Positions 1-64,000 of a stretch of DNA of 64,000 nucleotides are shown here, piece by piece. The notes beneath the pieces were generated by a model, which saw only the letters and a list, made by a program, of their open reading frames with translations, was not told where the DNA came from and did not search any database. The translations under genes were made by a program, and so were the position numbers. Source of the DNA: Mesotaenium endlicherianum (taxonomy: Eukaryota); the NCBI GenBank assembly GCA_009602735.1, contig WELA01000485.1, positions 1 through 64,000 of the forward strand. The letters run 5' to 3'. Numbering within the stretch: position 1 is the first letter of the stretch; each line of letters opens with the position of its first letter.

Positions 1-444
1 CGTTGGCTGCCTTGTAGAAAATGGCTCAAGCTCTTGAACATAACTTGTTGAACGTAAGTAATTAGAGAAATACATATATATTTATAGATCCAAAGAGTGT
101 ACATGTGCAAAAGGTCAGCCTTACTGACCAAATCCAATCAACGCTTAGCTCAACTATCACTGACTACTCTAGTCCACTACTCACTTATCAAGACTAGGTG
201 GTTCACGCTAGCCTCGACTGACTTACAACCTAGCTTGCTAGTAGTCACTTGTCAAGTCGAACAGACTATCCTAGCAGCTTCCAAGCTGTGATTAATTCTA
301 ACAAACAGAAATTATCTCAACTGCTGAGTATGTTACAGCACCCACCATGGCTGACAATCAGGCTGGTAGCTCTTCTAGAGCTCAAAACGGTATCGAAGCA
401 GTCAGTAGTCGTTCTTGTGGCATATGCCTTTGGGGCATTTGCTC

Positions 445-1122
445 TTACAGAGTGTAGCATGTGCATGTGGTCGATGTGCGGGTAGCACACCATTTGTAGA
501 GGACAGCGAACGCCGTGTTCGGGTTCAAATCGTCAATCAACCAAGGCAAGCTGCCTCCCACGTTGCAGACACAGGTCCAGTACCTATTGTTCTGCACGAT
601 ATCACCGTATGCGTTCCATGCGTCACTGCAAAAAAAAGTCTTTGCCACTTTTGCTGGCATAGGATAGCCATAAATCTTCGGATACTGGCAGGTTTGGGGG
701 GTGTTTTGCAATTGCTGCGTCGAGTATTCCCCTGATGCGTTGAGGCAGGCACCTTCCAATGGGCTGATGATGAAGTCATGGCATGAGGACGGGTCGTAGT
801 TCGCTGGAAGAACTACTTTTACCGTACTGCTGGCACGGTATGGCAACAAGCATAGTTGCACGACACTGTCCGGTAAGTTCTCCATACCAGAATTTGCAGC
901 TGCAGCACATAGACTGTTGCCGGTTTCATTGGCATGAACGGCAAAACACACATTTGCAACACAGTGGAACCCAATTTTATCTGAACACTGCTCTAGAATC
1001 TGAACGCCATAATGAGGCGATACTAGTGCTTGCGTCGCCGACGGTGTCATCACTATCGCCCATAGTAGAAAGCCAAGAGTTTGCAATGCCAACATCGCTG
1101 AAAAGCCTGTCATGGTGAGCAA
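445..1122 (-). CDS. Probable host exon: secreted cysteine-rich protein of unknown family
   Basis: 225-aa ORF with a hydrophobic N-terminus (ALQTLGFLLWAIVM...ATQA), 14 Cys, N-glycosylation sequons NET and NAS, and no TE motifs. The stop codon overlaps a GTAAGA splice-donor-like site, so it may continue in a further exon. Confidence 0.5.
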   Translation of the reverse strand: MLTMTGFSAMLALQTLGFLLWAIVMTPSATQALVSPHYGVQILEQCSDKIGFHCVANVCFAVHANETGNSLCAAAANSGMENLPDSVVQLCLLPYRASSTVKVVLPANYDPSSCHDFIISPLEGACLNASGEYSTQQLQNTPQTCQYPKIYGYPMPAKVAKTFFCSDAWNAYGDIVQNNRYWTCVCNVGGSLPWLIDDLNPNTAFAVLYKWCATRTSTTCTCYTL

Positions 1123-2924
1123 CAGATCCCTTCTTCCCGGTCCTAGCCTCGTTCTGAGAGAGAATAATTAGCAGTGATGGTATCGCGGTCGTGGACGAGA
1201 GCACCCCAGATTTATTCGAAAGTCGTAGCATTTAGAGTGTGATCTCCTTAGCGCATATTTCCTTGCCTAAGACGCTGCCTACGACATCTTTCGTGTCGAC
1301 GCGAAACCACGCAAAACAAACCAACGGTCAACAATCAAGATAGCACAAAACCGAGGCCCCCTATGTTGCCAAGCTGACGAAGCCTACGAGTTTAGGGAGC
1401 TCCTTAGACATTTTAGGGGGTGAAAAACAACCTAGAGGGGACAACACCCTTGCGGCGCTTTCGCATTGCACACAAATCGGATGAAACTACACGAAATCAG
1501 AAAGCACGAAAATTACGGGATCGACGATTTATACTCGTCGTCCTTTGAGAGCTCATGTCGTCACCACATTGCACTTCCATCACCTCGGCATCTTTGTGAA
1601 GCTGGGCGGTCTTTCTCATGTATCTCGTGATTATGGGCGGGCACTCGAAGTCATGCTAACGACAGTCGGGATGGTACATGCAATCTCGTCAAAATACAAG
1701 CGTGATGGCACTGTTGTGTCTCTTGAACCGCACGGCCCATTCCTAAGACGTTGGAGCGTGAAAAGTTTGCACCATGGTGTTTCCTGAAAGCACGCAAATC
1801 AAACCAAAATAACACGACATGTCTGCCGGTGAGGCTACATTCGTGGCTTGCAGCATTTTTCTCACACAAATTAAAAAATGGCTTGTTTTCGAGTGTGTCG
1901 AGTGTGTCGCGCTCTGGCCACTTCTCGCGACTCCACGGAGCGCGGAAGCAGAATATCGCAAAAAAAGCTACGCCTGGCGGCGAGCCAGAATGTTTTTCTG
2001 TCTTCGACCCTTCTTTGCTGGCCTTTTTGACGTCCAATATTTTGGTGTCTTCTAACGATTGCCATGCGGCGTAAGAAGCTACGTCAAAGTCATCTAAAAA
2101 GCTACCGTCGCTACTACTGCCACTGTCATGACAGCCTAGTGAGCAGGATGCTTCTTGATCCATGGCAGACGCCTGCAAAGAAAGAGCAGTGAAGCGAATG
2201 AAATACAAGTAGTGGCCACAGACGGCACGACAAAAGAGGTTGTGAGCGTCAAAGTGCATGGTCTATTACCGGCGAGAAAACCAAAGATGTGTTGGACCAA
2301 TTCATACTTTTGCAACCAACCAGTGCCTCAAGAAGTTGTTTTGCAGTTGCCCGAGGGAGTCGGTGCGTGTCAGTGGTGGTAGATTTGGAGCGCGGCATTT
2401 GGTAGACACGTTGTGCTTTCGTTTTGCGGGTGCGACAAGGTCAAGTTACACACGATTTCTAGGACAAAACAATAGATAAGGATTGCGTCACATGTATGAC
2501 GCTAATTTTGTCCTCAAATCCATGATTTTGCTTTCTTGATTTTTGAACGAGAGCCTAATGGAAAGTCCTGTTAGGGCTGCTGCCGCCTGCTGCCGCGATG
2601 CCTGCGGCAGTCGCATGCAGCTGATTGGCTGTGCTACTTCCGCAAGTCTGATTCTGGTCTGACTCATTCTGACTTGAGATAAACACATCGATTTGCGCCG
2701 CTATACCAGACAGCAAGGAAAGTAGGCAAATAGAGCCATATCCACCAGTATCCAGCTGTAGCCCGGAGCCTGCCGGGGCCTGAGCCAGCCTGAGCCCAGC
2801 ATTTAATATTCACTGCAAAATTCGTTGATACAGCAGATCTAAAAGGGCGTCGGTATCAGTGGGCGCCCGTCATGCATTATACTTTTCCTGGGACCACGAA
2901 CCGGTTGCCACGGACCGAAGCATA

Positions 2925-4333
2925 GAAAGGCAGCACGACAGGAAGACAGCAACAAGTACCAGTAAATATGCAGATTTGAGACATATAGACAGATATGTCT
3001 CAAATCAAGATTTGACATCAAGATTTGAGATGTATTTAAAAATTCACATACTAAAATGCATGCCCGCGCATTCTTGTCGCGACTACTTTCGCGACAACTA
3101 TCCGTTTGACGGTGCCGCACGCGCAGCGCAAGCTACGGCCACCCAGGTACGGAAAGTCAACGTTGACTCACCGACCACTTGACTGATTACGTCGCACTCA
3201 GCGGTTATGTCGGCGTCAAGACCACTGGCAAGGGGTCGTCAATGTGCCCCACACCCAGGGATGGGGGAGGTTTTGACAACATAGACAGCCGTGAGGCTAG
3301 AAGCTGGGGATCGGTGATGAGCCGCCCAGCAGGTACCAAGTCAGGTACTGTGTGACTGGCAGATTAAGCCAGGTCAAGGCCGCAATGCCCAGATAGGTTA
3401 CGGCCGCCCGGTAGGGAATCTTGAGCAAGTGGCATTTGCCTGTACTCGCCGTTCAGGAGTTCTTAGCCATGAGCCAATTAGGCGTGACTGCCAGCTGAGA
3501 AGCTAAGCAGCCATGCGCGACAGTCACGAGGTGTGCATGCATGCTGAGTGACTACAAGTTTGAGTTGGGCATGGCTAGGCAGAAGCAACATGCAGGTAAG
3601 CTTTGTGACTAAGCAAGGCATTCTCGAAAGATGACGCTGTGTGGTGCCTGCAAAAGGCACGAATCTTGCCTGGGACGTGACATTCACTCTCACGCACTTT
3701 TGCCAAGAAGCAGAGGAAGCAGAAGGAAGGAGAAGAAGGGCGCGAAGAAGAAGAAGGAGTTCCCAAGGCCATTGGAGGGCCGAGGCCCCACGCTTCTGCC
3801 GACGCTGAAGATTCTTCTCATGGTATCATAGATAAGTTAGGATTGTAGGAGCTCCCAAGAGGGAATCTCACTGTTGAAAGCAGGAGGACTGCAGAATAGA
3901 ATCTGCTAAGAAATTAGCACAGATTCGGTTGAACGCCACAAGTGTGTGTGAAGCAGCCTTAAAATAGTGAGTTGCGTGTTAGTTTCCAGGTTCTCAGGAT
4001 TCACATTCGCATCTCGAAGAGAGAGAGTAGTATTGACAGATAAAGCTCTCAGTGAAGAACTAAGTGAGCCTACCCTGGCAGTGAAGAGCTGTTAAGGCGC
4101 GGTGTTAAGTGAAGAGTTTGACCCAGGCCAGCACAGACGGGTAATTTCAGAGTTTTGTAAGCTGTGACTTGTGAAAGTTAAGCGAAAGCCTGAAGAGCAA
4201 TTTTCTCTAAACCTGACGTTGTATGTCAAGCTGCTTAGAGTATAATTTCTGCAAACAACAATTTGCTCACCTGTGAACCCAAGAACCTTAAGGCATAAAG
4301 CCTATGTGGAAGTAAGAGACTTCTGTCCTACTT
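2925..4333 (+). repeat. Family A 5' region (LTR-like plus leader), extra copy running into the gap
   Basis: Highly similar to 9211-10517. Contains ...TTCTCA followed by TGGTATCA at 3821 (possible LTR end and PBS). Shares a ~70-bp motif with the sequence after A1's PPT (35553-35622). Left boundary not defined. Confidence 0.7.
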
Positions 4334-5245
4334 NNNNNNNNNNNNNNNNNNNNNNNNNNNNNNNNNNNNNNNNNNNNNNNNNNNNNNNNNNNNNNNNNNN
4401 NNNNNNNNNNNNNNNNNNNNNNNNNNNNNNNNNNNNNNNNNNNNNNNNNNNNNNNNNNNNNNNNNNNNNNNNNNNNNNNNNNNNNNNNNNNNNNNNNNNN
4501 NNNNNNNNNNNNNNNNNNNNNNNNNNNNNNNNNNNNNNNNNNNNNNNNNNNNNNNNNNNNNNNNNNNNNNNNNNNNNNNNNNNNNNNNNNNNNNNNNNNN
4601 NNNNNNNNNNNNNNNNNNNNNNNNNNNNNNNNNNNNNNNNNNNNNNNNNNNNNNNNNNNNNNNNNNNNNNNNNNNNNNNNNNNNNNNNNNNNNNNNNNNN
4701 NNNNNNNNNNNNNNNNNNNNNNNNNNNNNNNNNNNNNNNNNNNNNNNNNNNNNNNNNNNNNNNNNNNNNNNNNNNNNNNNNNNNNNNNNNNNNNNNNNNN
4801 NNNNNNNNNNNNNNNNNNNNNNNNNNNNNNNNNNNNNNNNNNNNNNNNNNNNNNNNNNNNNNNNNNNNNNNNNNNNNNNNNNNNNNNNNNNNNNNNNNNN
4901 NNNNNNNNNNNNNNNNNNNNNNNNNNNNNNNNNNNNNNNNNNNNNNNNNNNNNNNNNNNNNNNNNNNNNNNNNNNNNNNNNNNNNNNNNNNNNNNNNNNN
5001 NNNNNNNNNNNNNNNNNNNNNNNNNNNNNNNNNNNNNNNNNNNNNNNNNNNNNNNNNNNNNNNNNNNNNNNNNNNNNNNNNNNNNNNNNNNNNNNNNNNN
5101 NNNNNNNNNNNNNNNNNNNNNNNNNNNNNNNNNNNNNNNNNNNNNNNNNNNNNNNNNNNNNNNNNNNNNNNNNNNNNNNNNNNNNNNNNNNNNNNNNNNN
5201 NNNNNNNNNNNNNNNNNNNNNNNNNNNNNNNNNNNNNNNNNNNNN
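4334..5245. other. Assembly gap (912 N)
   Basis: Run of N. Confidence 1.
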
Positions 5246-7468
5246 GTCTTGCCTCACCCAATAATTGCGTTCTTGCTTCTTGTATGGGTCCAAGGCTGCT
5301 TCTCCGTTCTTGTAGTAAGAGTCTCTTTCATAGGCGGCTGAAAATCGAGCTTCCAAATCTGTCTTCAGGGATGTCATCACGGCGTTTAATTGCAGTCTTG
5401 AGAGGGGGTCAGCCGGGTTTGTCTTGCCGGGCTGGTACTGAATCGTGATGTTGTATTGTTGCAAGTATCCGCTCCATCTTGCTTGTCTCCTTGAGAGATA
5501 CGGCTGCGTTTGGAGGTGCTTTAACGCCTCGTGGTCCGTGGTGACCAGTACCTTGCGTCCTTCAATGTAGCAGCGCCAAACCTTCAAGGCATGTACAATC
5601 GCCAATGCCTCTCGCTCCGTGGTTGCATAATTTTGCTCGCCAGATTTAGCTTCCTTGACTCGTAGGCAATGGGCTGCAGTCCCTCGCCTTGGTCTTGAAG
5701 CAGGATTGCTCCTATTGCATAGGAAGATGCATCGGTGATGACGTGGAAGGGCCAATCTGGGTTTGGACTTGGGAGTGTGAGCACCGGGGATGTGGTCAAT
5801 CTTCGCTTTAACTCTTGAAATGCCTCTTCCTCTTTCTCGGTCCATGTATATAGCCTGTCCTTCTTGAGTAGATCTGTCAGGGGGGCTGCTATGTGCGAGA
5901 AGCCTTGGATGAATTTTCTGTACCAATTGGCAAATCCCAAGAATGACTGGAGTTCTTTCTTGGTCGTGGGGGTTGGCCATTCCTCCACCACCGTGGTCTT
6001 CTTGGGGTCTATCTTGATGCCATCAGCAGTCACGTGGAGACCTAGGAACTCCACTTCTTGTTTGGCAAACTCACACTTTGACTCCTTCGCAAACAGCTTG
6101 TTTTGCGTCAATACTTCAAGGAACCTCTTTCAAGTGTCTCGCATGCTCTTCAAGGGTCTTGCTATAGATAAGGATGTCATCGATGAATACCACCACAAAT
6201 CTGTCCAACATGGGCTGAAATATGGTGTTCATCATAGTCATGAAAGTTGCTGGCGCGTTGGTGAGTCCAAATGGCAAGACCATGAACTCAAAATGCCCAT
6301 ATCTTGTCCTGAATGCCGTCTTCTCTATGTCCGGTTCTGCGATGCGAATCTGGTGGTAGCCGCTCCGTAAGTCAATCTTCGTGAAGTACTTGGCTCCAAC
6401 CAGCCGGTCCATGAGCTCATCCATGCGCGGCAGCGGGTATCGATTCTTGATGGTGATCTTGTTGAGGGCGCGATAGTCCACACACATCCTCAAGGTACCA
6501 TCTTTCTTCTTGACAAATAGCACCGGGGCTCCAAATGGCGACTTGCTAGGTCGGATGAAGTCATGCTCCAGTAGCTCCTTGATTTGCTTCTTGACTTCGT
6601 CTCGCTCCGTGTATGACATTTTGAACGTAGGCCGAGAGATGGGCTTGCTTCCGGGCTCCAACTCTATCTTGTGGTCTACGAATCTCTTGGGGAGTAAGCC
6701 CTTGGGCAATTTCGGGGAGAACACTTCTTTGTAGTCCTCTAAGACTTCTTGTATCTCCTTGGGAACGGGGCTGCCTTCTTGACTCTCGATGTCTTTCTTG
6801 ATGTCTTTTGGCGTGATCAAGGCCAAAAGAAGCTCGTGTCCCTTCCTCACAAGTCTCTTGAGTTGGAGGGCGGACAATAGTATCTCGTGTGCCGGCTTCT
6901 GGATGTCTTGGGTCTGGATATTCTGGATTGCGCGCAAAATACAGATTCTTGAAGTGATGTCATTCTTGATCTTGATAGTACCGGTCCTCCAATCAACTTG
7001 GGGGTTGTGCTTGGTCAACCAAGGCGTCCCTAGGATGACGTCGTACTTGCCCAATTGCATGGGGGAGAACACTACTCTATCCTTGAAGGACTTGATAGAG
7101 AGTGCCAAGGGGTACGTCTTCTTGGAAGGGGTAGTATAGGAGAATCCATCGGGCATCATAATCTCCTCGTCGTGGTCAAGAGTTCGCATAGTAATACCGT
7201 GCTTGGTGGCAAAATCTGCAGCAATGAAGTTGCCTTGAGCTCCGCTATCCACCAAGATGTGGACCTTCTCTCCTCCAAGGTAACCTCTCAAACTCATTGG
7301 GGCTGGAACGTCGTCTTCAACGGGGGTCTCCACCTCACTTGGCGTGTTGCCTTCTCGTGAAGTGGGTCTTGGGGTGGTAGGCTCCTGGCCTACCGGCGCT
7401 GTCCGTTTTTTGACAACTTTTTGGGGCATGAAAGTGCACGATGGCCCTTTTCCTTGCAATAAAAGCAT
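5246..7468 (-). pseudogene. pol: Element B pol (protease, RT, RNase H), frameshifted
   Basis: [11 protein letters not shown] (protease), [11 protein letters not shown] and [10 protein letters not shown] (RT), ITDASSYAIGAILLQ and NYATTEREALAIV (RNase H), split over ORFs 6116-7468, 5584-6111 and a third frame. Confidence 0.92.
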
Positions 7469-8670
7469 AGTCCAGCCGTCATGAGAGCTTCTTTTTCAGC
7501 CGGGGAGAGTCTTGCTTTCACTCCTTGCTGGTTTCTTGCATCATAAGTGTCATTGGAGGGTCTTCCACTCTTCCGGGCAGCCGCGGGGTCCCTTTTAATA
7601 ACTCCGATTTCCATGGGTGTGGGTCCAGATTCGGATGTGGAAGGGGCTGCGTACACCCGCGTCGTCGGTACCCGTGAAGATGAAGGCACGGAGTGCTTGA
7701 AATCCAAGGTATCCACCTTTTGGGCCACTTCAATGATCTTTGAGAAGTCCGTCAAGTCGCGTAACTCCACTTCCTTTGCCACCTTGGGTTTGAGGCCAAA
7801 GATGTAGCGGTCAATCTTCTCCTCGAGAGACATGTTGGGGATCTCAAGAGTGAGGGCGTGAAATCTGGATGTATACTCTTGAACGGACGTCGTTTGCTTG
7901 AGATGGTGGAGCTTTCCTCGGGCAATCTTCTCCGCATTGATGGGCATGAATTGCTTCTTGAGGGCCTCACGAAAATCTGCCCATCTTGCATATGATGGTG
8001 GGGGCTCTTGGCCGAGCATGGGGTGCGCCATAGCTTGATATATAGCCGCTTGATAGTTACGCCACCATGATGTTGCTGCTCCTCTAAGTAAGGTAACGGC
8101 AAAGGGAACGTAGTCCTCCTCGGGTACTTCAAGGAATGCGAGGTACGTCTCCACTTGGTAGAGCCATAAATTCAGGTTGGCACCTTTCCCGGGGTTGAAA
8201 GTGTCGGGTTTGCCGGGCTTGATGAGTTTCCTTGCTCTCGTTGGCTCTTGTGGAGGCGCTTGAGCCGGGGCTGGATTTTGAGCATTGCTCGCAATAGGGG
8301 CAACCATGGCAGCCATAGCTTCTCTTGACGCTTGCACGGTTGCTTCATAGGTGGCCAAGCCCACTTGGTTGTGGACGGTCATTAGGAAGGCTGCCCACTC
8401 ATTTGCGGGAACTCCTTGTGGTGGGGTCAACTTTGCTATAGCGGCTGCCACGGGATTTGACGGTGCTCCTCCTTGTGGTGCTTCTTGTTGTTGCAGATTT
8501 CCTTGAGTAGGCTCTCCCATCGACGCTGGAGGAGGGTGTGCTCCTCCTTGTGGTGCTTCTTGTTGTTGCAGATTTTCTTGAGTGGGCTCTCCCATCGGCG
8601 CTGGAGGAGGGTGTCTTGGAGAGGAAGGGCTTCCTTCGAAAGCTTGCTGTTGGTCTTGAGGATCGGCCAT
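7390..8670 (-). CDS. gag: Element B Gag (426 aa, intact)
   Basis: Retrotransposon gag core ([20 protein letters not shown]), GPTPMEIG motif, [14 protein letters not shown] zinc knuckle; N-terminal 25-aa tandem duplication. Confidence 0.92.
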
Positions 8671-8694
8671 CTTCTTGTGCTACCAAAGTGCCTA

Positions 8695-8706
8695 GCTCCG
8701 ATACCA
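8695..8706 (-). promoter_or_regulatory. Primer binding site of B (tRNA-iMet type, TGGTATCGGAGC)
   Basis: 1 nt inside the LTR end. Confidence 0.9.
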
Positions 8707-8707
8707 C

Positions 8708-9210
8708 TGTAGTGAAACAGATAGATAAAGTACTTAGTAAAACAGAATACTTTATCTATTCAAGACAAGGATCTTTGAACACAAGTGATAGCTTCTTGAA
8801 AGAGAGATGGCTTCTTGAAAGTTATTGTATTTCTAGATTTTGGCAAGTACAAGAGTGATTCTGGAATGTCTTTCTATGTTCTAGCTCTTGTTTATATACT
8901 TGCTACGTAAGTAATTTCTAGGAAGGTGTATGTTGATGTGTTGGCACCCAACACATCCCAAAACTTGCCACCTCTTTCTAGAATAATGTACACATGTCCT
9001 TTTGACCTAAAAATGGCACATTTGACTTTTGCCACATGGAGTTCTTCTAGGTCTTTCCTCTAACTTCGAAAATGCCTTGGAAGGTTCAAAGGACATGAAC
9101 CAAGTTACTAGAGTACCTATTCACACTTGACTCCACACAATACTACTCCAAATATATTTGAAATCATTAAAATATATGCAAACTAATATATAATATCTCA
9201 AATCACTACA
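8708..9210 (-). repeat. Element B 5' LTR (503 bp)
   Basis: TGTAGTGA...TCACTACA terminal inverted repeat, adjacent PBS. Confidence 0.92.
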
Positions 9211-10627
9211 GAAAGGCAGCACGACAGGAAGACAGCAACAAGTACCAGTAAATATTCAGACAGATATTGTCGCGACTACTATCCGTTTGACGGTGCCGCA
9301 CGCGCAGCGCAAGCTACGGCCACCCAGGTACGGAAAGTCAACGTTGACTCACTGACCACTTGACTGATTTCGTTGCAGTCAGCGGTTATGTCGGCATCAA
9401 GACCACTGGCAAGGGGTCAATGTCAATGTGCCCCACACCCTGGAATGGGGAAGGTTTTGACAGCATAGACAGCCGCGAGGCTAGAAGTTGGGATCAGTGA
9501 TGGGCTACCCAGCAGGTACCAAGTCCGTTACTGTGTGACTGGCAGATTAAGCCAGGTTATGGCCGCAATGCCAAGATAGATTACGGTCGCCCGGTTGGGA
9601 ATCTTGAGCAGGTGGCATTCGCTTGAACACACCGTTCAGGAGTTCTTAGCCATGAGCCAATTAGGCGTGACTGCCAGCTAAGAAGCTAAGCAGCCGCGCG
9701 CGACAATCACGAGGTGTGCATGCATGCTGAGTAACTACAAGTTTAAGTTGGGCATGGCTAGGCAGAAGCAACATGCAGCTAAGCTTTGTGACTAAGCACG
9801 GCAATCTCGAAAGATGACGCTGTGTGGTGCCTGCAAAAGGCACGAATCTTGCCTGGGACGTGACATTCACTCTCACGCACTTTTGCCAAGAAGCAGAGGA
9901 AGCAGAAGGAAGGAGAAGAAGGGCGCGAAGAAGAAGAAGGAGTTCCCAAGGCCATTGGAGGGCCGAGGCCCCACGCTTTTGCCGACGCTGAAGATTCTTC
10001 TCAGTGTATCATAGATAAGGTAGGATTGTAGGAGCTCCCAAGAGGGAATCTCACTGCTAAAAGCAGGAGGACTGCAGAATAGAATCTGCTAGGAAATTAG
10101 CACAGATTCGGCCGAACGCCACAAGTGTGTGTGAAGCAGCCTTAAAATGGTGAGTTGTGCGTTAGTTTCCAGGTTCTCAGAAGTCGCATTCGCATCTCGA
10201 AGAGAGAGATTAGTATTGACAGATAAAGCCCTCAGTGAAGAACTGAGTGAGCCTAGCCTGGCAATGAAGAGCTGTTTAGGCGCGGTTTTAAGTGAAGAGC
10301 TTGACCCAGGCCAGCATAGACGTGTAGTTTCAGAGTTTTGTAAGCTGTGACTTTGTGAAAAGTTAAGCGAAAGCCTGAAGGGCAATTTTCTCTAAACCTG
10401 ACGTTGTATGTCAAGCTGCTTAGAGTGTGATTTCTGCAAACTACAATTTGCTCACCTGTGAACCCAAGAACCTTAAGGCATAAAGCCTATGTGGAAGTAA
10501 GAGACTTCTGTCCTACTTTTGAGAACTTCGTTCTGTGAAAAGAAATTCCCAAGCAAATTGGGGATTGAGGCCTGTGAAGGTCGCCGGTGCTCCACCTGGA
10601 AGGGAACCCGGAGAAATTCAACTGTAC

Positions 10628-12345
10628 ATGCGGTTGAGAAGTGGAAGACTCTACTACCCTGTGGAGCCTGTGGCAGGTTCTGATTCAAGCCAGAGTCCAC
10701 GAGGAAGTGAGACATCTGAGCGCACGGATAACCTGTGGAGTGAGCAACCGTCGGGAGACGAGTCTCGCCCTACTGCCACGAACGGTGAGAATCCGGGTAA
10801 CGAACGAGCCTTTATACCCAATTTGGGTAGAGAGCACGACGTGTGGGGTACAGATAGTGAGTCTTGGTCACCATTTGAAATGACTGGTGATGATAAGGAT
10901 GAAAATCCTAAGTTCAAGCTGTCTACAAAGTGTTTCAGTGGACGAACCGGTGTAAATAGTCTCATTTTCGAAGAGGTTGATGAGATCTGTTGGGCTGATT
11001 TCTTTGAGAAAATCCGAAAGGATTCTTCTTACACTCAGTCAGTCGCTTTTATAAGCTTGGTTCAGTACTTGGACAAGGATGCCTTGTTGCTTTATCGCCA
11101 ATTCCGGAAGGATGAGAACCTTACCCAGGATTGGGCGTTTGACGAGCAAAAGAAGGCGAGGAATTTAAAAATCCAGAAAGAGGCCGCGAAAGCCCGCCTG
11201 TCCGCCTTGTCATCAGGAAGAGCAATACGTGCTGCACCTGTTGAGAGCGTAGACTTAGCTGCACTAACACAAGAATTAACAGATGCCATGAAGCAACTCA
11301 CCGAGGGTCAGCGGCTACTCGAGATGATGATGCTGGGTCTGTCGCAGAATTGCGTCAAGTGTGTGCAGAATTGTCTGAAAAGATTTCTAATGCTCAGGAA
11401 CGAGTAGTGCGCAGGGCTGCACCTTTTACAGGGCAGCATGGTGATAGTACCACCACGGAAGCAAGCCACGCGCAAGCGTTGGCTAGTTGTCGTAGGGATA
11501 TGGAGGCTGGGGATGACCAGTTAGACTCTGAGCACTGTCTGCGTCGTTTCTTTAAGTTGCTTGAAGCAAAATTCCCAGAGGATCGCAGTCTTAAGGTGCA
11601 CCATTATGTGCATTTTTTCCGTCAGAAGAACGAGACAGTGATGGAGGTCAAATCCAGATTGGTAGACCTTGCCAAGAAGGCAGGAATCTATGAGCCTAGG
11701 ATTGTGGCTGACAAATTCTTATTGTGTCTGGGTAAAGACACAGATCGGGAGGTCAGGCCGCACCTATCTGCGAAACGCGGAATCGACTGGAACATCGACG
11801 AGGCTGCCGAAATAGCATGCAATGTCGAGGAAGGTAAAGTCTAGTACAAGGAGGCTTCCAGGACGCTTATGGCTCCTGAGAGAAAGGAGGAATCCTTTCA
11901 GCCTAAGGCCAATAGCTCTAATTTTCAGTTTAAGAAGAAGAGCGGGTCTTTCAATACGTTTGCTAAGCACGGCAACACTGCTGAGACAGCAGAAGGCTGT
12001 TGGAATTGCGGGAAATCGGGACATCAGAAGAAAGATTGTCCGTACCCGGATACTAAGCAATTGTCTGCTAGCAAGGCGCAGGTATGCGCACATTGCAGCA
12101 AAAAGGGACACTCAGAAGACAAGTTTTGGTCTAAGAACCCAAATCTGAAGCCACCATGGGCTAATGTTGTCACGAAAGAGGATGATAAGGGTAAGAAAAG
12201 GGAGAAAGATAACTCAGGTAACCAAAAGAGTAACCAGAAGTATGATGTTATGAGTGCAGAGATTGCAGAGTTGAAAGCTCAATTTGCAAGACTAAGTGTG
12301 CCTAATGTCTATTATGATGCAGATGTGGCCGAAAAGACCGTCTGA
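10628..12345 (+). pseudogene. gag: A1 gag-like region with two zinc knuckles
   Basis: Starts MRLRSGRLY; FRQKNETVMEVKSRL gag-like segment; CWNCGKSGHQKKDC and CAHCSKKGHSEDKF; one frameshift, and in-frame stops at 11842 and 12343. Confidence 0.8.
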
Positions 12346-12375
12346 AAAGGCGAGAAGCTGACGCCTGAGAAGGCC

Positions 12376-13100
12376 GTGGCTACAACGGCTGCGGAGCGCG
12401 CAGATGATGACCGTCTGGGTCCAAGGAATGCTGGGAAGCTTCTTAAGACCTTTCGGATCACTCTGAATGAGAACAAGATTGCGCAGCTACGACAAGCCAA
12501 GCCTGGGCCACGCAAGGCATTTAGATTTTCGCTGGAAAAGCTGAAGGCTCTGGTGGAACACCGGATTCAGCACATTCCTTGTCTTTCACTCGCTGATCTG
12601 CGTCTTACGTATCCTTTCACGGTTGAAGAAGCCGGACGGCAGCTGGACATAGATGAGGAAGGCGCAAACAGCGCTTTGCTGCCTACTAATTTCAGCATTG
12701 TGAGAGTGCAGAACAAGGATAGAGTTTTGACGTTCAACGACTGGGCCGCTCCCAATATCCTATTGGACACAAGCGCACAGCCAGTAATCTTGGGAAAGCG
12801 AGCTGTGAAAGCTCTGGGATTGACGGCAAGGGACCTGAAAGAAAGTCCTTTCCAGTTGAGGACTGCATGTGGGCAAATTTCAAAGTCTTGCAGAATTACC
12901 CGCAAGCCTGTGAAATTCACAATAAACTTGGGGAACCTGAGGAGGCGTCACTGCTCATAGAATGCACGGTGACAGAGGCAGAGAACTATGATGTTCTTTT
13001 GGGGACAGAAGCTCTGATTCCCCTGGGTATGGTCACCGATCTGCGGAAGCAGAGAATGACCTACCAGTCAACAGATCGGCGGCCAACAGGAGAAATTCTT
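12376..13100 (+). pseudogene. A1 aspartic protease
   Basis: ILLDTSAQPVILG (DTG-like) and YDVLLGTEAL, split by a frameshift near 12930. Confidence 0.78.
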
Positions 13101-13409
13101 GTAAAAATGGTTTGCTCGGAAGAGGCAAACTACGGACTGCTAGACTGTTGTATGAATGACCGGTATCCAGGCCATTATGACCTCATCATGCAACGCGAAG
13201 AGGAGGGCTACACCAGCGTCAACATGCCGACTCCCTTGGTTTGGCAACCTCAGATTATGGAGCAACTGGAAGCTGTGAGTAACAGGGACCGTGGCCCGCA
13301 AGAGCTGTTACCAGTTCCCTATTCAATTAAGTCTGCTGCCAATCTGATGCCTGGAGTAGACCCGCTGCCGCAAGGCATTGTGAGGATGGAGGATCCTTTT
13401 CGCAGGAAA

Positions 13410-13990
13410 GGAGTAGTAGTCCTGGAATTGTTCGCCGGACTTGGTTCTGGAACCATCTCACTGATTCAGCGAGTTATCTAGGTATCCAAAGTGCTGTATG
13501 TGAACAATGATGCGGGTGCTTTCACAGCATTTAAGGAGGTCATGAGTCAGATGCGGCAAATGTACCATTTCAAGGCGTTGGTTCCTACTAAATCTAGGAT
13601 AGTGCGTCTTGCTGAAGGGAACATTCTCAATGTGAAGTCCGAGGACCTGTATGGTTACAGGATTGACTGGATCTTTGCGGGATTCCCTTGTCAACCTTTC
13701 TCGCAAGCTGGGAACAGGAGGGAATTCAATGACCCGCGAGCACGACACTAGGGATGGATGGTGAAAATCATCAGTATGCTGCGGGAACGCCAGCATCTCT
13801 ACCCACCAGTGTTTGTGATTGAGAATGTACACCCAGGGATGGATTATAACCAGATGAAGTCAGGAGATCCATGGCTCATCTTTGACTCCACCCTGGGTCA
13901 TCATGTATTGATCAACGACGCTGGGAAGATATTCGGCAACATGATTGGGCATCACTCCATGACATGGTTGGTGGAGACGATTATGACTTG
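13410..13990 (+). pseudogene. A1 C5-cytosine DNA methyltransferase domain (stops; 393-bp internal deletion)
   Basis: Motif I VLELFAGLGSG, motif IV FAGFPCQPFSQAG, motif VI VIENV, motif X KIFGNMI; motifs VIII-IX are deleted relative to A2. Confidence 0.9.
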
Positions 13991-15840
13991 GCAGCAGATG
14001 ACGTTCTCTGACATGCCTATGCCCAGGCCGAGACCAGTAACAATTGGAGTCCATGCGATGCAAACCTCTGATCATAGAGCTATCAGAGAAGCGCATCGGC
14101 GACAAGAAGAACATGGTATTGAAAGGGACGCAGCTGAGGCTGACCAAGAAGAAACACTCAGAGAAACCACAGTGGTGGAGCTGACCAGGTCAAGACCTAT
14201 TGGCGCGAATTGACAATCGGATGGCGGCTCTACACGACCCTTTGGAAAGAGAGCTGCGAAGGCTGCGAGAAGACGTAGCCATGGAAGACCAGGCAACCGA
14301 TGCAGCAAACCCTTTGGGGAGCGCTGCAGTAAGCAAATCACAGGAGGCCCCATTATCTGCAGAATGCTCCAGCCAAATTTTTGTGAGGGCGCCGGAATGG
14401 GAGGACGTTACCTCTTCTAAGTTACGGAATATGACCCCAGACCAGGTCTACGGAAGCCCATCCCCAGATGCGGTAACGTCAAGATATGAAGAACGCCAGT
14501 GCAATATTGACTAATGGGCCGAAGAATGCAGTCAGAATTCAGGAAATTCTGGAGGGTCTGAAAAGACCATTTGCCTGGAGGTGATTTTTGAAGAACGCAG
14601 GAAGGAGACGGTCGAGAGATTGCCCGCCACACCTGTTTTGATGAGCCCAGAGCCAGAGGCCAAAGGGCAACCACAAGACACAGTTACCAGCACAGCTGAG
14701 TCGATCACCAGGCAAATCATGGAGCAGTTGCTGGAAGCAGACGCCCCTCCACTCAAGGAAGAGAAAGTGGCGAAAGCAGCTCGCGCTCTACAGTCAGCCA
14801 TCATCAACATGGCGAGGCTCAACACAGGAGGGGATGAAGAACCGCCGCCTCCTGGAACCGAGAAGCCGGAGGAGGGAGAGGATGCAGAGATGCAAGACCT
14901 CCCAGAGTTTGCGTTACCATCACTCAACAATGGAGTGGAAGCCAGGGAAGAAGTTCCACGTTTTCCCACGCCAGAGTTGGATCTGCTTGACTTGCAGGAG
15001 CTGAGGACAGACGACTGGGTAGCTGACCACCTGATGGGGCCAAGCCTGGCAGACCTTTATGAAGAACTAAGGTCACCAACATCCAGTACCTCTACTGTCA
15101 GTCTTTCAGTAGCAGAGCCCAAGTCAACCGCACGACCGCCGCAACGGCAGGAGGTGACTACCTGCATTGCTAAAGGGGAGACAGCGCAAGTTAAGCCCGA
15201 GGGTCGCGCAAGCAGACCAAGGAAGGTGGCCCGTGAGGGTAACGCATCTTTTAGGAGGATGCTAAAGCGATATTTCAAGCATAAGGGGAAGGCTCAGAGA
15301 GAGGGCGTTCCGCGTGGAACCATAGCCCCACCCCCTCCGCCTCTGCGGGATATTCTGCAGAGAGAGGGAGAGGACGGCTTGATTCGCAGGGCAATGGCAT
15401 TGGGCATCAGTATGCCGCTAGGCATTAACACGCCCTTGTTGCAACTATCAGATCTTAGGATGCAGAGGCCGGAGGCACCTGCTCCCATGACACCTGCAAT
15501 CCCATAATGGAAACTGATGGATCTGAGAAACACCATCAGCCGCTTGACCGCAGCAGATGATGCTTTCCTCGCACAACTTGCGGCACCTCAAAGGCTGCAA
15601 ACGTTGGCGCAGGCATGGACGGTCACACCACCCGCAAGAGAGGAGTATGGCACGACCGTCGCCCGCAAGGCTAGTATTGAGCGAAAGTGGGGCTGGGTAA
15701 TCAGCCCTAGGACAGATCCTGCAGGTTGGCCAGTGGCAAACCAACCTCGGCCACGTGAAGAAGGAGGAACCGGGACCAGTTGGACTGCAGTCGACGAAGA
15801 AATGTTCCTGAGGCAACCCATCCGGAGGCGCTTGACGTAC

Positions 15841-16783
15841 TGTAACGATCCGAGCTATTTTAGGCGTATTTGGGACGTTTTTCCAATTATCTAAAGTACA
15901 TTATACTATTTATCATATTATTTGATAAATGATTGCATCATATTTAATTATTCGCCACACGTGTGTGCCGATTAATTCCTGGTCGATTGGCGAAACGACC
16001 GAGATACAATTGCAAAAAGCGTCGTAACGTAACTCGACTACTTCGCAAAAGTACGACATAATTATTCATAAAGTTACTTTGATTAATTATGAGATGATAA
16101 CTCATTAAATCATTGATTGATTAAGTTGATTTGATTGTCATTATTTCGACAATGCACAATCACAGATTTCGAATTTACGACCAGTCGTTAATACGAACAA
16201 ACCGTCGTATCAAGATACGAACAAACCGTCGTAAAGACAAACGAAACGAAATATGCAAAGTCGCTTTGCATCGACGCGGATTCGAACCCGCGACTTGTCG
16301 TTTGAAACGTTCACACCTAAACCAATTGGCCAAGTAGTTACTCGTAAGTCCTGGTTCATGACGTAATGATTTGAACGCGACTCCGCGAACAGTCGCGACT
16401 TTTCGAAAAGTCGCGAGAACGCGAAAACGCCCGTTTGGCGCGAACCGGTTTTCTGAAAACCATTGAAAAGTCTCCAAACCGCCAAACGGCGCGTTTCGAG
16501 CATTCGGCCGAATGGGACACGTCCCTTCGACCGTTTTCGTTGAACATGAACCAGTGCCCTAGGTGGTGACTCGAAGCACTCCAGTGCCTCATGTTGTGCA
16601 GGTATAAATACTTGTAGAGTCATCGTGAGTGCAACTCTCACAAGCACACATTCTACGTTAGTTTACATTTTCGCTCTTTCGAGTATTCGTCGATTTGCAC
16701 ATTTATACAAATATTCCTTCCACTTGAATTAAATATTCCTTGAATACCGAGGAAAGATCCTCTCGAAAAGCAGAAACGTAACA
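15841..16783 (+). mobile_element. Solo LTR of family C (943 bp), TSD CGTAC
   Basis: TGTAACG...CGTAACA; reverse complement of 55546-56488 and 61525-62507; CGTAC at 15836 and 16784; single CGTAC at the A2 empty site (~54002). Confidence 0.96.
16268..16339 (-). other. tRNA-like Pol III A-box/B-box unit within LTR C
   Basis: TGGCCAATTGG, 33 nt, then GGTTCGAATCC inside a CGCGG/CCGCG stem; acceptor stem does not pair. Confidence 0.6.
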
Positions 16784-17050
16784 CGTACACCTCATCGCAA
16801 GAGAGGCGACGCGTCATTGGGAAAGGTAATAAGCCTAGGAAACAGGCTGCAGAGCCTATGGCAACGGAGGAGCAAGCTGCAAAGCCTGCTACCCCACCTC
16901 TTAAGAATCAGGCAGAAAAGCCTGAGAGCCAGAATCAGGCAGAAAAGCCCGAGGGCCAGGATGAGGGCGGAAAGCCCCCACCTGCACCCAAGAAGTAGCA
17001 ACTACTGGATGCCTTTGTTGGGGAGAAGCAACTTGAAACTGAGACTTTTG

Positions 17051-18159
17051 CCATTGGGAAAATGGTCTCAGCCCAGCAGAGAGCACAAGTAGAAAGGTTG
17101 CTAAAGAAACACCGCAAGGTGTTTGCTTTTACAAAGGAGGAGATTGGTAGAACCACTGCCAGTGTGTGTGAGATCACACTAACTACTGATAACCCAGATT
17201 GACTTGGGCCGCATAAGCTCAGTCAGACAGAGTGGGACTGTGCGGAAAAAACTTGCTGAAGAGCTGCATAAGCTCCGCATGATTGAAAAATTCACCTCAG
17301 TGCATGGGGCTCCCACAATAGTAGTCGCTAAAAAGGACGAGGCCGGCAATTACATTGCCACTCGTATGTGTGGAAATTAGAGGCGACTGAATCTCTACAC
17401 TGAGCCAGACAGCTATGTGATGCCTACGCCGGAGCGGATCTTTGCGATTGCCATCACCGGGAAGGTGTTCAGCATCATCAATCTGCGCCAAGGCTTCAAC
17501 CAGATCCCTGTGAAAACAGAAGATCAAGGTAAGATCGCTTTCTTGGCTCAAAGGGAACTTTGGCAATGGACAGTAATGCTATTTGGGCTGAAAAATGCCC
17601 CAGCCATATTTCAGAGGACTATGGATAAAGTGCTGGAGGGGCTGGATTTTGCTAAGCCATACATTGACGATGTGGTAGTATTCAGCGAGTCCATAGAGGA
17701 GCACCCCGAGCACTTGGAACAAGTGTTCCAGCGCCTGGAGAAATTCCAGATGAAGCTGCATCCTGGGAAGTGCAAATTCTTTAAGGCACATGTGCCTTAC
17801 CTAGGACATGAGATTGGGAACAATGCTATGTCCCCTCAGGCTGTGAAGACTGAGGCCATTTACAAGATACCTGCACCTGCGAATGTGTCTAAGTTGAAAG
17901 CTCTGTTAGGGCTAAGCGGATACTATCGTAAGTTTGTGAAGGATTATAGCAGAATTGCTAAACCCCTGACGGAACTCCTGAAAAAAGATGTGCCTTTTGC
18001 GTGGACAGAAGCTCAGGATAAAGCCATGAACGAGCTTAAGGAGCGGCTGGTAACAGCCCCAGTCTTGCAAACGCCTGACTACTTCAAGCCGTTCAATCTG
18101 CACACTCACTGGAGTCATGTGGGAATTGGCGCAGTGCTCACTCAGGCCGCAAGCCCTAG
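17051..18159 (+). pseudogene. pol: A1 reverse transcriptase and start of RNase H
   Basis: RMCGN*RRLN, MLFGLKNAPAIFQR, PYIDDVVVFS, GYYRKFVKDYS; cut by element D at 18160. Confidence 0.92.
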
Positions 18160-19473
18160 TGTAATGAATCAGTTCGTTATTTATTTAATTAATCGCATAC
18201 CTAAATATAACACTAAATAAGTATTATGTCTATATACTCACATGTGCGAGTTCATCTAGATGAATGTATGTCGATGTAATGCGAGTTTACTTACTTTGTC
18301 AAAAGGTCAGCAAGATGACTTTTGTACCATAGTGTAGTTTGCTGACTTTGTTGAAAAGGTCAGCAGGATGACTTTTGTATCATAGTGTGGTTTGCTGACA
18401 TTGTTGAAAAGGTCAGCAGGATGACTTTTGTATCATAGTATAGTTTGCTGAGATTTATATATCATTTATATACAGGATATAATATCAGTAGGTTGACATA
18501 TAGTAAGCTCGCTTGATATTAGTCAATATACTTAGCTTCAGTACGCTGAGGATAGACATATTCATTTAGATTGTTATTTGTAGATTGGCACATGTGACCG
18601 AAGTATACTGAAAGTCGGGAGGTCGACTGAGATTCGGTAAACCGATGTCCTACCAGTGTGGTTAACTCCTGGGTAGGCGGAGCCGTCGTCAGTCAACTGA
18701 ACAGTTAGGACTTCAGTCAACCGACCAATTAATATGGTCGTTATACCTAGATCCGTAAGTCCCAACTTAACGGGTTTCCCACGAAACGGCGCACCTTGCG
18801 CCGTGGTCAGCCAGGTGGTCACTAGGTACATAGCAGGCTGGGATCTCGTGGTCCCGCATTCTGGACAGTAGGCTTTACAGTCGGATTTCTACTTGCAAGT
18901 GATGTGTGCACTTTTTGGGTTCGTTCTAATGACCAGCCTTCACGGAAATTGCCATGGCTGCTTCGTTTGCGCTTCATTTGGAGCGAACTAGGACTTTTCG
19001 GAAAGGTCTCGTCAAGATGCATCCGTTGCCGTTAAGTTTGCTCAATTTGGAGTAGTATTGACAGAGTTATGCCCTCTGACATTTCGGGGTCACACAGCGG
19101 ACAGATTCCATGGTTTTTGCACCTAAGTCAGTGGGATGTGTTTGAGCTACTTTATGGTCATCTGAATGAGAGCGCCTTTGCTATTCAGTCCCCTGATGTT
19201 GTGTATGTGCTTACACATGCTTGTATGCCTGGTAGCTAGAAGTCAAGAGTTTCTGAAGGAGAAGCTCTAGTCCTCAAGCTCGCCTCTTTCTCGTGCCTTG
19301 TATTCGTGTGCAACTATGGCACACTACAATAAGTGAGTCAAGGGCTATAGATGAGTAAACGGAAGTCATTATAAGGGCGAAGATCGCTCCCTGATTTCAC
19401 ACGCTTCCACCTATCTCTGATCTTTTATATTTAAATGAAATATATTAATCTTGAATAAGCAAGATTCATTTCA
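18160..19473 (+). repeat. Element D 5' LTR
   Basis: TGTAATGAATC...GATTCATTTCA followed by G-TGGTATCGGAGC; three 53-bp tandem units at ~18297-18450. Confidence 0.94.
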
Positions 19474-22091
19474 GTGGTATCGGAGCTAAGTCCTTTCTTG
19501 AATGTCCGTGCTTGTCTTCTTTGTCTCATGAGGTAAATGTGTGAGGCTTACTTGTGTGGTATGATGAGTCTAGGTGGAGCTTGGGAAGTGTATGATGTAG
19601 AGCATTGCACATCCTGTCCAGGATCCTTCCACTTGCTCACCTAGTGTGTCTCTTGGCTCAATGTACTATGCGGCATACTAACTTGACTTTCCTAGCCTCT
19701 TGTGTACAGTTACACGCAACGAGAAGCCTGAAGTGGAGGCTTGATGGAAGAGGTGTCTGCAAGCATCAAGGGCAGCATCAAGGGAGTTGCATCATAGCAA
19801 GCTGGATATGACTCATTTACCTCACTTGATCATAGTCGTTGTGTGTTGTTATATGCAATCCACGGCTAGTATAGAGAGGGGTGTGCACTCCAGCGGTGCT
19901 AGAGGACTTGTTAGTCTGTTGTGCTAACCCTTTGGGTTTAAGCTTGTTGCTTTGCAAGAGACGTACCTCTCTTATTATGTGTGTGGTAGCTAGGTTGAGG
20001 GAGCTTGGGTATGGCTGCATGTGTGGAGCAATTGAGACAGTGCGTGCACACATGATTTACTAACTTACGTTTCCAAGTATGGATTACGACAGGTTTTCGT
20101 CGCCACGATCCAAGTGCACTACGTCGTCCACAAGCTTCAGCATGCTGCAACTTCTCTGAGAAGAGGCTTTTACAGCAACAATGGCATCCTACAGATACCC
20201 TCTACTCCCAACCATGGCTGTGACATTGTGTGCTCCTCTCGTTTGCCACTTTGACGTGGGCTGGAAGGTTTAGGGTATGTGCCTTGTGCTTGAAAGCTAT
20301 GTGTGAGACGGTGCTTTGGTGGTACTTGATGAGATCGTAGGAGCTTGGAGTTGAAGCTTAAGATAAGTCTAGTCAGTGTGCAGAGGTTTTTGAATGCGGA
20401 TCTTATGTGATTGCTGACTTAGGTTAAGTCAGTCTGCTGGATTACTTGACCTAATGTGGTTAAAGGGTTTAAGGGCTTGGGTTTATGGACGCAAGGACTT
20501 TTCTTTAACTCTCTTTAGTTTGCATGACTTTTTAAAGGTTAAGTGTCCGAGAGCAGCCGCGATCAATGAGTACTTTGAGTGCTTGAGCTGAACGAGCTCT
20601 TGGTGTCGCCATGCTTGGCGCGTGACATCTCTTACCGTGGGATTGTGGCTCGTTGGAGCTAGCGAGATAATCAGATAAGATGAGCATATCGAGACTTAGG
20701 TCTGTACGGTGTGTTGACTGACGTATGGAAAGTCAACGTGGATACTAGAGGGGGTTTGACTACTTGCCTTAGGTCCAGTTGGCAATTTGTTCTTGGATGC
20801 CACCTGTACACTTGGTCAAGTGTAAGGAGGTTTGTGTCTTCGTCATAGGGACGAACTGGGCATATTAGCAGTGTGCTAAGTCTTTGCCGGCCTTGCAGCT
20901 GACTGAGCTCGCTAGAGGCGCATGCTAGGTAGCATGCAAGATGCATTTGTATATGCGTCAGGTGCATGGAATTTGCATCCCGGGTGCTAGAGGTAGTGGA
21001 TCGCCGTTAGCATACCGTAGAGCAGGTGTAAAATGGGCCCTGCTGTAATAGATTCACTATGCACACCTAAGTAAAGACAGAAGAGACCATCGACATTATA
21101 GACGTTCTCGCAATGCATGGCTTGAATGATCTTGTTCAGTCCGATGCACAAACATTCTTCTTGCTAGCTTGGGGTTACAGTGCGAAAGTCTTACCAGGGA
21201 TCTATGCACGCTGTTGTCATTGGCTTGCTAGGTGCTTGCTGCAATTACAATAGGTGCCATGTATGTGCCTTTAGAGAGGAACTCGGTTTTGAGCTATACT
21301 GCGTTTGCCCATTGTCATTGGTTGAGTCTTTGTGATCCCAATGTTTGCCTTACCCTCCCGGGAACTATGTAAGATGGAGTCATCAGATCTTGAGTAGACT
21401 GATGCAGCTAGGGTGTGGTGTTTGCCACGCGTAGCTTAAGCTCATTGAAGGCAACTTACACACTTGTTTGTTGTCTGTTCAACAGACTGAGACCAGCAAG
21501 CAGAGTGTGAAGCGATGGTGCATACAGGTCGAGAGAGGCCGAGGAGTTGGCATGCTGGACGCTGCCACGTGACGCTTCCCCACCTGTCCTCTGGGCAACT
21601 TCAGGCAGTAAGGCCTGAAGGAGGGAGTATCTTGAAACATCAGAACTATGATACAGTTGGTTGTTTTTGATCCCTCTTCTCTTTGATTGTTGACTCTCAC
21701 CATTGGGTGGTTGTCATTTTGGTGTATGTCTTGCTAGGGAATGACCAGTATGAGTCATTGTATGTGAGCATTGGTAGAGTCAGCTAACTAAGCTACTTCT
21801 TGGTATGGATAAACTTGCTAATAGGGCCGGTTGTCTTCATCTCATAGCAAGCTATCTACACTCTCGAATGGAGGGATGTAATACGCTGGCTTGACTTTGG
21901 GTTATTCATGGATACAGCTTTGTGGTGAGAGGGTTTGAATGGCAGTACACTCTTCCCTATGCCACTCCGGTCATTGATCTAATCTTGAAAAATGGACTAC
22001 TTTTTTTTTGGGAGGGGGGGACTTACTTTCTTTCTTGCTTACTTGAGTGTTTGCACTTTGCGTCCTCTCTCGGTATTCCTTCGTTGATTCT

Positions 22092-22811
22092 TGTAATGAA
22101 TCAGTATATTGGCTGACATAATATTCATTTAAATATAATAGTTAATTAAGTTCAGCCTGCTGAAGTCTAGTTAATGATCAACCTGCTCGACTATATATAA
22201 ATATCAGTTTAATGACTCGGCCCGAGGTAGCAGGCTAAGGTCACCTTAAGTCAGCTTGCTGACACATTCTTTGACAGCCAGCTGACTTCCGTACTCAGTA
22301 GCAGCGAACTGCCTCGATATGCATCTAAGTGTGGTATGCTAGATGCATGGCCAGATGACATCCCTATGATGGATGGCGATTCGGGATGATGGGAGATGGA
22401 GGTGGATTTGGTTAACCGAGGTCCTACCAACGTGGTTAACTCCCGGGTAGGCGGTGCCATCGCACTGACCGTTGAACAGTAAACTCATTCCATGTACATA
22501 TGCTAGGCATTGCTCTCGAGTTCGGCATTCGGAAACGAGGCCAACTCTCTTGTACAGCTTACTGAGAGAGATCTGAATCCAAGGCGAGAAGCCATTGATA
22601 CGCACTGTCTTCTAACCTTGCTTATGTATGAGTTTACTGATTTGCATTATTGATGCTAGTTCACTCGCATTTGACTTACGAGTATTATTCACTGCTAGTG
22701 TGTTGTCCTTTGCCGTTTGACCAATTAACGGAAAATACCATAAAGATTACTTGCTGATATAAAGATCTTTATTAATTGTTAATTGCCTATCTGGTAAGGC
22801 GATTCATTTCA
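22092..22811 (+). repeat. E1 5' LTR
   Basis: TG...CA, near-identical to 30243-30963, PBS follows. Confidence 0.95.
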
Positions 22812-22845
22812 GTGGTATCGGAGCTTTAATCACAGTCTTCTTTGT

Positions 22846-24362
22846 ATGGTAAGGACAAGGTCTCAAACTAGCAACTCCCGAGACATGGAGAACCAGGATA
22901 ACGAGAATGTCAAAAACCAGGCGGAAAGCCATGTAGCGGGAAACCGTACCTATTCGGAAGCAGTAGCGGATACTGCAGCTAGGGAGGCTGCAGATGAGGC
23001 AGCTGCTATTGCCTCAGTCGCAGCTCAGCAAGCTGAGGAGGAGATAGCCAGACTAGAAGCTGAACAAGTAGCAAAGGCCGCTGAAGATATACAAAGGAGG
23101 GAAGGACAGCCAGCTGACGAGCGCACTGTTGAAGAACTTATGGCATCAAGGGCCAATGTTCTGAACCCACCTCCTGCCGTACAACTCAATGTACCCCTAG
23201 GTCAAATACGTGACCGGCTGAATGCGGCAGGAATTGCTGCTGCAGGAGCAAGAGGGATTGTTGAGGACACTACTCAGCGAGTAGATGCCAATGCTGCTGC
23301 TGCATTTGCTAATCTACCACCCCAAAATGTAGACTTGGGAGCATTGTTCGTTCAGATGCAGTCGCAAATGGCGACCATGTATCAGTCCCAGCAGGAGGAC
23401 AAAAGAATCATAATGTCCCTACTCCGGGACAGAGACCAACTGGGGTCTCACACCACTAGTGGTGGTGGCCGAGGGCCTAGTAAGCCCAAGCCGAAACCTC
23501 CCCAGGACTATGATCCTGAGGGAAACAGAAAATATTACCTGATCAAGTTTCTCGCGGATGTTGAGCAGTGGCTGGAGAACTACCCAGAACTGCAAGATTA
23601 CGAGAAGGTCAGGCACACCGGTGCGCTACTGAAAGGCAGTGCCGCAGACTGGTGGCTTTACTGGAAGGAAGAGCGTAAGGCTCGGCAACTCGGTGACCCT
23701 ACGTGGGTAGAGTTTGTCGAGAAGTTGCATGAGAAGTTTGATGTCATCAACCAGCAGGAGAAAGCTATCTATGCGATGATCTCCCTGACACTGAAGCAGA
23801 CCACATCAGTTGCTGAGTTTGCTCAAAAGTTCCAGGAGAACATGATGAAGCAGCCAGATTTGCCAGAACGGTATAGGATAGCATACTTCAGGTATGGCTT
23901 GAAATCCGAGGTCTCTGGTCATTTTGCTGAGAAAAAGTATGAGAAACTTGCTGACTTGATCCAGGATGCTGATGCCTGGGATCAGCAGCAGTTCAATCAT
24001 AAGCGCCAGAGTAATGCTTTGGTGTCTAAGGTTGTCAAAAAGCCACACGGTTCCTACAATGCAATTGAGGGAGACCAGGCTGAGGATGATCAGGGTGATG
24101 GATACGAGTATGAGTATAATGCCATACAGTCTAGAGGTAGACGTGGTATAAGTACAATGCTATTCAGTCTAGAGGTAGAGGCGGTCTCTCTCGAGGTGGC
24201 TATGGAAGGGGTGGTGGTAGGACTAAGCCGAGACCAGCCTCAGCAAAATCCACTTGCTACCATTGTCAACAGAAAAGTCACTACAGAGAACAGTGTCCGA
24301 TCAAGCACCTGCCCAAGGTCGAGAGAAAAGACCAGCCTTTAAAAGACAGCAACAGTCAGTAA
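22846..24362 (+). pseudogene. gag: E1 gag (frameshifted before the zinc knuckle by a 38-bp duplication)
   Basis: MVRTRS start, LLKGSAADWW, LKQTTSVAEF; knuckle [14 protein letters not shown] lies in another frame, whereas the frame is continuous in E2. Confidence 0.9.
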
Positions 24363-27300
24363 TCCAGTCTACTGACTGTGAGGATGCTAGAGATAGTGAG
24401 TCGTCACTAGCTACCCTCATAGCAGGTATTATGGGTTCTGCTGAACTGGATTCACTATGCATGCCTGACAACCAGATAAAGGAGACCATCAGCAATATAG
24501 ACGTCCAGAGAGTGCACACTCTGGATGCTCTTGTTCCACCTGATGTCCAACATTTCTTTGCTAAGTCAGGAGAACAATGCGAAAGTCAGGAAAAGACAGT
24601 CCTCCCTATCCTACTGCATTGCATGATTGCAGGTAGGAAGGTGAGCGCATTTGTTGACGGAGGGGCGTCACATACTTTTATCCACAAGGACTTAGTTAAG
24701 CGGCTAAGGCTGCCTACTGTCACCCAAGGGAATAGAAAAATATTCCTTGGAGATGCCTCAAGTATCCCGGGAGGAGTTATAACCAAGCCTATTGAGGTCC
24801 AGTTAGGTTTTGGCATTGCAATTCTAACTGAAACGCTTACATTTGAGGTACTCAACACTGGCTTTTATGATCTCGTGCTAGGCAGGTCCTGGCTTAATAG
24901 ACATCAAGCTGAAGTGTGTTGGAGCAGAGGTACAGTTAAAGTGAGAGGAGCCAGTGATGGGCAGACTGACTTGGCACCCACCAGTGCTCTTCCTCTTGTC
25001 CTGTGTGGATGGCAAATGAAGGAAAAGAAGAGGCTTCCAGAAGGATGCAAGTTGCTGAATGCAATGGAGTTCGTCAAAAGCTGGAACCAGAAGGAAGACA
25101 GAATGTTCTGTCTGCTACTAAGAGAGGTACCTCCTCAACCTGAAGAAGCGGTTGAGAAAAAGGTAAGCCCTCCGGAGCACCCTACTGCTGCAAAAATTGT
25201 TGCTCAGTACACTGATGTATTTAATATGTCTCCAGGACTACCCCCTAAGAGGGAAGTAGATCATAGGATTGATCTGTTACCTGGGAGTCAGCCACCTTGG
25301 CAACGCACATATGGCTTGTCTTATGTGGAGAGCAAGGAGTTGAAAACACGGATTGCAGAGCTTGAGGAAAATGGTTATATTTCTCTCAGTAAATCACCTT
25401 ACGGCGCACCCATCCTATTTCTTAAGAAAAAGGATGGCAGTATGCGGATGTGTGTGGATTACAGAGGCCTGTACAGAATTACAGTGAAGAACAAGTATGC
25501 TTTACCCAGAATCGAGGGCTTGCTTGATACCTTGTCAGGTGCTAAGGTGTTCAGTAAGATAGATCTCAAGAGTGGTTATCATCAAATCAGAATTGCTGAG
25601 GGGGATGAACACAAGACTGCCTTCCGCACACGTTATGGACACTATGAGTTCAACGTGATGCAATTTGGACTGACTAATGCTCCTGCTACTTCATGGGTGC
25701 TATGAATGACATTTTCAGACCTTATTTGGAGAAGTTTGTGCAAGTTTTCCTGGATGATATTTTAATTTTCTCTAAAGATGAAGCTCAGCACACTGAACAC
25801 TTAAAGACAGTCCTGGACACTCTGCGGAAGAATCACTTGTATGCTAAAATGAGCAAGTGTGATTTCTTTAAGGAAAGTATTGAATTCTTAGGCCACGTTG
25901 TCGGTAAAGAGGGCATCAGTGTGGATCCTAAGAAAGTACAGACCATAAGGGATTGGCCAGTACCACAGTCTGTCTCTGAGGTTGGATCCTTTCTCGGGTT
26001 GGCTAACTACTATAGGAGATTTATTGAGAATTATTCCACAAAGGCCAGTAAACTGACTGACCTTACTAAGAAAGACATCGGGTATGTGTGGGGGGAAGAG
26101 CAGCAGGCTGCCTTCCAGACCCTTAAAGATGCCCTTTGTTCTGCCCCAGTGCTAGCCGTGTATGACCCCAGCAAACCGGTGCAGGTGGTTACTGATGCCT
26201 CTGACTTTGCCATGGGTGCTATTTTGTTGCAGCCTGCTGACAAAACCACAAAGGATGGTAAGATACGGCAGGAGTGGCATCCTGTGCTGTATGAGTCTAT
26301 GAAATTCAATCCAGCGGAGATTAATTACTCAGTGCATGATAAAGAGCTACTAGCTATCATTCATGTACTCAAACAGTGGAGAGCATACTTACATGGTAAA
26401 GCTTTTGAGGTGATTACAGATCATCTAGCTCTGACTCACTTTCAGAAGAAGTCCAAGCTGACGAGGAGGGAGAACCGCTGGAGCCAGATGCTGGAGCAGT
26501 TCCAAGTCCAAATCGACTACAAACCAAGGAAGTTGAATCCTGCTGATGCACTCTCTAGAAGACCTGACTTGCAAGAAAGGAACTTTAGTCAGCATGCTGT
26601 AGATAAAGTCCTGTGTGCACTCACTTCACTAAAGGTGAAAAAGTCCTTCCTTGAACAACTTAGGAAAGCCTACCTTTCTGACCCAACATTTGAGCCCAGC
26701 CCCACTACTGGTGTGTGTCGTGCTACTGCACTCGGGTATAAGCTTAAGGGAGGGGTCTGGGTGACTGAAACCACTTCAGGCAGGCTAAAGCTGGTCATTC
26801 CTAATAACTTGGAAGTAAGGTCTCTCTTATTGAGTCAAGCGCATGACAATCTCCTGGGTGGACATTTGGGGCAGGCCAAAACTGTTGGCAAATTGGCAAA
26901 ACATTATCATTGGGAGGGGTTACCCCGGGAGGTCTTGAAATATGTCAAGTCCTGTGACCAGTGTCAGAGAAATAAGTCTCGGCACACACCACCCGGAGGT
27001 CTCTTGCAACCGCTGCCCATCCCAGCTGGACGCTGGGAAACTATATCCATGGACTGGGTGGTCTCACTACCAAGAACTGCCAACGGGCATGATTCAATAC
27101 TGGTAGTCGTGGATAAACTGACAAAAATGGTCATTTTTATCCCCACAACTGTCAAAGTGACTGCACTCGAAACAGCGAGACAGTTTTACAACCATGTAGA
27201 ATGCCAACATGGGCTCCCCGCTAATATCATCTCAGACAGAGACTCAAAATTCACCTCTAAGTTCTGGAGAGCTTTAATGGGGTTAATGGGAGTCAAACAG

Positions 27301-28146
27301 CTGCTCAGCGCAGCAAACCACCCTCAGACTGATGGGCAGACTGAAAGAACTAATCGAGTTCTGCAGGAGGTGCTGAGAGCATATATTAACCAAAAACAAG
27401 ATAATTGGGATGACCTGTAGCCTCAAATTCAATTTGCGGTCAACAGTGCGGTGCACGCGTCAACGGGCAAGACTCCTTCTGAACTCAATCAAGGTAGAGC
27501 CCCTAAGTCTCCTTTAGATGTACTGGGGGAGTCTTTAACTGACCCGGAAGGGATTGACAACCCGATCTCCCTCCAGTTAACTCAGGAGTTTGCTGACACC
27601 CTGTCAGAAGTCCAACGAAACCTGCACAAGGCCCAAGAAAACCAACAAAAATACGGTAATCAACACCGTCGGGAACTGACATTTTCCAAGGGGGATTTAG
27701 TAAAATTGCATTCTCAGCACCTGTACCTCCCTGGTGTGGTCAAGAAAAAGCTTGGCCCTGTCTGGGTCGGTCCATATTCGGTAGTGCGTCGTGTCGGTCA
27801 CAATGCTTACAAACTGACCATGTCAGCAGACTACAAGGGTCACCCGGTCTTTAATGTCTCCTACCTGGAACCATACATCAAAGGTGATACACTGTTCACA
27901 GGTCGGTTACCTGTCCAACCGGGACCGGTCCCCGCTGTCCGGGACGGCGATCCTGAGGAATATGAGGTCGATGAGATTTTAGACGCTCGCTCGGTCCGTC
28001 GATCGTCTAAATATGTCATGAAGTACCTCATCCGATGGAAGGGTTACGATGCCTCTGGGGACACTTGGGAATTTAAAGACCAGTTGACCAATGCCAAAGG
28101 GGCGTTGAAACGGTTCCACCTTCAGGCGGCTGGGGCACCTCCCTAA
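24335..28146 (+). pseudogene. pol: E1 pol: protease, RT, RNase H, integrase, chromodomain
   Basis: [40 protein letters not shown]...[33 protein letters not shown]...YLIRWKGYDASGDTWE. One frameshift (~25693) and one stop (27418). Confidence 0.95.
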
Positions 28147-28496
28147 CAGTCATTTCAGTTGACACGGAAAGGTGACAGGAGGTCCTGTCTACATATAAGT
28201 TGGAGGGAGATGTGACAGTTAGTGACAGTTGTGACAGGCAGCCCACTTTTAAATTTTAGTTGGAGGAAGTGGTAGTCTCTGATCACCATATTACCCACTC
28301 AACCTGCGCTCACACTCACTTGCTCTCCAACTCAATTTTTCCTTATATTCGCTCACACCAGGTATTCCACTCTAGGAACTCTCCCGATCGCGTCCCTCTT
28401 CATCAAGGGCACTCAGTAGCGGCAAAATATCATGACTTCACTAACTGCATTGTGTTTATGATTGAGNTACTAACTGCATTGTATTTATGATTGAGC

Positions 28497-30157
28497 ATGA
28501 TGACTCAAAAGTCGGAACTCAAGAGGAAGAGAAGGGCGGAAGAGGCACATGCAGAATACTTGCAATTCCGTGGAGACATCGAATCATCTTCCATCACCGC
28601 TCGGGAATCACAACGACTCCAACAACAGCGGGAGGCATAGAAGAAGAAGGAGGAGGAGGAACAGGCCAGACTGAGGCAGGAAGAAAAGCTGCAGAGGAGG
28701 CCAAAGAAGCAGAGGAGGAGAGGCAAGCTGAGGAGAAGCGGAAGCAGCAGGCTGAAGAAGAAGAACAGAGGAGAATCAGCAGCTACCGCTACACGGTGCT
28801 GGGCAAGGGCTTTGATCTACTGGAGGAGGCCTTCAAGTATGCCCAGAGAAGTCGCAGTGAGTCGCAGAAGGAAATCCTCCAGAAGGAAGGGGAGACATTC
28901 GAAAACTTTGACAAGTATATAGAGGTCGGCACAGGGCTCCTCCTCTACCACGATTGCGCCAGGATGGTAGGATATACGGTCAGAGGGGCCAAGGCAATGG
29001 CCCAGATGAACGAAGCAGGGACTGTTTCAATTCCTGGTATCTGCGGGAAAGATAGGGTCATCAGGATGATCCCTATGCACGCGGACAGCTTCAAGGACTC
29101 AAGACCCCACAATAGGTTCAAGGCCATGTACAATGAGGTGGAGAGGAGGAGCTGGGAATTCTTGGCCAGAGAAACCAGTCAGTTGGACTTTGCAGGGCAC
29201 CGGTACCCTTGTACTCTCAAAAAGACAGACGTTGCCTTCTTCCAAAAGCCCACTGATTGGCGGTGGATGACCATCAACATGAGGGACCAGCAGAATGACA
29301 GGGCGACGGATGAGGATTTCCTTACAGACGTAAACGGGAACATAGTATTGCCCCCTCACATTGCGGCTTGGGACCCAAGATTGGATGGAGTCAGAGACTG
29401 CATGAGGCAAGAGATGCAGGGGGACAGAATCAAGACTTGAGAGTCCTTTTCCAAAGGGAAGCACGCTTATGCCAAATGGGCAAGTAAGCAGGGGGAAAAG
29501 GACCTCTATGCGGTCCGAACTCAGCAGCCCCCACCAGCACCCAAAAGGGGAAGGTCAGTAGGATATTCTTTTTCTCGGGAAGAATTGGAGCAGCGGACAG
29601 AGGAGACCCCAGAAGTCTCAGAGGAACCCGGGGACGACGAGGAGGCGGAGTCGGAGGAAGACGAGGAGGAAGGCAAGGAGGAGGACACTAGCCCCGCCGT
29701 GATCCTGACACCGGCCACATCCCCTGTAAGGGAGAAGACGGGGTGGGCCCCGCCGAAACTCGCTCAAGAGGAGGATATCACTTGGCTGGGGATTGCCAGA
29801 GGACAGAGCCCATCTCCAGGCAAGGAGACCCAGTCGGACAAGGCAGACAGGAGGGCTGCTCGGGAGATAGCCAGAGGCCTGCCAGCATCTCCCTCGCACA
29901 GAGGGCATGTACCCTTGGCTCATGTCATGCAACATCCTTCCGGCATGCCAGTATACGTACCTGTCAGTTTGAGGGCTGCCCAGGAGAAGGCTGCCTCTCT
30001 TCAGTTTCAGACTGTATAGGAGGAAACAGCCATGTTACTGCGTTCTCCGCCGGGTCCCCACACGGAACCCCCTTCTCTGATAGGCTTCAGAAGACCCCAA
30101 GACAGGAGGAGGTCTGGCTCCCCTGAGTATAGAGCCTCAGGGACACCTCCCTCCTAA
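28497..30157 (+). pseudogene. E1 additional 3' ORF of unknown function (sense strand)
   Basis: Charged coiled-coil-like N-terminus, mixed-composition core, acidic/Ser-Pro tail; conserved in E2 (41230-42890) with partly different lesions. Confidence 0.75.
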
Positions 30158-30242
30158 TGGCAGTAGGCTGGAGACGGAAGAGACAGCACGCTGTTATTAG
30201 TGTTAGTGTTGTCGGGGCGACAACATGATAAGTTGGAGGGAT

Positions 30243-30963
30243 TGTAATGAATCAGTATATTGGCTGACATAATATTCTTTTAAATATAATAGTTAATTAA
30301 GTTCAGCCTGCTGAAGTCTAGTTAATGATTAGCCTGCTTGACTATATATATAATAACAGTTTAATGAATCGGCCCGAGGTAGCAGGCTAAGGTCACCTTA
30401 AGTCAGCTTGCTGACACATTCTTTGACAGCCAGCTGACTTCCGTACTCAATAGCAGCGAACTGCCTCGATATGTATCTAAGTGTGGTATGCTAGATGCAT
30501 GGCCAGATGACATCCCTATGATGGATGGCGATTCGGGATGATGGGAGATGGCGGTGGATTTGGTTAACCGAGGTCCTACCAACGTGGTTAACTCCCGGGT
30601 AGGCGGTGCCATCGCACTGGCCGTTGAACAGTAAACTCATTCCATGTACATATGCTAGGCATTGCTCTCGAGTTCGGCATTCGGAAACGAGGCCAACTCT
30701 CTTGTACAGCTTACTGAGAGAGATCTGAATCCAAGGCGAGAAGCCATTGATACGCACTGTCTTCTAACCTTGCTTATGTATGAGTTTACTGATTTGCATT
30801 ATTGATGCTAGTTCACTCGCATTTGACTTACGAGTATTATTCACTGCTAGTGTGTTGTCCTTTGCCGTTTAACTAGTTAACGGAAAATACCATAAAGATT
30901 ACTTGCTGATATGCAGATCTTTATTAATTGTTAATCGCCTATATGGTAAGTCGATTTATTTCA
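30243..30963 (+). repeat. E1 3' LTR
   Basis: Preceded by AAGTTGGAGGGAT; ends TCA then TSD ATTCT. Confidence 0.95.
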
Positions 30964-31983
30964 ATTCTCCTCCACCCACTCGTCCCTCCGCAATCCTCTG
31001 TAACTATCACTCTGTGTGGTTCCTATGATGCGGAGTTGTAGGCACTTTTTGGTGTGCTTATGTGGTTAAAGCTGTCGGGTCGACAGCTATTTAAGTTGGG
31101 GAGAGGGAGATGGGATGCGTATTAGGAGTATATGCTGTGCTTACCTGCATACTCAGCAGCCAGTGTATGTACTAACTGAGTCATACACTGCCACGTCCTA
31201 TGTATGTACTGCATTAATATCAGGAGCATCAGTGACTGACTGGTGTAAATTGTGAGTTGCAGTACACTGTTGGAGCAAGTGTACTTACTAACTGAGTAAG
31301 TACATTGCCATAAGTGGGATTGGGTAGCAATGATGCATGGCACACTAGGGAACTGCTTGAGGTGACCAGCATATTGCTCAAAACCATATGTTTCTTTGAA
31401 CTTAGAGTGTCCTGAAAATGTGGTTAAAATTTAAAATTTCCATTGGCTCATTAACCTGATGTTACTCATCTTGTGAGGGCATTCAATGCCATCAAACCAG
31501 TTGGTCTCCCTTTTCCTTCAGTACACTGAATGTTGAGCAGGTACCTAAGTCACAAGAAATTGCTTGTGAGGAGCTTTCAAGGTGGGAGCACGGCAGGAGT
31601 TGAAGACCAAGAGAAGGAGAAAAGGCTTAGTTCAATGCGCTGAGCTTTAATAACATTCTTTCATTGTTTGACCTCAAAAGGAGGCTGTTCGATTTGGGTG
31701 TGGTTTGCATGGTGTGAGGTGCTCTATTATGTCTTTCAACCGGAAGGACTATTGTGAGTAGGGGTAAGTCCATGCATGTCTTCAGTTAATGATTGTGAAG
31801 TCAGATGGTTGCTTGCATGACAATTTGTTGTGATTGATTTTCACTTGCACTGGGTAGGTGAATACATTACGCTCGTGTCTTGTTTGCTTGCTTTGCTTCA
31901 CCTAGTTGACTGAAGTGTAATATTAAATAAATGTATCATATACTGAGTGTTGTCGAGGCGACAACAATTTAAGTTGGAGAGAT

Positions 31984-33299
31984 TGTAATGAATCAGTTCG
32001 TTATTTATTTAATTAATCGCATACATAAATATAACACTAAATAAGTATTATGTCTATATACTCACATGTGCGAGTTCATCTAAATGAATGTATGTCGATG
32101 TAATGCGAGTTTACTTACTTTGTCAAAAGGTCAGCAAGATGACTTTTGTACCATAGTGTAGTTTGCTGACTTTGTTGAAAAGGTCAGCAGGATGACTTTT
32201 GTATCATAGTGTGGTTTGCTGACATTGTTGAAAAGGTCAGCAGGATGACTTTTGTATCATAGTATAGTTTGCTGAGATTTATTTATCAGTTATATACAGG
32301 ATATAACATCAGTAGGTTGACATGTAGTAAGCTCGCTTGATATTAGTCAATATACTTAGCTTCAGTACGCTGAGGATAGACATATTCATTTAGATTGTTA
32401 TTTGTAGATTGGCACATGTTACCCGTAGTATACTGAAAGTCGGGAGGTCGACTGAGATTCGGTAAACCGATGTCCTACCAGTGTGGTTAACTCCTAAGTA
32501 GGCGGAGCCGTCGTCAGTCAACTGAACAATTAGGACTTCAGTCAACCGACCAATTAATATGGTCGTTATACCTAGATCCCTGGGTCCCAACTTAACGGGC
32601 TTCCCACGAAACGGCGCGCCTTGCGCCGTGGTCAACCAGGTGGTCACTAGGTACATAGCAGGCTGGGATCTCGTGGTCCCGCATTCTGGACAGTAGGCTT
32701 TACAGTCGGATTTCTACTTGCAAGTGATGTGTGCACTTTTTGGGTTCGTTCTAATGACAAGCCTTCACAAAAATTGCCATGGCTGCTTCGTTCGCGCTTC
32801 ATTTGGAGCGAACTAGGACGTTTCGGAAAGGTCTCGTCAAGATGCATCCGTTGCTGTTGAGTTTGCTCAATTTGGAGTAGTATTGACAGAGTTATGCCCT
32901 CTGACATTTCGGGGTCACACAGCGGACAGATTCCATGGTTTTTGCACCTAAGTCAGTGGGATGTGTTTGAGCTACTTTATGGTCATTTGAATGAGAGCGC
33001 CTTTGCTATTCAGTCCCCTGATGTTGTGTATGTGCTTACACATACTTGCATGCCTGGTAGGCAAGAGGTCAGGAGTTTCTAAAGGAGAAGCTCTAGTCCT
33101 CAAGCTCGCCTCTTTCTCGTGCCTTGTATTCGTGTGCAACTATGGCACACTACGATAAGTGAGTCAAGGGCCATAGATGAGTAAACGGAAGTCATTATAA
33201 GGGCAAAGATCGCTCCTTGATTTCACACGCTTCCACCTATCTCTGATCTTTTATATTTAAATGAAATATATTAATCTTTAATAAGCAAGATTCACTTCA
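31984..33299 (+). repeat. Element D 3' LTR
   Basis: Direct repeat of 18160-19473, preceded by PPT, followed by TSD. Confidence 0.94.
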
Positions 33300-35201
33300 C
33301 CTAGAGAGAAGTATGTCATTGCCTATGCCTCAGGCTCTAACAATCGAGCGGAGAGCAACTACTCGTCCTACGAAGGAGAGCTGCTGGCAGTGTTTTGGGT
33401 TGTCACACACTTCAGAGAGTATCTGTGGGGAAGACCCTTCACGCTGATCACGGATCACTCACCATTACTATGGCTGATGAAGAATGGAGACCTCACTGGT
33501 AAGTTGGCTCGCTGGGCTCTTAAGCTGCAAGAGTACCAAATGACGGTGGTGCACAGAGCAGGAGTGCTCAACAACGACACCGATGGACTCAGCAGGAACC
33601 CAGACCCATCTTCAGACGACAGAATAGGAGCCCGAGAGGACAAAGACCCGAGCAGCCCAGCAGAGTTGGTGGCCTGCCTAGCCGAAATGGCTGGAATGGT
33701 AGAATCAGGTGAAGCTGAACCTCTACCCCTGTTCAGTTCAGAGATCTGGAAAGGTCAAGCTACTATGCACTGGCTGAAGACGGGAACTCACTTGGAAGGG
33801 CTATCAATAAAGGAGAAGGACCAGGTAAGCCATCGAGCTAAAAAGTTTTGCTGGAAACGCAACAACCTCTTTAAAATCTAAGAAATTGGCCAGGAGATGT
33901 TAGTGCCAGAACCCATCAGAAGAGCTCTTGTGCAGGAAATAAGCGAGGACACTGGACACTATGGTGTCAAGAAGACGTATAGTCTTTTGAAGCTGTCTTA
34001 CTGGTGGAGGGACATGAAGCAGCAGTGTGAAGATGTGATCAAGGCCTGCCAAAGCTGTGATCGCGTCAAGGCTGGTTTTACACAGCAACATCCACACTTG
34101 CAACCTTTGCCGATCATGGGCCTAGGCTACCGCTGGAGCTGCGATCTCGCAGGTGAGCTACCGCTGTTGAAGCGAGGTAACAAGTATATCATGGTCATGA
34201 TTGAGCATTTCTCTAAGTGGATAGAGGTCGTGCCTCTGACTGCTAAGGAGCGTCTAGGGACCGCGGAAGCGCTCCTCAATGGTGTGATTGTGCGTCATGG
34301 AGCTCCAGCAGAAGTGCTGACAGACCAAGGGTCTGAGTTCCAAGGGTCTTTTTAGAAACTCTTGGATAAATGCTTCATCGATCATCGCACTACGTCTAGA
34401 GATCATCCGCAAGCGGATGGTCTGGCAGAAAGGATGGTGCTAACCATAAAGTCTGCTTTGCGCAAGTTTTGCCTTGAGCATGACAAGCGTGACTGGGATC
34501 TGGCCCTGCCATGGCTGGTTATGGGTTACAGATTTAGCAAACAGACTGCCTTGGCGAGTTACTCGCCATATCAGATACTGTTGGGCGGAAGTCCAGTAGT
34601 GCCCAGCAGCATCAAGCAGGAGATTGAACAGGTGAAAGACCTGGACAGCCCTGATGAACTGCTAAAGGTGATGGTACGCCGTAAGGCGTTATCTGAGCGC
34701 ATGATGCCGGCTGCACTGGACAATCTGAAAATTGTACAGAAAAGAGATGCGCAGCGTTACGCCAGGATGCGAGACGGAAGTTACCGTCTGCAGATGACGC
34801 AAATTCAAGAAGGAGACTTTGTCTACCGCAAGCGCCAGACCAAGACCACCATCGACACCAGTTCAGGTGCAGTGATCTTACGCGTGAAACATGCGCTTGA
34901 CAATGGTGTGTTAGAATTGGAAGGTTCTGATGGTAAAACCATGAGAGACCACGTGCAGAATTGCTCTCTATGCCATTTGCCAAATATTGATCTTACGGTT
35001 AGGGTTGTGCCCGAGGAATTGGTGCCAGCCACACCTTGTGCCAGCTGCAAAGTGGTGGATGATCAGGAAGCAATGGTAACTTGCGGTAAGTGTGGTGCCC
35101 GTTGGCACACTTTCTGCATTGGCGTGGAAGAGATTATGGCAAGACAATGGGAATGCCCTGACTGCCTTCCTAAAACTCCTAGCCGTAAGGCTGGAAAATA
35201 A
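33300..35201 (+). pseudogene. pol: A1 RNase H, integrase and C-terminal PHD finger
   Basis: NYSSYEGELLAV, TDHSPLLWL; GHYG...CQSCDR; WSCDLAG, VLTDQGSEF, QADGLAERMV; C4HC3 pattern CASC-x11-CGKC-x4-H-x2-C-x12-CPDC. Confidence 0.92.
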
Positions 35202-35235
35202 TAGCTTTCAGCAGAAAGGTAGGGACGCCTCAGCT

Positions 35236-35247
35236 GAAAGGGAGGGG
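35236..35247 (+). promoter_or_regulatory. Polypurine tract of A1
   Basis: GAAAGGGAGGGG 35 nt after the integrase stop, immediately before TGTAAG. Confidence 0.85.
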
Positions 35248-35853
35248 TGTAAGAGGAATTCAGGCAAGACAGGTATTTTTAAAATCTTTTGCTAAAGTCC
35301 TAAGATAAGCAGACGGTGAGAGCTGAGTGAAGGAGAACGTTGCCCTGAGTACTGGTCATGGTTGCATGGTGCAAGTTCAGGAGCCCAGGGCTGGGTCAAC
35401 CTTGGTAAGGCTTGTCACCGACACACGTGCAAAGATCGATCGACCATGTTTGCCCGCTCGTGAGGAGGGCCACCGACACATCAACCAGGTCAACGGCACA
35501 CGTGCTGAAAGGCCACGCACGTGCCAAGGGACCGACACTGTTAGGCACGACAATATGTCTGAAATCGAGATTTGAGATATATTAAAAAATTCACATACTA
35601 AAATGCATGCCCGCGCATTCTTCCTCAGCATTCTTCAATGTAGCAAGTCTCCATAACCACAATCTAACTATATAAGCTAGCAAGATGAGCGTAGAAGTCA
35701 TTGCAGTGCAGAATTGTAGAGCTGCTAAGTTAGATCTCCTAATCCCGTCTCGTAAGCGAGCTCTATGTCGAGCAAGCTGCGGGAGCAAGCACTTCGTCAC
35801 CTAGCTATCACGTCAAGCCTACCCACCAGTAAGCCAACCACGTCCCGTCTCCC

Positions 35854-36912
35854 ATGGCAGGAGCACAAGATCCTCAGTTAGACAATGGTCTCGACAAAGG
35901 AAAAGCTCAGGAGACATCAGGTAGTTCGCAGGCCAGCCTAGCAATGCTGTCAGATGCTGTTAAAGAAGCTTTACTCAGTATGACCCAGGAAAGGGTCCTT
36001 GCTGCTCTATCTTCCCAGCAGTCACCGATGCCTATACACACTGAAGAAGCCAGGCTTTTGCAAAGTCAAGCACCTCATTCTCAAGTGTTAGCTGCTGGGC
36101 ACAACTGGACTTCTGCCAAACAGAATCTGATAAGACAAGTAATTTGCCAAAGCAGCTTGCTTGCTAAATCTGTAACCCATAACCAGCCATAGCAGGGCCA
36201 AATTCCAATCACGCTTATCATGCTCAAGGCAAAATTTGCGCAAAGCAGACTTAATGGTTTGCACCATCCATTCTGTTGATACACTAGTGTAGGTCATGCA
36301 AGTGCTGACAGCGGAGCAGAACAGAGTCAAAAGGCCAGTACAGGAGACAGATTCAAAGCATGACCAGCAAGCTCGCAAGTTCAAGAGGCTGAAAGAGGAG
36401 AGGAACATGGCAGGGATGAGTATACTCAACAAAGGCAACAGGTGCAGCTCAAGTACTGCAATGAATTGGAGGAAGCGGCCCTGCAGGCCCAAGAAGCCGT
36501 CAACAATGGAGATCATGAGAGCACAGGTACCCTGTTGTCTTCAATTTTGACTGTCATTACCTTCACGAAGAAACTTATCTAGTTGGCGGAAGAATATTCA
36601 TGATCCACGGTAAATGAAGTTCTCAAGAAGTGTGCTATGAATGACAACAGCACAGAGAAGGAAGACTTGGATGCTATGTGCATGAGCAAGAAATCTGTTG
36701 AAAAGGAAGAGCTGCTTAAGAGTAGGCCAGAGAGGTATAACAGGTCAAGATACTCTAAGATTGCCATGCCAATGTACTGTTATAATTGTGGCCAGTTGGG
36801 ACATCTGTCCACTGAGTGCCAGCAACCCAAAAAGTATGATGAGAGGATGGAAAATAGGGCAGCACCTATTATTCCACCCTAGCTGCAATTTCATCAACTT
36901 GGGCCTCAGGTG
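35854..36912 (+). pseudogene. Degenerate gag-like remnant containing an inverted family A integrase fragment
   Basis: CYNCGQLGHLSTEC knuckle at ~36777; minus-strand 36090-36272 encodes TIKSALRKFCLEHDKRDW...QILFGRSPVVPSS, matching the A integrase. Confidence 0.6.
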
Positions 36913-37326
36913 ATGGCACCTCAACCTCCTCAGTTTAGACAGCAAAAGCTATAGGAAGAATGATTGAGTTATGAATACTTTCTTGTGGCCTATGCCAGCA
37001 AGCGATAAGACCAGATTGGTCAAGTTATTGTATTCGTTGGATGATAGCCTCGAATTCCAGAGCTCGATAACACACAAACATTCAGTCATATTAATTGGAG
37101 TGTGGATAATTATTGGACAGCATATGGCTGTGCCTGGAAGTGAGAATTACCTCACAATTGTCTTACGTCATGTGAACAGTGTGTGATGTCGACGATCGTC
37201 TCCATAGCTTGCTAGAAGGAAAACATTGTGTCCAAGCAAGCAAATTCTCAAATTCGAGAGAACCTCTAAACATGAGTTGCAGGCAGAGGAACCAATCGCA
37301 TTGGTGGAGAACATGGTGTCACAGTT

Positions 37327-37867
37327 TGAAATGAATTGTCTTACCAAATAGGCGATAAACAATTAATGAAGATCTTTATATCAACAAGTAATCTATATGA
37401 TGTTTCTGTTTTTTGATCAAACAGAAAAGAACAACACACTAGCAGTGAACAATACTCGTAATTCAATTGGAAGTGAACTAGCATCAATGATGCAATCAGT
37501 AAACTCGCACATAAGCAAGGCTAGAAGACAGTGCATATCAATGACTTCTCGCCTTGGATTCAGATCTCTTCCAGTAAGCTGTACAAGAGAGTTGGCCTCG
37601 TTTCCGAATGCCGAACTCGAGAGCAATGCCTAGCATATGTACATAGAATGCGTTAACTGTTCAACGGCCAGTGCCATGGCACCGCCTACCCGGGAGTTAA
37701 CCACGTTGGTAGAACCTCGGTTAACCAAATCCACCGCCATCTCCCATTATCCCGAATCGCTATCCATCCTGGAGATGTCATCTGGCCATTCATCTAGCAT
37801 ACCACACTTAGATGCATATCTAGGCAGTTCGCTGCTATCGAGTACAAAAGTCAGCTGGCTGTCAAAG
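37327..37867 (-). repeat. Truncated, diverged family E LTR, cut by an F LTR
   Basis: Reverse complement of the 3' ~540 bp of the E LTR; no PBS beside it; the missing part does not resume after element F. Confidence 0.88.
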
Positions 37868-40437
37868 TGAAAAGGGCAGAGTGCCCTAGTGGAAGCGTAG
37901 TAACTCACGAGGAAAGGAACTAGTTGCAATCACTGAAGAGTGCAGCGGCATATTGCTAAGAAAGCTTAGTAAATTACTTGACATTTTGAGTGGCAAGAAA
38001 CTGCTCACAAATGAACTAGGATGAAAGGCCTTGTCATTACAAACCCGTAGAAATTTACAGAAGTGAAAACTGATAAGAAACAAAGAAATCATGCCTATTT
38101 ATAATTTTCTGCCTAAGTGCTCCTCCCTAGGAGAAAGCTACGGATTTTCCTAAGTGTTTGTCAAATCTTCCCTTCCAGAATATTCGTGAGTAAGCCAGAT
38201 CAGTCTAATCTGACGTGTAGGGCCGAATTGACGTCCACATACATGCATCGACATTACTAGAATATTCTATCTTAGACGCGCTAGGCTAAATCGAAACTTC
38301 TAGGTAAATCGACCTAGTCGGCACTCCGCGTCAACCGAACTTACGTGAAGGTTCGACTTCATTCTAACGGGCCAGATCGCTCGACGCTGTCGGTCAATCC
38401 GACGGTCGCGCATACCGCGAATGAAGGACAGTCGTCAAATAACCTCAAAATTAATTAAACTTCAGAAATCCGTAACTTTCTCAATACTTGACCAAATTCG
38501 TTGAACTTTAAATCAGAATGACCACAAAAACGCACTCTACACTAACAAACAATCAAAACATACTTTCATAAAACTCAAAAATGCACTTTATAAACCTATG
38601 ACCTTACATCATCCCCCTCCTCAAGATGCGACGTCCTCGACGCATTCTGCAAATAACGTCTCAACTTACTCTTACAATGAGTCAAGTTGGCCTCCGGCTC
38701 CCAAGTGTTGTCGTCCGCATGGTAGCCTTTCCACTTGACCAGATACTCTTGAACAAGTCGTTGACCTCGCTTGACTCGTCGATCGCCGACAATCGCCTCC
38801 ACTTCATACTCCAATACATCATCGATCTCGACCAGTGGTGGCGACGTAGGTAGTCGTCCTGGATGTCCTTCATTCGGGTCAACGAATGGCCGCAAAAAAC
38901 TGACATGGAACATATCATGGATACGCCAGCCTGAAGGAAGTTCCGACTTGTAGGCCACTGGATTAACCTGCTTGAGCACCACAAAGGGACCTGTGAACCG
39001 TGCTCGCAGTTTCCTCTTGCCTGTGAAAGGTAGGTTCTCTGTTGACAAGAGTACCTTGCCGCCCACATGGAATGTCACTTCCCTCCTGTGCTTGTTAGCA
39101 TGCTTGACCTGTTCCTCCTGTGCCTTTTGAATACACGATTTCGCCATATCCCACGTGTTGGCCATCTGCTCCATAAAAGCTTGTGTAGTAGGAACCTGCG
39201 TCTCCTTGACCTTCTCCAACAAGATGTTCCCTGGATGATATACTTCTCTCCCATAAATCATGGTGAATGGTGACTGCTTGGTGGATCCCTGCATGCTGTT
39301 GTTGTAGACAAACTCCAATCCTGGCAGCTTCTTGTCCCACTCTGAAGGATCTTCCATAGTGAAACTTTTGAGCACCTCTTGCAGAGTTCTGTTGAGCCTC
39401 TCACTTTGCCTGCCTGTCTGAGGATGATAGGAAGTGCTCATACTCTGCTTGGTCCCCATCAAAGTAAACAATGACCGCCAAAAGGTGCTAGTAAGCCTTG
39501 GATCCCGATCTAAAACAATCACCTTCGGCAACTCATGTAGCTTAAAAATATGATCAAAGAATAGTCGTGCCACATCTGCTGCCGTAGAAGTCTTCTTCAT
39601 GGGAATGAAGTGTGCCATCTTGCTGAGTTTATCACACACAACCCATACTGCATCGTGCCCTTGACCACTCACTAGTAAAGATGTGACGAAGTCCATAGCA
39701 ATCCGCTCCCAAGGATTCTCTGGAATAGGTAGGGGCTGCAATGTACCTCTCTTCTTTTGATTTGGTGTCTTGTTTCTCTGGCACGCATGGCAACTCCTGA
39801 TCCACTCCTCGATGTCCTTGTTCACATTTCTCCAATAGTACTCCCGTTTCAGCACGCTTGCCGTCTTCTCGCTTCTAAAGTGTCCAGCATATAAGCAATC
39901 ATGATGCTCCGCAAGTAGTGAGTCTTGTTGCTCGTTGATGTCAGGTACCACCACTCTCTTGGAGTCACCATAATACCATATGCCGTCCTTCTTCTGCATA
40001 CTCAAGTTGGACTCAGCTGCTCCACCATCGGCAAACTTTGGGTCCTCCTCATAACCTCTCTGAAGCTTCTCCTTGAAGTCCATACTCTCCTTGATGGCTG
40101 AGACAGCTGCAGGGTTGATCTTCCCAGGTAAGTACTCAATCTTGTGGTCAAATTGTTGCAGAAATTGCATTCACCTTGCCTATCTTGGTGTCAACGTTGG
40201 CTGCGTCATAAACTTCTCCAAGCTCTTTTGGTCGGTCTTGATAAACACCTTTCTTCCGTCCACATAACATCGCCAAATCCTCAAAGCCTGGTTAATAGCC
40301 AACATCTCCCGCTCGTGTGTTGCATAGTTTTGCTCAGCAAAACTCAGCTTCCTGCTCTCATACGCCACAGGTTGCAATTCTTTGCCTTGATCCTGAAGAA
40401 GAATGGCTCCCACTGCAAAGTTTGATGCGTCCGTGAC
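37868..40437 (-). mobile_element. Chromovirus F, 3' part (RNase H, integrase-chromodomain, PPT, 3' LTR 37868-38608)
   Basis: VTDASNFAVGAILLQ; HHDCLYAGH...CHACQ; YEVEAIVGDR...YLVKWKGYHADDNTWEPEANL; purine tract 38609-38622. Confidence 0.92.
38596..40170 (-). pseudogene. F integrase with chromodomain
   Basis: 524-aa ORF with HHCC, IAMDFV, LDRDPRL, QSERLNR, GPF and chromodomain motifs; upstream stop at 40180. Confidence 0.9.
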
Positions 40438-41229
40438 TGAAATGAATCGTCTTACCAAATAGGCAATCAACAATTAATGAAGATCTTTATATCAGCAAGT
40501 AATCTTTATGGTATTTTCCGTTAACTGGTTAAACGGCAAAGGACAACACACTAGCAGTGAATATTACTCGTAAGTCAAATGTGAGTAAACTAGCATGAAT
40601 AATGCAAATCAATAAACTCATACATAAGCAAGGTTAGAAGACAGTGCTTATCAATGGCTTCTTGCCTTGGATTCAGATCTCTCTCAGTAAGCTGTACAAG
40701 AGAGTTGGCCTCGTTTCCGAATCCGAACTCGAGAGCAATGCCTAGCATATGTACATGGAATGAGTTTATTGTTCAACGGTCAGTGCGATGGCACCGCCTA
40801 CCCGGGAGTTAACCACGTTGGTAGGACCTCGGTTAACCAAATCCACCGCCATCTCCCATCATCCCGAATCGCCATCCATCATCTGGCCATTCATCTAGTA
40901 TATCACACTTAGATGCATATCGAGGCAGTTCGCTGCTACCGAATACGGAAGTCAGCTGGCTGTCAAAGAATGTGTCAGCAAGCTGACTTAAGGTGACCTC
41001 GGCCTGCTATTTCGGGCCGAGTCATTAAACTGATATTAAATATAAAGTCCAGCAGACTGATCATTAACTAGAGTTCAGCAGGCTGAACTTATTTAACTAT
41101 ATTAATTAAATGAACATTATGTCAACCAATATACTGATTCATTACAATCCCTCCAACTTATCACGTTGTCGCCTTGACAACACTAACACAAATAACAGCG
41201 TGCTGTCTTCCGTCCCCATCCTGCTGCCA

Positions 41230-42890
41230 TTAGGAGGGAGATGTCCCTGAGGCTCTATACTCAGGGGAGCCAGACCTCCTCCTGTCTTGGGGTCTTTTGA
41301 AGCCTGTCAGAGAGGGAGGTTCCGTGTAAGAACCCCGCGGAGAACGCAGTAACTGGGCTGTTTCCTCCTGCACAGTCTGGAGGGAGGCAGCCTTCTCTTG
41401 GGCAGCCCTCAAACTGACAGGTACGTATACCGGCATCCCAGAAGGATGTTGCATGACATGAGCCAAGGGTACATGCCCTTTCTGCGAGAGAGATGCTGGC
41501 AGGCCTCTGGCTATCTCCCGAGCAGCCCTCCTGTCTGCTTTGTCTGACTGGGTGTCCTTGCCTGGAGATAAGGTCTGTCCTCTGGCAGTCCCCAGCCAAG
41601 TGATATCCTCCTCTTCAGCAAGTTGCTGCATGGCCAACCCCGTCTTCTCCCTTATAGGGGATGTGGCAGGCGTCAGGATCACGGCGGGGCTAGTGTCCTC
41701 CTCCTCGCCTTCCTCCTCGTCTTCCTCCGACTCCGCCTCCTCGTCGTCCCCGGGTTCCTCTGAGACTTGTGGGGTCTCCTCTGTCCGCTGCTCCAGCTCT
41801 TCCCGAGAAAAAGAATATCCTACTGACCTTCCCCTTTTGGGTGCTGGTGGGGGCTGCTGAGTCCGGACCGCATAGAGGTCCTTTTCCCCCTGCTTACTTG
41901 CCCATTTGGCATAAGCGTGCTTCCCTTTGGAGAATGACTCTCGGGCCCTGCTTCTGTCCCCCTGCATCTCCTGGCTCATGCAGTCTCTGACTCCATCCAA
42001 TCTTGGGTCCCAAGCCGCAATGTGAGGGGGCAATACTATGTTCCCCTTTAGGTCTGTCAGGAAATCCTCATCCGTCGCCCTGTCATTCTGCTAGTCCCTC
42101 ATGTTGATGGTCATCCACCGCCAATCGGTGGGCTTTTGAAAGAAGGCAGGGTCTGTCCTTTAAAGAGTACAAGGGTACCAGTGCCCTGCAAAGTCCAGCT
42201 GCCTGGTTTCCCTGGCCACGAATTCCCAGCTCCTCCTCTCCACCTCGTTGTACATGGCCTTGAACCTGTTATGGGGTGTTGAGTCCTTGAAGTTGTCCGC
42301 GTCCATGGCGATCATCCTGATGACCCTATCTGCCCCCCAGATACCAGGAATCGAGCCAGCTCCTGCTTCGTTCACCTGGGCCATTGCCTTGGCCTCTCCG
42401 ATTGTATATCCTACCATCCTGGCGTGATCGTGGTAGAGGAGGAGCCCTGTGTTGACCTCTATATACTTGTCAAAGTTTTTGGATTTCTCCCCTTCCTTCT
42501 GGAGGATTTCCTTCTGCGACTCACTGCGACTTCTCTGGGCATACTTGAAGGCCTCCTCCAGTAGATCAACGCCCTTGCCCAGCACCGTGTAGCGGTAGCT
42601 GCTGATTCTCCTCTGTTCTTCTTCTTCAGCCTGCTGCTTCCGCTTCTCCTCAGCTTGCCTCTCCTCCTCTGCTTTCTTGGCCTCCTCTGCAGCTTTTCTT
42701 CCTGCCTCAGTCTGGCCTGTTCCTCCTCCTCCTTCTTCTTCTGTGCCTCCCGCTGTTGTTGGAGTCGTTGTGATTCCCGAGCGGTGATGGAAGATGATTC
42801 GATGTCTCCACGGAATTGCAAGTATTCTGCATGTGCCTCTTTCGCCCTTCTCTTCCTCTTGAGTTCCGACTTTTGAGTCAACCTGCTCAA
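41230..42890 (-). pseudogene. E2 additional 3' ORF
   Basis: Homologous to 28497-30157 (ORFs 42459-42890, 42160-43152, 41230-42033). Confidence 0.75.
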
Positions 42891-43205
42891 TCATAAACAC
42901 ACTGCAGTTAGTGAAGTCATGATATTTTGCCGCTACTGAGTGCCCTTGATGAAGAGGGACGCGATCAAGAGAGTTCCTAGAGTGGAATACCTGGTGTGAG
43001 TGAGTATAAGGAAAAATTGAGTTGGAGAGCAAGTGAGTGTGAGCGCAGGTTGAGTGTGTAATATGGTGATCAGAGACTACCACTCCCTCCAACTTAGATT
43101 TAAAGGTGGGCTGCCTGTCACAACTGTCACTAACTGTCACATCCCCCTCCAACTTACATGGAGATAGGACCTCCTGTCACCTTCCCATGTCTACGGAAGG
43201 GACAG

Positions 43206-46200
43206 TTAGGGCGGTGCCCCAGCCGCCCGAAGGTGGAACCGTTTCAACGCCCCTTTGGCATTGGTCAGCTGGTCTTTAAATTCCCAAATGTCCCCAGAGG
43301 CATCGTAACCCTTCCATCGGATGAGGTACTTCTTGACATATTTAGACGATCGACGGACCGAGCGAGCGTCTAAAATCTCATCGACCTCATACTCCTCAGG
43401 ATCGCCGTGCCGGACAGCGGGGACCGGTCCCGGTTGGACAGGTAACCGACCTGTGAACAGTGTATCACCTTTGATGTATGGTTCCAGGTAGGAGACATTA
43501 AAAACCGGGTGACCCTTGTAGTCTGCTGACATGTTCAGTTTGTAAGCATTGTGACCGACACGACGTACTACCGAATATGGACCGACCCAGACAGGGCCAA
43601 GCTTTTTCTTGACCACACCAGGGAGGTACAGGTGCTGAGAATGCAATTTTACTAAATCCCCCTTGGAAAATGTCAGTTCCCGACGGTGTTGATTAGCGTA
43701 TTTTTGTTGGTTTTCTTGGGCCTTGTGCAGGTTTCGTTGGACTTCTGACAGGGTGTCAGCAAACTCCTGAGTTAACTGGAGGGAGACCGGGTTGTCAATC
43801 CCTTCCGGGTCAGTTAAAGACTCCCCCAGTACATCTGAAGGAGACTTAGGGGCTCTACCTTGGCTGAGTTCAAAAGGAGTCTTGCCCGTTGACGCGTGCA
43901 TCGCACTGTTGACCGCAAACTGAATTTGAGGCAACAGGTCATCCCAATTATCTTGTTTTTGGTTAATATATGCTCTCAGCACTTCCTGCAGAACTCGGTT
44001 AGTTCTTTCAGTCTGCCCATCAGTCTGAGGGTGGTTTGCTGTGCTGAGCAGCTGTTTGACTCCCATTAACCCCATTAAAGCTCCCCAGAACTTAGAGGTG
44101 AATTTTGAGTCTCTGTCTGAGATGATATTAGAGGGTAGCCCATGTTGGCATACTACTGTCTCGCTGTTTCGAGTGCAGTTACTTTGACAGTTGTGGGGAT
44201 GAAAATGACCATTTTTGTCAGTTTATCCACGACTACCAATATCGAATCATGCCCATTAGCAGTTCGTGGCAGTGTGACCACCGAGTCCATGGAAATAGTT
44301 TCCCAGCGTCCAGCTGGGATGGGCAGTGGTTGCAAGAGACCTCCGGGTGGTTTGTGCCGAGACTTATTTCTCCGACACTGGTCACAGGACTTGACATATT
44401 TCAAGACCTCCCGGGGTAACCCCTCCCAATAATAATGTTATGCCAGTTTGCCAACAGTTTTGGCCTGCCCCAAATGCCCACCCAGTAAACTGTCATGTGC
44501 TTGACTCAGTGAAAGGGACCTTGTTTCCACGTTACGAGGAACAATTAGCTTCAGCCTGCCTGAAGTGGTTTCAGTCGCCCAGACCCCTCCCTTAAGCTTA
44601 TACACGAGTGCAATAGCACGACACATACCAGTAGTGGGGCTGGGCTCAAATGTTGGGTCAGAAAGGTAGGCCAGCTTCAGCCTGCCCGAAGTGGTTTCAG
44701 ACACCCAGACCCCCCCCTTGAGCTTATACCCGAGTGCAGTAGCACGACGCACACCAATAGTGGGGCTGGGCTCAAATGTTGGGTCAGAAAGGTAGGCTTT
44801 CCTAAGTTGTTCAAGGAAGGACTTTTTCACCTTCAGTGAAGTGAGTGCACACAGGACTTTATCTACAGCATGCTGACTAAAGTTCCTTTCTTGCAAGTCA
44901 GGTCTTCTAGAGAGTGCATCAGCAGGATTCAACTTCCCTGGTTTGTAGTCGATCTGGACTTGGAACTGCTCCAGCATCTGGCTCCAGCGGTTCTCCCTCC
45001 TCGACAGCTTGGACTTCCTATGAAAGTGAGTCAGAGCTAGATGATCTGTAATCACCTTAAAAGCTTTACCATGTAAGTATGCTCTCCACTATTTGAGTAC
45101 ATGAATGATAGCTAGCAGCTCTTTATCATGCACTGAGTAATTAATCTCCGCTGGATTCAATTTCATAAACTTATACAACACAGGATGCCACTCCTGCCAT
45201 ACCTTACCATCCTTTGTGGTTTTGTCAGCAGGCTGCAACAAAATAGCACCCATGGCAAAGTCAGAGGCATCAGTAATCACCTGCACCGGTTTGCTGGGGT
45301 CATACACGGCTAGCACTGGGGCAGAACAAAGGGCAGCTTTAAGGGTCTGGAAGGCAGCCTGCTGCTCTTCCCCCCACACATACCCGATGTCTTTCTTAGT
45401 AAGGTCAGTCAGTTTACTGGCCTTTGTGGAATAATTCTCAATAAATCTCTTATAGTAGTTAGCCAACCCGAGGAACGATCTAACTTCAGAGACAGACTGT
45501 GGTACTGGCCAGTCCCTTATGGTCTGGACTTTCTTAGGATCCACACTGATGCCCTCTTTACTGACAACGTGGCCCAAAAATTCAATACTTTCCTTAAAGA
45601 AATCACACTTGCTCATTTTAGCATACAAGTGATTTTTTCGCAGAGTGTCCAGGACTGTCTTAAAGTGTTCAGTGTGCTGAGCTTCATCTTTAGAGAAATT
45701 AAAATATCATCCAGGAAAACTTGCACGAACTTATCCAAACAAGGTCTGAAAATGTCATTCATAGCACCCATGAAGGTAGCAGGAGCATTAGTCAGTTCAA
45801 TGGCATCACGTTGAACTCATAGTGTCCATAACGTGTGCGGATGGCAGTCTTGTGTTCATCCCCTCAGCAATTCTAATTTAATGATAACCACTCTTGAGAT
45901 CTATCTTACTGAAAACCTTAGCACCAGACAGGGTATCAAGCAAATCTTTGATTCTGGATAAAGCATACTTGTTCTTTACTGTAATTCTGTTCAGGGCTCC
46001 GTAATCCACACACATTCGCATACTGCCATCCTTTTTCTTAACAAATAGGATGAGTGCACCGTACGGTGATTTACTGAGAGAAATATAACTTTTTTCCTCC
46101 AGCTCTGCAATCTGTGTTTTTAACTCCCCACTCTCCAAATAAGACAAGCCATACGTGCGTTGCAAGGGTCGCTGACTACCAGGTAATAAATCAATCATAT

Positions 46201-47130
46201 GATCTACTTCCCTCTTAGGGGGTAGTTCTGGAGGCATATTAAATACATCCGTATACTGAGCAACAATTTTTGCAGCAGTAGGGTGCTCTGAAGGGTTTAC
46301 CTTTTTCTCAACCACTTCTTCAGGTTGAGGAGGTACCTCTCTTAGCAGCAGACAGAACATTCTGTCTTCCTTCTGGTTCCAGCTTTTGACAAACTCCATT
46401 GCATTCAGCAACTTGCATCCTTCTGGAAGCCTCTTCTTTTCCTTCATTTCCCATCCACACAGGACAAGAGGAAGAGCACTGGTGGGTGCCAAGTCAGTCT
46501 GCCCATCACTGGCTCCTCTCACTTTAACTATACCTCTGCTCCAACACACTTCAGCTTGATGTCTATTAAGCCAGGACCTGCCTAGCACGAGATCATAAAA
46601 GCCAGTGTTGAGTACCTCAAATGTAAGCGTTTCAGTTAGAACTGCAATGCCAGAACCTAACTGGACCTCAATAGGCTTGGTTATAACTCCTCCCGGGATA
46701 CTTGAGGCATCTCCAAGGAATATTTTTCTATTCCCTTGGGTGACAGTAGGCAGCCTTAGCCGCTTAACTAAGTCCTTGTGGATAAAAGTATGTGACGCCC
46801 CTCCGTCAACAAATGCCCTCACCTTCCTACCTGCAATCATGCAATGCAGTAGGATAGGGGGGACTGTCTTTTTCTGACTTTCGCATTGTTCTCCTGACGT
46901 AGCAAAGAAATATTGGACATCAGGTGGAACAAGAGCATCCAGAGTGTGCACTCTCTGGTCGTCTATATTGCTGATGGTCTCCTTTATCTGGTTCTCAGGC
47001 ATGCATAGTGAATCCAGTTCAGCAGGACCCATTATACCTGCTACGAGGGCAGCTAGTGACGACTCACTATCTCTAGCATCCTCACAATCAGTAGACTGGA
47101 TTACTGACTCTTGCTATCTTTTAAAGGCTG
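43206..47130 (-). pseudogene. pol: E2 pol (PR-RT-RH-INT-chromodomain), fragmented, with a 126-bp tandem duplication
   Basis: ORFs 45878-47032, 45089-45628, 44438-45055, 44153-44404 and 43206-44075 match E1 pol. Confidence 0.93.
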
Positions 47131-48532
47131 GTCTTTTCTCTCGATCCCTGGCAGGTGCTTGACTGGACACTGTTCTCTGTAGTGACCTTTCTGCTGACAA
47201 TGGTAGCGAGTGAATTTTGCTGAGGCTGGTCTCGGCTTAGTCCTACCACCACCCCTTCCATAGCCACCTCGAGAGAAACCACCTCTACCTCTAGACTGAA
47301 TAGCATTGTACTCATACTCATATTCATCACCCTGATTATCCTCAGCCTGGTCTCCTTCAACTGCATTGTAGGAACCGTGGGGCTTTTTGACAATCTTAGA
47401 CACCAAAGCGTTACTCTGGCGCTTGTGATTGAACTGCTGCTGATCCCAGGCGTCAGCATCCTGGATCAAGTCATCGAGTTTCTCATACTTTTTCTCAGCA
47501 AAATGACCAGAGACCTCGGGTTTCAAGCCATACCTGAAGTATGCTATCCTATACCGATCTGGCAAATCTGGCTGCTTCATCATGTTCTCTTGGAACTTTT
47601 GAGCAAACTCAGCAACTGAAGTGGTCTGCTTCAGTGTCAGGGAGATCATCGCATAGATAGCTTTCTCCTGCTGGTTCATGACATCGAACTTCTCATGCAA
47701 CTTCTCGACAAACTCTACCCACGTAGGGTCACCGAGTTGCCGAGCCTTACGCTCTTCCTTCCAGTAAAGCCACCAGTCTGCGGCACTGCCTTTCAATAGC
47801 GCACCGGTGTGCTTGACCTTCTTGTAATCTTGCAGTTATGGGTAGTTCTCCAGCCACTGCTCAACATCCGCGAGAAACTTGATCAGGTAATATTTTCTGT
47901 TTCCCTCAGGATCATAGTCCTGGGGAGGTTTCGGCTTGGGCTTACTAGGCCCTCGGCCACCACCACTAGTGGTTTGAGACCCCAGTTGGTCTCTGTCCCG
48001 CAGTAGGGACATTATGATTCTTTTGTCCTCCTGCTGGGACTGATACATGGTCGCCATTTGCGACTGCATCTGAACGAACAACGCTCCCAAGTCTACACTC
48101 TGGGGTGGTAGATTAGCAAATGCAGCAGCAGCATTGGCATCTACTTGCTGAGTAATGTCCTCAACAATCCCTCTCGCTCCTGGAGGAGCAATTCCTGCCG
48201 CATTCAGCCGGTCACGTATTTGACCTAGGGGTACATTGAGTTGTACAGCAGGAGGTGGGTTCAGAACATTGGCCCTTGATGCCATAAGTTCTTCAACAGT
48301 GCGCTCATCAGCTGGCTGTCCTTCTCTCCTTTCTGTATCTTCAGCGGCCTTTGCTACTTGTTCAGCTTCTATTCTCGCTCTCTCCTTCTCAGCTTGCTGT
48401 GCTGCGACTGCGGTAATAGCAGTTGCCTCATCTGCAGCCTCTCTAGCTGCAGTATCTGCTACTGCTTCGAAATAGGTACGGGTTCCCGCTACATGGCTTT
48501 CCGCCTGGTTTTTGACATTCTCGTTATTCTGG
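47101..48532 (-). pseudogene. gag: E2 gag, 5'-truncated
   Basis: ORFs 47836-48285 and 47101-47796 match E1 gag; RGG-rich stretch and (C>R)YHCQQKGHYREQC knuckle. Confidence 0.9.
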
Positions 48533-51015
48533 CTCCTCCAAGGTCTTCAAATAGATCAAGATGTTGTCCAAAAATGCCACCACAAACTGGTCCAAATAGG
48601 ATCTTAAGATATTATTCATGAGCCCCATGAATGTAGCAGGTGCATTAGTCAATCCAAAAGGCATGACCGTGAACTCGAACAAACCATAGCGAGTACTGAA
48701 AGCAGTCTTCTGAACGTCTTGGTCGGATGAATCCCTTCTCCAATAACTCTGTCAGCTGCTTCTTCAACTCATCCAACTCCGCAAACGATTATCGATAGGC
48801 GGGTCTCACTGGTGGCTTGCTCCCTGGTTCCAACTCAATCTTGTGCTCCATAGCTCTCTGTGGAGGTAATCCTGCAGGTAGATCCTCAGGAAATACGCAC
48901 TGAACTCCTCCAACAGCGCCTTAATTTTGGCAGGAATCTCAGCAGGCTTCTTCTCTTGAGCAGTTGGGCTCTGCTCCTTCTCAGCAAGGGGATCAGACAC
49001 TACTACTTCCTCCTCTGGCGATGTACATTTGCCCAGGCTGTTAGGATTCACGCTTGCTCTATCTGATGACCCGGCCAGGGCCACCGAAACAAGGTACATC
49101 TCCTTCACCTGATTCGCCCTGCATAGCTTCTTAACTTGCAGGCTCGACAGAAGACAGTTACTTGTGGTCATATCTACCTCCACCTGTTTCGCTGTCTCCA
49201 TTCGACCACCACGCCCTTGGACTTNCCACGCCCTTGGACCTTCACTTGTCCTGTGCTCCAGTGCACTTGAGGGTTGGCTTTCCTCAGCCATGGTCTGCCC
49301 AATATCACCTCATGGTGACCCAACTCTGCCTGCTCCATAACTTCCTTACTGCGGTGCCCCGCTACTTCCACGTGAATAGTTTCCGTAGGTGCACCACACT
49401 TGAGTCTCTGCCCATTCGCCAAAATTGCCTCCTTGGGCTCATAATTCTTCTGCACAGGGATTCGCCACTCTTTCACCAGCTTCTTGTGCACAAAGTTTGC
49501 ACTTGCGCCACTGTTGACCATACACTTCGCCTTGTTGCCGTCCACCACTCCTTCCACGATGATAGGCTTGTCAACATCTCGTCTTTCGCTTCTCGGCAGG
49601 CTCCTGGGGGTAACCTCCTTGTAAGCTCTCGTCTTCACGCTAGTAGATGCCCCAGAACGACTTACTGGCGTCCTCCTTTTTCCTGCTGTTGAGGTTGCTT
49701 CGCCTGCACATGACAGTCTCGAGCCAGATGTCCAAGCTTGCCGCAATTAAAACCGCAATCACTACCCTAATAGTAGGGTCCTCTTGGCTTGAAATTCTGC
49801 TGCCTGCGCTGGTACTGCACAAGTCCCAACTCCATAGGTACTGGACCTTGAACACTCGTGCTTGGCGCTTGAGGTCCAAAGCGTTGATATCCTCCAAAGT
49901 TGTGGCTTAGGCGCACGCACTCCCGATGCGGGTGAAATAATCGGTTGCACCACTGGATTAATATGAATTGGTGGCACAACAGGTGCAGGTGGCGAACTCG
50001 TCAAAGCGGCGTTCCCCATAACAACTCCCACTAATTTCTCTACCTCCTGGCGCATACTTTGTTGAAATTGGGCGTAGACTTCTCCTCCCATTGCATTCGC
50101 CATTTGCCTTAGCATCGCCTGCATCTCTTGTTGCTCTCTGGTCATCGTTGGTGCTGCCTGCTGCCCCGCGTGCTCAACATGCTCAACATGCTCGCCTCCT
50201 CCAGCTGCCGACTACGACTCCATAATATAATATGCAAACTAGCCCAGCTCCGATACCAGATGAAAGGGGCAAAGTGCCCTAGTGGAAGCGTAGTATCTCA
50301 CGAGGAAAGAAACTAGTTGCAATCATACTAAAGAGCGCAGCGGCATATCACTAAGAAAGCTTAAAAAAATTTCTCAATATTTTGAGTGGCAAGAAATTGC
50401 TCACAAATGATGTAGGATGGAAGGCCTTGTCATTACAAACCCGTAAAAATTTACAGAAGTGAAAACTGATAAGAAACGAAGTAGTTATGCCTATTTATAG
50501 TTTTCTACGACGGTCGCTTGCCCCTAGGCGGGAGGGCCGCTTAGCAACGGATTTCCTTAAAGTGTTTGTCAAATTGTCCCTTCCAAAACATTCGTGAGAA
50601 AGCCAGATCAGTCTCATCTGACGTGTCGGGTCGATTTGACGTCCACATGCATGCATCGAAATACCTAGAATATACCAACTTAGACGCGCTAGGCTAATCC
50701 GAAACTTCTAGGTAAATCGACCTAGTCCGCACTCCGCGTCAGCCGAACTTACGTGAAGGTTCAATTCATTCTAACGGCTCAGATCGCTCGACGCTGTTGG
50801 TCAATCCGTCGGTCGCGCTCACCGCGAATAAAGGATAGTCGTCAACCGACCTCAAAACTAATTAAACTTCGAAAATCCATAACTCTCTCAATACTTGACC
50901 AAATTCGATGAACTTTATATCAAAATGATCAAAAACATGCATTCTACACTACTTGCCAATCAAAACATACTTTCATGAAACTCAAAAATGCACTTTATAT
51001 ACTTATGACCTTACA
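48533..51015 (-). mobile_element. Element F, 5' part (5' LTR 50261-51015, PBS 50247-50258, deleted gag, protease, partial RT)
   Basis: LTR homologous to 37868-38608; GPVPMELG and [37 protein letters not shown] and AFLDNILIY. Confidence 0.9.
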
Positions 51016-52359
51016 GTTTGGCAACCTCGGATCATGGAGGGAGTGGAAGCTGTGAGTAACAGGGACCGTGGCCCGCAAGAGCTGCTGCCAGTCCCTTATC
51101 CAGTTAAGTCTGCTGCCAATTTGATGCCTAGAGTAGACCCACTGCCGCAAGGCATTGTGAGGTTGGAAGATCCCTTTCGCAGGAAAGGAGTAGTAGGGCT
51201 AGAATTGTTTGCCGGACTTGGTTTTGGAACCATCTTACTGATTCAGCGAGGTATCCAGGTTTCCAAAGTACTGTATGTGGACAATGATAAATGTGCTTTC
51301 ACAGCATTTAAGGAGGTCATGAGTCAGATGCGGCAAATGTACCATTTCAAGGCGTTGGTGCCTACTAGTTTGGTGCGTCTTGCTGGAGGAAAAATTCTCA
51401 ACGTGAAGTCTGAGGACCTGTATGGTTACAGGATTGACTGGATCTTTCGGGGATTCTCTTGTCAACCTTTCTTGCAAGCTGGGAACAGGAGGAGATTCAA
51501 TGACCCGCGAGCACAACACTGGGGATGGATGGTGAAAATCATCAATCTGCTGCGGGAACGCCAGCATATCTACCCACCAGTGTTTGTGATTGAGAATGTA
51601 CATCCAGGGATGGATTACAACCAGATGAAGCCAGGAGATCCATGGCTGGTCTTCGACTCCACCCTGGGTCATCATGTATTGATCAACAACGCCAGACACG
51701 GAGGACTCTCACACCGGGCTAGACTATTCTGGACTAACGGCATGTCCATTGAAATCCTGAGGGAGATGGAGGAGATTACGCGGCGCTCACCAACAGCAGT
51801 ATCTGTAGGAAAATCACTGATGGTGGAAACCAAGCCAATGATCAGGAGAGATTCCTTCCCACAGTACGTCATCAACGAGCCAGGCCGGCCAAGGGTGGTG
51901 CTGCCCACCTTCACGGCATACCCAAGATCACGCGCATTCGTGAATGGAGGACCAGGAATGGTCAAGAATGCGCACGACAGAGAAGCTCAGTGGAGAGAGC
52001 CGACAGCTGAAGAGAACGGAAGGTGCCTCGGGTTACCCAACTCCATTGCACAAGAAATTGTTGCGATGGTGGGACAAGACGACGCTGGGAAGATATTCGG
52101 CAATATGATTGGGCATCACTCCATGACGTGGTTGGTGGAGACAATCATGACGTGGCAGCAGATGACATTCTCTGAGAAGCCTATGCCCAGGCCGAGACCA
52201 GTAACGATTGGAGTCCAGGTGGTGCCAACCTCTGATCAGAGAGCTATCAGAGAAGCGCATCAGCGACAAGAAGAATATGGTGTTGAAAGGGACGCAGCTG
52301 AGGCTGACCAAGGTGAAGCACTCAGAAAAACCAGAGTGGCAGAGCTGACCAGGTGTTAA
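51016..52359 (+). CDS. A2 C5-cytosine DNA methyltransferase domain, open frame with all catalytic motifs
   Basis: I LELFAGLG; IV GFSCQPF (PCQ in A1); VI VIENV; VIII SHRARLFWTN; IX WREPTAEENGRCLGLP; X KIFGNMI, in canonical order. The first 21 aa of the track ORF (50953) are F LTR sequence. Confidence 0.92.
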   Translation, partial: VWQPRIMEGVEAVSNRDRGPQELLPVPYPVKSAANLMPRVDPLPQGIVRLEDPFRRKGVVGLELFAGLGFGTILLIQRGIQVSKVLYVDNDKCAFTAFKEVMSQMRQMYHFKALVPTSLVRLAGGKILNVKSEDLYGYRIDWIFRGFSCQPFLQAGNRRRFNDPRAQHWGWMVKIINLLRERQHIYPPVFVIENVHPGMDYNQMKPGDPWLVFDSTLGHHVLINNARHGGLSHRARLFWTNGMSIEILREMEEITRRSPTAVSVGKSLMVETKPMIRRDSFPQYVINEPGRPRVVLPTFTAYPRSRAFVNGGPGMVKNAHDREAQWREPTAEENGRCLGLPNSIAQEIVAMVGQDDAGKIFGNMIGHHSMTWLVETIMTWQQMTFSEKPMPRPRPVTIGVQVVPTSDQRAIREAHQRQEEYGVERDAAEADQGEALRKTRVAELTRC

Positions 52360-54269
52360 GACCTACTGGCACGAATTGACAATCGGATGACGGCTCTACA
52401 CGACCCTCTGGAAAGAGAGTTGCGAAGGCTGCGGGATGACGTAGCCATGGAAGACCAGGCAACTGGTGAAGCAAACCCTTTGGCGAGCGCTGCAGCAAGC
52501 AAATCATAGGAGGTCCCATTATCTGCAGAATGCTCCAGCCAAATATTTGTGAGGATGCCGGAATGGGAGGAAGAGACCACTTATGAGTTACGGAACATGG
52601 CCCAAGACCAGGTCTACGGAAGCCCATTCCCAGGCGCGGCAACGTCAAGATATGGAGAACGCCAGTGCAATATTAGCAAATGGGCCGAAGAATGCAGTCA
52701 GAATTCAGGAAATTTTGGAGGGTCTGGAAAGACCATTTTCTTGGAGGTGATTTTTGAAGAACGCAAGAAGGAGACGGTCGAGAGATTGCCCGCCACACCT
52801 GTTTTGATGAGCCCAGAGCCAGAGACCAAAGGGCAACCACAAGGCACAGTTACCAGCACAGCTGAGTCGATCACCAGGCAAATCATGGAGCAGTTGCTGG
52901 AAGCAGACGCCCCTCGACTCAAGGAAGAGAAAGTGGCGAAAGCAGCTCGCGCTCTACAGTCAGCCATCATCAACATGGCGAGGCTCAACACAGGAGGGGA
53001 TGAAGAACCGCCGCCTCCTGGAACGGAGAAGCCGGAGGAGGGAGAGACTGCAGAGATGCAAGGCCTCCCAGAGTTTGCGTTACCGTCACTCAACAATGGA
53101 GTGGAAGCAAGGGAAGAAGTTCCACTTTTTCCCACGCCAGAGTTGGATCTGCTTGACTTGCAGGAGCTGAGGACAGACGACTGGGTAGCTGACCACCAGA
53201 TGGGGCCAAGCCCAGCAGACCTTTATGAAGAACTAAGGTTACCAACATCTAGTACCCCTATTGCTAGTCTTTCAGTGGCAGAGCCCAAGTCAACCGCACG
53301 ACCGCCGCAACGGCAGGAGGTGACTACCTGCACTGCTAAAGTTGAGACAGCGCAAGATAAGCCCGAGGGTCGCGCAAGCAGACCAAGGAAGGCGGCCCGT
53401 GAGGGTAACGCATCTTTTAAGAGGATGCTAAAGCGATATTTCAAGCATAAGGGGAAGGCTCACAGAGAGGGCGTTTCGCGAGGAACCACAGCCCCACCCC
53501 CTCCGCCTCTGCGGGATATTCTGCAGAGAGAGGGAGAGGACGGCTTGATTCGAAGGGCAATGGCATTGGGCATCAGTGTGCCGCTAGGCATTAACACGCC
53601 CTTGTTGCAACTATCAGATCTTAGGATGCAAAGGCCGGAGGCACCTGCTCCCATGACACCTGCAATCCCATAATGGGAACTGATGGATCTGAGAAACACC
53701 ATCAGTCGCTTGACCGCAGCAGATGATGCTTTCCTCGAACAACTAGCGGCACCTCAAAGGCTGCAAACGTTGGTGCAGGCATGGACGGTCACACCACCCG
53801 CAAGAGAGGAGTATGGCACGACCGTCGCCCGCATGGCTAGTATTGAGCGAAAGTGGGGCTGGGTAATCAGCCCTAGGACAGATCCTGCAGGTTGGCCAGT
53901 GGCAAACCAACCTCGGCCACGTGAAGAAGGAGGAACCGGGACCAATTGGACTGCAGTCGACGAAGAAATGTTCCTGAGGCAACCCATTCGGAGGCGCCTG
54001 ACGTACACCTCATCGCAAGAGAGGCGACGCGTCATTGGGAAATGTAATAAGCCTAGGAAACAGGCTGCAGAGCCTATGGCAACGGAGGAGCAAGCTGCAA
54101 AGCCTGCTACCCCACCTCCTAAGAATCAGGCAGAAAAGCCTGAGAGCCAGAATTAGGCAAAAAAGCCCGAGGGCCAGGATGAGGGCGGAAAGCCCCCACC
54201 TGCACCCAAGAAGTAGCAACTACTGGATGCCTTTGTTGGGGAGAAGCAACTTGAAACTGAGACTTTTGC

Positions 54270-55545
54270 CATTGGGAAAATGGTCTCAGCCCAGTAGAGA
54301 GCACAAGTAGAAAGGTTGCTAAAGAAACACCGCAAGGTGTTTGCTTTTACAAAGGAGGAGATTGGTAGAACCACTGCCAGTGTGTGTGAGGTCACACTAA
54401 CTACTGATAACCCAGATTGACTTGGGCCGCATAAGCTCAGTCAGACAGAGTGGGACTGTGCGGAGAAAACTTGCTGAAGAGCTGCATAAGCTCCGCATGA
54501 TTGAAAAATTCACCTCAGTGCATGGGGCTCCCACAATAGTAGTCGCTAAAAAGGACGAGGCCGGCAATTACATTGCCACTCGTATGTGTGGAAATTAGAG
54601 GCGACTGAATCTCTACACTGAGCCAGACAGCTATGTGATGCCTACGCCGGAGCCGATCTTTGCGATTGCCACCACTGGGAAGGTGTTCAGCATCATCAAT
54701 TTGCGCCAAGGCTTCAACCAGATCCCAGTGAAAACAGAAGATCAAGGTAAGATCGCTTTCTGGGCTTAAAGGGAACTTTGGCAATGGACAGTAATGCTGT
54801 TTGGGCTGAAAAATGCCCCAGCCATATTTCAGAGGACTATGGATAAAGTGCTGGAGGGGCTGGATTTTGCTAAGCCATACATTGACGATGTGGTAGTATT
54901 CAGCGAGTCCATAGAGGAGCACCCCGAGCACTTGGAACAAGTGTTCCAGCGCCTGGAGAAATTCCAGATGAAGCTGCATCCTGGGAAGTGCAAATTCTTT
55001 GAGGCACATGTGCCTTACCTAGGACATGAGATTGGGAACAATGCTATATCCCCTCAGGCTGTGAAGACTGAGGCCATTTACAAGATACCTGCACCTGCAA
55101 ATTTGTCTAACTTGAAAGCTCTGTTAGGGCTAAGCGGATACTATCGTAAGTTTGTGAAGGATTATAGCAGAATTGCTAAACTCCTGACGGAACTCCTGAA
55201 AAAGGATGTGCCTTTTGCGTGGACAGAAGCTCAGGATAAAGCCATGAACGAGCTTAAGAAGCGGCTGGTAACAGCCCCAGTCTTGCGAACGCCTGACTAC
55301 TCCAAGCCGTTTAATCTGCACACTCACTGGAGTCATGTGGGAATTGGCGCAGTGCTCACTCAGTCCGCAAGCCCTAGAGAGAAGTATGTCATTGCCTATG
55401 CCTCAGGCTCCAACAATCGAGCGGAGAGCAACTACTCGTCCTACGAGGAGAGCTGCTGGCAGTGGTTTGGGTTGTCACACACTTCAGAGAGTATCTGTGG
55501 GGAAGACCCTTCACGCTGATCACGGATCACTCACCATTACTATGG
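54270..55545 (+). pseudogene. pol: A2 RT and RNase H start
   Basis: MLFGLKNAPAIFQR, PYIDDVVVFS, YVIAYAS, ESNYSSYE; stops shared with A1. Confidence 0.92.
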
Positions 55546-56488
55546 TGTTACGTTTCTGCTTTTCGAGAGGAACTTTCCTCGGTATTCAAGGAATATTTGA
55601 TTCAAGTGGAAGGAAAATCTGTATAATTGTGCAAATCGACGAATACTCGAAAGAGCGAAGATGTAAACTAACGTAGAACGTGTGCTTGTGAGAGTTGCAC
55701 TCACAATGACTCTACAGGTATTTAAACCTGTACAACATGAGGCACTGGAGTGCTTCGAGTCACCACCTTGGGCATTGGTTCATGTTCAACGAAAACGGTC
55801 GAAGGGACGTGTCCCATTCGGCCGAATGCTCAAAACGCGCCGTTTGGCGGTTTGGAGACTTTTCAATGGTTTTCCGAAAACCGGTTCGCGCCAGACGGGC
55901 GTTTTCGCGTTCTCGCGACTTTTCGAAAAGTCGCGACTGTTCGCGGAGTCGCGTTCAAATGATTACGTCATGAACCAGGAGTTACGAGTAACTACTTGGC
56001 CAATTGGTATAGGTGTGAACGTTTCAAACGACAAGTCGCGGGTTCGAATCCGCGTCGATGTACAGCGACTTTGCATATTTCGTTTCGTTTGTCTTTACGA
56101 CGGTTTGTTCGTATCTTGATACGACGGTTTGTTCGTATTAACGACTGGTCGTAAATTCGAAATCTGTGATTGTGCATTGTCGAAATAATGACAATCAAAT
56201 CAACTTAATCAATCAATGATTTAATGAGTTATCATCTCATAATTAATCAAAGTAGCTTTATGAATAATTATGTCGTACTTTTGCGAAGTAGTCGAGTTAC
56301 GTTACGACGCTTTTTGCAATAGTATCTCGGTCGTTTCGCCAATCGACCAGGAATTAATCGGCACACATGTGTGGCGAATAATTAAATATGATGCAATCAT
56401 TTATCAAATAGTATGATAAATAGTGTAACGTACTTTAGGTAATTTGGAAAACGTCCCAAATACGCCTAAAATAGCTCGGATCGTTACA
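55546..56488 (-). repeat. C 3' LTR
   Basis: TG...CA, adjacent PPT and TSD. Confidence 0.95.
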
Positions 56489-56640
56489 CTCCTCCCCCCT
56501 TAAAAGAACTTAACGTCCTCGTTAAGCGTACGTCTTTTAAGTCTTAATGTGTCAATACTAGTCTATACTAGTCTTGACTAGCGGAAAACACTGGTTTGAG
56601 CGATTGGACGGTGCATCATCACAGGGACGTAAAAGAGCAA

Positions 56641-59600
56641 TTACTTGGCCGCGTCTCTTTTGCGTTTGTTCTTTGGTGTACAAAGCGCGCCTCGTAGCAC
56701 ACCTGCCTTAGCGCAGAGCTCTTGAGCTTGAGGCCATCGTAACCAATATCTTTGAACCAAATCCTTACAATTTAGGAGGATCTCATCCTGAGGTTCGTAC
56801 GAATTCCAACTGGAATCGTAATCGAGCCATTTGATGAAAAGCTCCACTCGCGGAGGCTTATGACGGGTGTAGCGGTGTCCCAACACCTCTTGTACATCCC
56901 AGGCCTTATCATCATCGTCGAGTTCCAACTCTGGTGCTTGTGGCTGATAGCGGCCATCGGACCTAAACAATTTTAGTAAACTGACATGGAACACAGGATG
57001 CGTTCGCCCCATAGATTTAGGCAAATCCAGTCGATATGCTACAGGTCCGACCTTTGCAGTTTCGATAAAAGGGCCTACCCAGCGAGGCAGAAGCTTGCGC
57101 TTCCCTGGGTGCTTGAGTTGGAGGTTTTTAGTTTGCAAAAGTACTTTATTGCCAACTTCAAAACTTAATTCAGTCCTGTGCGTGTCAGCGAACATTTTTT
57201 GTTGGTCGCGAGCAGCGGCTAAGGCCAATTTCGCGCTCTTGTGCACCTCGTGAAGAGAGTGGACAAATAAGCGTGCACTTGGTACTCTCATGGTTGATGT
57301 CCCCGTCCCACCGAGAACCGAGCGTGTGAGGGGAGTGTGCGGATGTCTTCCATAGTTAAGGAAAAATGGAGTTTCCTTAACACTTTCCTGATAAGCATTA
57401 TTAACTGCGAACTCTGCAACGGACACGAGGGTGTCCCAGTTGTCTTGACGAGGATTCACATAATGCCTAAGGAACTGTTGCAGAATCCGGTTCAGGCGTT
57501 CTGTCTGACCATCGGTCTGAGGATGGAAGCTAGTTGACATCTTAAGGTTTGTGCCAAAATGCGAGCAAACTTCCTGCCAGAAGTGGCTCGTAAATCGACT
57601 ATCACGATCGCTTATGATCTCTTTCGGCATACCATGCAACTTGAACACGTGATCCACGAAGAGACGCGCGGTCTCGACTGCATCAAGTGATGGTTTAGTG
57701 GCCACAAAGTGTACCATCTTAGTGAAACGATCCACGACCGTTAACACCCCATTGTGTCCTCTAGCGGTGGTAGGCAATTCAACGACAAAGTCGAGGCTTA
57801 TGCTTTCCCAAGGAGCACCTGCAAGTTCTAATGGTTGCAACTTCCTAGCTGGCCACGTATGGCTCGGCTTATTCCTCTGACATGTCGCGCAGTTGATGAT
57901 GTACTCAGTAACATCAACCTTGAGGGAAGGCCAAATGTACCCTCGGCGCAAAAGATGTGTGGTTTTGGTAATCCATGATGACCACAGTAAGGAGAGTCAT
58001 GCGCTTCCCGTAGGAGCTCATGTCTTACTCGGCCTTCTGGGACAGCAATGCGCCCATTGTGCCACCAAAAACCGTCCTCAAACGTATAGTCTGAGTGTCC
58101 TTTTCTTTTGTCCATTCTGTCCATCGTCACGGCTACACAGCTCAAGTCAAAACCCTGGAGATCTAGGAAAAACGGATCTTTGAGATAGCCCTCTTGAAAT
58201 AGTTGATGCAGGTCAAGTACTTCAGAAGTTTGCACGCTATCCAAATCGGGTTGGCCCGCGTCACCAGGCCAGGCAACGCCAATCGGCTGGGGGGGTACAG
58301 CAGAATCAAGGGTGGCCGCCCTCGAAACCTGACCATTTCGTCCTTGCAAACTAGCAACAGTCCCCAACATCAAGTGGTGGAGGGGAATTCGACTTAATGG
58401 GTCCGCAACATTATTGCGACCAGGGCGATACGCACAGTTAAAGTGGAATCGTTGCAAGAACTCAGACCATCTCGTCTGGCGCCTCGATAGCGTTGGCTGT
58501 ATTTGAAAGAAGGTATTTGGACAGTGGTCCGTGATCACGGTCAAACCCTTGCAACCTTCCAAATAACATCGCCAAGTTTTTAAAGCATATATGAATGCCC
58601 AGAGCTCCTACTCTGTCGTTGAGTAATTTTGTTTGGCAGGTGTCAGCTTTCAACTCTCAAAACTTATAGGCTTGCCCGCCTGCAACAGGACAGTCCCTAC
58701 TCGAACACCAGACGCATTGGCGACTACCTCGTAAGGCAAGTCGGGATCGGCTAATGAGAGAAGAGGCGCATTAGTGAGTGCATACTTAATGCGCTCGAAC
58801 GCAATCTGCGTAGTCTCATTCCAAATGAAAAGTCTATCTTTCCTTGTCAGAGCAGTGAGTGGCGCGGCCATCACTGAGTAACCTTGCAGAAACTTGCGAA
58901 AGTAGTTTGCAAACCCAAGGAATGAACGAACAGTATGCACATATGTCGCGACAGGCCAATCTGCGCCACACGCAATCTTGGCTGGGTCAGGGCGCACCCC
59001 TTTCGAACCCACTATATGTCTGAGGTACAAAAGTTCATCCTTTAGGAAGGAACGTTTCTTGAGCTTAGCATACAGCTCTTGCTCACGAAGGATTTGCAAC
59101 ACCAACTTGAGGTGCTTGTAATGCTCGTCCCTGTTCTTTGAATAGACGAGGATATCGTCGAGGTAAACCTGGACGAACTTTCCCAAGTAAGGTCTAAACA
59201 AATCGTTCATCGTGCTTTGGAATGTCGCTGGTGCATGTGTCAGTCCAAAACTTAGGACTCTGTATTGGAAGTGTCCAATAGGCGTACGAAACGCTGTCTT
59301 TAGAACATCCTCTGGTGTGATTCGTATCTGATGATAGCCTTGGGCTAAATCGAGCGAGGAGAACACGTATGCCCCCTGCAGTGAATCAAACAAGTCATCA
59401 ATGCGAGGCAACGAATAGCGGTTCTTGACCGTTATGTTGTTCAGCGCACAATAATCAATGCACATCTTGAGCGTACCATCTTTCTTTTGGACAAAGAGTA
59501 TGGGGGCCCCAAATGGAGAAGAGCTCGGCTCAGTCCCTCCTTTCTCAAGCAAATCGCTAATTTGGGCTTTCATTTCGTTCATCTCCAACGGGCTGAGGCG

Positions 59601-60710
59601 ATAAATTGGTCGCCAAGTTGGTAGAGCATCAGGAACGAGAGGAACCGTATGTCCAATACCCCTATCAGGCGGGAGGCCAGGCGGTATTTCACTTGGGAAC
59701 ACTAACTTGTACTTTTGCAAAAGAGCAGAAAGTTCAGCTGTAAGTGTGTCTTCATGACCAGTCAAATCGAGTGTAGGCTCCTCCTTGGAGAGCTTAGTGA
59801 CTGGGGAATCAGGTCGTAGTAATCCAAAGAAAACATTGTGACCTTTCTTTGCCAAACGTCTAGCTTGCTTTATGGACAATAGAAGAGTCTTGGAGGGACT
59901 TTCTAATTCCATATCGGGCTTTAGGGATTGAAGAGTGATCTTCCTTGTCCCTTTGCGTACAATGCATGTCTTTTGACTGAAGTCAAGCAATGCACTTGTT
60001 TGCGTAAGCCAAGTTGTTCCCAAAATTGCATCAATACCCTCGGGCAACTTAGTAACATAGAATTGTTCGTGGCCGATGTATGATTGCACTTTGAGCTGCA
60101 ACTTTATCTTTCCAAGAGTACAAGCTAAGGAACCATCGCCAAGTCGAAGGTCCTCGTTCTTGAGTGTTGGAATCAACTTCATCCCTTGTGCAAAACGTGC
60201 ACTAATGAAGCTCACTGACGCGCCTGAATCAATGATGGTGAAGCATGACTTGCCTGAAACTTTCGCGCCAAACGTCATACTTAGCCCCAAAGAAGCATTA
60301 TACATCGCTAGCAATGTCCTCGCCTTAAGAGGAATGTGGGAAATATGGAGGTCCTTTACAAGAATCCCATTTTGCGTTGCCAATCCCGCGCGAAATTGAG
60401 TGAAAGGCTCATCGTACGCGCGTCGTGTTGCGAATGCAGCAATATAAATTGGTGCAAGGCACATGTGCATTCTCCTTAAATGAGCCAAGTGTGCGTAACA
60501 CTTTGCAAGGTTAGAATCATGCGGCTGAAAGTGCAAGAACATGCAATCATGGATGCACTCGAGTTCCAAAAACTCGACAAAGCTCAACACTTGCATACAA
60601 ATATATTTGTTTTGAATTATATTTATATCGGGTATGCCAGAGTGTACAAGAACCTTTGGTGCTTGCGAACAAACACCTAGAATTTCCTGCTCACTAAGTC
60701 GTGTTGTCAA
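56641..60710 (-). pseudogene. pol: C pol: protease, RT, RNase H, integrase, chromodomain-like tail (frameshifted)
   Basis: IIDSGASVSF; VYLDDILVYS; HDSPYCGH...[39 protein letters not shown]...FIKWLDYDSSWNSYEP. Confidence 0.94.
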
Positions 60711-60731
60711 TAGCTAAACAATAGCTATTTA

Positions 60732-61376
60732 TCACAAATAAGGGCAGCGAATATAATCGACGCTAGCATTTATGCAATGGCCGCAATAATGGTCGCCTGA
60801 CCGATCACGATACAAATCCCTGTCAAAGAGATGCTCAAAAAGACTAACACGGTGGGTAGACCACATGTAATCAACGTACCCACAATATGTGGTGTATCCC
60901 CGAACGGGCATGGGCGGACGAACAAAACCCGAGCGGTTGCGGAACCGAGGGCTATACACATTTTGATAGTCCGCTAGGGTGGGTTGGTCTCGCAATTCCA
61001 TCCAATGCCCATAATCATTCCACATGTGGTAGTAGTGCTCATGCTCAAAAAATGGCAAGGAATCAATGACATCCGGCCGTTCACGGGGCGCACGAGGCGA
61101 CGGTGTACGGCCGCGTGGAGAACGAGAGCGGGTAGGTTCGGGTGTGGTGTTCCGGAGTTCGGCGTGGGTGGGAGGTGTGGGTGACGAGCGTTCCGGCGAC
61201 AATATCTCGTAAGATCGAAGATCGACGGGTGATGAGTGGTGCGAGCCGGGCGGAGCCATCGGCGAATAAGTCGGCGACGGCCGAGTCGGCGCCGAGGCAA
61301 CACGCGGCGAGACGCGAGGCCGGCGGGGTGAATCGTCGTCAATGTAGATGATTTCGATCCGACGGCCGCGAGTCAT
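60732..61376 (-). CDS. C 5' ORF in the gag position: Pro/Arg/Ser-rich N-half, Tyr/His/Cys-rich C-half
   Basis: Open frame from ATG (MTRGRRIEII) ~135 nt after the PBS; no gag motif. Confidence 0.5.
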   Translation of the reverse strand: MTRGRRIEIIYIDDDSPRRPRVSPRVASAPTRPSPTYSPMAPPGSHHSSPVDLRSYEILSPERSSPTPPTHAELRNTTPEPTRSRSPRGRTPSPRAPRERPDVIDSLPFFEHEHYYHMWNDYGHWMELRDQPTLADYQNVYSPRFRNRSGFVRPPMPVRGYTTYCGYVDYMWSTHRVSLFEHLFDRDLYRDRSGDHYCGHCINASVDYIRCPYL

Positions 61377-61524
61377 CGCGAACCGAAAATGAATCGAGGG
61401 CAAATCTACACAGAATCAAGAAAGCGGTTAGATTCGACGACAGAAACCGGCAGAAAATCCAACAGATTTTCTAGCCACTAAAACAAAAATTCCTTGGAGA
61501 AACCGAGATCGGCTCCGATACCAA

Positions 61525-62507
61525 TGTTACGTTTCTGCTTTTCGAGAGTTCTTTCCTTGGTATTCAAGGAATATTTAATTCAAGTGGAAGGAAAATTTGT
61601 ATAATTGTGCAAATCGACGAATACTCGAAAGAGCAAAAATGTAAACTAACGTAGAATGTGTGCTTGTGAGAGTTGCACTCACGATGACTCTACAGGTATT
61701 TATACCTGCACAACATGAGGCACTGGAGTGCTTCGAGTCACCACCTAGGGCACTGGTTCATGTTCAACGAAAACGGTCGAAGGGACGTGTCCCATTCGGC
61801 CGAATGCTCGAAACGCGCCGTTTGGCGGTTTGGAGACTTTTCAATGGTTTTCAGAAAACCGGTTCGCGCCAAACGGGCGTTTTCGCGTTCTCGCGACTTT
61901 TCGAAAAGTCGCGACTGTTCGCGGAGTCGTGTTCAAATAACTACGTCATGAACCAGGACTTACGAGTAANTGTTCAAATAACTACGTCATGAACCAGGAC
62001 TTACGAGTAACTACTTGGCCAATTGGTTTAGGTGTGAACGTTTCAAACGACAAGTCGCGGGTTCGAATCCGCGTCGATGCAAAGCGACTTTGCATATTTC
62101 GTTTCGTTTGTCTTTACGACGGTTTGTTCGTATCTTGATACGACGGTTTGTTCGTATTAACGACTGGTCGTAAATTCGAAATCTGTGATTGTGCATTGTC
62201 GAAATAATGACAATCAAATCAACTTAATCAATCAATGATTTAATAAGTTATCATCTCATAATTAATCAAAGTAACTTTATGAATAATTATGTCGTACTTT
62301 TGCGAAGTAGTCGAGTTACGTTACGACGCTTTTTGCAATAGTATCTCGGTCGTTTCGCCAATCGACCAGGAATTAATCGGCACACACGTGTGGCGAATAA
62401 TTGAATATGATGCAATCATTTATCAAATAATAAGATAAATAGTATAACGTACTTTAGGTAATTCGGAAAACGTCCCAAATACGCCTAAAATAGCTCGGAT
62501 CGTTACA
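61525..62507 (-). repeat. C 5' LTR
   Basis: Adjacent PBS TGGTATCGGAGC; includes an artefactual ~40-bp duplication around the N at 61970. Confidence 0.95.
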
Positions 62508-64000
62508 TATGGCTGATGAAGAATGGAGACCTCACTGGTAAGTTGGCTCGTTGGACTCTTAAGCTGCAAGAGTACCAAATGACGGTGGTGCACAGAGCAG
62601 GGGTGCTCAACAACGACGCCGATGGACTCAGCAGGAACCCAGACCCATCTTCAGACGACAGAATAGGAGCCCGAGAGGACAAAGACCCGAGCATCCCAGC
62701 AGACTTGGTGGCCTGCCTAGCCGAAATGGCTGGAATGGTAGCATCAGGTGAAGCTGAACCTCTACCCCTGTTCAGTTCAGAGATCTGGAAAGATCAAGCT
62801 ACTATGCACTGGCTGAAGACGGGAATCCACTTGGAAGGGCTATCAGTGAAGGAGAAGGACCAGGTAAGCCATCGAGCTAAAAAGTTTTGCTGGAAACGCA
62901 ACAACCTCTTTAAAATCTAAGAAATTGGCCAGGAGATGTTAGTGCCAAAACCCATCAGAAGAGCTCTTGTGCAGGATATGCACGAGGACACTGGACACTA
63001 TGGTGTCAAGAAGACGTATAGTCTTTTGGAGCTGTCTTACAGGTGGAGGGGCATGAAGCAGCAGTGTGAAGATGTGATCAAGGCCTGCCAAAGCTGTGAT
63101 CGCGTCAAGGCTGGTTTTACACAGCAACATCCACACTTGCAACCTTTGCCGATCATGGGCCTAGGCTACCGCTGGAGCTGCGATCTCGCAGGTGAGCTAC
63201 CGCTGTCGAAGCGAGGTAACAAGTATATCATGGTCATGATTGAGCATTTCTCTAAGTGGATAGAGGTCGTGCCTCTGACTGCTAAGGAGCGTCTAGGGAC
63301 CGCGGAAGCGCTCCTCAATGGTGTGATTGTGCGTCGTGGAGCTCCAGCAAAAGTGCTGACAGACCAAGGGTCTGAGTTCCAAGGATCTTTTTAGAAACTC
63401 TTGGATAGATGCTTCATCGATCATCGCACTACGTCTAGAGATCATCCGCAAGCGGATGGTCTGGTAGAAAGGATGGTGCTAACCATAGAGTTTGCTTTGC
63501 GCAAGTTTTGCCTTGAGCATGACAAGCGTGACTGGGATCTGGCCCTGCCATGGCTGGTTATGGGTTACAGATTTAGCAAGCAGGCTGCCTTGGCGAATTA
63601 CTTGCCATATCAGATACTGTTTGGCAGAAGTCCAGTAGTGCCCAGCAGCATCAAGCAGGAGATTGAACAGGTGAAAGACCTGGACAACCCTGATGAACTG
63701 CTAAAGGTGATGGTACGCCGTAAGGCGTTATTTGAGCGCATGATGCCGGCTGCGCTGGACAATCTGAAAATTGCACAGAAAAGAGATACGCAGCGCTACG
63801 CCAGGACGCGAGACGGGAGCTATCGCCTGCAGTTGACGCAGATTCAAGAAGGAGACTTCGTCTACCGCAAGCGCCAGACCAAGACCACCATCGACACCAG
63901 TTCAGGTGCAGTGATCTTACGCGTGAAACATGCGTTTGACAAAGGTGTGTTAGAACTTGAAGGTTCTGAAGGTAAAACCATGAAAGACCACGTGCAAAAT
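62508..64000 (+). pseudogene. pol: A2 RNase H end and integrase (continues beyond the window)
   Basis: Near-identical to A1 33470-34960; MHEDTGHYG...CQSC, WSCDLAG, VLTDQGSEF. Confidence 0.92.

Follow-up and report, generated by a model that had tools for sequence, protein, structure and literature searches.

The window analysed here, a stretch of 64,000 nucleotides of Mesotaenium endlicherianum DNA, is a nest of LTR-type retrotransposons, one of which, copy A1, is a dead, nested-into Gypsy element that combined a DNMT3-like methyltransferase domain with a PHD finger at the C-terminus of its integrase. This pairing of DNMT and PHD is lineage-wide. Once the pieces of A1 are rejoined the order of its domains is Gag-ZnK-PR-DNMT-RT-RH-INT-PHD; in the window the DNMT and the PHD finger lie 21 kb apart with two inserts between them. 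The features of A1, of a second copy (A2) and of a third, fragmentary copy are collected in Table 1.

Table 1. Features of the A1/A2 family in the window and the evidence on which each was placed
Feature	Position	Strand	Evidence or remark
Third 5' end of A1/A2 family, 94% identical, cut by assembly gap	3075..4333	+	sequence comparison
Target-site duplication of A1, 4 bp, left copy	9264..9267	.	flanks match uninterrupted host repeat near 2925-3075
5' terminal region 'A' and leader of A1	9268..10627	+	35 contigs diverge before 9268, contigs bridge into gag; A end perhaps near 10500
Gag, two zinc knuckles (11998, 12085) and aspartic protease of A1	10628..13060	+	Pfam zf-CCHC, gag-asp_proteas; tblastn with P0160; stops and frame change
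DNMT3-like domain of A1	13400..14060	+	motifs I, IV (PCQ), VI; two stops; ~390-nt internal deletion relative to A2
Long linker, RT and start of RNase H of A1	14060..18159	+	Pfam RVT_1, tblastn; interrupted by solo LTR
Solo LTR of neighbouring chromovirus family, inside A1	15841..16783	-	5-bp duplication
Nested LTR elements inside A1 RNase H	18160..33299	.	5-bp duplication
RNase H remainder and integrase (HHCC, D-D-E core, C-terminal domain) of A1	33305..35201	+	Pfam RT_RNaseH, Integrase_H2C2, rve; catalytic motifs; single frame, two in-frame stops
PHD finger (C4HC3), integrase C-terminus of A1	35037..35165	+	PF00628, PDB-sequence PHD matches, fold
Polypurine tract (PPT) of A1	35236..35247	+	sequence; G-run at equivalent place in relatives
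3' terminal segment 'B' of A1	35248..35552	+	35 contigs diverge after 35552; terminal motif shared with relatives' B repeat
Target-site duplication of A1, 4 bp, right copy	35553..35556	.	exact copy of left
A2, uninterrupted DNMT3-like domain (about 51180-52160, SCQ in motif IV), linker, RT	51016..55545	+	PF00145 E=1.6e-10; DNMT3A/3B best by profile and fold
A2 continued, RNase H and integrase, 96% identical to A1	62513..64000	+	window ends ahead of PHD position

The reconstruction of A1 follows from its inserts (15841-16783; 18160-33299), each of which is flanked by an exact 5-bp duplication, and from database polyproteins that align in order across the insert junctions in tblastn searches. 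Its native coding length, from the ATG at 10628 to the stop, is about 8.87 kb or ~2,956 codons, obtained by removing the inserts and adding back the deletion relative to A2 (387 nt added; BLAST offsets give 393 nt). This agrees with the ~8.9 kb and ~2,950 codons of the preliminary description, whose order Gag-ZnK2-PR-DNMT-linker-RT-RH-INT-PHD is also recovered, with Phe in place of the last Cys of the second zinc knuckle. A1 is dead because stops are located in gag, DNMT, RT and integrase, because the second knuckle has decayed, and because an internal deletion has left its DNMT without the motif VIII region. A2 is a dead copy too, broken despite its open DNMT. In one public RNA run of 1,036 million letters, which carries the same species label as the best-matching DNA run, a single read was found, on the 3' terminal segment; it is not taken as evidence for or against expression. 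In one public sequencing run contig depth, which is a poor measure, is far lower over 10700-14400 (gag-DNMT) than over 9268-10500 and 34000-35550, and may hint at internally deleted derivatives. Between DNMT and RT there is an acidic, proline-rich linker of several hundred residues, open in both A1 (14515-15507) and A2 (52510-53673), which has no Pfam match. A 185-bp inverted integrase fragment of the A1 family was also seen at 36091-36275 (minus strand), inside gag-like, zinc-knuckle-bearing sequence at 35700-37300.

That the A1 integrase ends in a C4HC3 PHD finger just before the polypurine tract had been proposed in the preliminary description, and a Pfam search bears it out: PF00628 matches above its cut-off of 24 bits (29.4 bits, E=8.4e-7), while the C4HC3 pattern occurs once in the 64-kb window and in 0 of 30 codon-shuffled windows. 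The finger is in frame and closes a stop-free segment (34356-35201) that also holds the C-terminal half of the integrase, the stop codon (35199-35201) lying upstream of the purine tract. The finger retains its eight zinc ligands and its C-terminal Trp. An AlphaFold model that includes the finger, built with 18 aligned sequences, is of modest confidence (mean pLDDT 62), and the finger in it superposes on the solved PHD fingers of BAZ2B, TAF3, KDM5B, MORF and ATXR5 with deviations of 1.5-2.4 A across ~50 residues; Foldseek returned no match to this model at E<=0.001. Two residues ahead of the His (His-2) there is indeed an Arg, as first reported; Thr precedes Cys3 and Gly follows it, and there is no acidic residue in the four positions preceding Cys1.

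The generality of the pairing was established from relatives. Among homologues of the A2 DNMT that reach the integrase C-terminus, taken from the best 150 of 355 matches, a PHD finger is present in 49 of 57 and a chromodomain in none of the 57, the latter count having been made with a profile built from the three chromodomains of the window only. Of the eight proteins lacking the finger, five appear truncated, stopping within 24 residues. P0268 and the longer cluster member P0300, both DNMT-bearing, continue without a finger, so that the pairing is the rule but not obligate. The same picture is given by metagenome loci (the best 80 of 367, which are highly redundant and so count as a few families): where at least 4 kb of upstream sequence is available, 22 of 23 loci have the DNMT and 21 of 23 have both domains. 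The co-occurrence that the preliminary description had asked to see across copies is found across relatives in both sets. When the integrase end served as query, 64 and 27 relatives were retrieved, the majority of them with PF00628; these sets contain records named from Calypogeia, Marchantia and Sphagnum. The named relatives span liverwort, moss and chlorophyte records. With the A2 DNMT as query, a word-index search gave no match, unlike the full HMMER search with its 355, and no relative was found among viral contigs.

Intact single ORFs with DNMT, RT, INT and PHD by Pfam are P0075, P0077, P0092, P0147, P0169 and P0206, and P0092 in particular is a natural intact relative of 2,811 residues with the order DNMT-RT-RH-INT-PHD. 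Two layouts are evident. The A1 group has PR-DNMT-RT-RH-INT-PHD, and most of the matches (within the best 150 of 355) have RT-RH-DNMT-INT-PHD, with the DNMT directly before the integrase in at least 36 of the 150 proteins; one record of this second layout is from Scenedesmus. The DNMT has therefore moved or been gained twice. The PHD always follows the integrase while the position of the DNMT varies, which ties the finger to the integrase. Many relatives of the second layout (P0076, P0079, P0019, P0268) extend 150-550 residues beyond the PHD position, with one weak Tudor-like match.

The cage Trp of PHD fingers that read H3K4me3 is found at His-2, and it is absent from A1, which has Arg. Readers of H3K4me3 have an aromatic cage with an invariant Trp, and readers of unmodified H3K4 lack the cage and have acidic residues clustered before Cys1 and a hydrophobic one ahead of Cys3 (both as described in PMC3241642). 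In 85 distinct fingers of the family, His-2 is Gly in 78, Ala in six and Leu in one; all 85 have a hydrophobic residue ahead of Cys3, 78 have Asp after it and 48 have an acidic residue within four positions of Cys1. In a separate count, Trp was found at His-2 in one finger of 46 (P0270). The best solved relatives of a typical family finger are WSTF, KDM5/lid PHD1, KMT2D, CHD4, ATXR5, BAZ2, MOZ/DPF, UHRF1, AIRE and BHC80, which we take to be mostly of the unmodified-H3 class. The family PHD is best read as a predicted finger of the unmethylated-H3K4 type. The preliminary description had arrived at the same ligand from the Arg in A1. The conclusion stands on the evidence from the family (Gly in 78 of 85, solved relatives) but the argument does not, because Arg at His-2 is seen in only one of 66 rows, that of A1 itself.

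The A1 finger is in fact the lowest-scoring of 86 (34.9 bits against a median of 74.7), in a comparison biased by A1 being outside the profile and all others inside it. Several positions associated with H3 binding differ in it from the family state, and its median identity to relatives is 31%, against 46% for the integrase part. Other copies, seen in public contigs, carry Asp after Cys3 as in the family, where A1 has Gly, and keep a contiguous INT-PHD-PPT run (contig records 13 and 22). The possibility that Gly or Trp had mutated to Arg in A1 alone was considered and dropped. The 40 best-supported of 315 contig rows include no difference at this codon but three others in the finger that change an amino acid, so Arg is probably the state of this host's subfamily, with Gly elsewhere. 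The divergence of the A1 finger makes the ligand of the subfamily less certain than that of the family, and the subfamily may have lost or changed its ligand.

Assignment of the DNMT required the family as well. A single DNMT sequence gave weak matches, to HaeIII and Dnmt2 only, while a profile of 39 DNMT domains matched DNMT3A at 4e-23, DRM at 1e-11 and HhaI at 4e-10. The model of the A2 DNMT (pLDDT 88) has DNMT3A/3B as its top Foldseek matches, with TM 0.7-0.8. By profile and predicted fold the family DNMT is of Dnmt3 type and not rearranged. The catalytic Cys, the motif VI Glu and the motif VIII Arg are invariant in the 39 aligned domains; motif IV, in 131 pattern matches, reads ECQ in 77 and PCQ in 33. 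The observed/expected CG ratio is 0.46-0.73 in A1/A2 and 0.43-0.85 in DNMT-less neighbours, so that depletion is no stronger in the former. The domain of KnitGypsy-Dnmt3 of K. nitens showed no activity in yeast, a result that its authors call inconclusive, and purifying selection on the K. nitens domains is described in the same paper (PMC5890265).

The preliminary description also saw the PHD finger as replacing a chromodomain. Chromodomains do occupy that place in three neighbouring elements, whose ORFs (27421-28143, 38599-40170 and 56644-57996) end in Chromo domains by Pfam, and A1 has no Pfam match to Chromo. The slot is the same, but by its RT A1 belongs with the PHD lineage and not with the chromoviral neighbours. 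In a quick, midpoint-rooted RT tree (58 of 78 rows, near-duplicates having been removed) A1 and A2 fall in a 14-row group with proteins in which the DNMT precedes the RT (SH-aLRT 92), and the three chromoviral neighbours form a separate clade on a long branch (100). The tree gives no sign of a chromodomain swap: A1 is apparently not a chromovirus that exchanged one reader for another. Since the root was placed at the midpoint, the tree is not used to order gains and losses. In one chromovirus family, each of the two copies has a long extra coding-like region after the chromodomain (28466-30019, plus strand; 41230-43176, minus strand), and the piece 28466-29437 has no Pfam match.

The ends of A1 were located by contig divergence in one public sequencing run, with 35 contigs at each end. 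A1 bears short inverted termini, and segment B resembles the 5' region of A1 no more than shuffled sequences do. A1 does not have a conventional LTR pair: the local score was 22, and shuffled sequences gave 21 on average and up to 25. Likewise, the 1.25-kb repeat 3089-4333/9270-10518, considered as the LTRs of a minus-strand neighbour, is actually the 5' end of this family. In relatives the arrangement PPT-B-A-B was found at 29 of the 58 loci with enough downstream sequence, and a CA-nn-TG junction motif at 26; most of the remainder end after a single B. For 12 relatives with the 5' end in view, an exact 4-bp duplication was found at the second B in two and at the single B in four. The full form in relatives is A-coding-B-A-B and the layout of A1 is A-coding-B only, so that A1 appears to be the single-B form of these split-repeat elements. 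Such a form could arise by B-B recombination, by assembly collapse or as an alternative integration product.

At the B-A junction of relatives the CA-nn-TG motif is near-palindromic and circle-junction-like, and B terminates in repeated copies of the terminal motif (L003:10881-11534, L016, L053, L019, L064; window 35248-35552). In the few relatives viewed there was no obvious tRNA primer site after A. The combination of a DDE integrase with split repeats suggests a cDNA intermediate cut at the junction by the integrase; a description of such a mechanism was not found in the portions of the literature available. Two members of the family have inserted into copies of a single host repeat, at sites ~75 bp apart (3075, 9268 and 35553-35625, compared with 2925-3075), which possibly reflects a target preference, or chance in a repeat-rich nest.

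The PHD finger more probably than otherwise tethers the integrase to the unmethylated H3 tail, with the DNMT acting as a separate module on the element's new DNA. Because the protease would cut the polyprotein, at putative sites, the PR-DNMT-RT layout would leave the PHD on the integrase and the DNMT elsewhere. INT-PHD would then steer the pre-integration complex away from H3K4me3-marked promoters, as chromodomains do for chromoviruses; a PHD-bearing Gypsy element of Chlamydomonas is reported to insert in intergenic DNA 2.6 times over chance (PMC9940879). The DNMT would methylate CG in the cDNA or in the fresh insertion, as proposed in PMC5890265. Both domains would serve a quiet landing in silent chromatin, in two steps and not through one ADD-like, reader-guided enzyme.

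The preliminary description has the element both choose and methylate its target chromatin. Reader and writer would then be coupled, the PHD docking the integration complex on H3K4me0 nucleosomes and bringing or activating the DNMT so that the landing site is methylated, as the ADD domain does in DNMT3A. The near-universal co-occurrence of the two domains would accord with this, as would the predicted DNMT3-like fold and the existence of elements with a chromodomain and a methyltransferase (EpiLTRs, bioRxiv 10.64898/2026.05.21.726589), and in the largest group the DNMT, lying directly before the integrase in at least 36 of 150 proteins, might remain joined to it. However, shared ancestry alone explains the co-occurrence, P0300 and P0268 have the DNMT without the PHD, the finger is a single PHD and not an ADD domain, and in the A1 clade the DNMT precedes the RT, with linker, RT and RNase H in between and ~1,400 codons separating it from the finger. 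A complex prediction for the DNMT domain with the integrase C-terminal domain and PHD scored 0.23 against a mark of 0.34 and counts neither way. Coupling is best imagined in the RH-DNMT-INT-PHD layout, not in that of A1, and overall seems improbable. The same low expectation attaches to its most ambitious form: a green-lineage-wide family with its own de novo silencing kit, in which the integrase PHD would read unmethylated H3K4 and guide the DNMT3-like enzyme joined to it, so that the landing site is methylated, in a convergent rebuilding of the ADD-methyltransferase logic of DNMT3A, in an element with DIRS-like split repeats and a near-palindromic CA-nn-TG junction instead of an LTR pair.

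Either domain might also have lost its presumed role. In this host's subfamily the finger may be a drifting zinc module, which folds without specific reading of H3 or binds DNA or another protein. This is unlikely, if less so than coupling: the lower identity of the A1 PHD than of its integrase and the changes at several family positions, only some of them private to A1, speak for it, but the eight zinc ligands and C-terminal Trp are kept, and other copies have both the family-like Asp after Cys3 and a contiguous INT-PHD-PPT run. It is very doubtful that the DNMT domain has ceased to methylate cytosine in DNA and serves in nucleic-acid binding or RNA methylation, leaving the element a reader without a DNA writer. 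The inconclusive yeast result (PMC5890265), ECQ as the commonest motif IV and the lack of extra CG loss in A1/A2 would fit such a loss, but they have to be set against invariant catalytic residues, a confident DNMT3-like model and the purifying selection described for K. nitens (PMC5890265). The two losses are not mutually exclusive and can both hold. For the family as a whole, an integrase-borne reader with a separate DNMT is the reading that we prefer.

The dead copy in the window alone adds little; what is worth recording is the lineage-wide PHD together with the split-repeat ends. The questions opened are whether PHD fingers target integration as chromodomains do, and what retrotransposon DNMTs methylate. 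Given intact single-ORF members such as P0092, both PHD targeting and the substrates of these enzymes become testable.

A1 can be compared with several known systems. The chromoviruses of the window resemble it in that their integrase also ends in a reader domain, close before the PPT, but they form a separate RT clade and have 5-bp duplications, identical LTR pairs and no DNMT. In DNMT3A/B the ADD domain adjoins and regulates the catalytic domain. These enzymes share with A1 the catalytic fold, as predicted, and an H3K4me0-type reader in the same primary translation product; A1 differs in that its single PHD is on the integrase, far from the DNMT, and is not an adjacent ADD. PHD-retrotransposon fusions are described as common (bioRxiv 2021.11.30.470311), and the word PHD is absent from the text of PMC6317226 (REXdb, with Phygy and Selgy) in the form available. 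Gypsy-7a_cRei of Chlamydomonas is an active Gypsy element whose Gag-Pol carries a PHD suspected of guiding insertion, with an intergenic bias; compared by its description, it differs from A1 in having ordinary, near-identical LTRs and no DNMT in the figure legend (PMC9940879).

Elements that unite a reader with a DNMT are, as such, already in print. The EpiLTRs are LTR elements that, like A1, combine a cytosine methyltransferase with a histone reader, but the reader is a chromodomain and not a PHD, the DNMT is sister to DNMT4, there is an extra adenine methylase (DAM), and the hosts are different; the same preprint applies the name 'Gypsy-DNMT3' in streptophytes (bioRxiv 10.64898/2026.05.21.726589). 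For the specific pairing of DNMT and PHD, no description was found in the available parts of the literature, and the key figure and supplement of PMC5890265 may show it. A1 fits this Gypsy-DNMT3 kind, of which KnitGypsy-Dnmt3 of K. nitens is the example, the likeness being drawn from its description. In A1 the Pol frame contains a DNMT and keeps the Gypsy order RT-RH-INT, and its relatives have intact single ORFs; KnitGypsy-Dnmt3 likewise has a Gypsy Pol with an intronless DNMT3-like domain in the frame of the RT (de Mendoza et al. 2018, PMC5890265). The legend to Fig. 4 of that paper gives it DIRS-type repeats with Gypsy domains, to be compared with A-coding-B-A-B in the relatives found here. 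PHD has no matches in the searchable text and supplements of PMC5890265, of which Fig. 4c and the main supplement may show the finger. The relatives found here differ from KnitGypsy-Dnmt3 in coming from liverwort, moss and chlorophyte records and in including the second layout, RH-DNMT-INT-PHD. Gypsy-DNMT3, previously from one alga, would thereby be extended to a large lineage in which a PHD finger on the integrase, of the predicted unmodified-H3 type, is the rule and the DNMT occupies two positions.

Follow-up and report, generated by a model that had tools for sequence, protein, structure and literature searches.

The closest described system is KnitGypsy-Dnmt3, a Gypsy element of Klebsormidium nitens that carries a Dnmt3 domain in its Pol ORF (de Mendoza et al. 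2018, PMC5890265). As far as the accessible text of that paper goes, the domain was placed in the DNMT3/DRM clade, showed a Ka/Ks below 0.2, and was called an acquisition in that lineage; a DIRS-like arrangement of terminal repeats was also reported for the element. The domain gave no methylation in yeast, a result that the authors called inconclusive. De novo CG methylation in yeast was obtained with two other retrotransposon DNMT3s in the same text, and it is described there for SymbioDIRS-Dnmt3 of Symbiodinium, a DNMT3-type domain located in Pol. Streptophyte Gypsy-DNMT3 elements are cited as known in PMC12344493 and in the available part of bioRxiv 10.64898/2026.05.21.726589, and the portion of PMC6338049 at hand states that land plants such as tracheophytes lack DNMT-bearing elements of this sort. 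PHD-bearing elements are also covered by 10.1101/2021.11.30.470311. The accessible portions of PMC10952607 and PMC9033089 add nothing further on a Gypsy-DNMT3 element.

The window considered here, by which the whole 64-kb stretch of DNA that was analyzed is meant, is a nest of LTR elements. It contains two copies (A1 and A2) of a Gypsy family, called family A, with a DNA methyltransferase (MTase) domain. Like KnitGypsy-Dnmt3 as described in the accessible text, family A joins the Gypsy domain set to a DNMT3-like domain that is intronless and unrearranged and evolves under purifying selection, and a K. nitens integrase bears the same C-terminal PHD finger. However, the two MTases are only 27% identical. 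The spacer between MTase and RT is ~750 aa in family A and 110-145 aa in the relatives that show both domains. Copy number is apparently higher in family A (a depth ratio of ~400, which is rough, versus 33 DNMT genes in a table of PMC5890265, as available), and dN/dS is 0.34, from one pair of dead copies, versus the value below 0.2 reported for KnitGypsy-Dnmt3. The combination of Gypsy and DNMT3 is itself not new, having been published in 2018; family A is, to judge from its sequence, a new and very divergent member of the KnitGypsy-Dnmt3 kind (accessible text of PMC5890265).

Other described elements share parts of this design. SymbioDIRS-Dnmt3 and SymbioLINE-Dnmt are likewise retrotransposon-borne C5 MTases, but in the text consulted (PMC5890265) the Symbiodinium elements are of the DIRS and LINE types with a tyrosine recombinase or an endonuclease, whereas family A is a Gypsy element with a DDE integrase. 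EpiLTRs/DAM-LTRs are LTR elements too, in which a methyltransferase is coupled to a chromatin reader; in contrast to family A, their DNMT is sister to DNMT4 and is accompanied by a chromodomain and an adenine MTase, and the available part of the preprint states that they are distinct from streptophyte Gypsy-DNMT3 (bioRxiv 10.64898/2026.05.21.726589). Gypsy-7a_cRei of Chlamydomonas has a Gypsy Gag-Pol and a PHD finger as family A does but, unlike family A, no DNA methyltransferase among the domains listed in the text at hand (PMC9940879). In a literature search in which subscription papers fell mostly outside the reach, no report was found of the element outside K. nitens, of a wider range, or of two domain orders. 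The points that have not appeared in the literature searched are how broad the lineage is, that it has two domain orders, that the MTase is paired with a PHD finger, and that family A has a long spacer and is apparently abundant; the dead copies of the window add mainly a divergent and apparently high-copy family.

Organization of the two family A copies

Family A consists of decayed Ty3/Gypsy elements with the order gag-protease-MTase-spacer (~750 aa)-RT-RNase H-integrase-PHD (Table 1), and the gag-protease-RT-RNase H-integrase order was found in A1. The protease region of A1, whose Pfam match falls below the curated cut-off, also matches the protease regions of relatives. No chromodomain was found at the C-terminus of the family A integrase, where a PHD finger takes its place. 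The family A RT lies on a long branch away from the outgroup, for which two further Gypsy RTs from the window were used.

Table 1. Features of the family A copies A1 and A2 and of the insertions that interrupt them
Feature	Position	Strand	Evidence and remarks
A1 gag, broken	10628..12345	+	begins with MRLRSG; zf-CCHC, with two zinc knuckles (11998, 12085)
A1 aspartic protease	12690..13100	+	LLDTSA 12760, DVLLG 12990; one frameshift; gag-asp_proteas E=7.6e-5, below the curated cut-off
A1 methyltransferase, GFPCQ kept	13407..13994	+	two stops; 393-nt deletion removing motifs VIII-IX
A1 spacer and RT/RNase H	13995..18159	+	interrupted by solo LTR 15841-16784 (TSD CGTAC)
Nested insertion splitting A1	18160-33299		TSD CCTAG
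A1 RNase H end, integrase, C-terminal PHD finger (35037-35165)	33300..35201	+	RT_RNaseH, Integrase_H2C2, rve and PHD in Pfam
Polypurine tract then TG, likely start of A1 3' terminal repeat	35236..35249	+	sequence
LTR of unrelated chromovirus-type element truncating A2	50261..51015	-	86% match to 37868-38608; PBS 50258; flanks CAAAG/GTTTG unmatched
A2 remnant of protease-MTase linker	51016..51183	+	homologous to A1 13239-13406; cut by foreign LTR
A2 DNMT3-like C5-cytosine methyltransferase (predicted), motifs I, IV, VI, VIII, IX, X	51184..52158	+	PF00145 E=1.4e-10; AF2 pLDDT 90.4, pTM 0.90; Foldseek; VIA
A2 spacer, ~750 codons, MTase to RT	52159..54417	+	rich in E/A/P/R; several stops; MTase frame; no known domain
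A2 RT (YIDD 54878) and RNase H start	54418..55545	+	RVT_1, RT_RNaseH; frameshift near 54475
A2 RNase H end and integrase	62508..64000	+	follows nested chromovirus-type insertion 55546-62507 (TSD TATGG)

In A2, positions 51016-52359 form a single stop-free frame that contains six C5-MTase motifs in canonical order, beginning at 51199 (I, LELFAG), 51451 (IV), 51589 (VI, IENV), 51712 (VIII, HRARLFWTN), 52009 (IX, EENGRCLG) and 52099 (X, GNMI); the fold itself extends over ~51184-52158. A1 matches A2 at ~90% from 13239 onward. Its motif I lies at 13422 and its GFPCQ at 13680, and an open frame (12723-13481) joins the C-terminal half of the protease to motif I. The link between protease and MTase is seen only in A1, as A2 is without its 5' half. 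These positions bear out two statements of the earlier note, namely that A2 holds all six motifs in one open frame and that A1 keeps the catalytic PCQ and places the domain downstream of the protease.

No gag or protease of A2 is present in the window because 51016 is the junction with the LTR of another element. The LTR flanks at this junction form no target-site duplication (TSD), and one contig loose end at 51016 runs on into A1-like upstream sequence. The truncating element (element C, 37868-51015) is a chimera of two insertions, formed by recombination or misassembly, because its LTRs are only ~86% alike and its flanks do not match. The formation of this chimera removed the gag and protease of A2.

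Both copies are dead. The MTase of A1 is interrupted by stops at 13479 and 13749, and its 393-nt deletion is in frame; A2 alone has the stop at 52357, and six stops and one frameshift in the 3' half are common to A1 and A2. Apart from these stops, the reading frame of the MTase is kept until a few codons before RT. The spacer that it crosses gave no Pfam match with its two longest open pieces and, when compared with 309 proteins, matched none except in its last ~60 residues. A non-standard genetic code, to which the many stops facing Gln could point, was ruled out by TGA stops, stops at Tyr positions and long standard-code frames elsewhere.

The ends of family A are disturbed by insertions and an N gap. 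BLAST of both ends found no 5' repeat matching the putative start of the 3' terminal repeat and no matching repeat pair of the DIRS-like kind, and there was no clear primer-binding site (PBS). A block that is 94% identical between its two occurrences lies at 2924-4333, before the N gap, and at 9210-10518, directly upstream of the A1 gag; a 63-bp piece of the block recurs at 35560-35622. This block may be a leader of family A or a split terminal repeat. Downstream of A1, another decayed gag-like region contains an inverted 185-bp fragment of the family A integrase (36091-36275, minus strand).

Identity of the methyltransferase domain

The MTase domain matches PF00145 in both copies, with 41.6 bits in A2 and 41.1 bits in the A1 piece 13482-13748 against a curated cut-off of 22 bits. 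The catalytic Cys of motif IV, Glu of motif VI and Arg-x-Arg of motif VIII are all kept in A2. Its motif IV reads GFSCQ; in other words, the Cys is retained and the preceding Pro is gone. This loss is private to the copy because A1 has the Pro and position 51457 differs in all covering depth of the three DNA runs. The motif IV Cys, the motif VI Glu and the first Arg of motif VIII are present in every one of 126 aligned relatives. The residue before the Cys is E in 78 of them, P in 38 and S in 5, so that Glu-Cys replaces the canonical Pro-Cys of motif IV in 78/126.

Which kind of C5 MTase is it? A search with a profile built from the domain and 65 relatives placed DNMT3A first (7e-25), with DNMT3C/3B from 2e-22 and DNMT3B at 3e-22. 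Weaker ranks of the same 66-sequence profile went to DRM/DRM2 (6e-14 to 3e-11), M.HhaI (4e-10) and DNMT2 (3e-5). The profile aligns motif VIII (HRxRxxWxN) with HRARYFWGN of DNMT3A, the DNMT3 motif to which the earlier note had likened it. An AF2 model of the A2 domain, built with the alignment of the relatives, has the full fold (pLDDT 90.4, pTM 0.90); a single-sequence fold (pLDDT 32.8) was left out of use. DNMT3B/3C/3A occupy the first nine rows of a Foldseek search with the model. VIA-align gave Z scores of 26.5 for DNMT3B (rmsd 2.7, 268 aligned), 25.1 for DNMT3A, 24.2 for M.MpeI, 21.6 for M.HhaI and 18.7 for DNMT1, so that the structural margin of DNMT3B over M.MpeI is small. By profile and predicted fold, the family A MTase is of the DNMT3 type, nearer to DNMT3 than to DRM, DNMT1/CMT, DNMT2, DNMT5 and bacterial enzymes.

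The domain has the fold and the catalytic motifs in common with host DNMT3A/B/C and plant DRM2, and its motif order is unrearranged as in DNMT3. It differs from these host enzymes in that structural identity is only 16-17% and in being embedded in a retroelement. No PWWP/ADD or UBA domains were found in the family A MTase.

Selection, divergence and abundance

Over 190 codons of the MTase core, A1 and A2 differ with a dN of 0.058, a dS of 0.168 and a dN/dS of 0.34 (bootstrap CI 0.18-0.68), a figure that comes from one pair of dead copies. The N-terminal part of the MTase alone gives 0.49 with a CI reaching up to 1.00, and the intervals of other family A regions include 1 or rest on few changes. 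Divergence between the two copies is uneven, being 9.4% in the MTase, 5.7% in the spacer, 2.0% in RT and 3.8% in the integrase. This pattern suggests recombination or copying from an already broken template.

CpG observed/expected is 0.49-0.73 in family A versus 0.41-0.85 in the MTase-free families of the window, which is no stronger loss in family A. Transitions in repeat pairs outside family A number 101/896 at CG, 115/1315 at CHG and 202/3680 at CHH. These counts fit a streptophyte that methylates CG and CHG, and no more than that; a streptophyte is the probable host.

The MTase domain was found in all three DNA runs, at high depth in one (X1) and at low depth in two from other organisms (B and C). 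It thus occurs across the family. Summed contig depth in X1 averages 28,000 over the MTase bins and 43,000 over RT, with single contigs at ~70; overlapping short contigs inflate the sum, which is not a copy number. It is read here only as a rough indication of about one hundred to a few hundred family A copies, most of them with the MTase. The sequence is present in 20 of the 24 runs listed, from five organisms, none of which has half of its words. No RNA run is among the indexed runs listed as carrying the sequence, and in the RNA run X22, of which ~6 in 100 was read, zero reads fell on the MTase.

The MTase domain is not a one-off capture. The central claim of the earlier note, that a Gypsy retrotransposon encodes a C5 MTase in the stretch from protease to RT, is supported, with the MTase being DNMT3-like. 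The three observations that it held would speak against the claim were lack of a PF00145 match, family A copies without the domain, and a dN/dS near 1, and none of them was made.

Relatives and the two domain orders

A HMMER scan with the MTase yielded 355 representatives at E<=0.001, the best 150 of which are 25-39% identical to it. Word-based homologue searches returned 0/4,294 and 0/716 candidates, and a related-locus search of viral contigs and metagenomes (the latter also with P0124) found no MTase relatives. Domain order was mapped with the window's own domains. Among the best 150 of the 355, the MTase comes downstream of RT/RNase H or immediately precedes the integrase in 79, follows the window order in 14 and has an order that is not assignable in 57. 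The 14 with the window order, that is, after gag/protease or before RT, are K. nitens GAQ93235, six Closterium and seven metagenome records, and among the matches listed RT is seen downstream in 4. GAQ93235 has a protease then an MTase and aligns over the whole domain (27% identity, E=6e-24). P0138 and P0275-P0277 are unbroken single ORFs of the gag-PR-MT-RT-RH-INT type with 110-145 aa between MTase and RT. Of 8 proteins with the post-RNase H order that were looked up, a single one carries an organism name, Scenedesmus. P0164, whose order is not assignable, is an MTase relative from Mesostigma.

Of 24 long relatives scanned, 19 have a PHD finger after the integrase. Relatives of the RNase H-integrase-PHD part of the window come from K. 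nitens, Closterium, Calypogeia, Riccia and Volvox and are at most 53% identical. Two further arrangements were seen: P0129 has a Tudor domain after the PHD, and P0154 has a G-patch between MTase and integrase.

The MTase trees contain retroelement domains only and are unrooted. They left out rows with less than 270 aa of MTase, and the tree with SH-aLRT values took 17 of 75 post-RNase H rows and dropped near-duplicate pre-RT rows. In these trees a single branch separates the two MTase orders (FastTree 0.97; SH-aLRT 96), and the 40 post-RNase H RTs group weakly (0.66). MTase and RT distances are correlated (Spearman 0.71 over 45 rows, reached in 0/500 permutations; 0.54 within the 40 post-RNase H rows). 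The window MTase is the longest branch and lies on the K. nitens/Closterium/Mesostigma side of the SH-aLRT 96 branch. AU tests rejected neither placement of this long branch, with p of 0.61 for grouping with the post-RNase H rows and 0.68 for grouping with K. nitens, and both constrained trees outscored the quick tree. The two domain orders suggest one old green-plant lineage that moved its MTase. Such a breadth of relatives would push the capture to well before Klebsormidium.

Proposed role of the enzyme and competing accounts

Why would a transposon keep the kind of enzyme by which hosts silence it? The question has stood since 2018, and the sole Gypsy-borne domain tested was inactive in yeast (PMC5890265, as far as accessible). 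The reading favored here, which we hold to be somewhat better than even as a whole, is that A1 and A2 are decayed non-chromovirus Ty3/Gypsy elements in which protease and RT flank a DNMT3-type MTase and the integrase is followed by a PHD finger. The domain would go back to an old Gypsy lineage of green plants, with KnitGypsy-Dnmt3 among its members, rather than being a fresh capture, and active copies would make the enzyme together with Gag-Pol, package it and direct it at their own cDNA. General Gypsy biology and the accessible text of PMC5890265 point to translation of the MTase with Gag-Pol. The protease would then release it from the polyprotein, and it would enter the particle in which cDNA forms. 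There it would likely methylate the cDNA before or at integration, with a preference for CG by analogy to DNMT3A and SymbioDIRS-Dnmt3. The benefit could be that a new copy arrives already marked like host chromatin. Several results count against this reading: the K. nitens domain was inactive in yeast, CpG loss in family A is no stronger than in MTase-free families, the part of X22 that was read gave zero reads on the MTase, dN/dS comes from a single pair of copies, and the AU tests leave more than one placement for the long branch of the window MTase.

The earlier note had proposed translation with Pol. This part appears likely given the frame that runs to a few codons before RT and the single ORFs P0138 and P0275-P0277. 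Against a single ORF in family A stand the spacer stops common to both copies and, in the 3' half as a whole, their six common stops and one frameshift. As for the PHD finger, its likely task would be to tether integration by way of histone H3. Best PDB matches of the A1 PHD include the fingers of KMT2C/D, ORTHRUS 2, KDM5B/A, WSTF and BAZ2B. The first PHDs of KDM5A/B and the PHDs of BAZ2 bind unmodified H3.

A bolder version is offered tentatively, as its several parts together are considerably less probable. It holds that Gypsy-DNMT3 is an ancient green-plant lineage (Mesostigma, Klebsormidium, Closterium, a chlorophyte and likely bryophytes) that kept an active DNMT3 and an H3-reading PHD. 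The enzyme would have moved once between two slots in Pol, and in this host the family, with its unusual spacer of 750 residues, would have reached copy numbers in the hundreds, enough for a mobile source of de novo methylation. Many natural relatives have the full catalytic set, some within unbroken polyproteins, and would be better substrates for testing self-methylation.

The same PHD finger can be read differently. It is conceivable, though unlikely, that the MTase acts at or after integration and not on free cDNA. With a PHD that reads unmethylated H3K4, it would methylate the insertion site and its flanks, the ADD-MTase logic of animal DNMT3 would be rebuilt, and the new copy would be silenced or host chromatin shaped. 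The position of the PHD after the integrase in A1 and in most of the long relatives scanned fits this account, as do its likeness to the fingers named above and the targeting role suggested for a Chlamydomonas Gypsy PHD in the available text of PMC9940879. However, cleavage by the protease would separate the MTase from the integrase-PHD part, and more than 1,400 residues lie between them here.

The spacer stops raise a different issue. If they were original, the element would have two ORFs. The first, gag-protease-MTase-tail, would stop within the spacer, and the second would encode RT-RNase H-integrase-PHD; the enzyme would then lie outside Pol and be produced in amounts like those of Gag. 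A stop 504 codons past the MTase is indeed common to both copies (53671/15505), P0124 ends 516 residues past its MTase without an RT, and many relatives are recorded as ~1,040-aa ORFs that start just before RT. Yet the frame is unchanged across the spacer stop, the stretches 53038-53848 and 53896-54446 are covered gap-free by contigs from organisms B and C, and P0138 and P0275-P0277 are single ORFs. Furthermore, the shared stops look like inherited damage because such stops are also found at conserved RT and integrase positions. A two-ORF layout is quite improbable, and the favored reading keeps the MTase within Gag-Pol.

The origin of the domain has been taken above as DNMT3. Descent from a phage or bacterial enzyme has some points in its favor: in the ESM Atlas, two clusters of largely viral members share the top score of 0.96 with a streptophyte cluster; there are matches to PHROG MTase families (4e-10); and M.MpeI is third by structure. 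But the best phage tblastn match reaches only 23.5% identity (E=4e-5), HRxRxxWxN aligns to the DNMT3A motif, and DNMT3 comes first by profile and in both fold searches, which makes such an origin very improbable. A one-off capture of a host gene that is carried neutrally, to which the death of both copies and the lack of transcripts in one RNA run might point, is already largely refuted and scarcely credible given the dN/dS of 0.34, the absence of introns, the presence in 3 organisms and the location of the MTase in retroelement polyproteins in 93 of the best 150 of 355 relatives.

Other elements and features of the window

The chromovirus family B has an extra ORF of ~500 codons after the chromodomain in both of its copies, at 28466-30019 (plus strand) and 41230-43176 (minus strand). 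The ORF is hydrophilic and 94% alike between the copies; it had no Pfam match, and the piece tested had no PHROG match. The insertion that splits A1 (18160-33299) has 1.3-kb LTRs (K2P 0.029), its TSD of CCTAG and a PBS at 19475, and the only long ORF inside it is the nested B1 copy. Its LTR begins like the family B LTR. The element is likely non-autonomous.

All five primer-binding sites of the window (8706, 19475, 22813, 50258 and 61523) read TGGTATCGGAGC, one base off the form for the initiator tRNA-Met of flowering plants. This variant is a possible host marker, and a literature search on it found nothing of relevance. Lastly, a Cys-rich ORF of 240 codons at 448-1167 (minus strand), which had no Pfam or PHROG match, has a hydrophobic N-terminal stretch and is possibly a host secreted protein.
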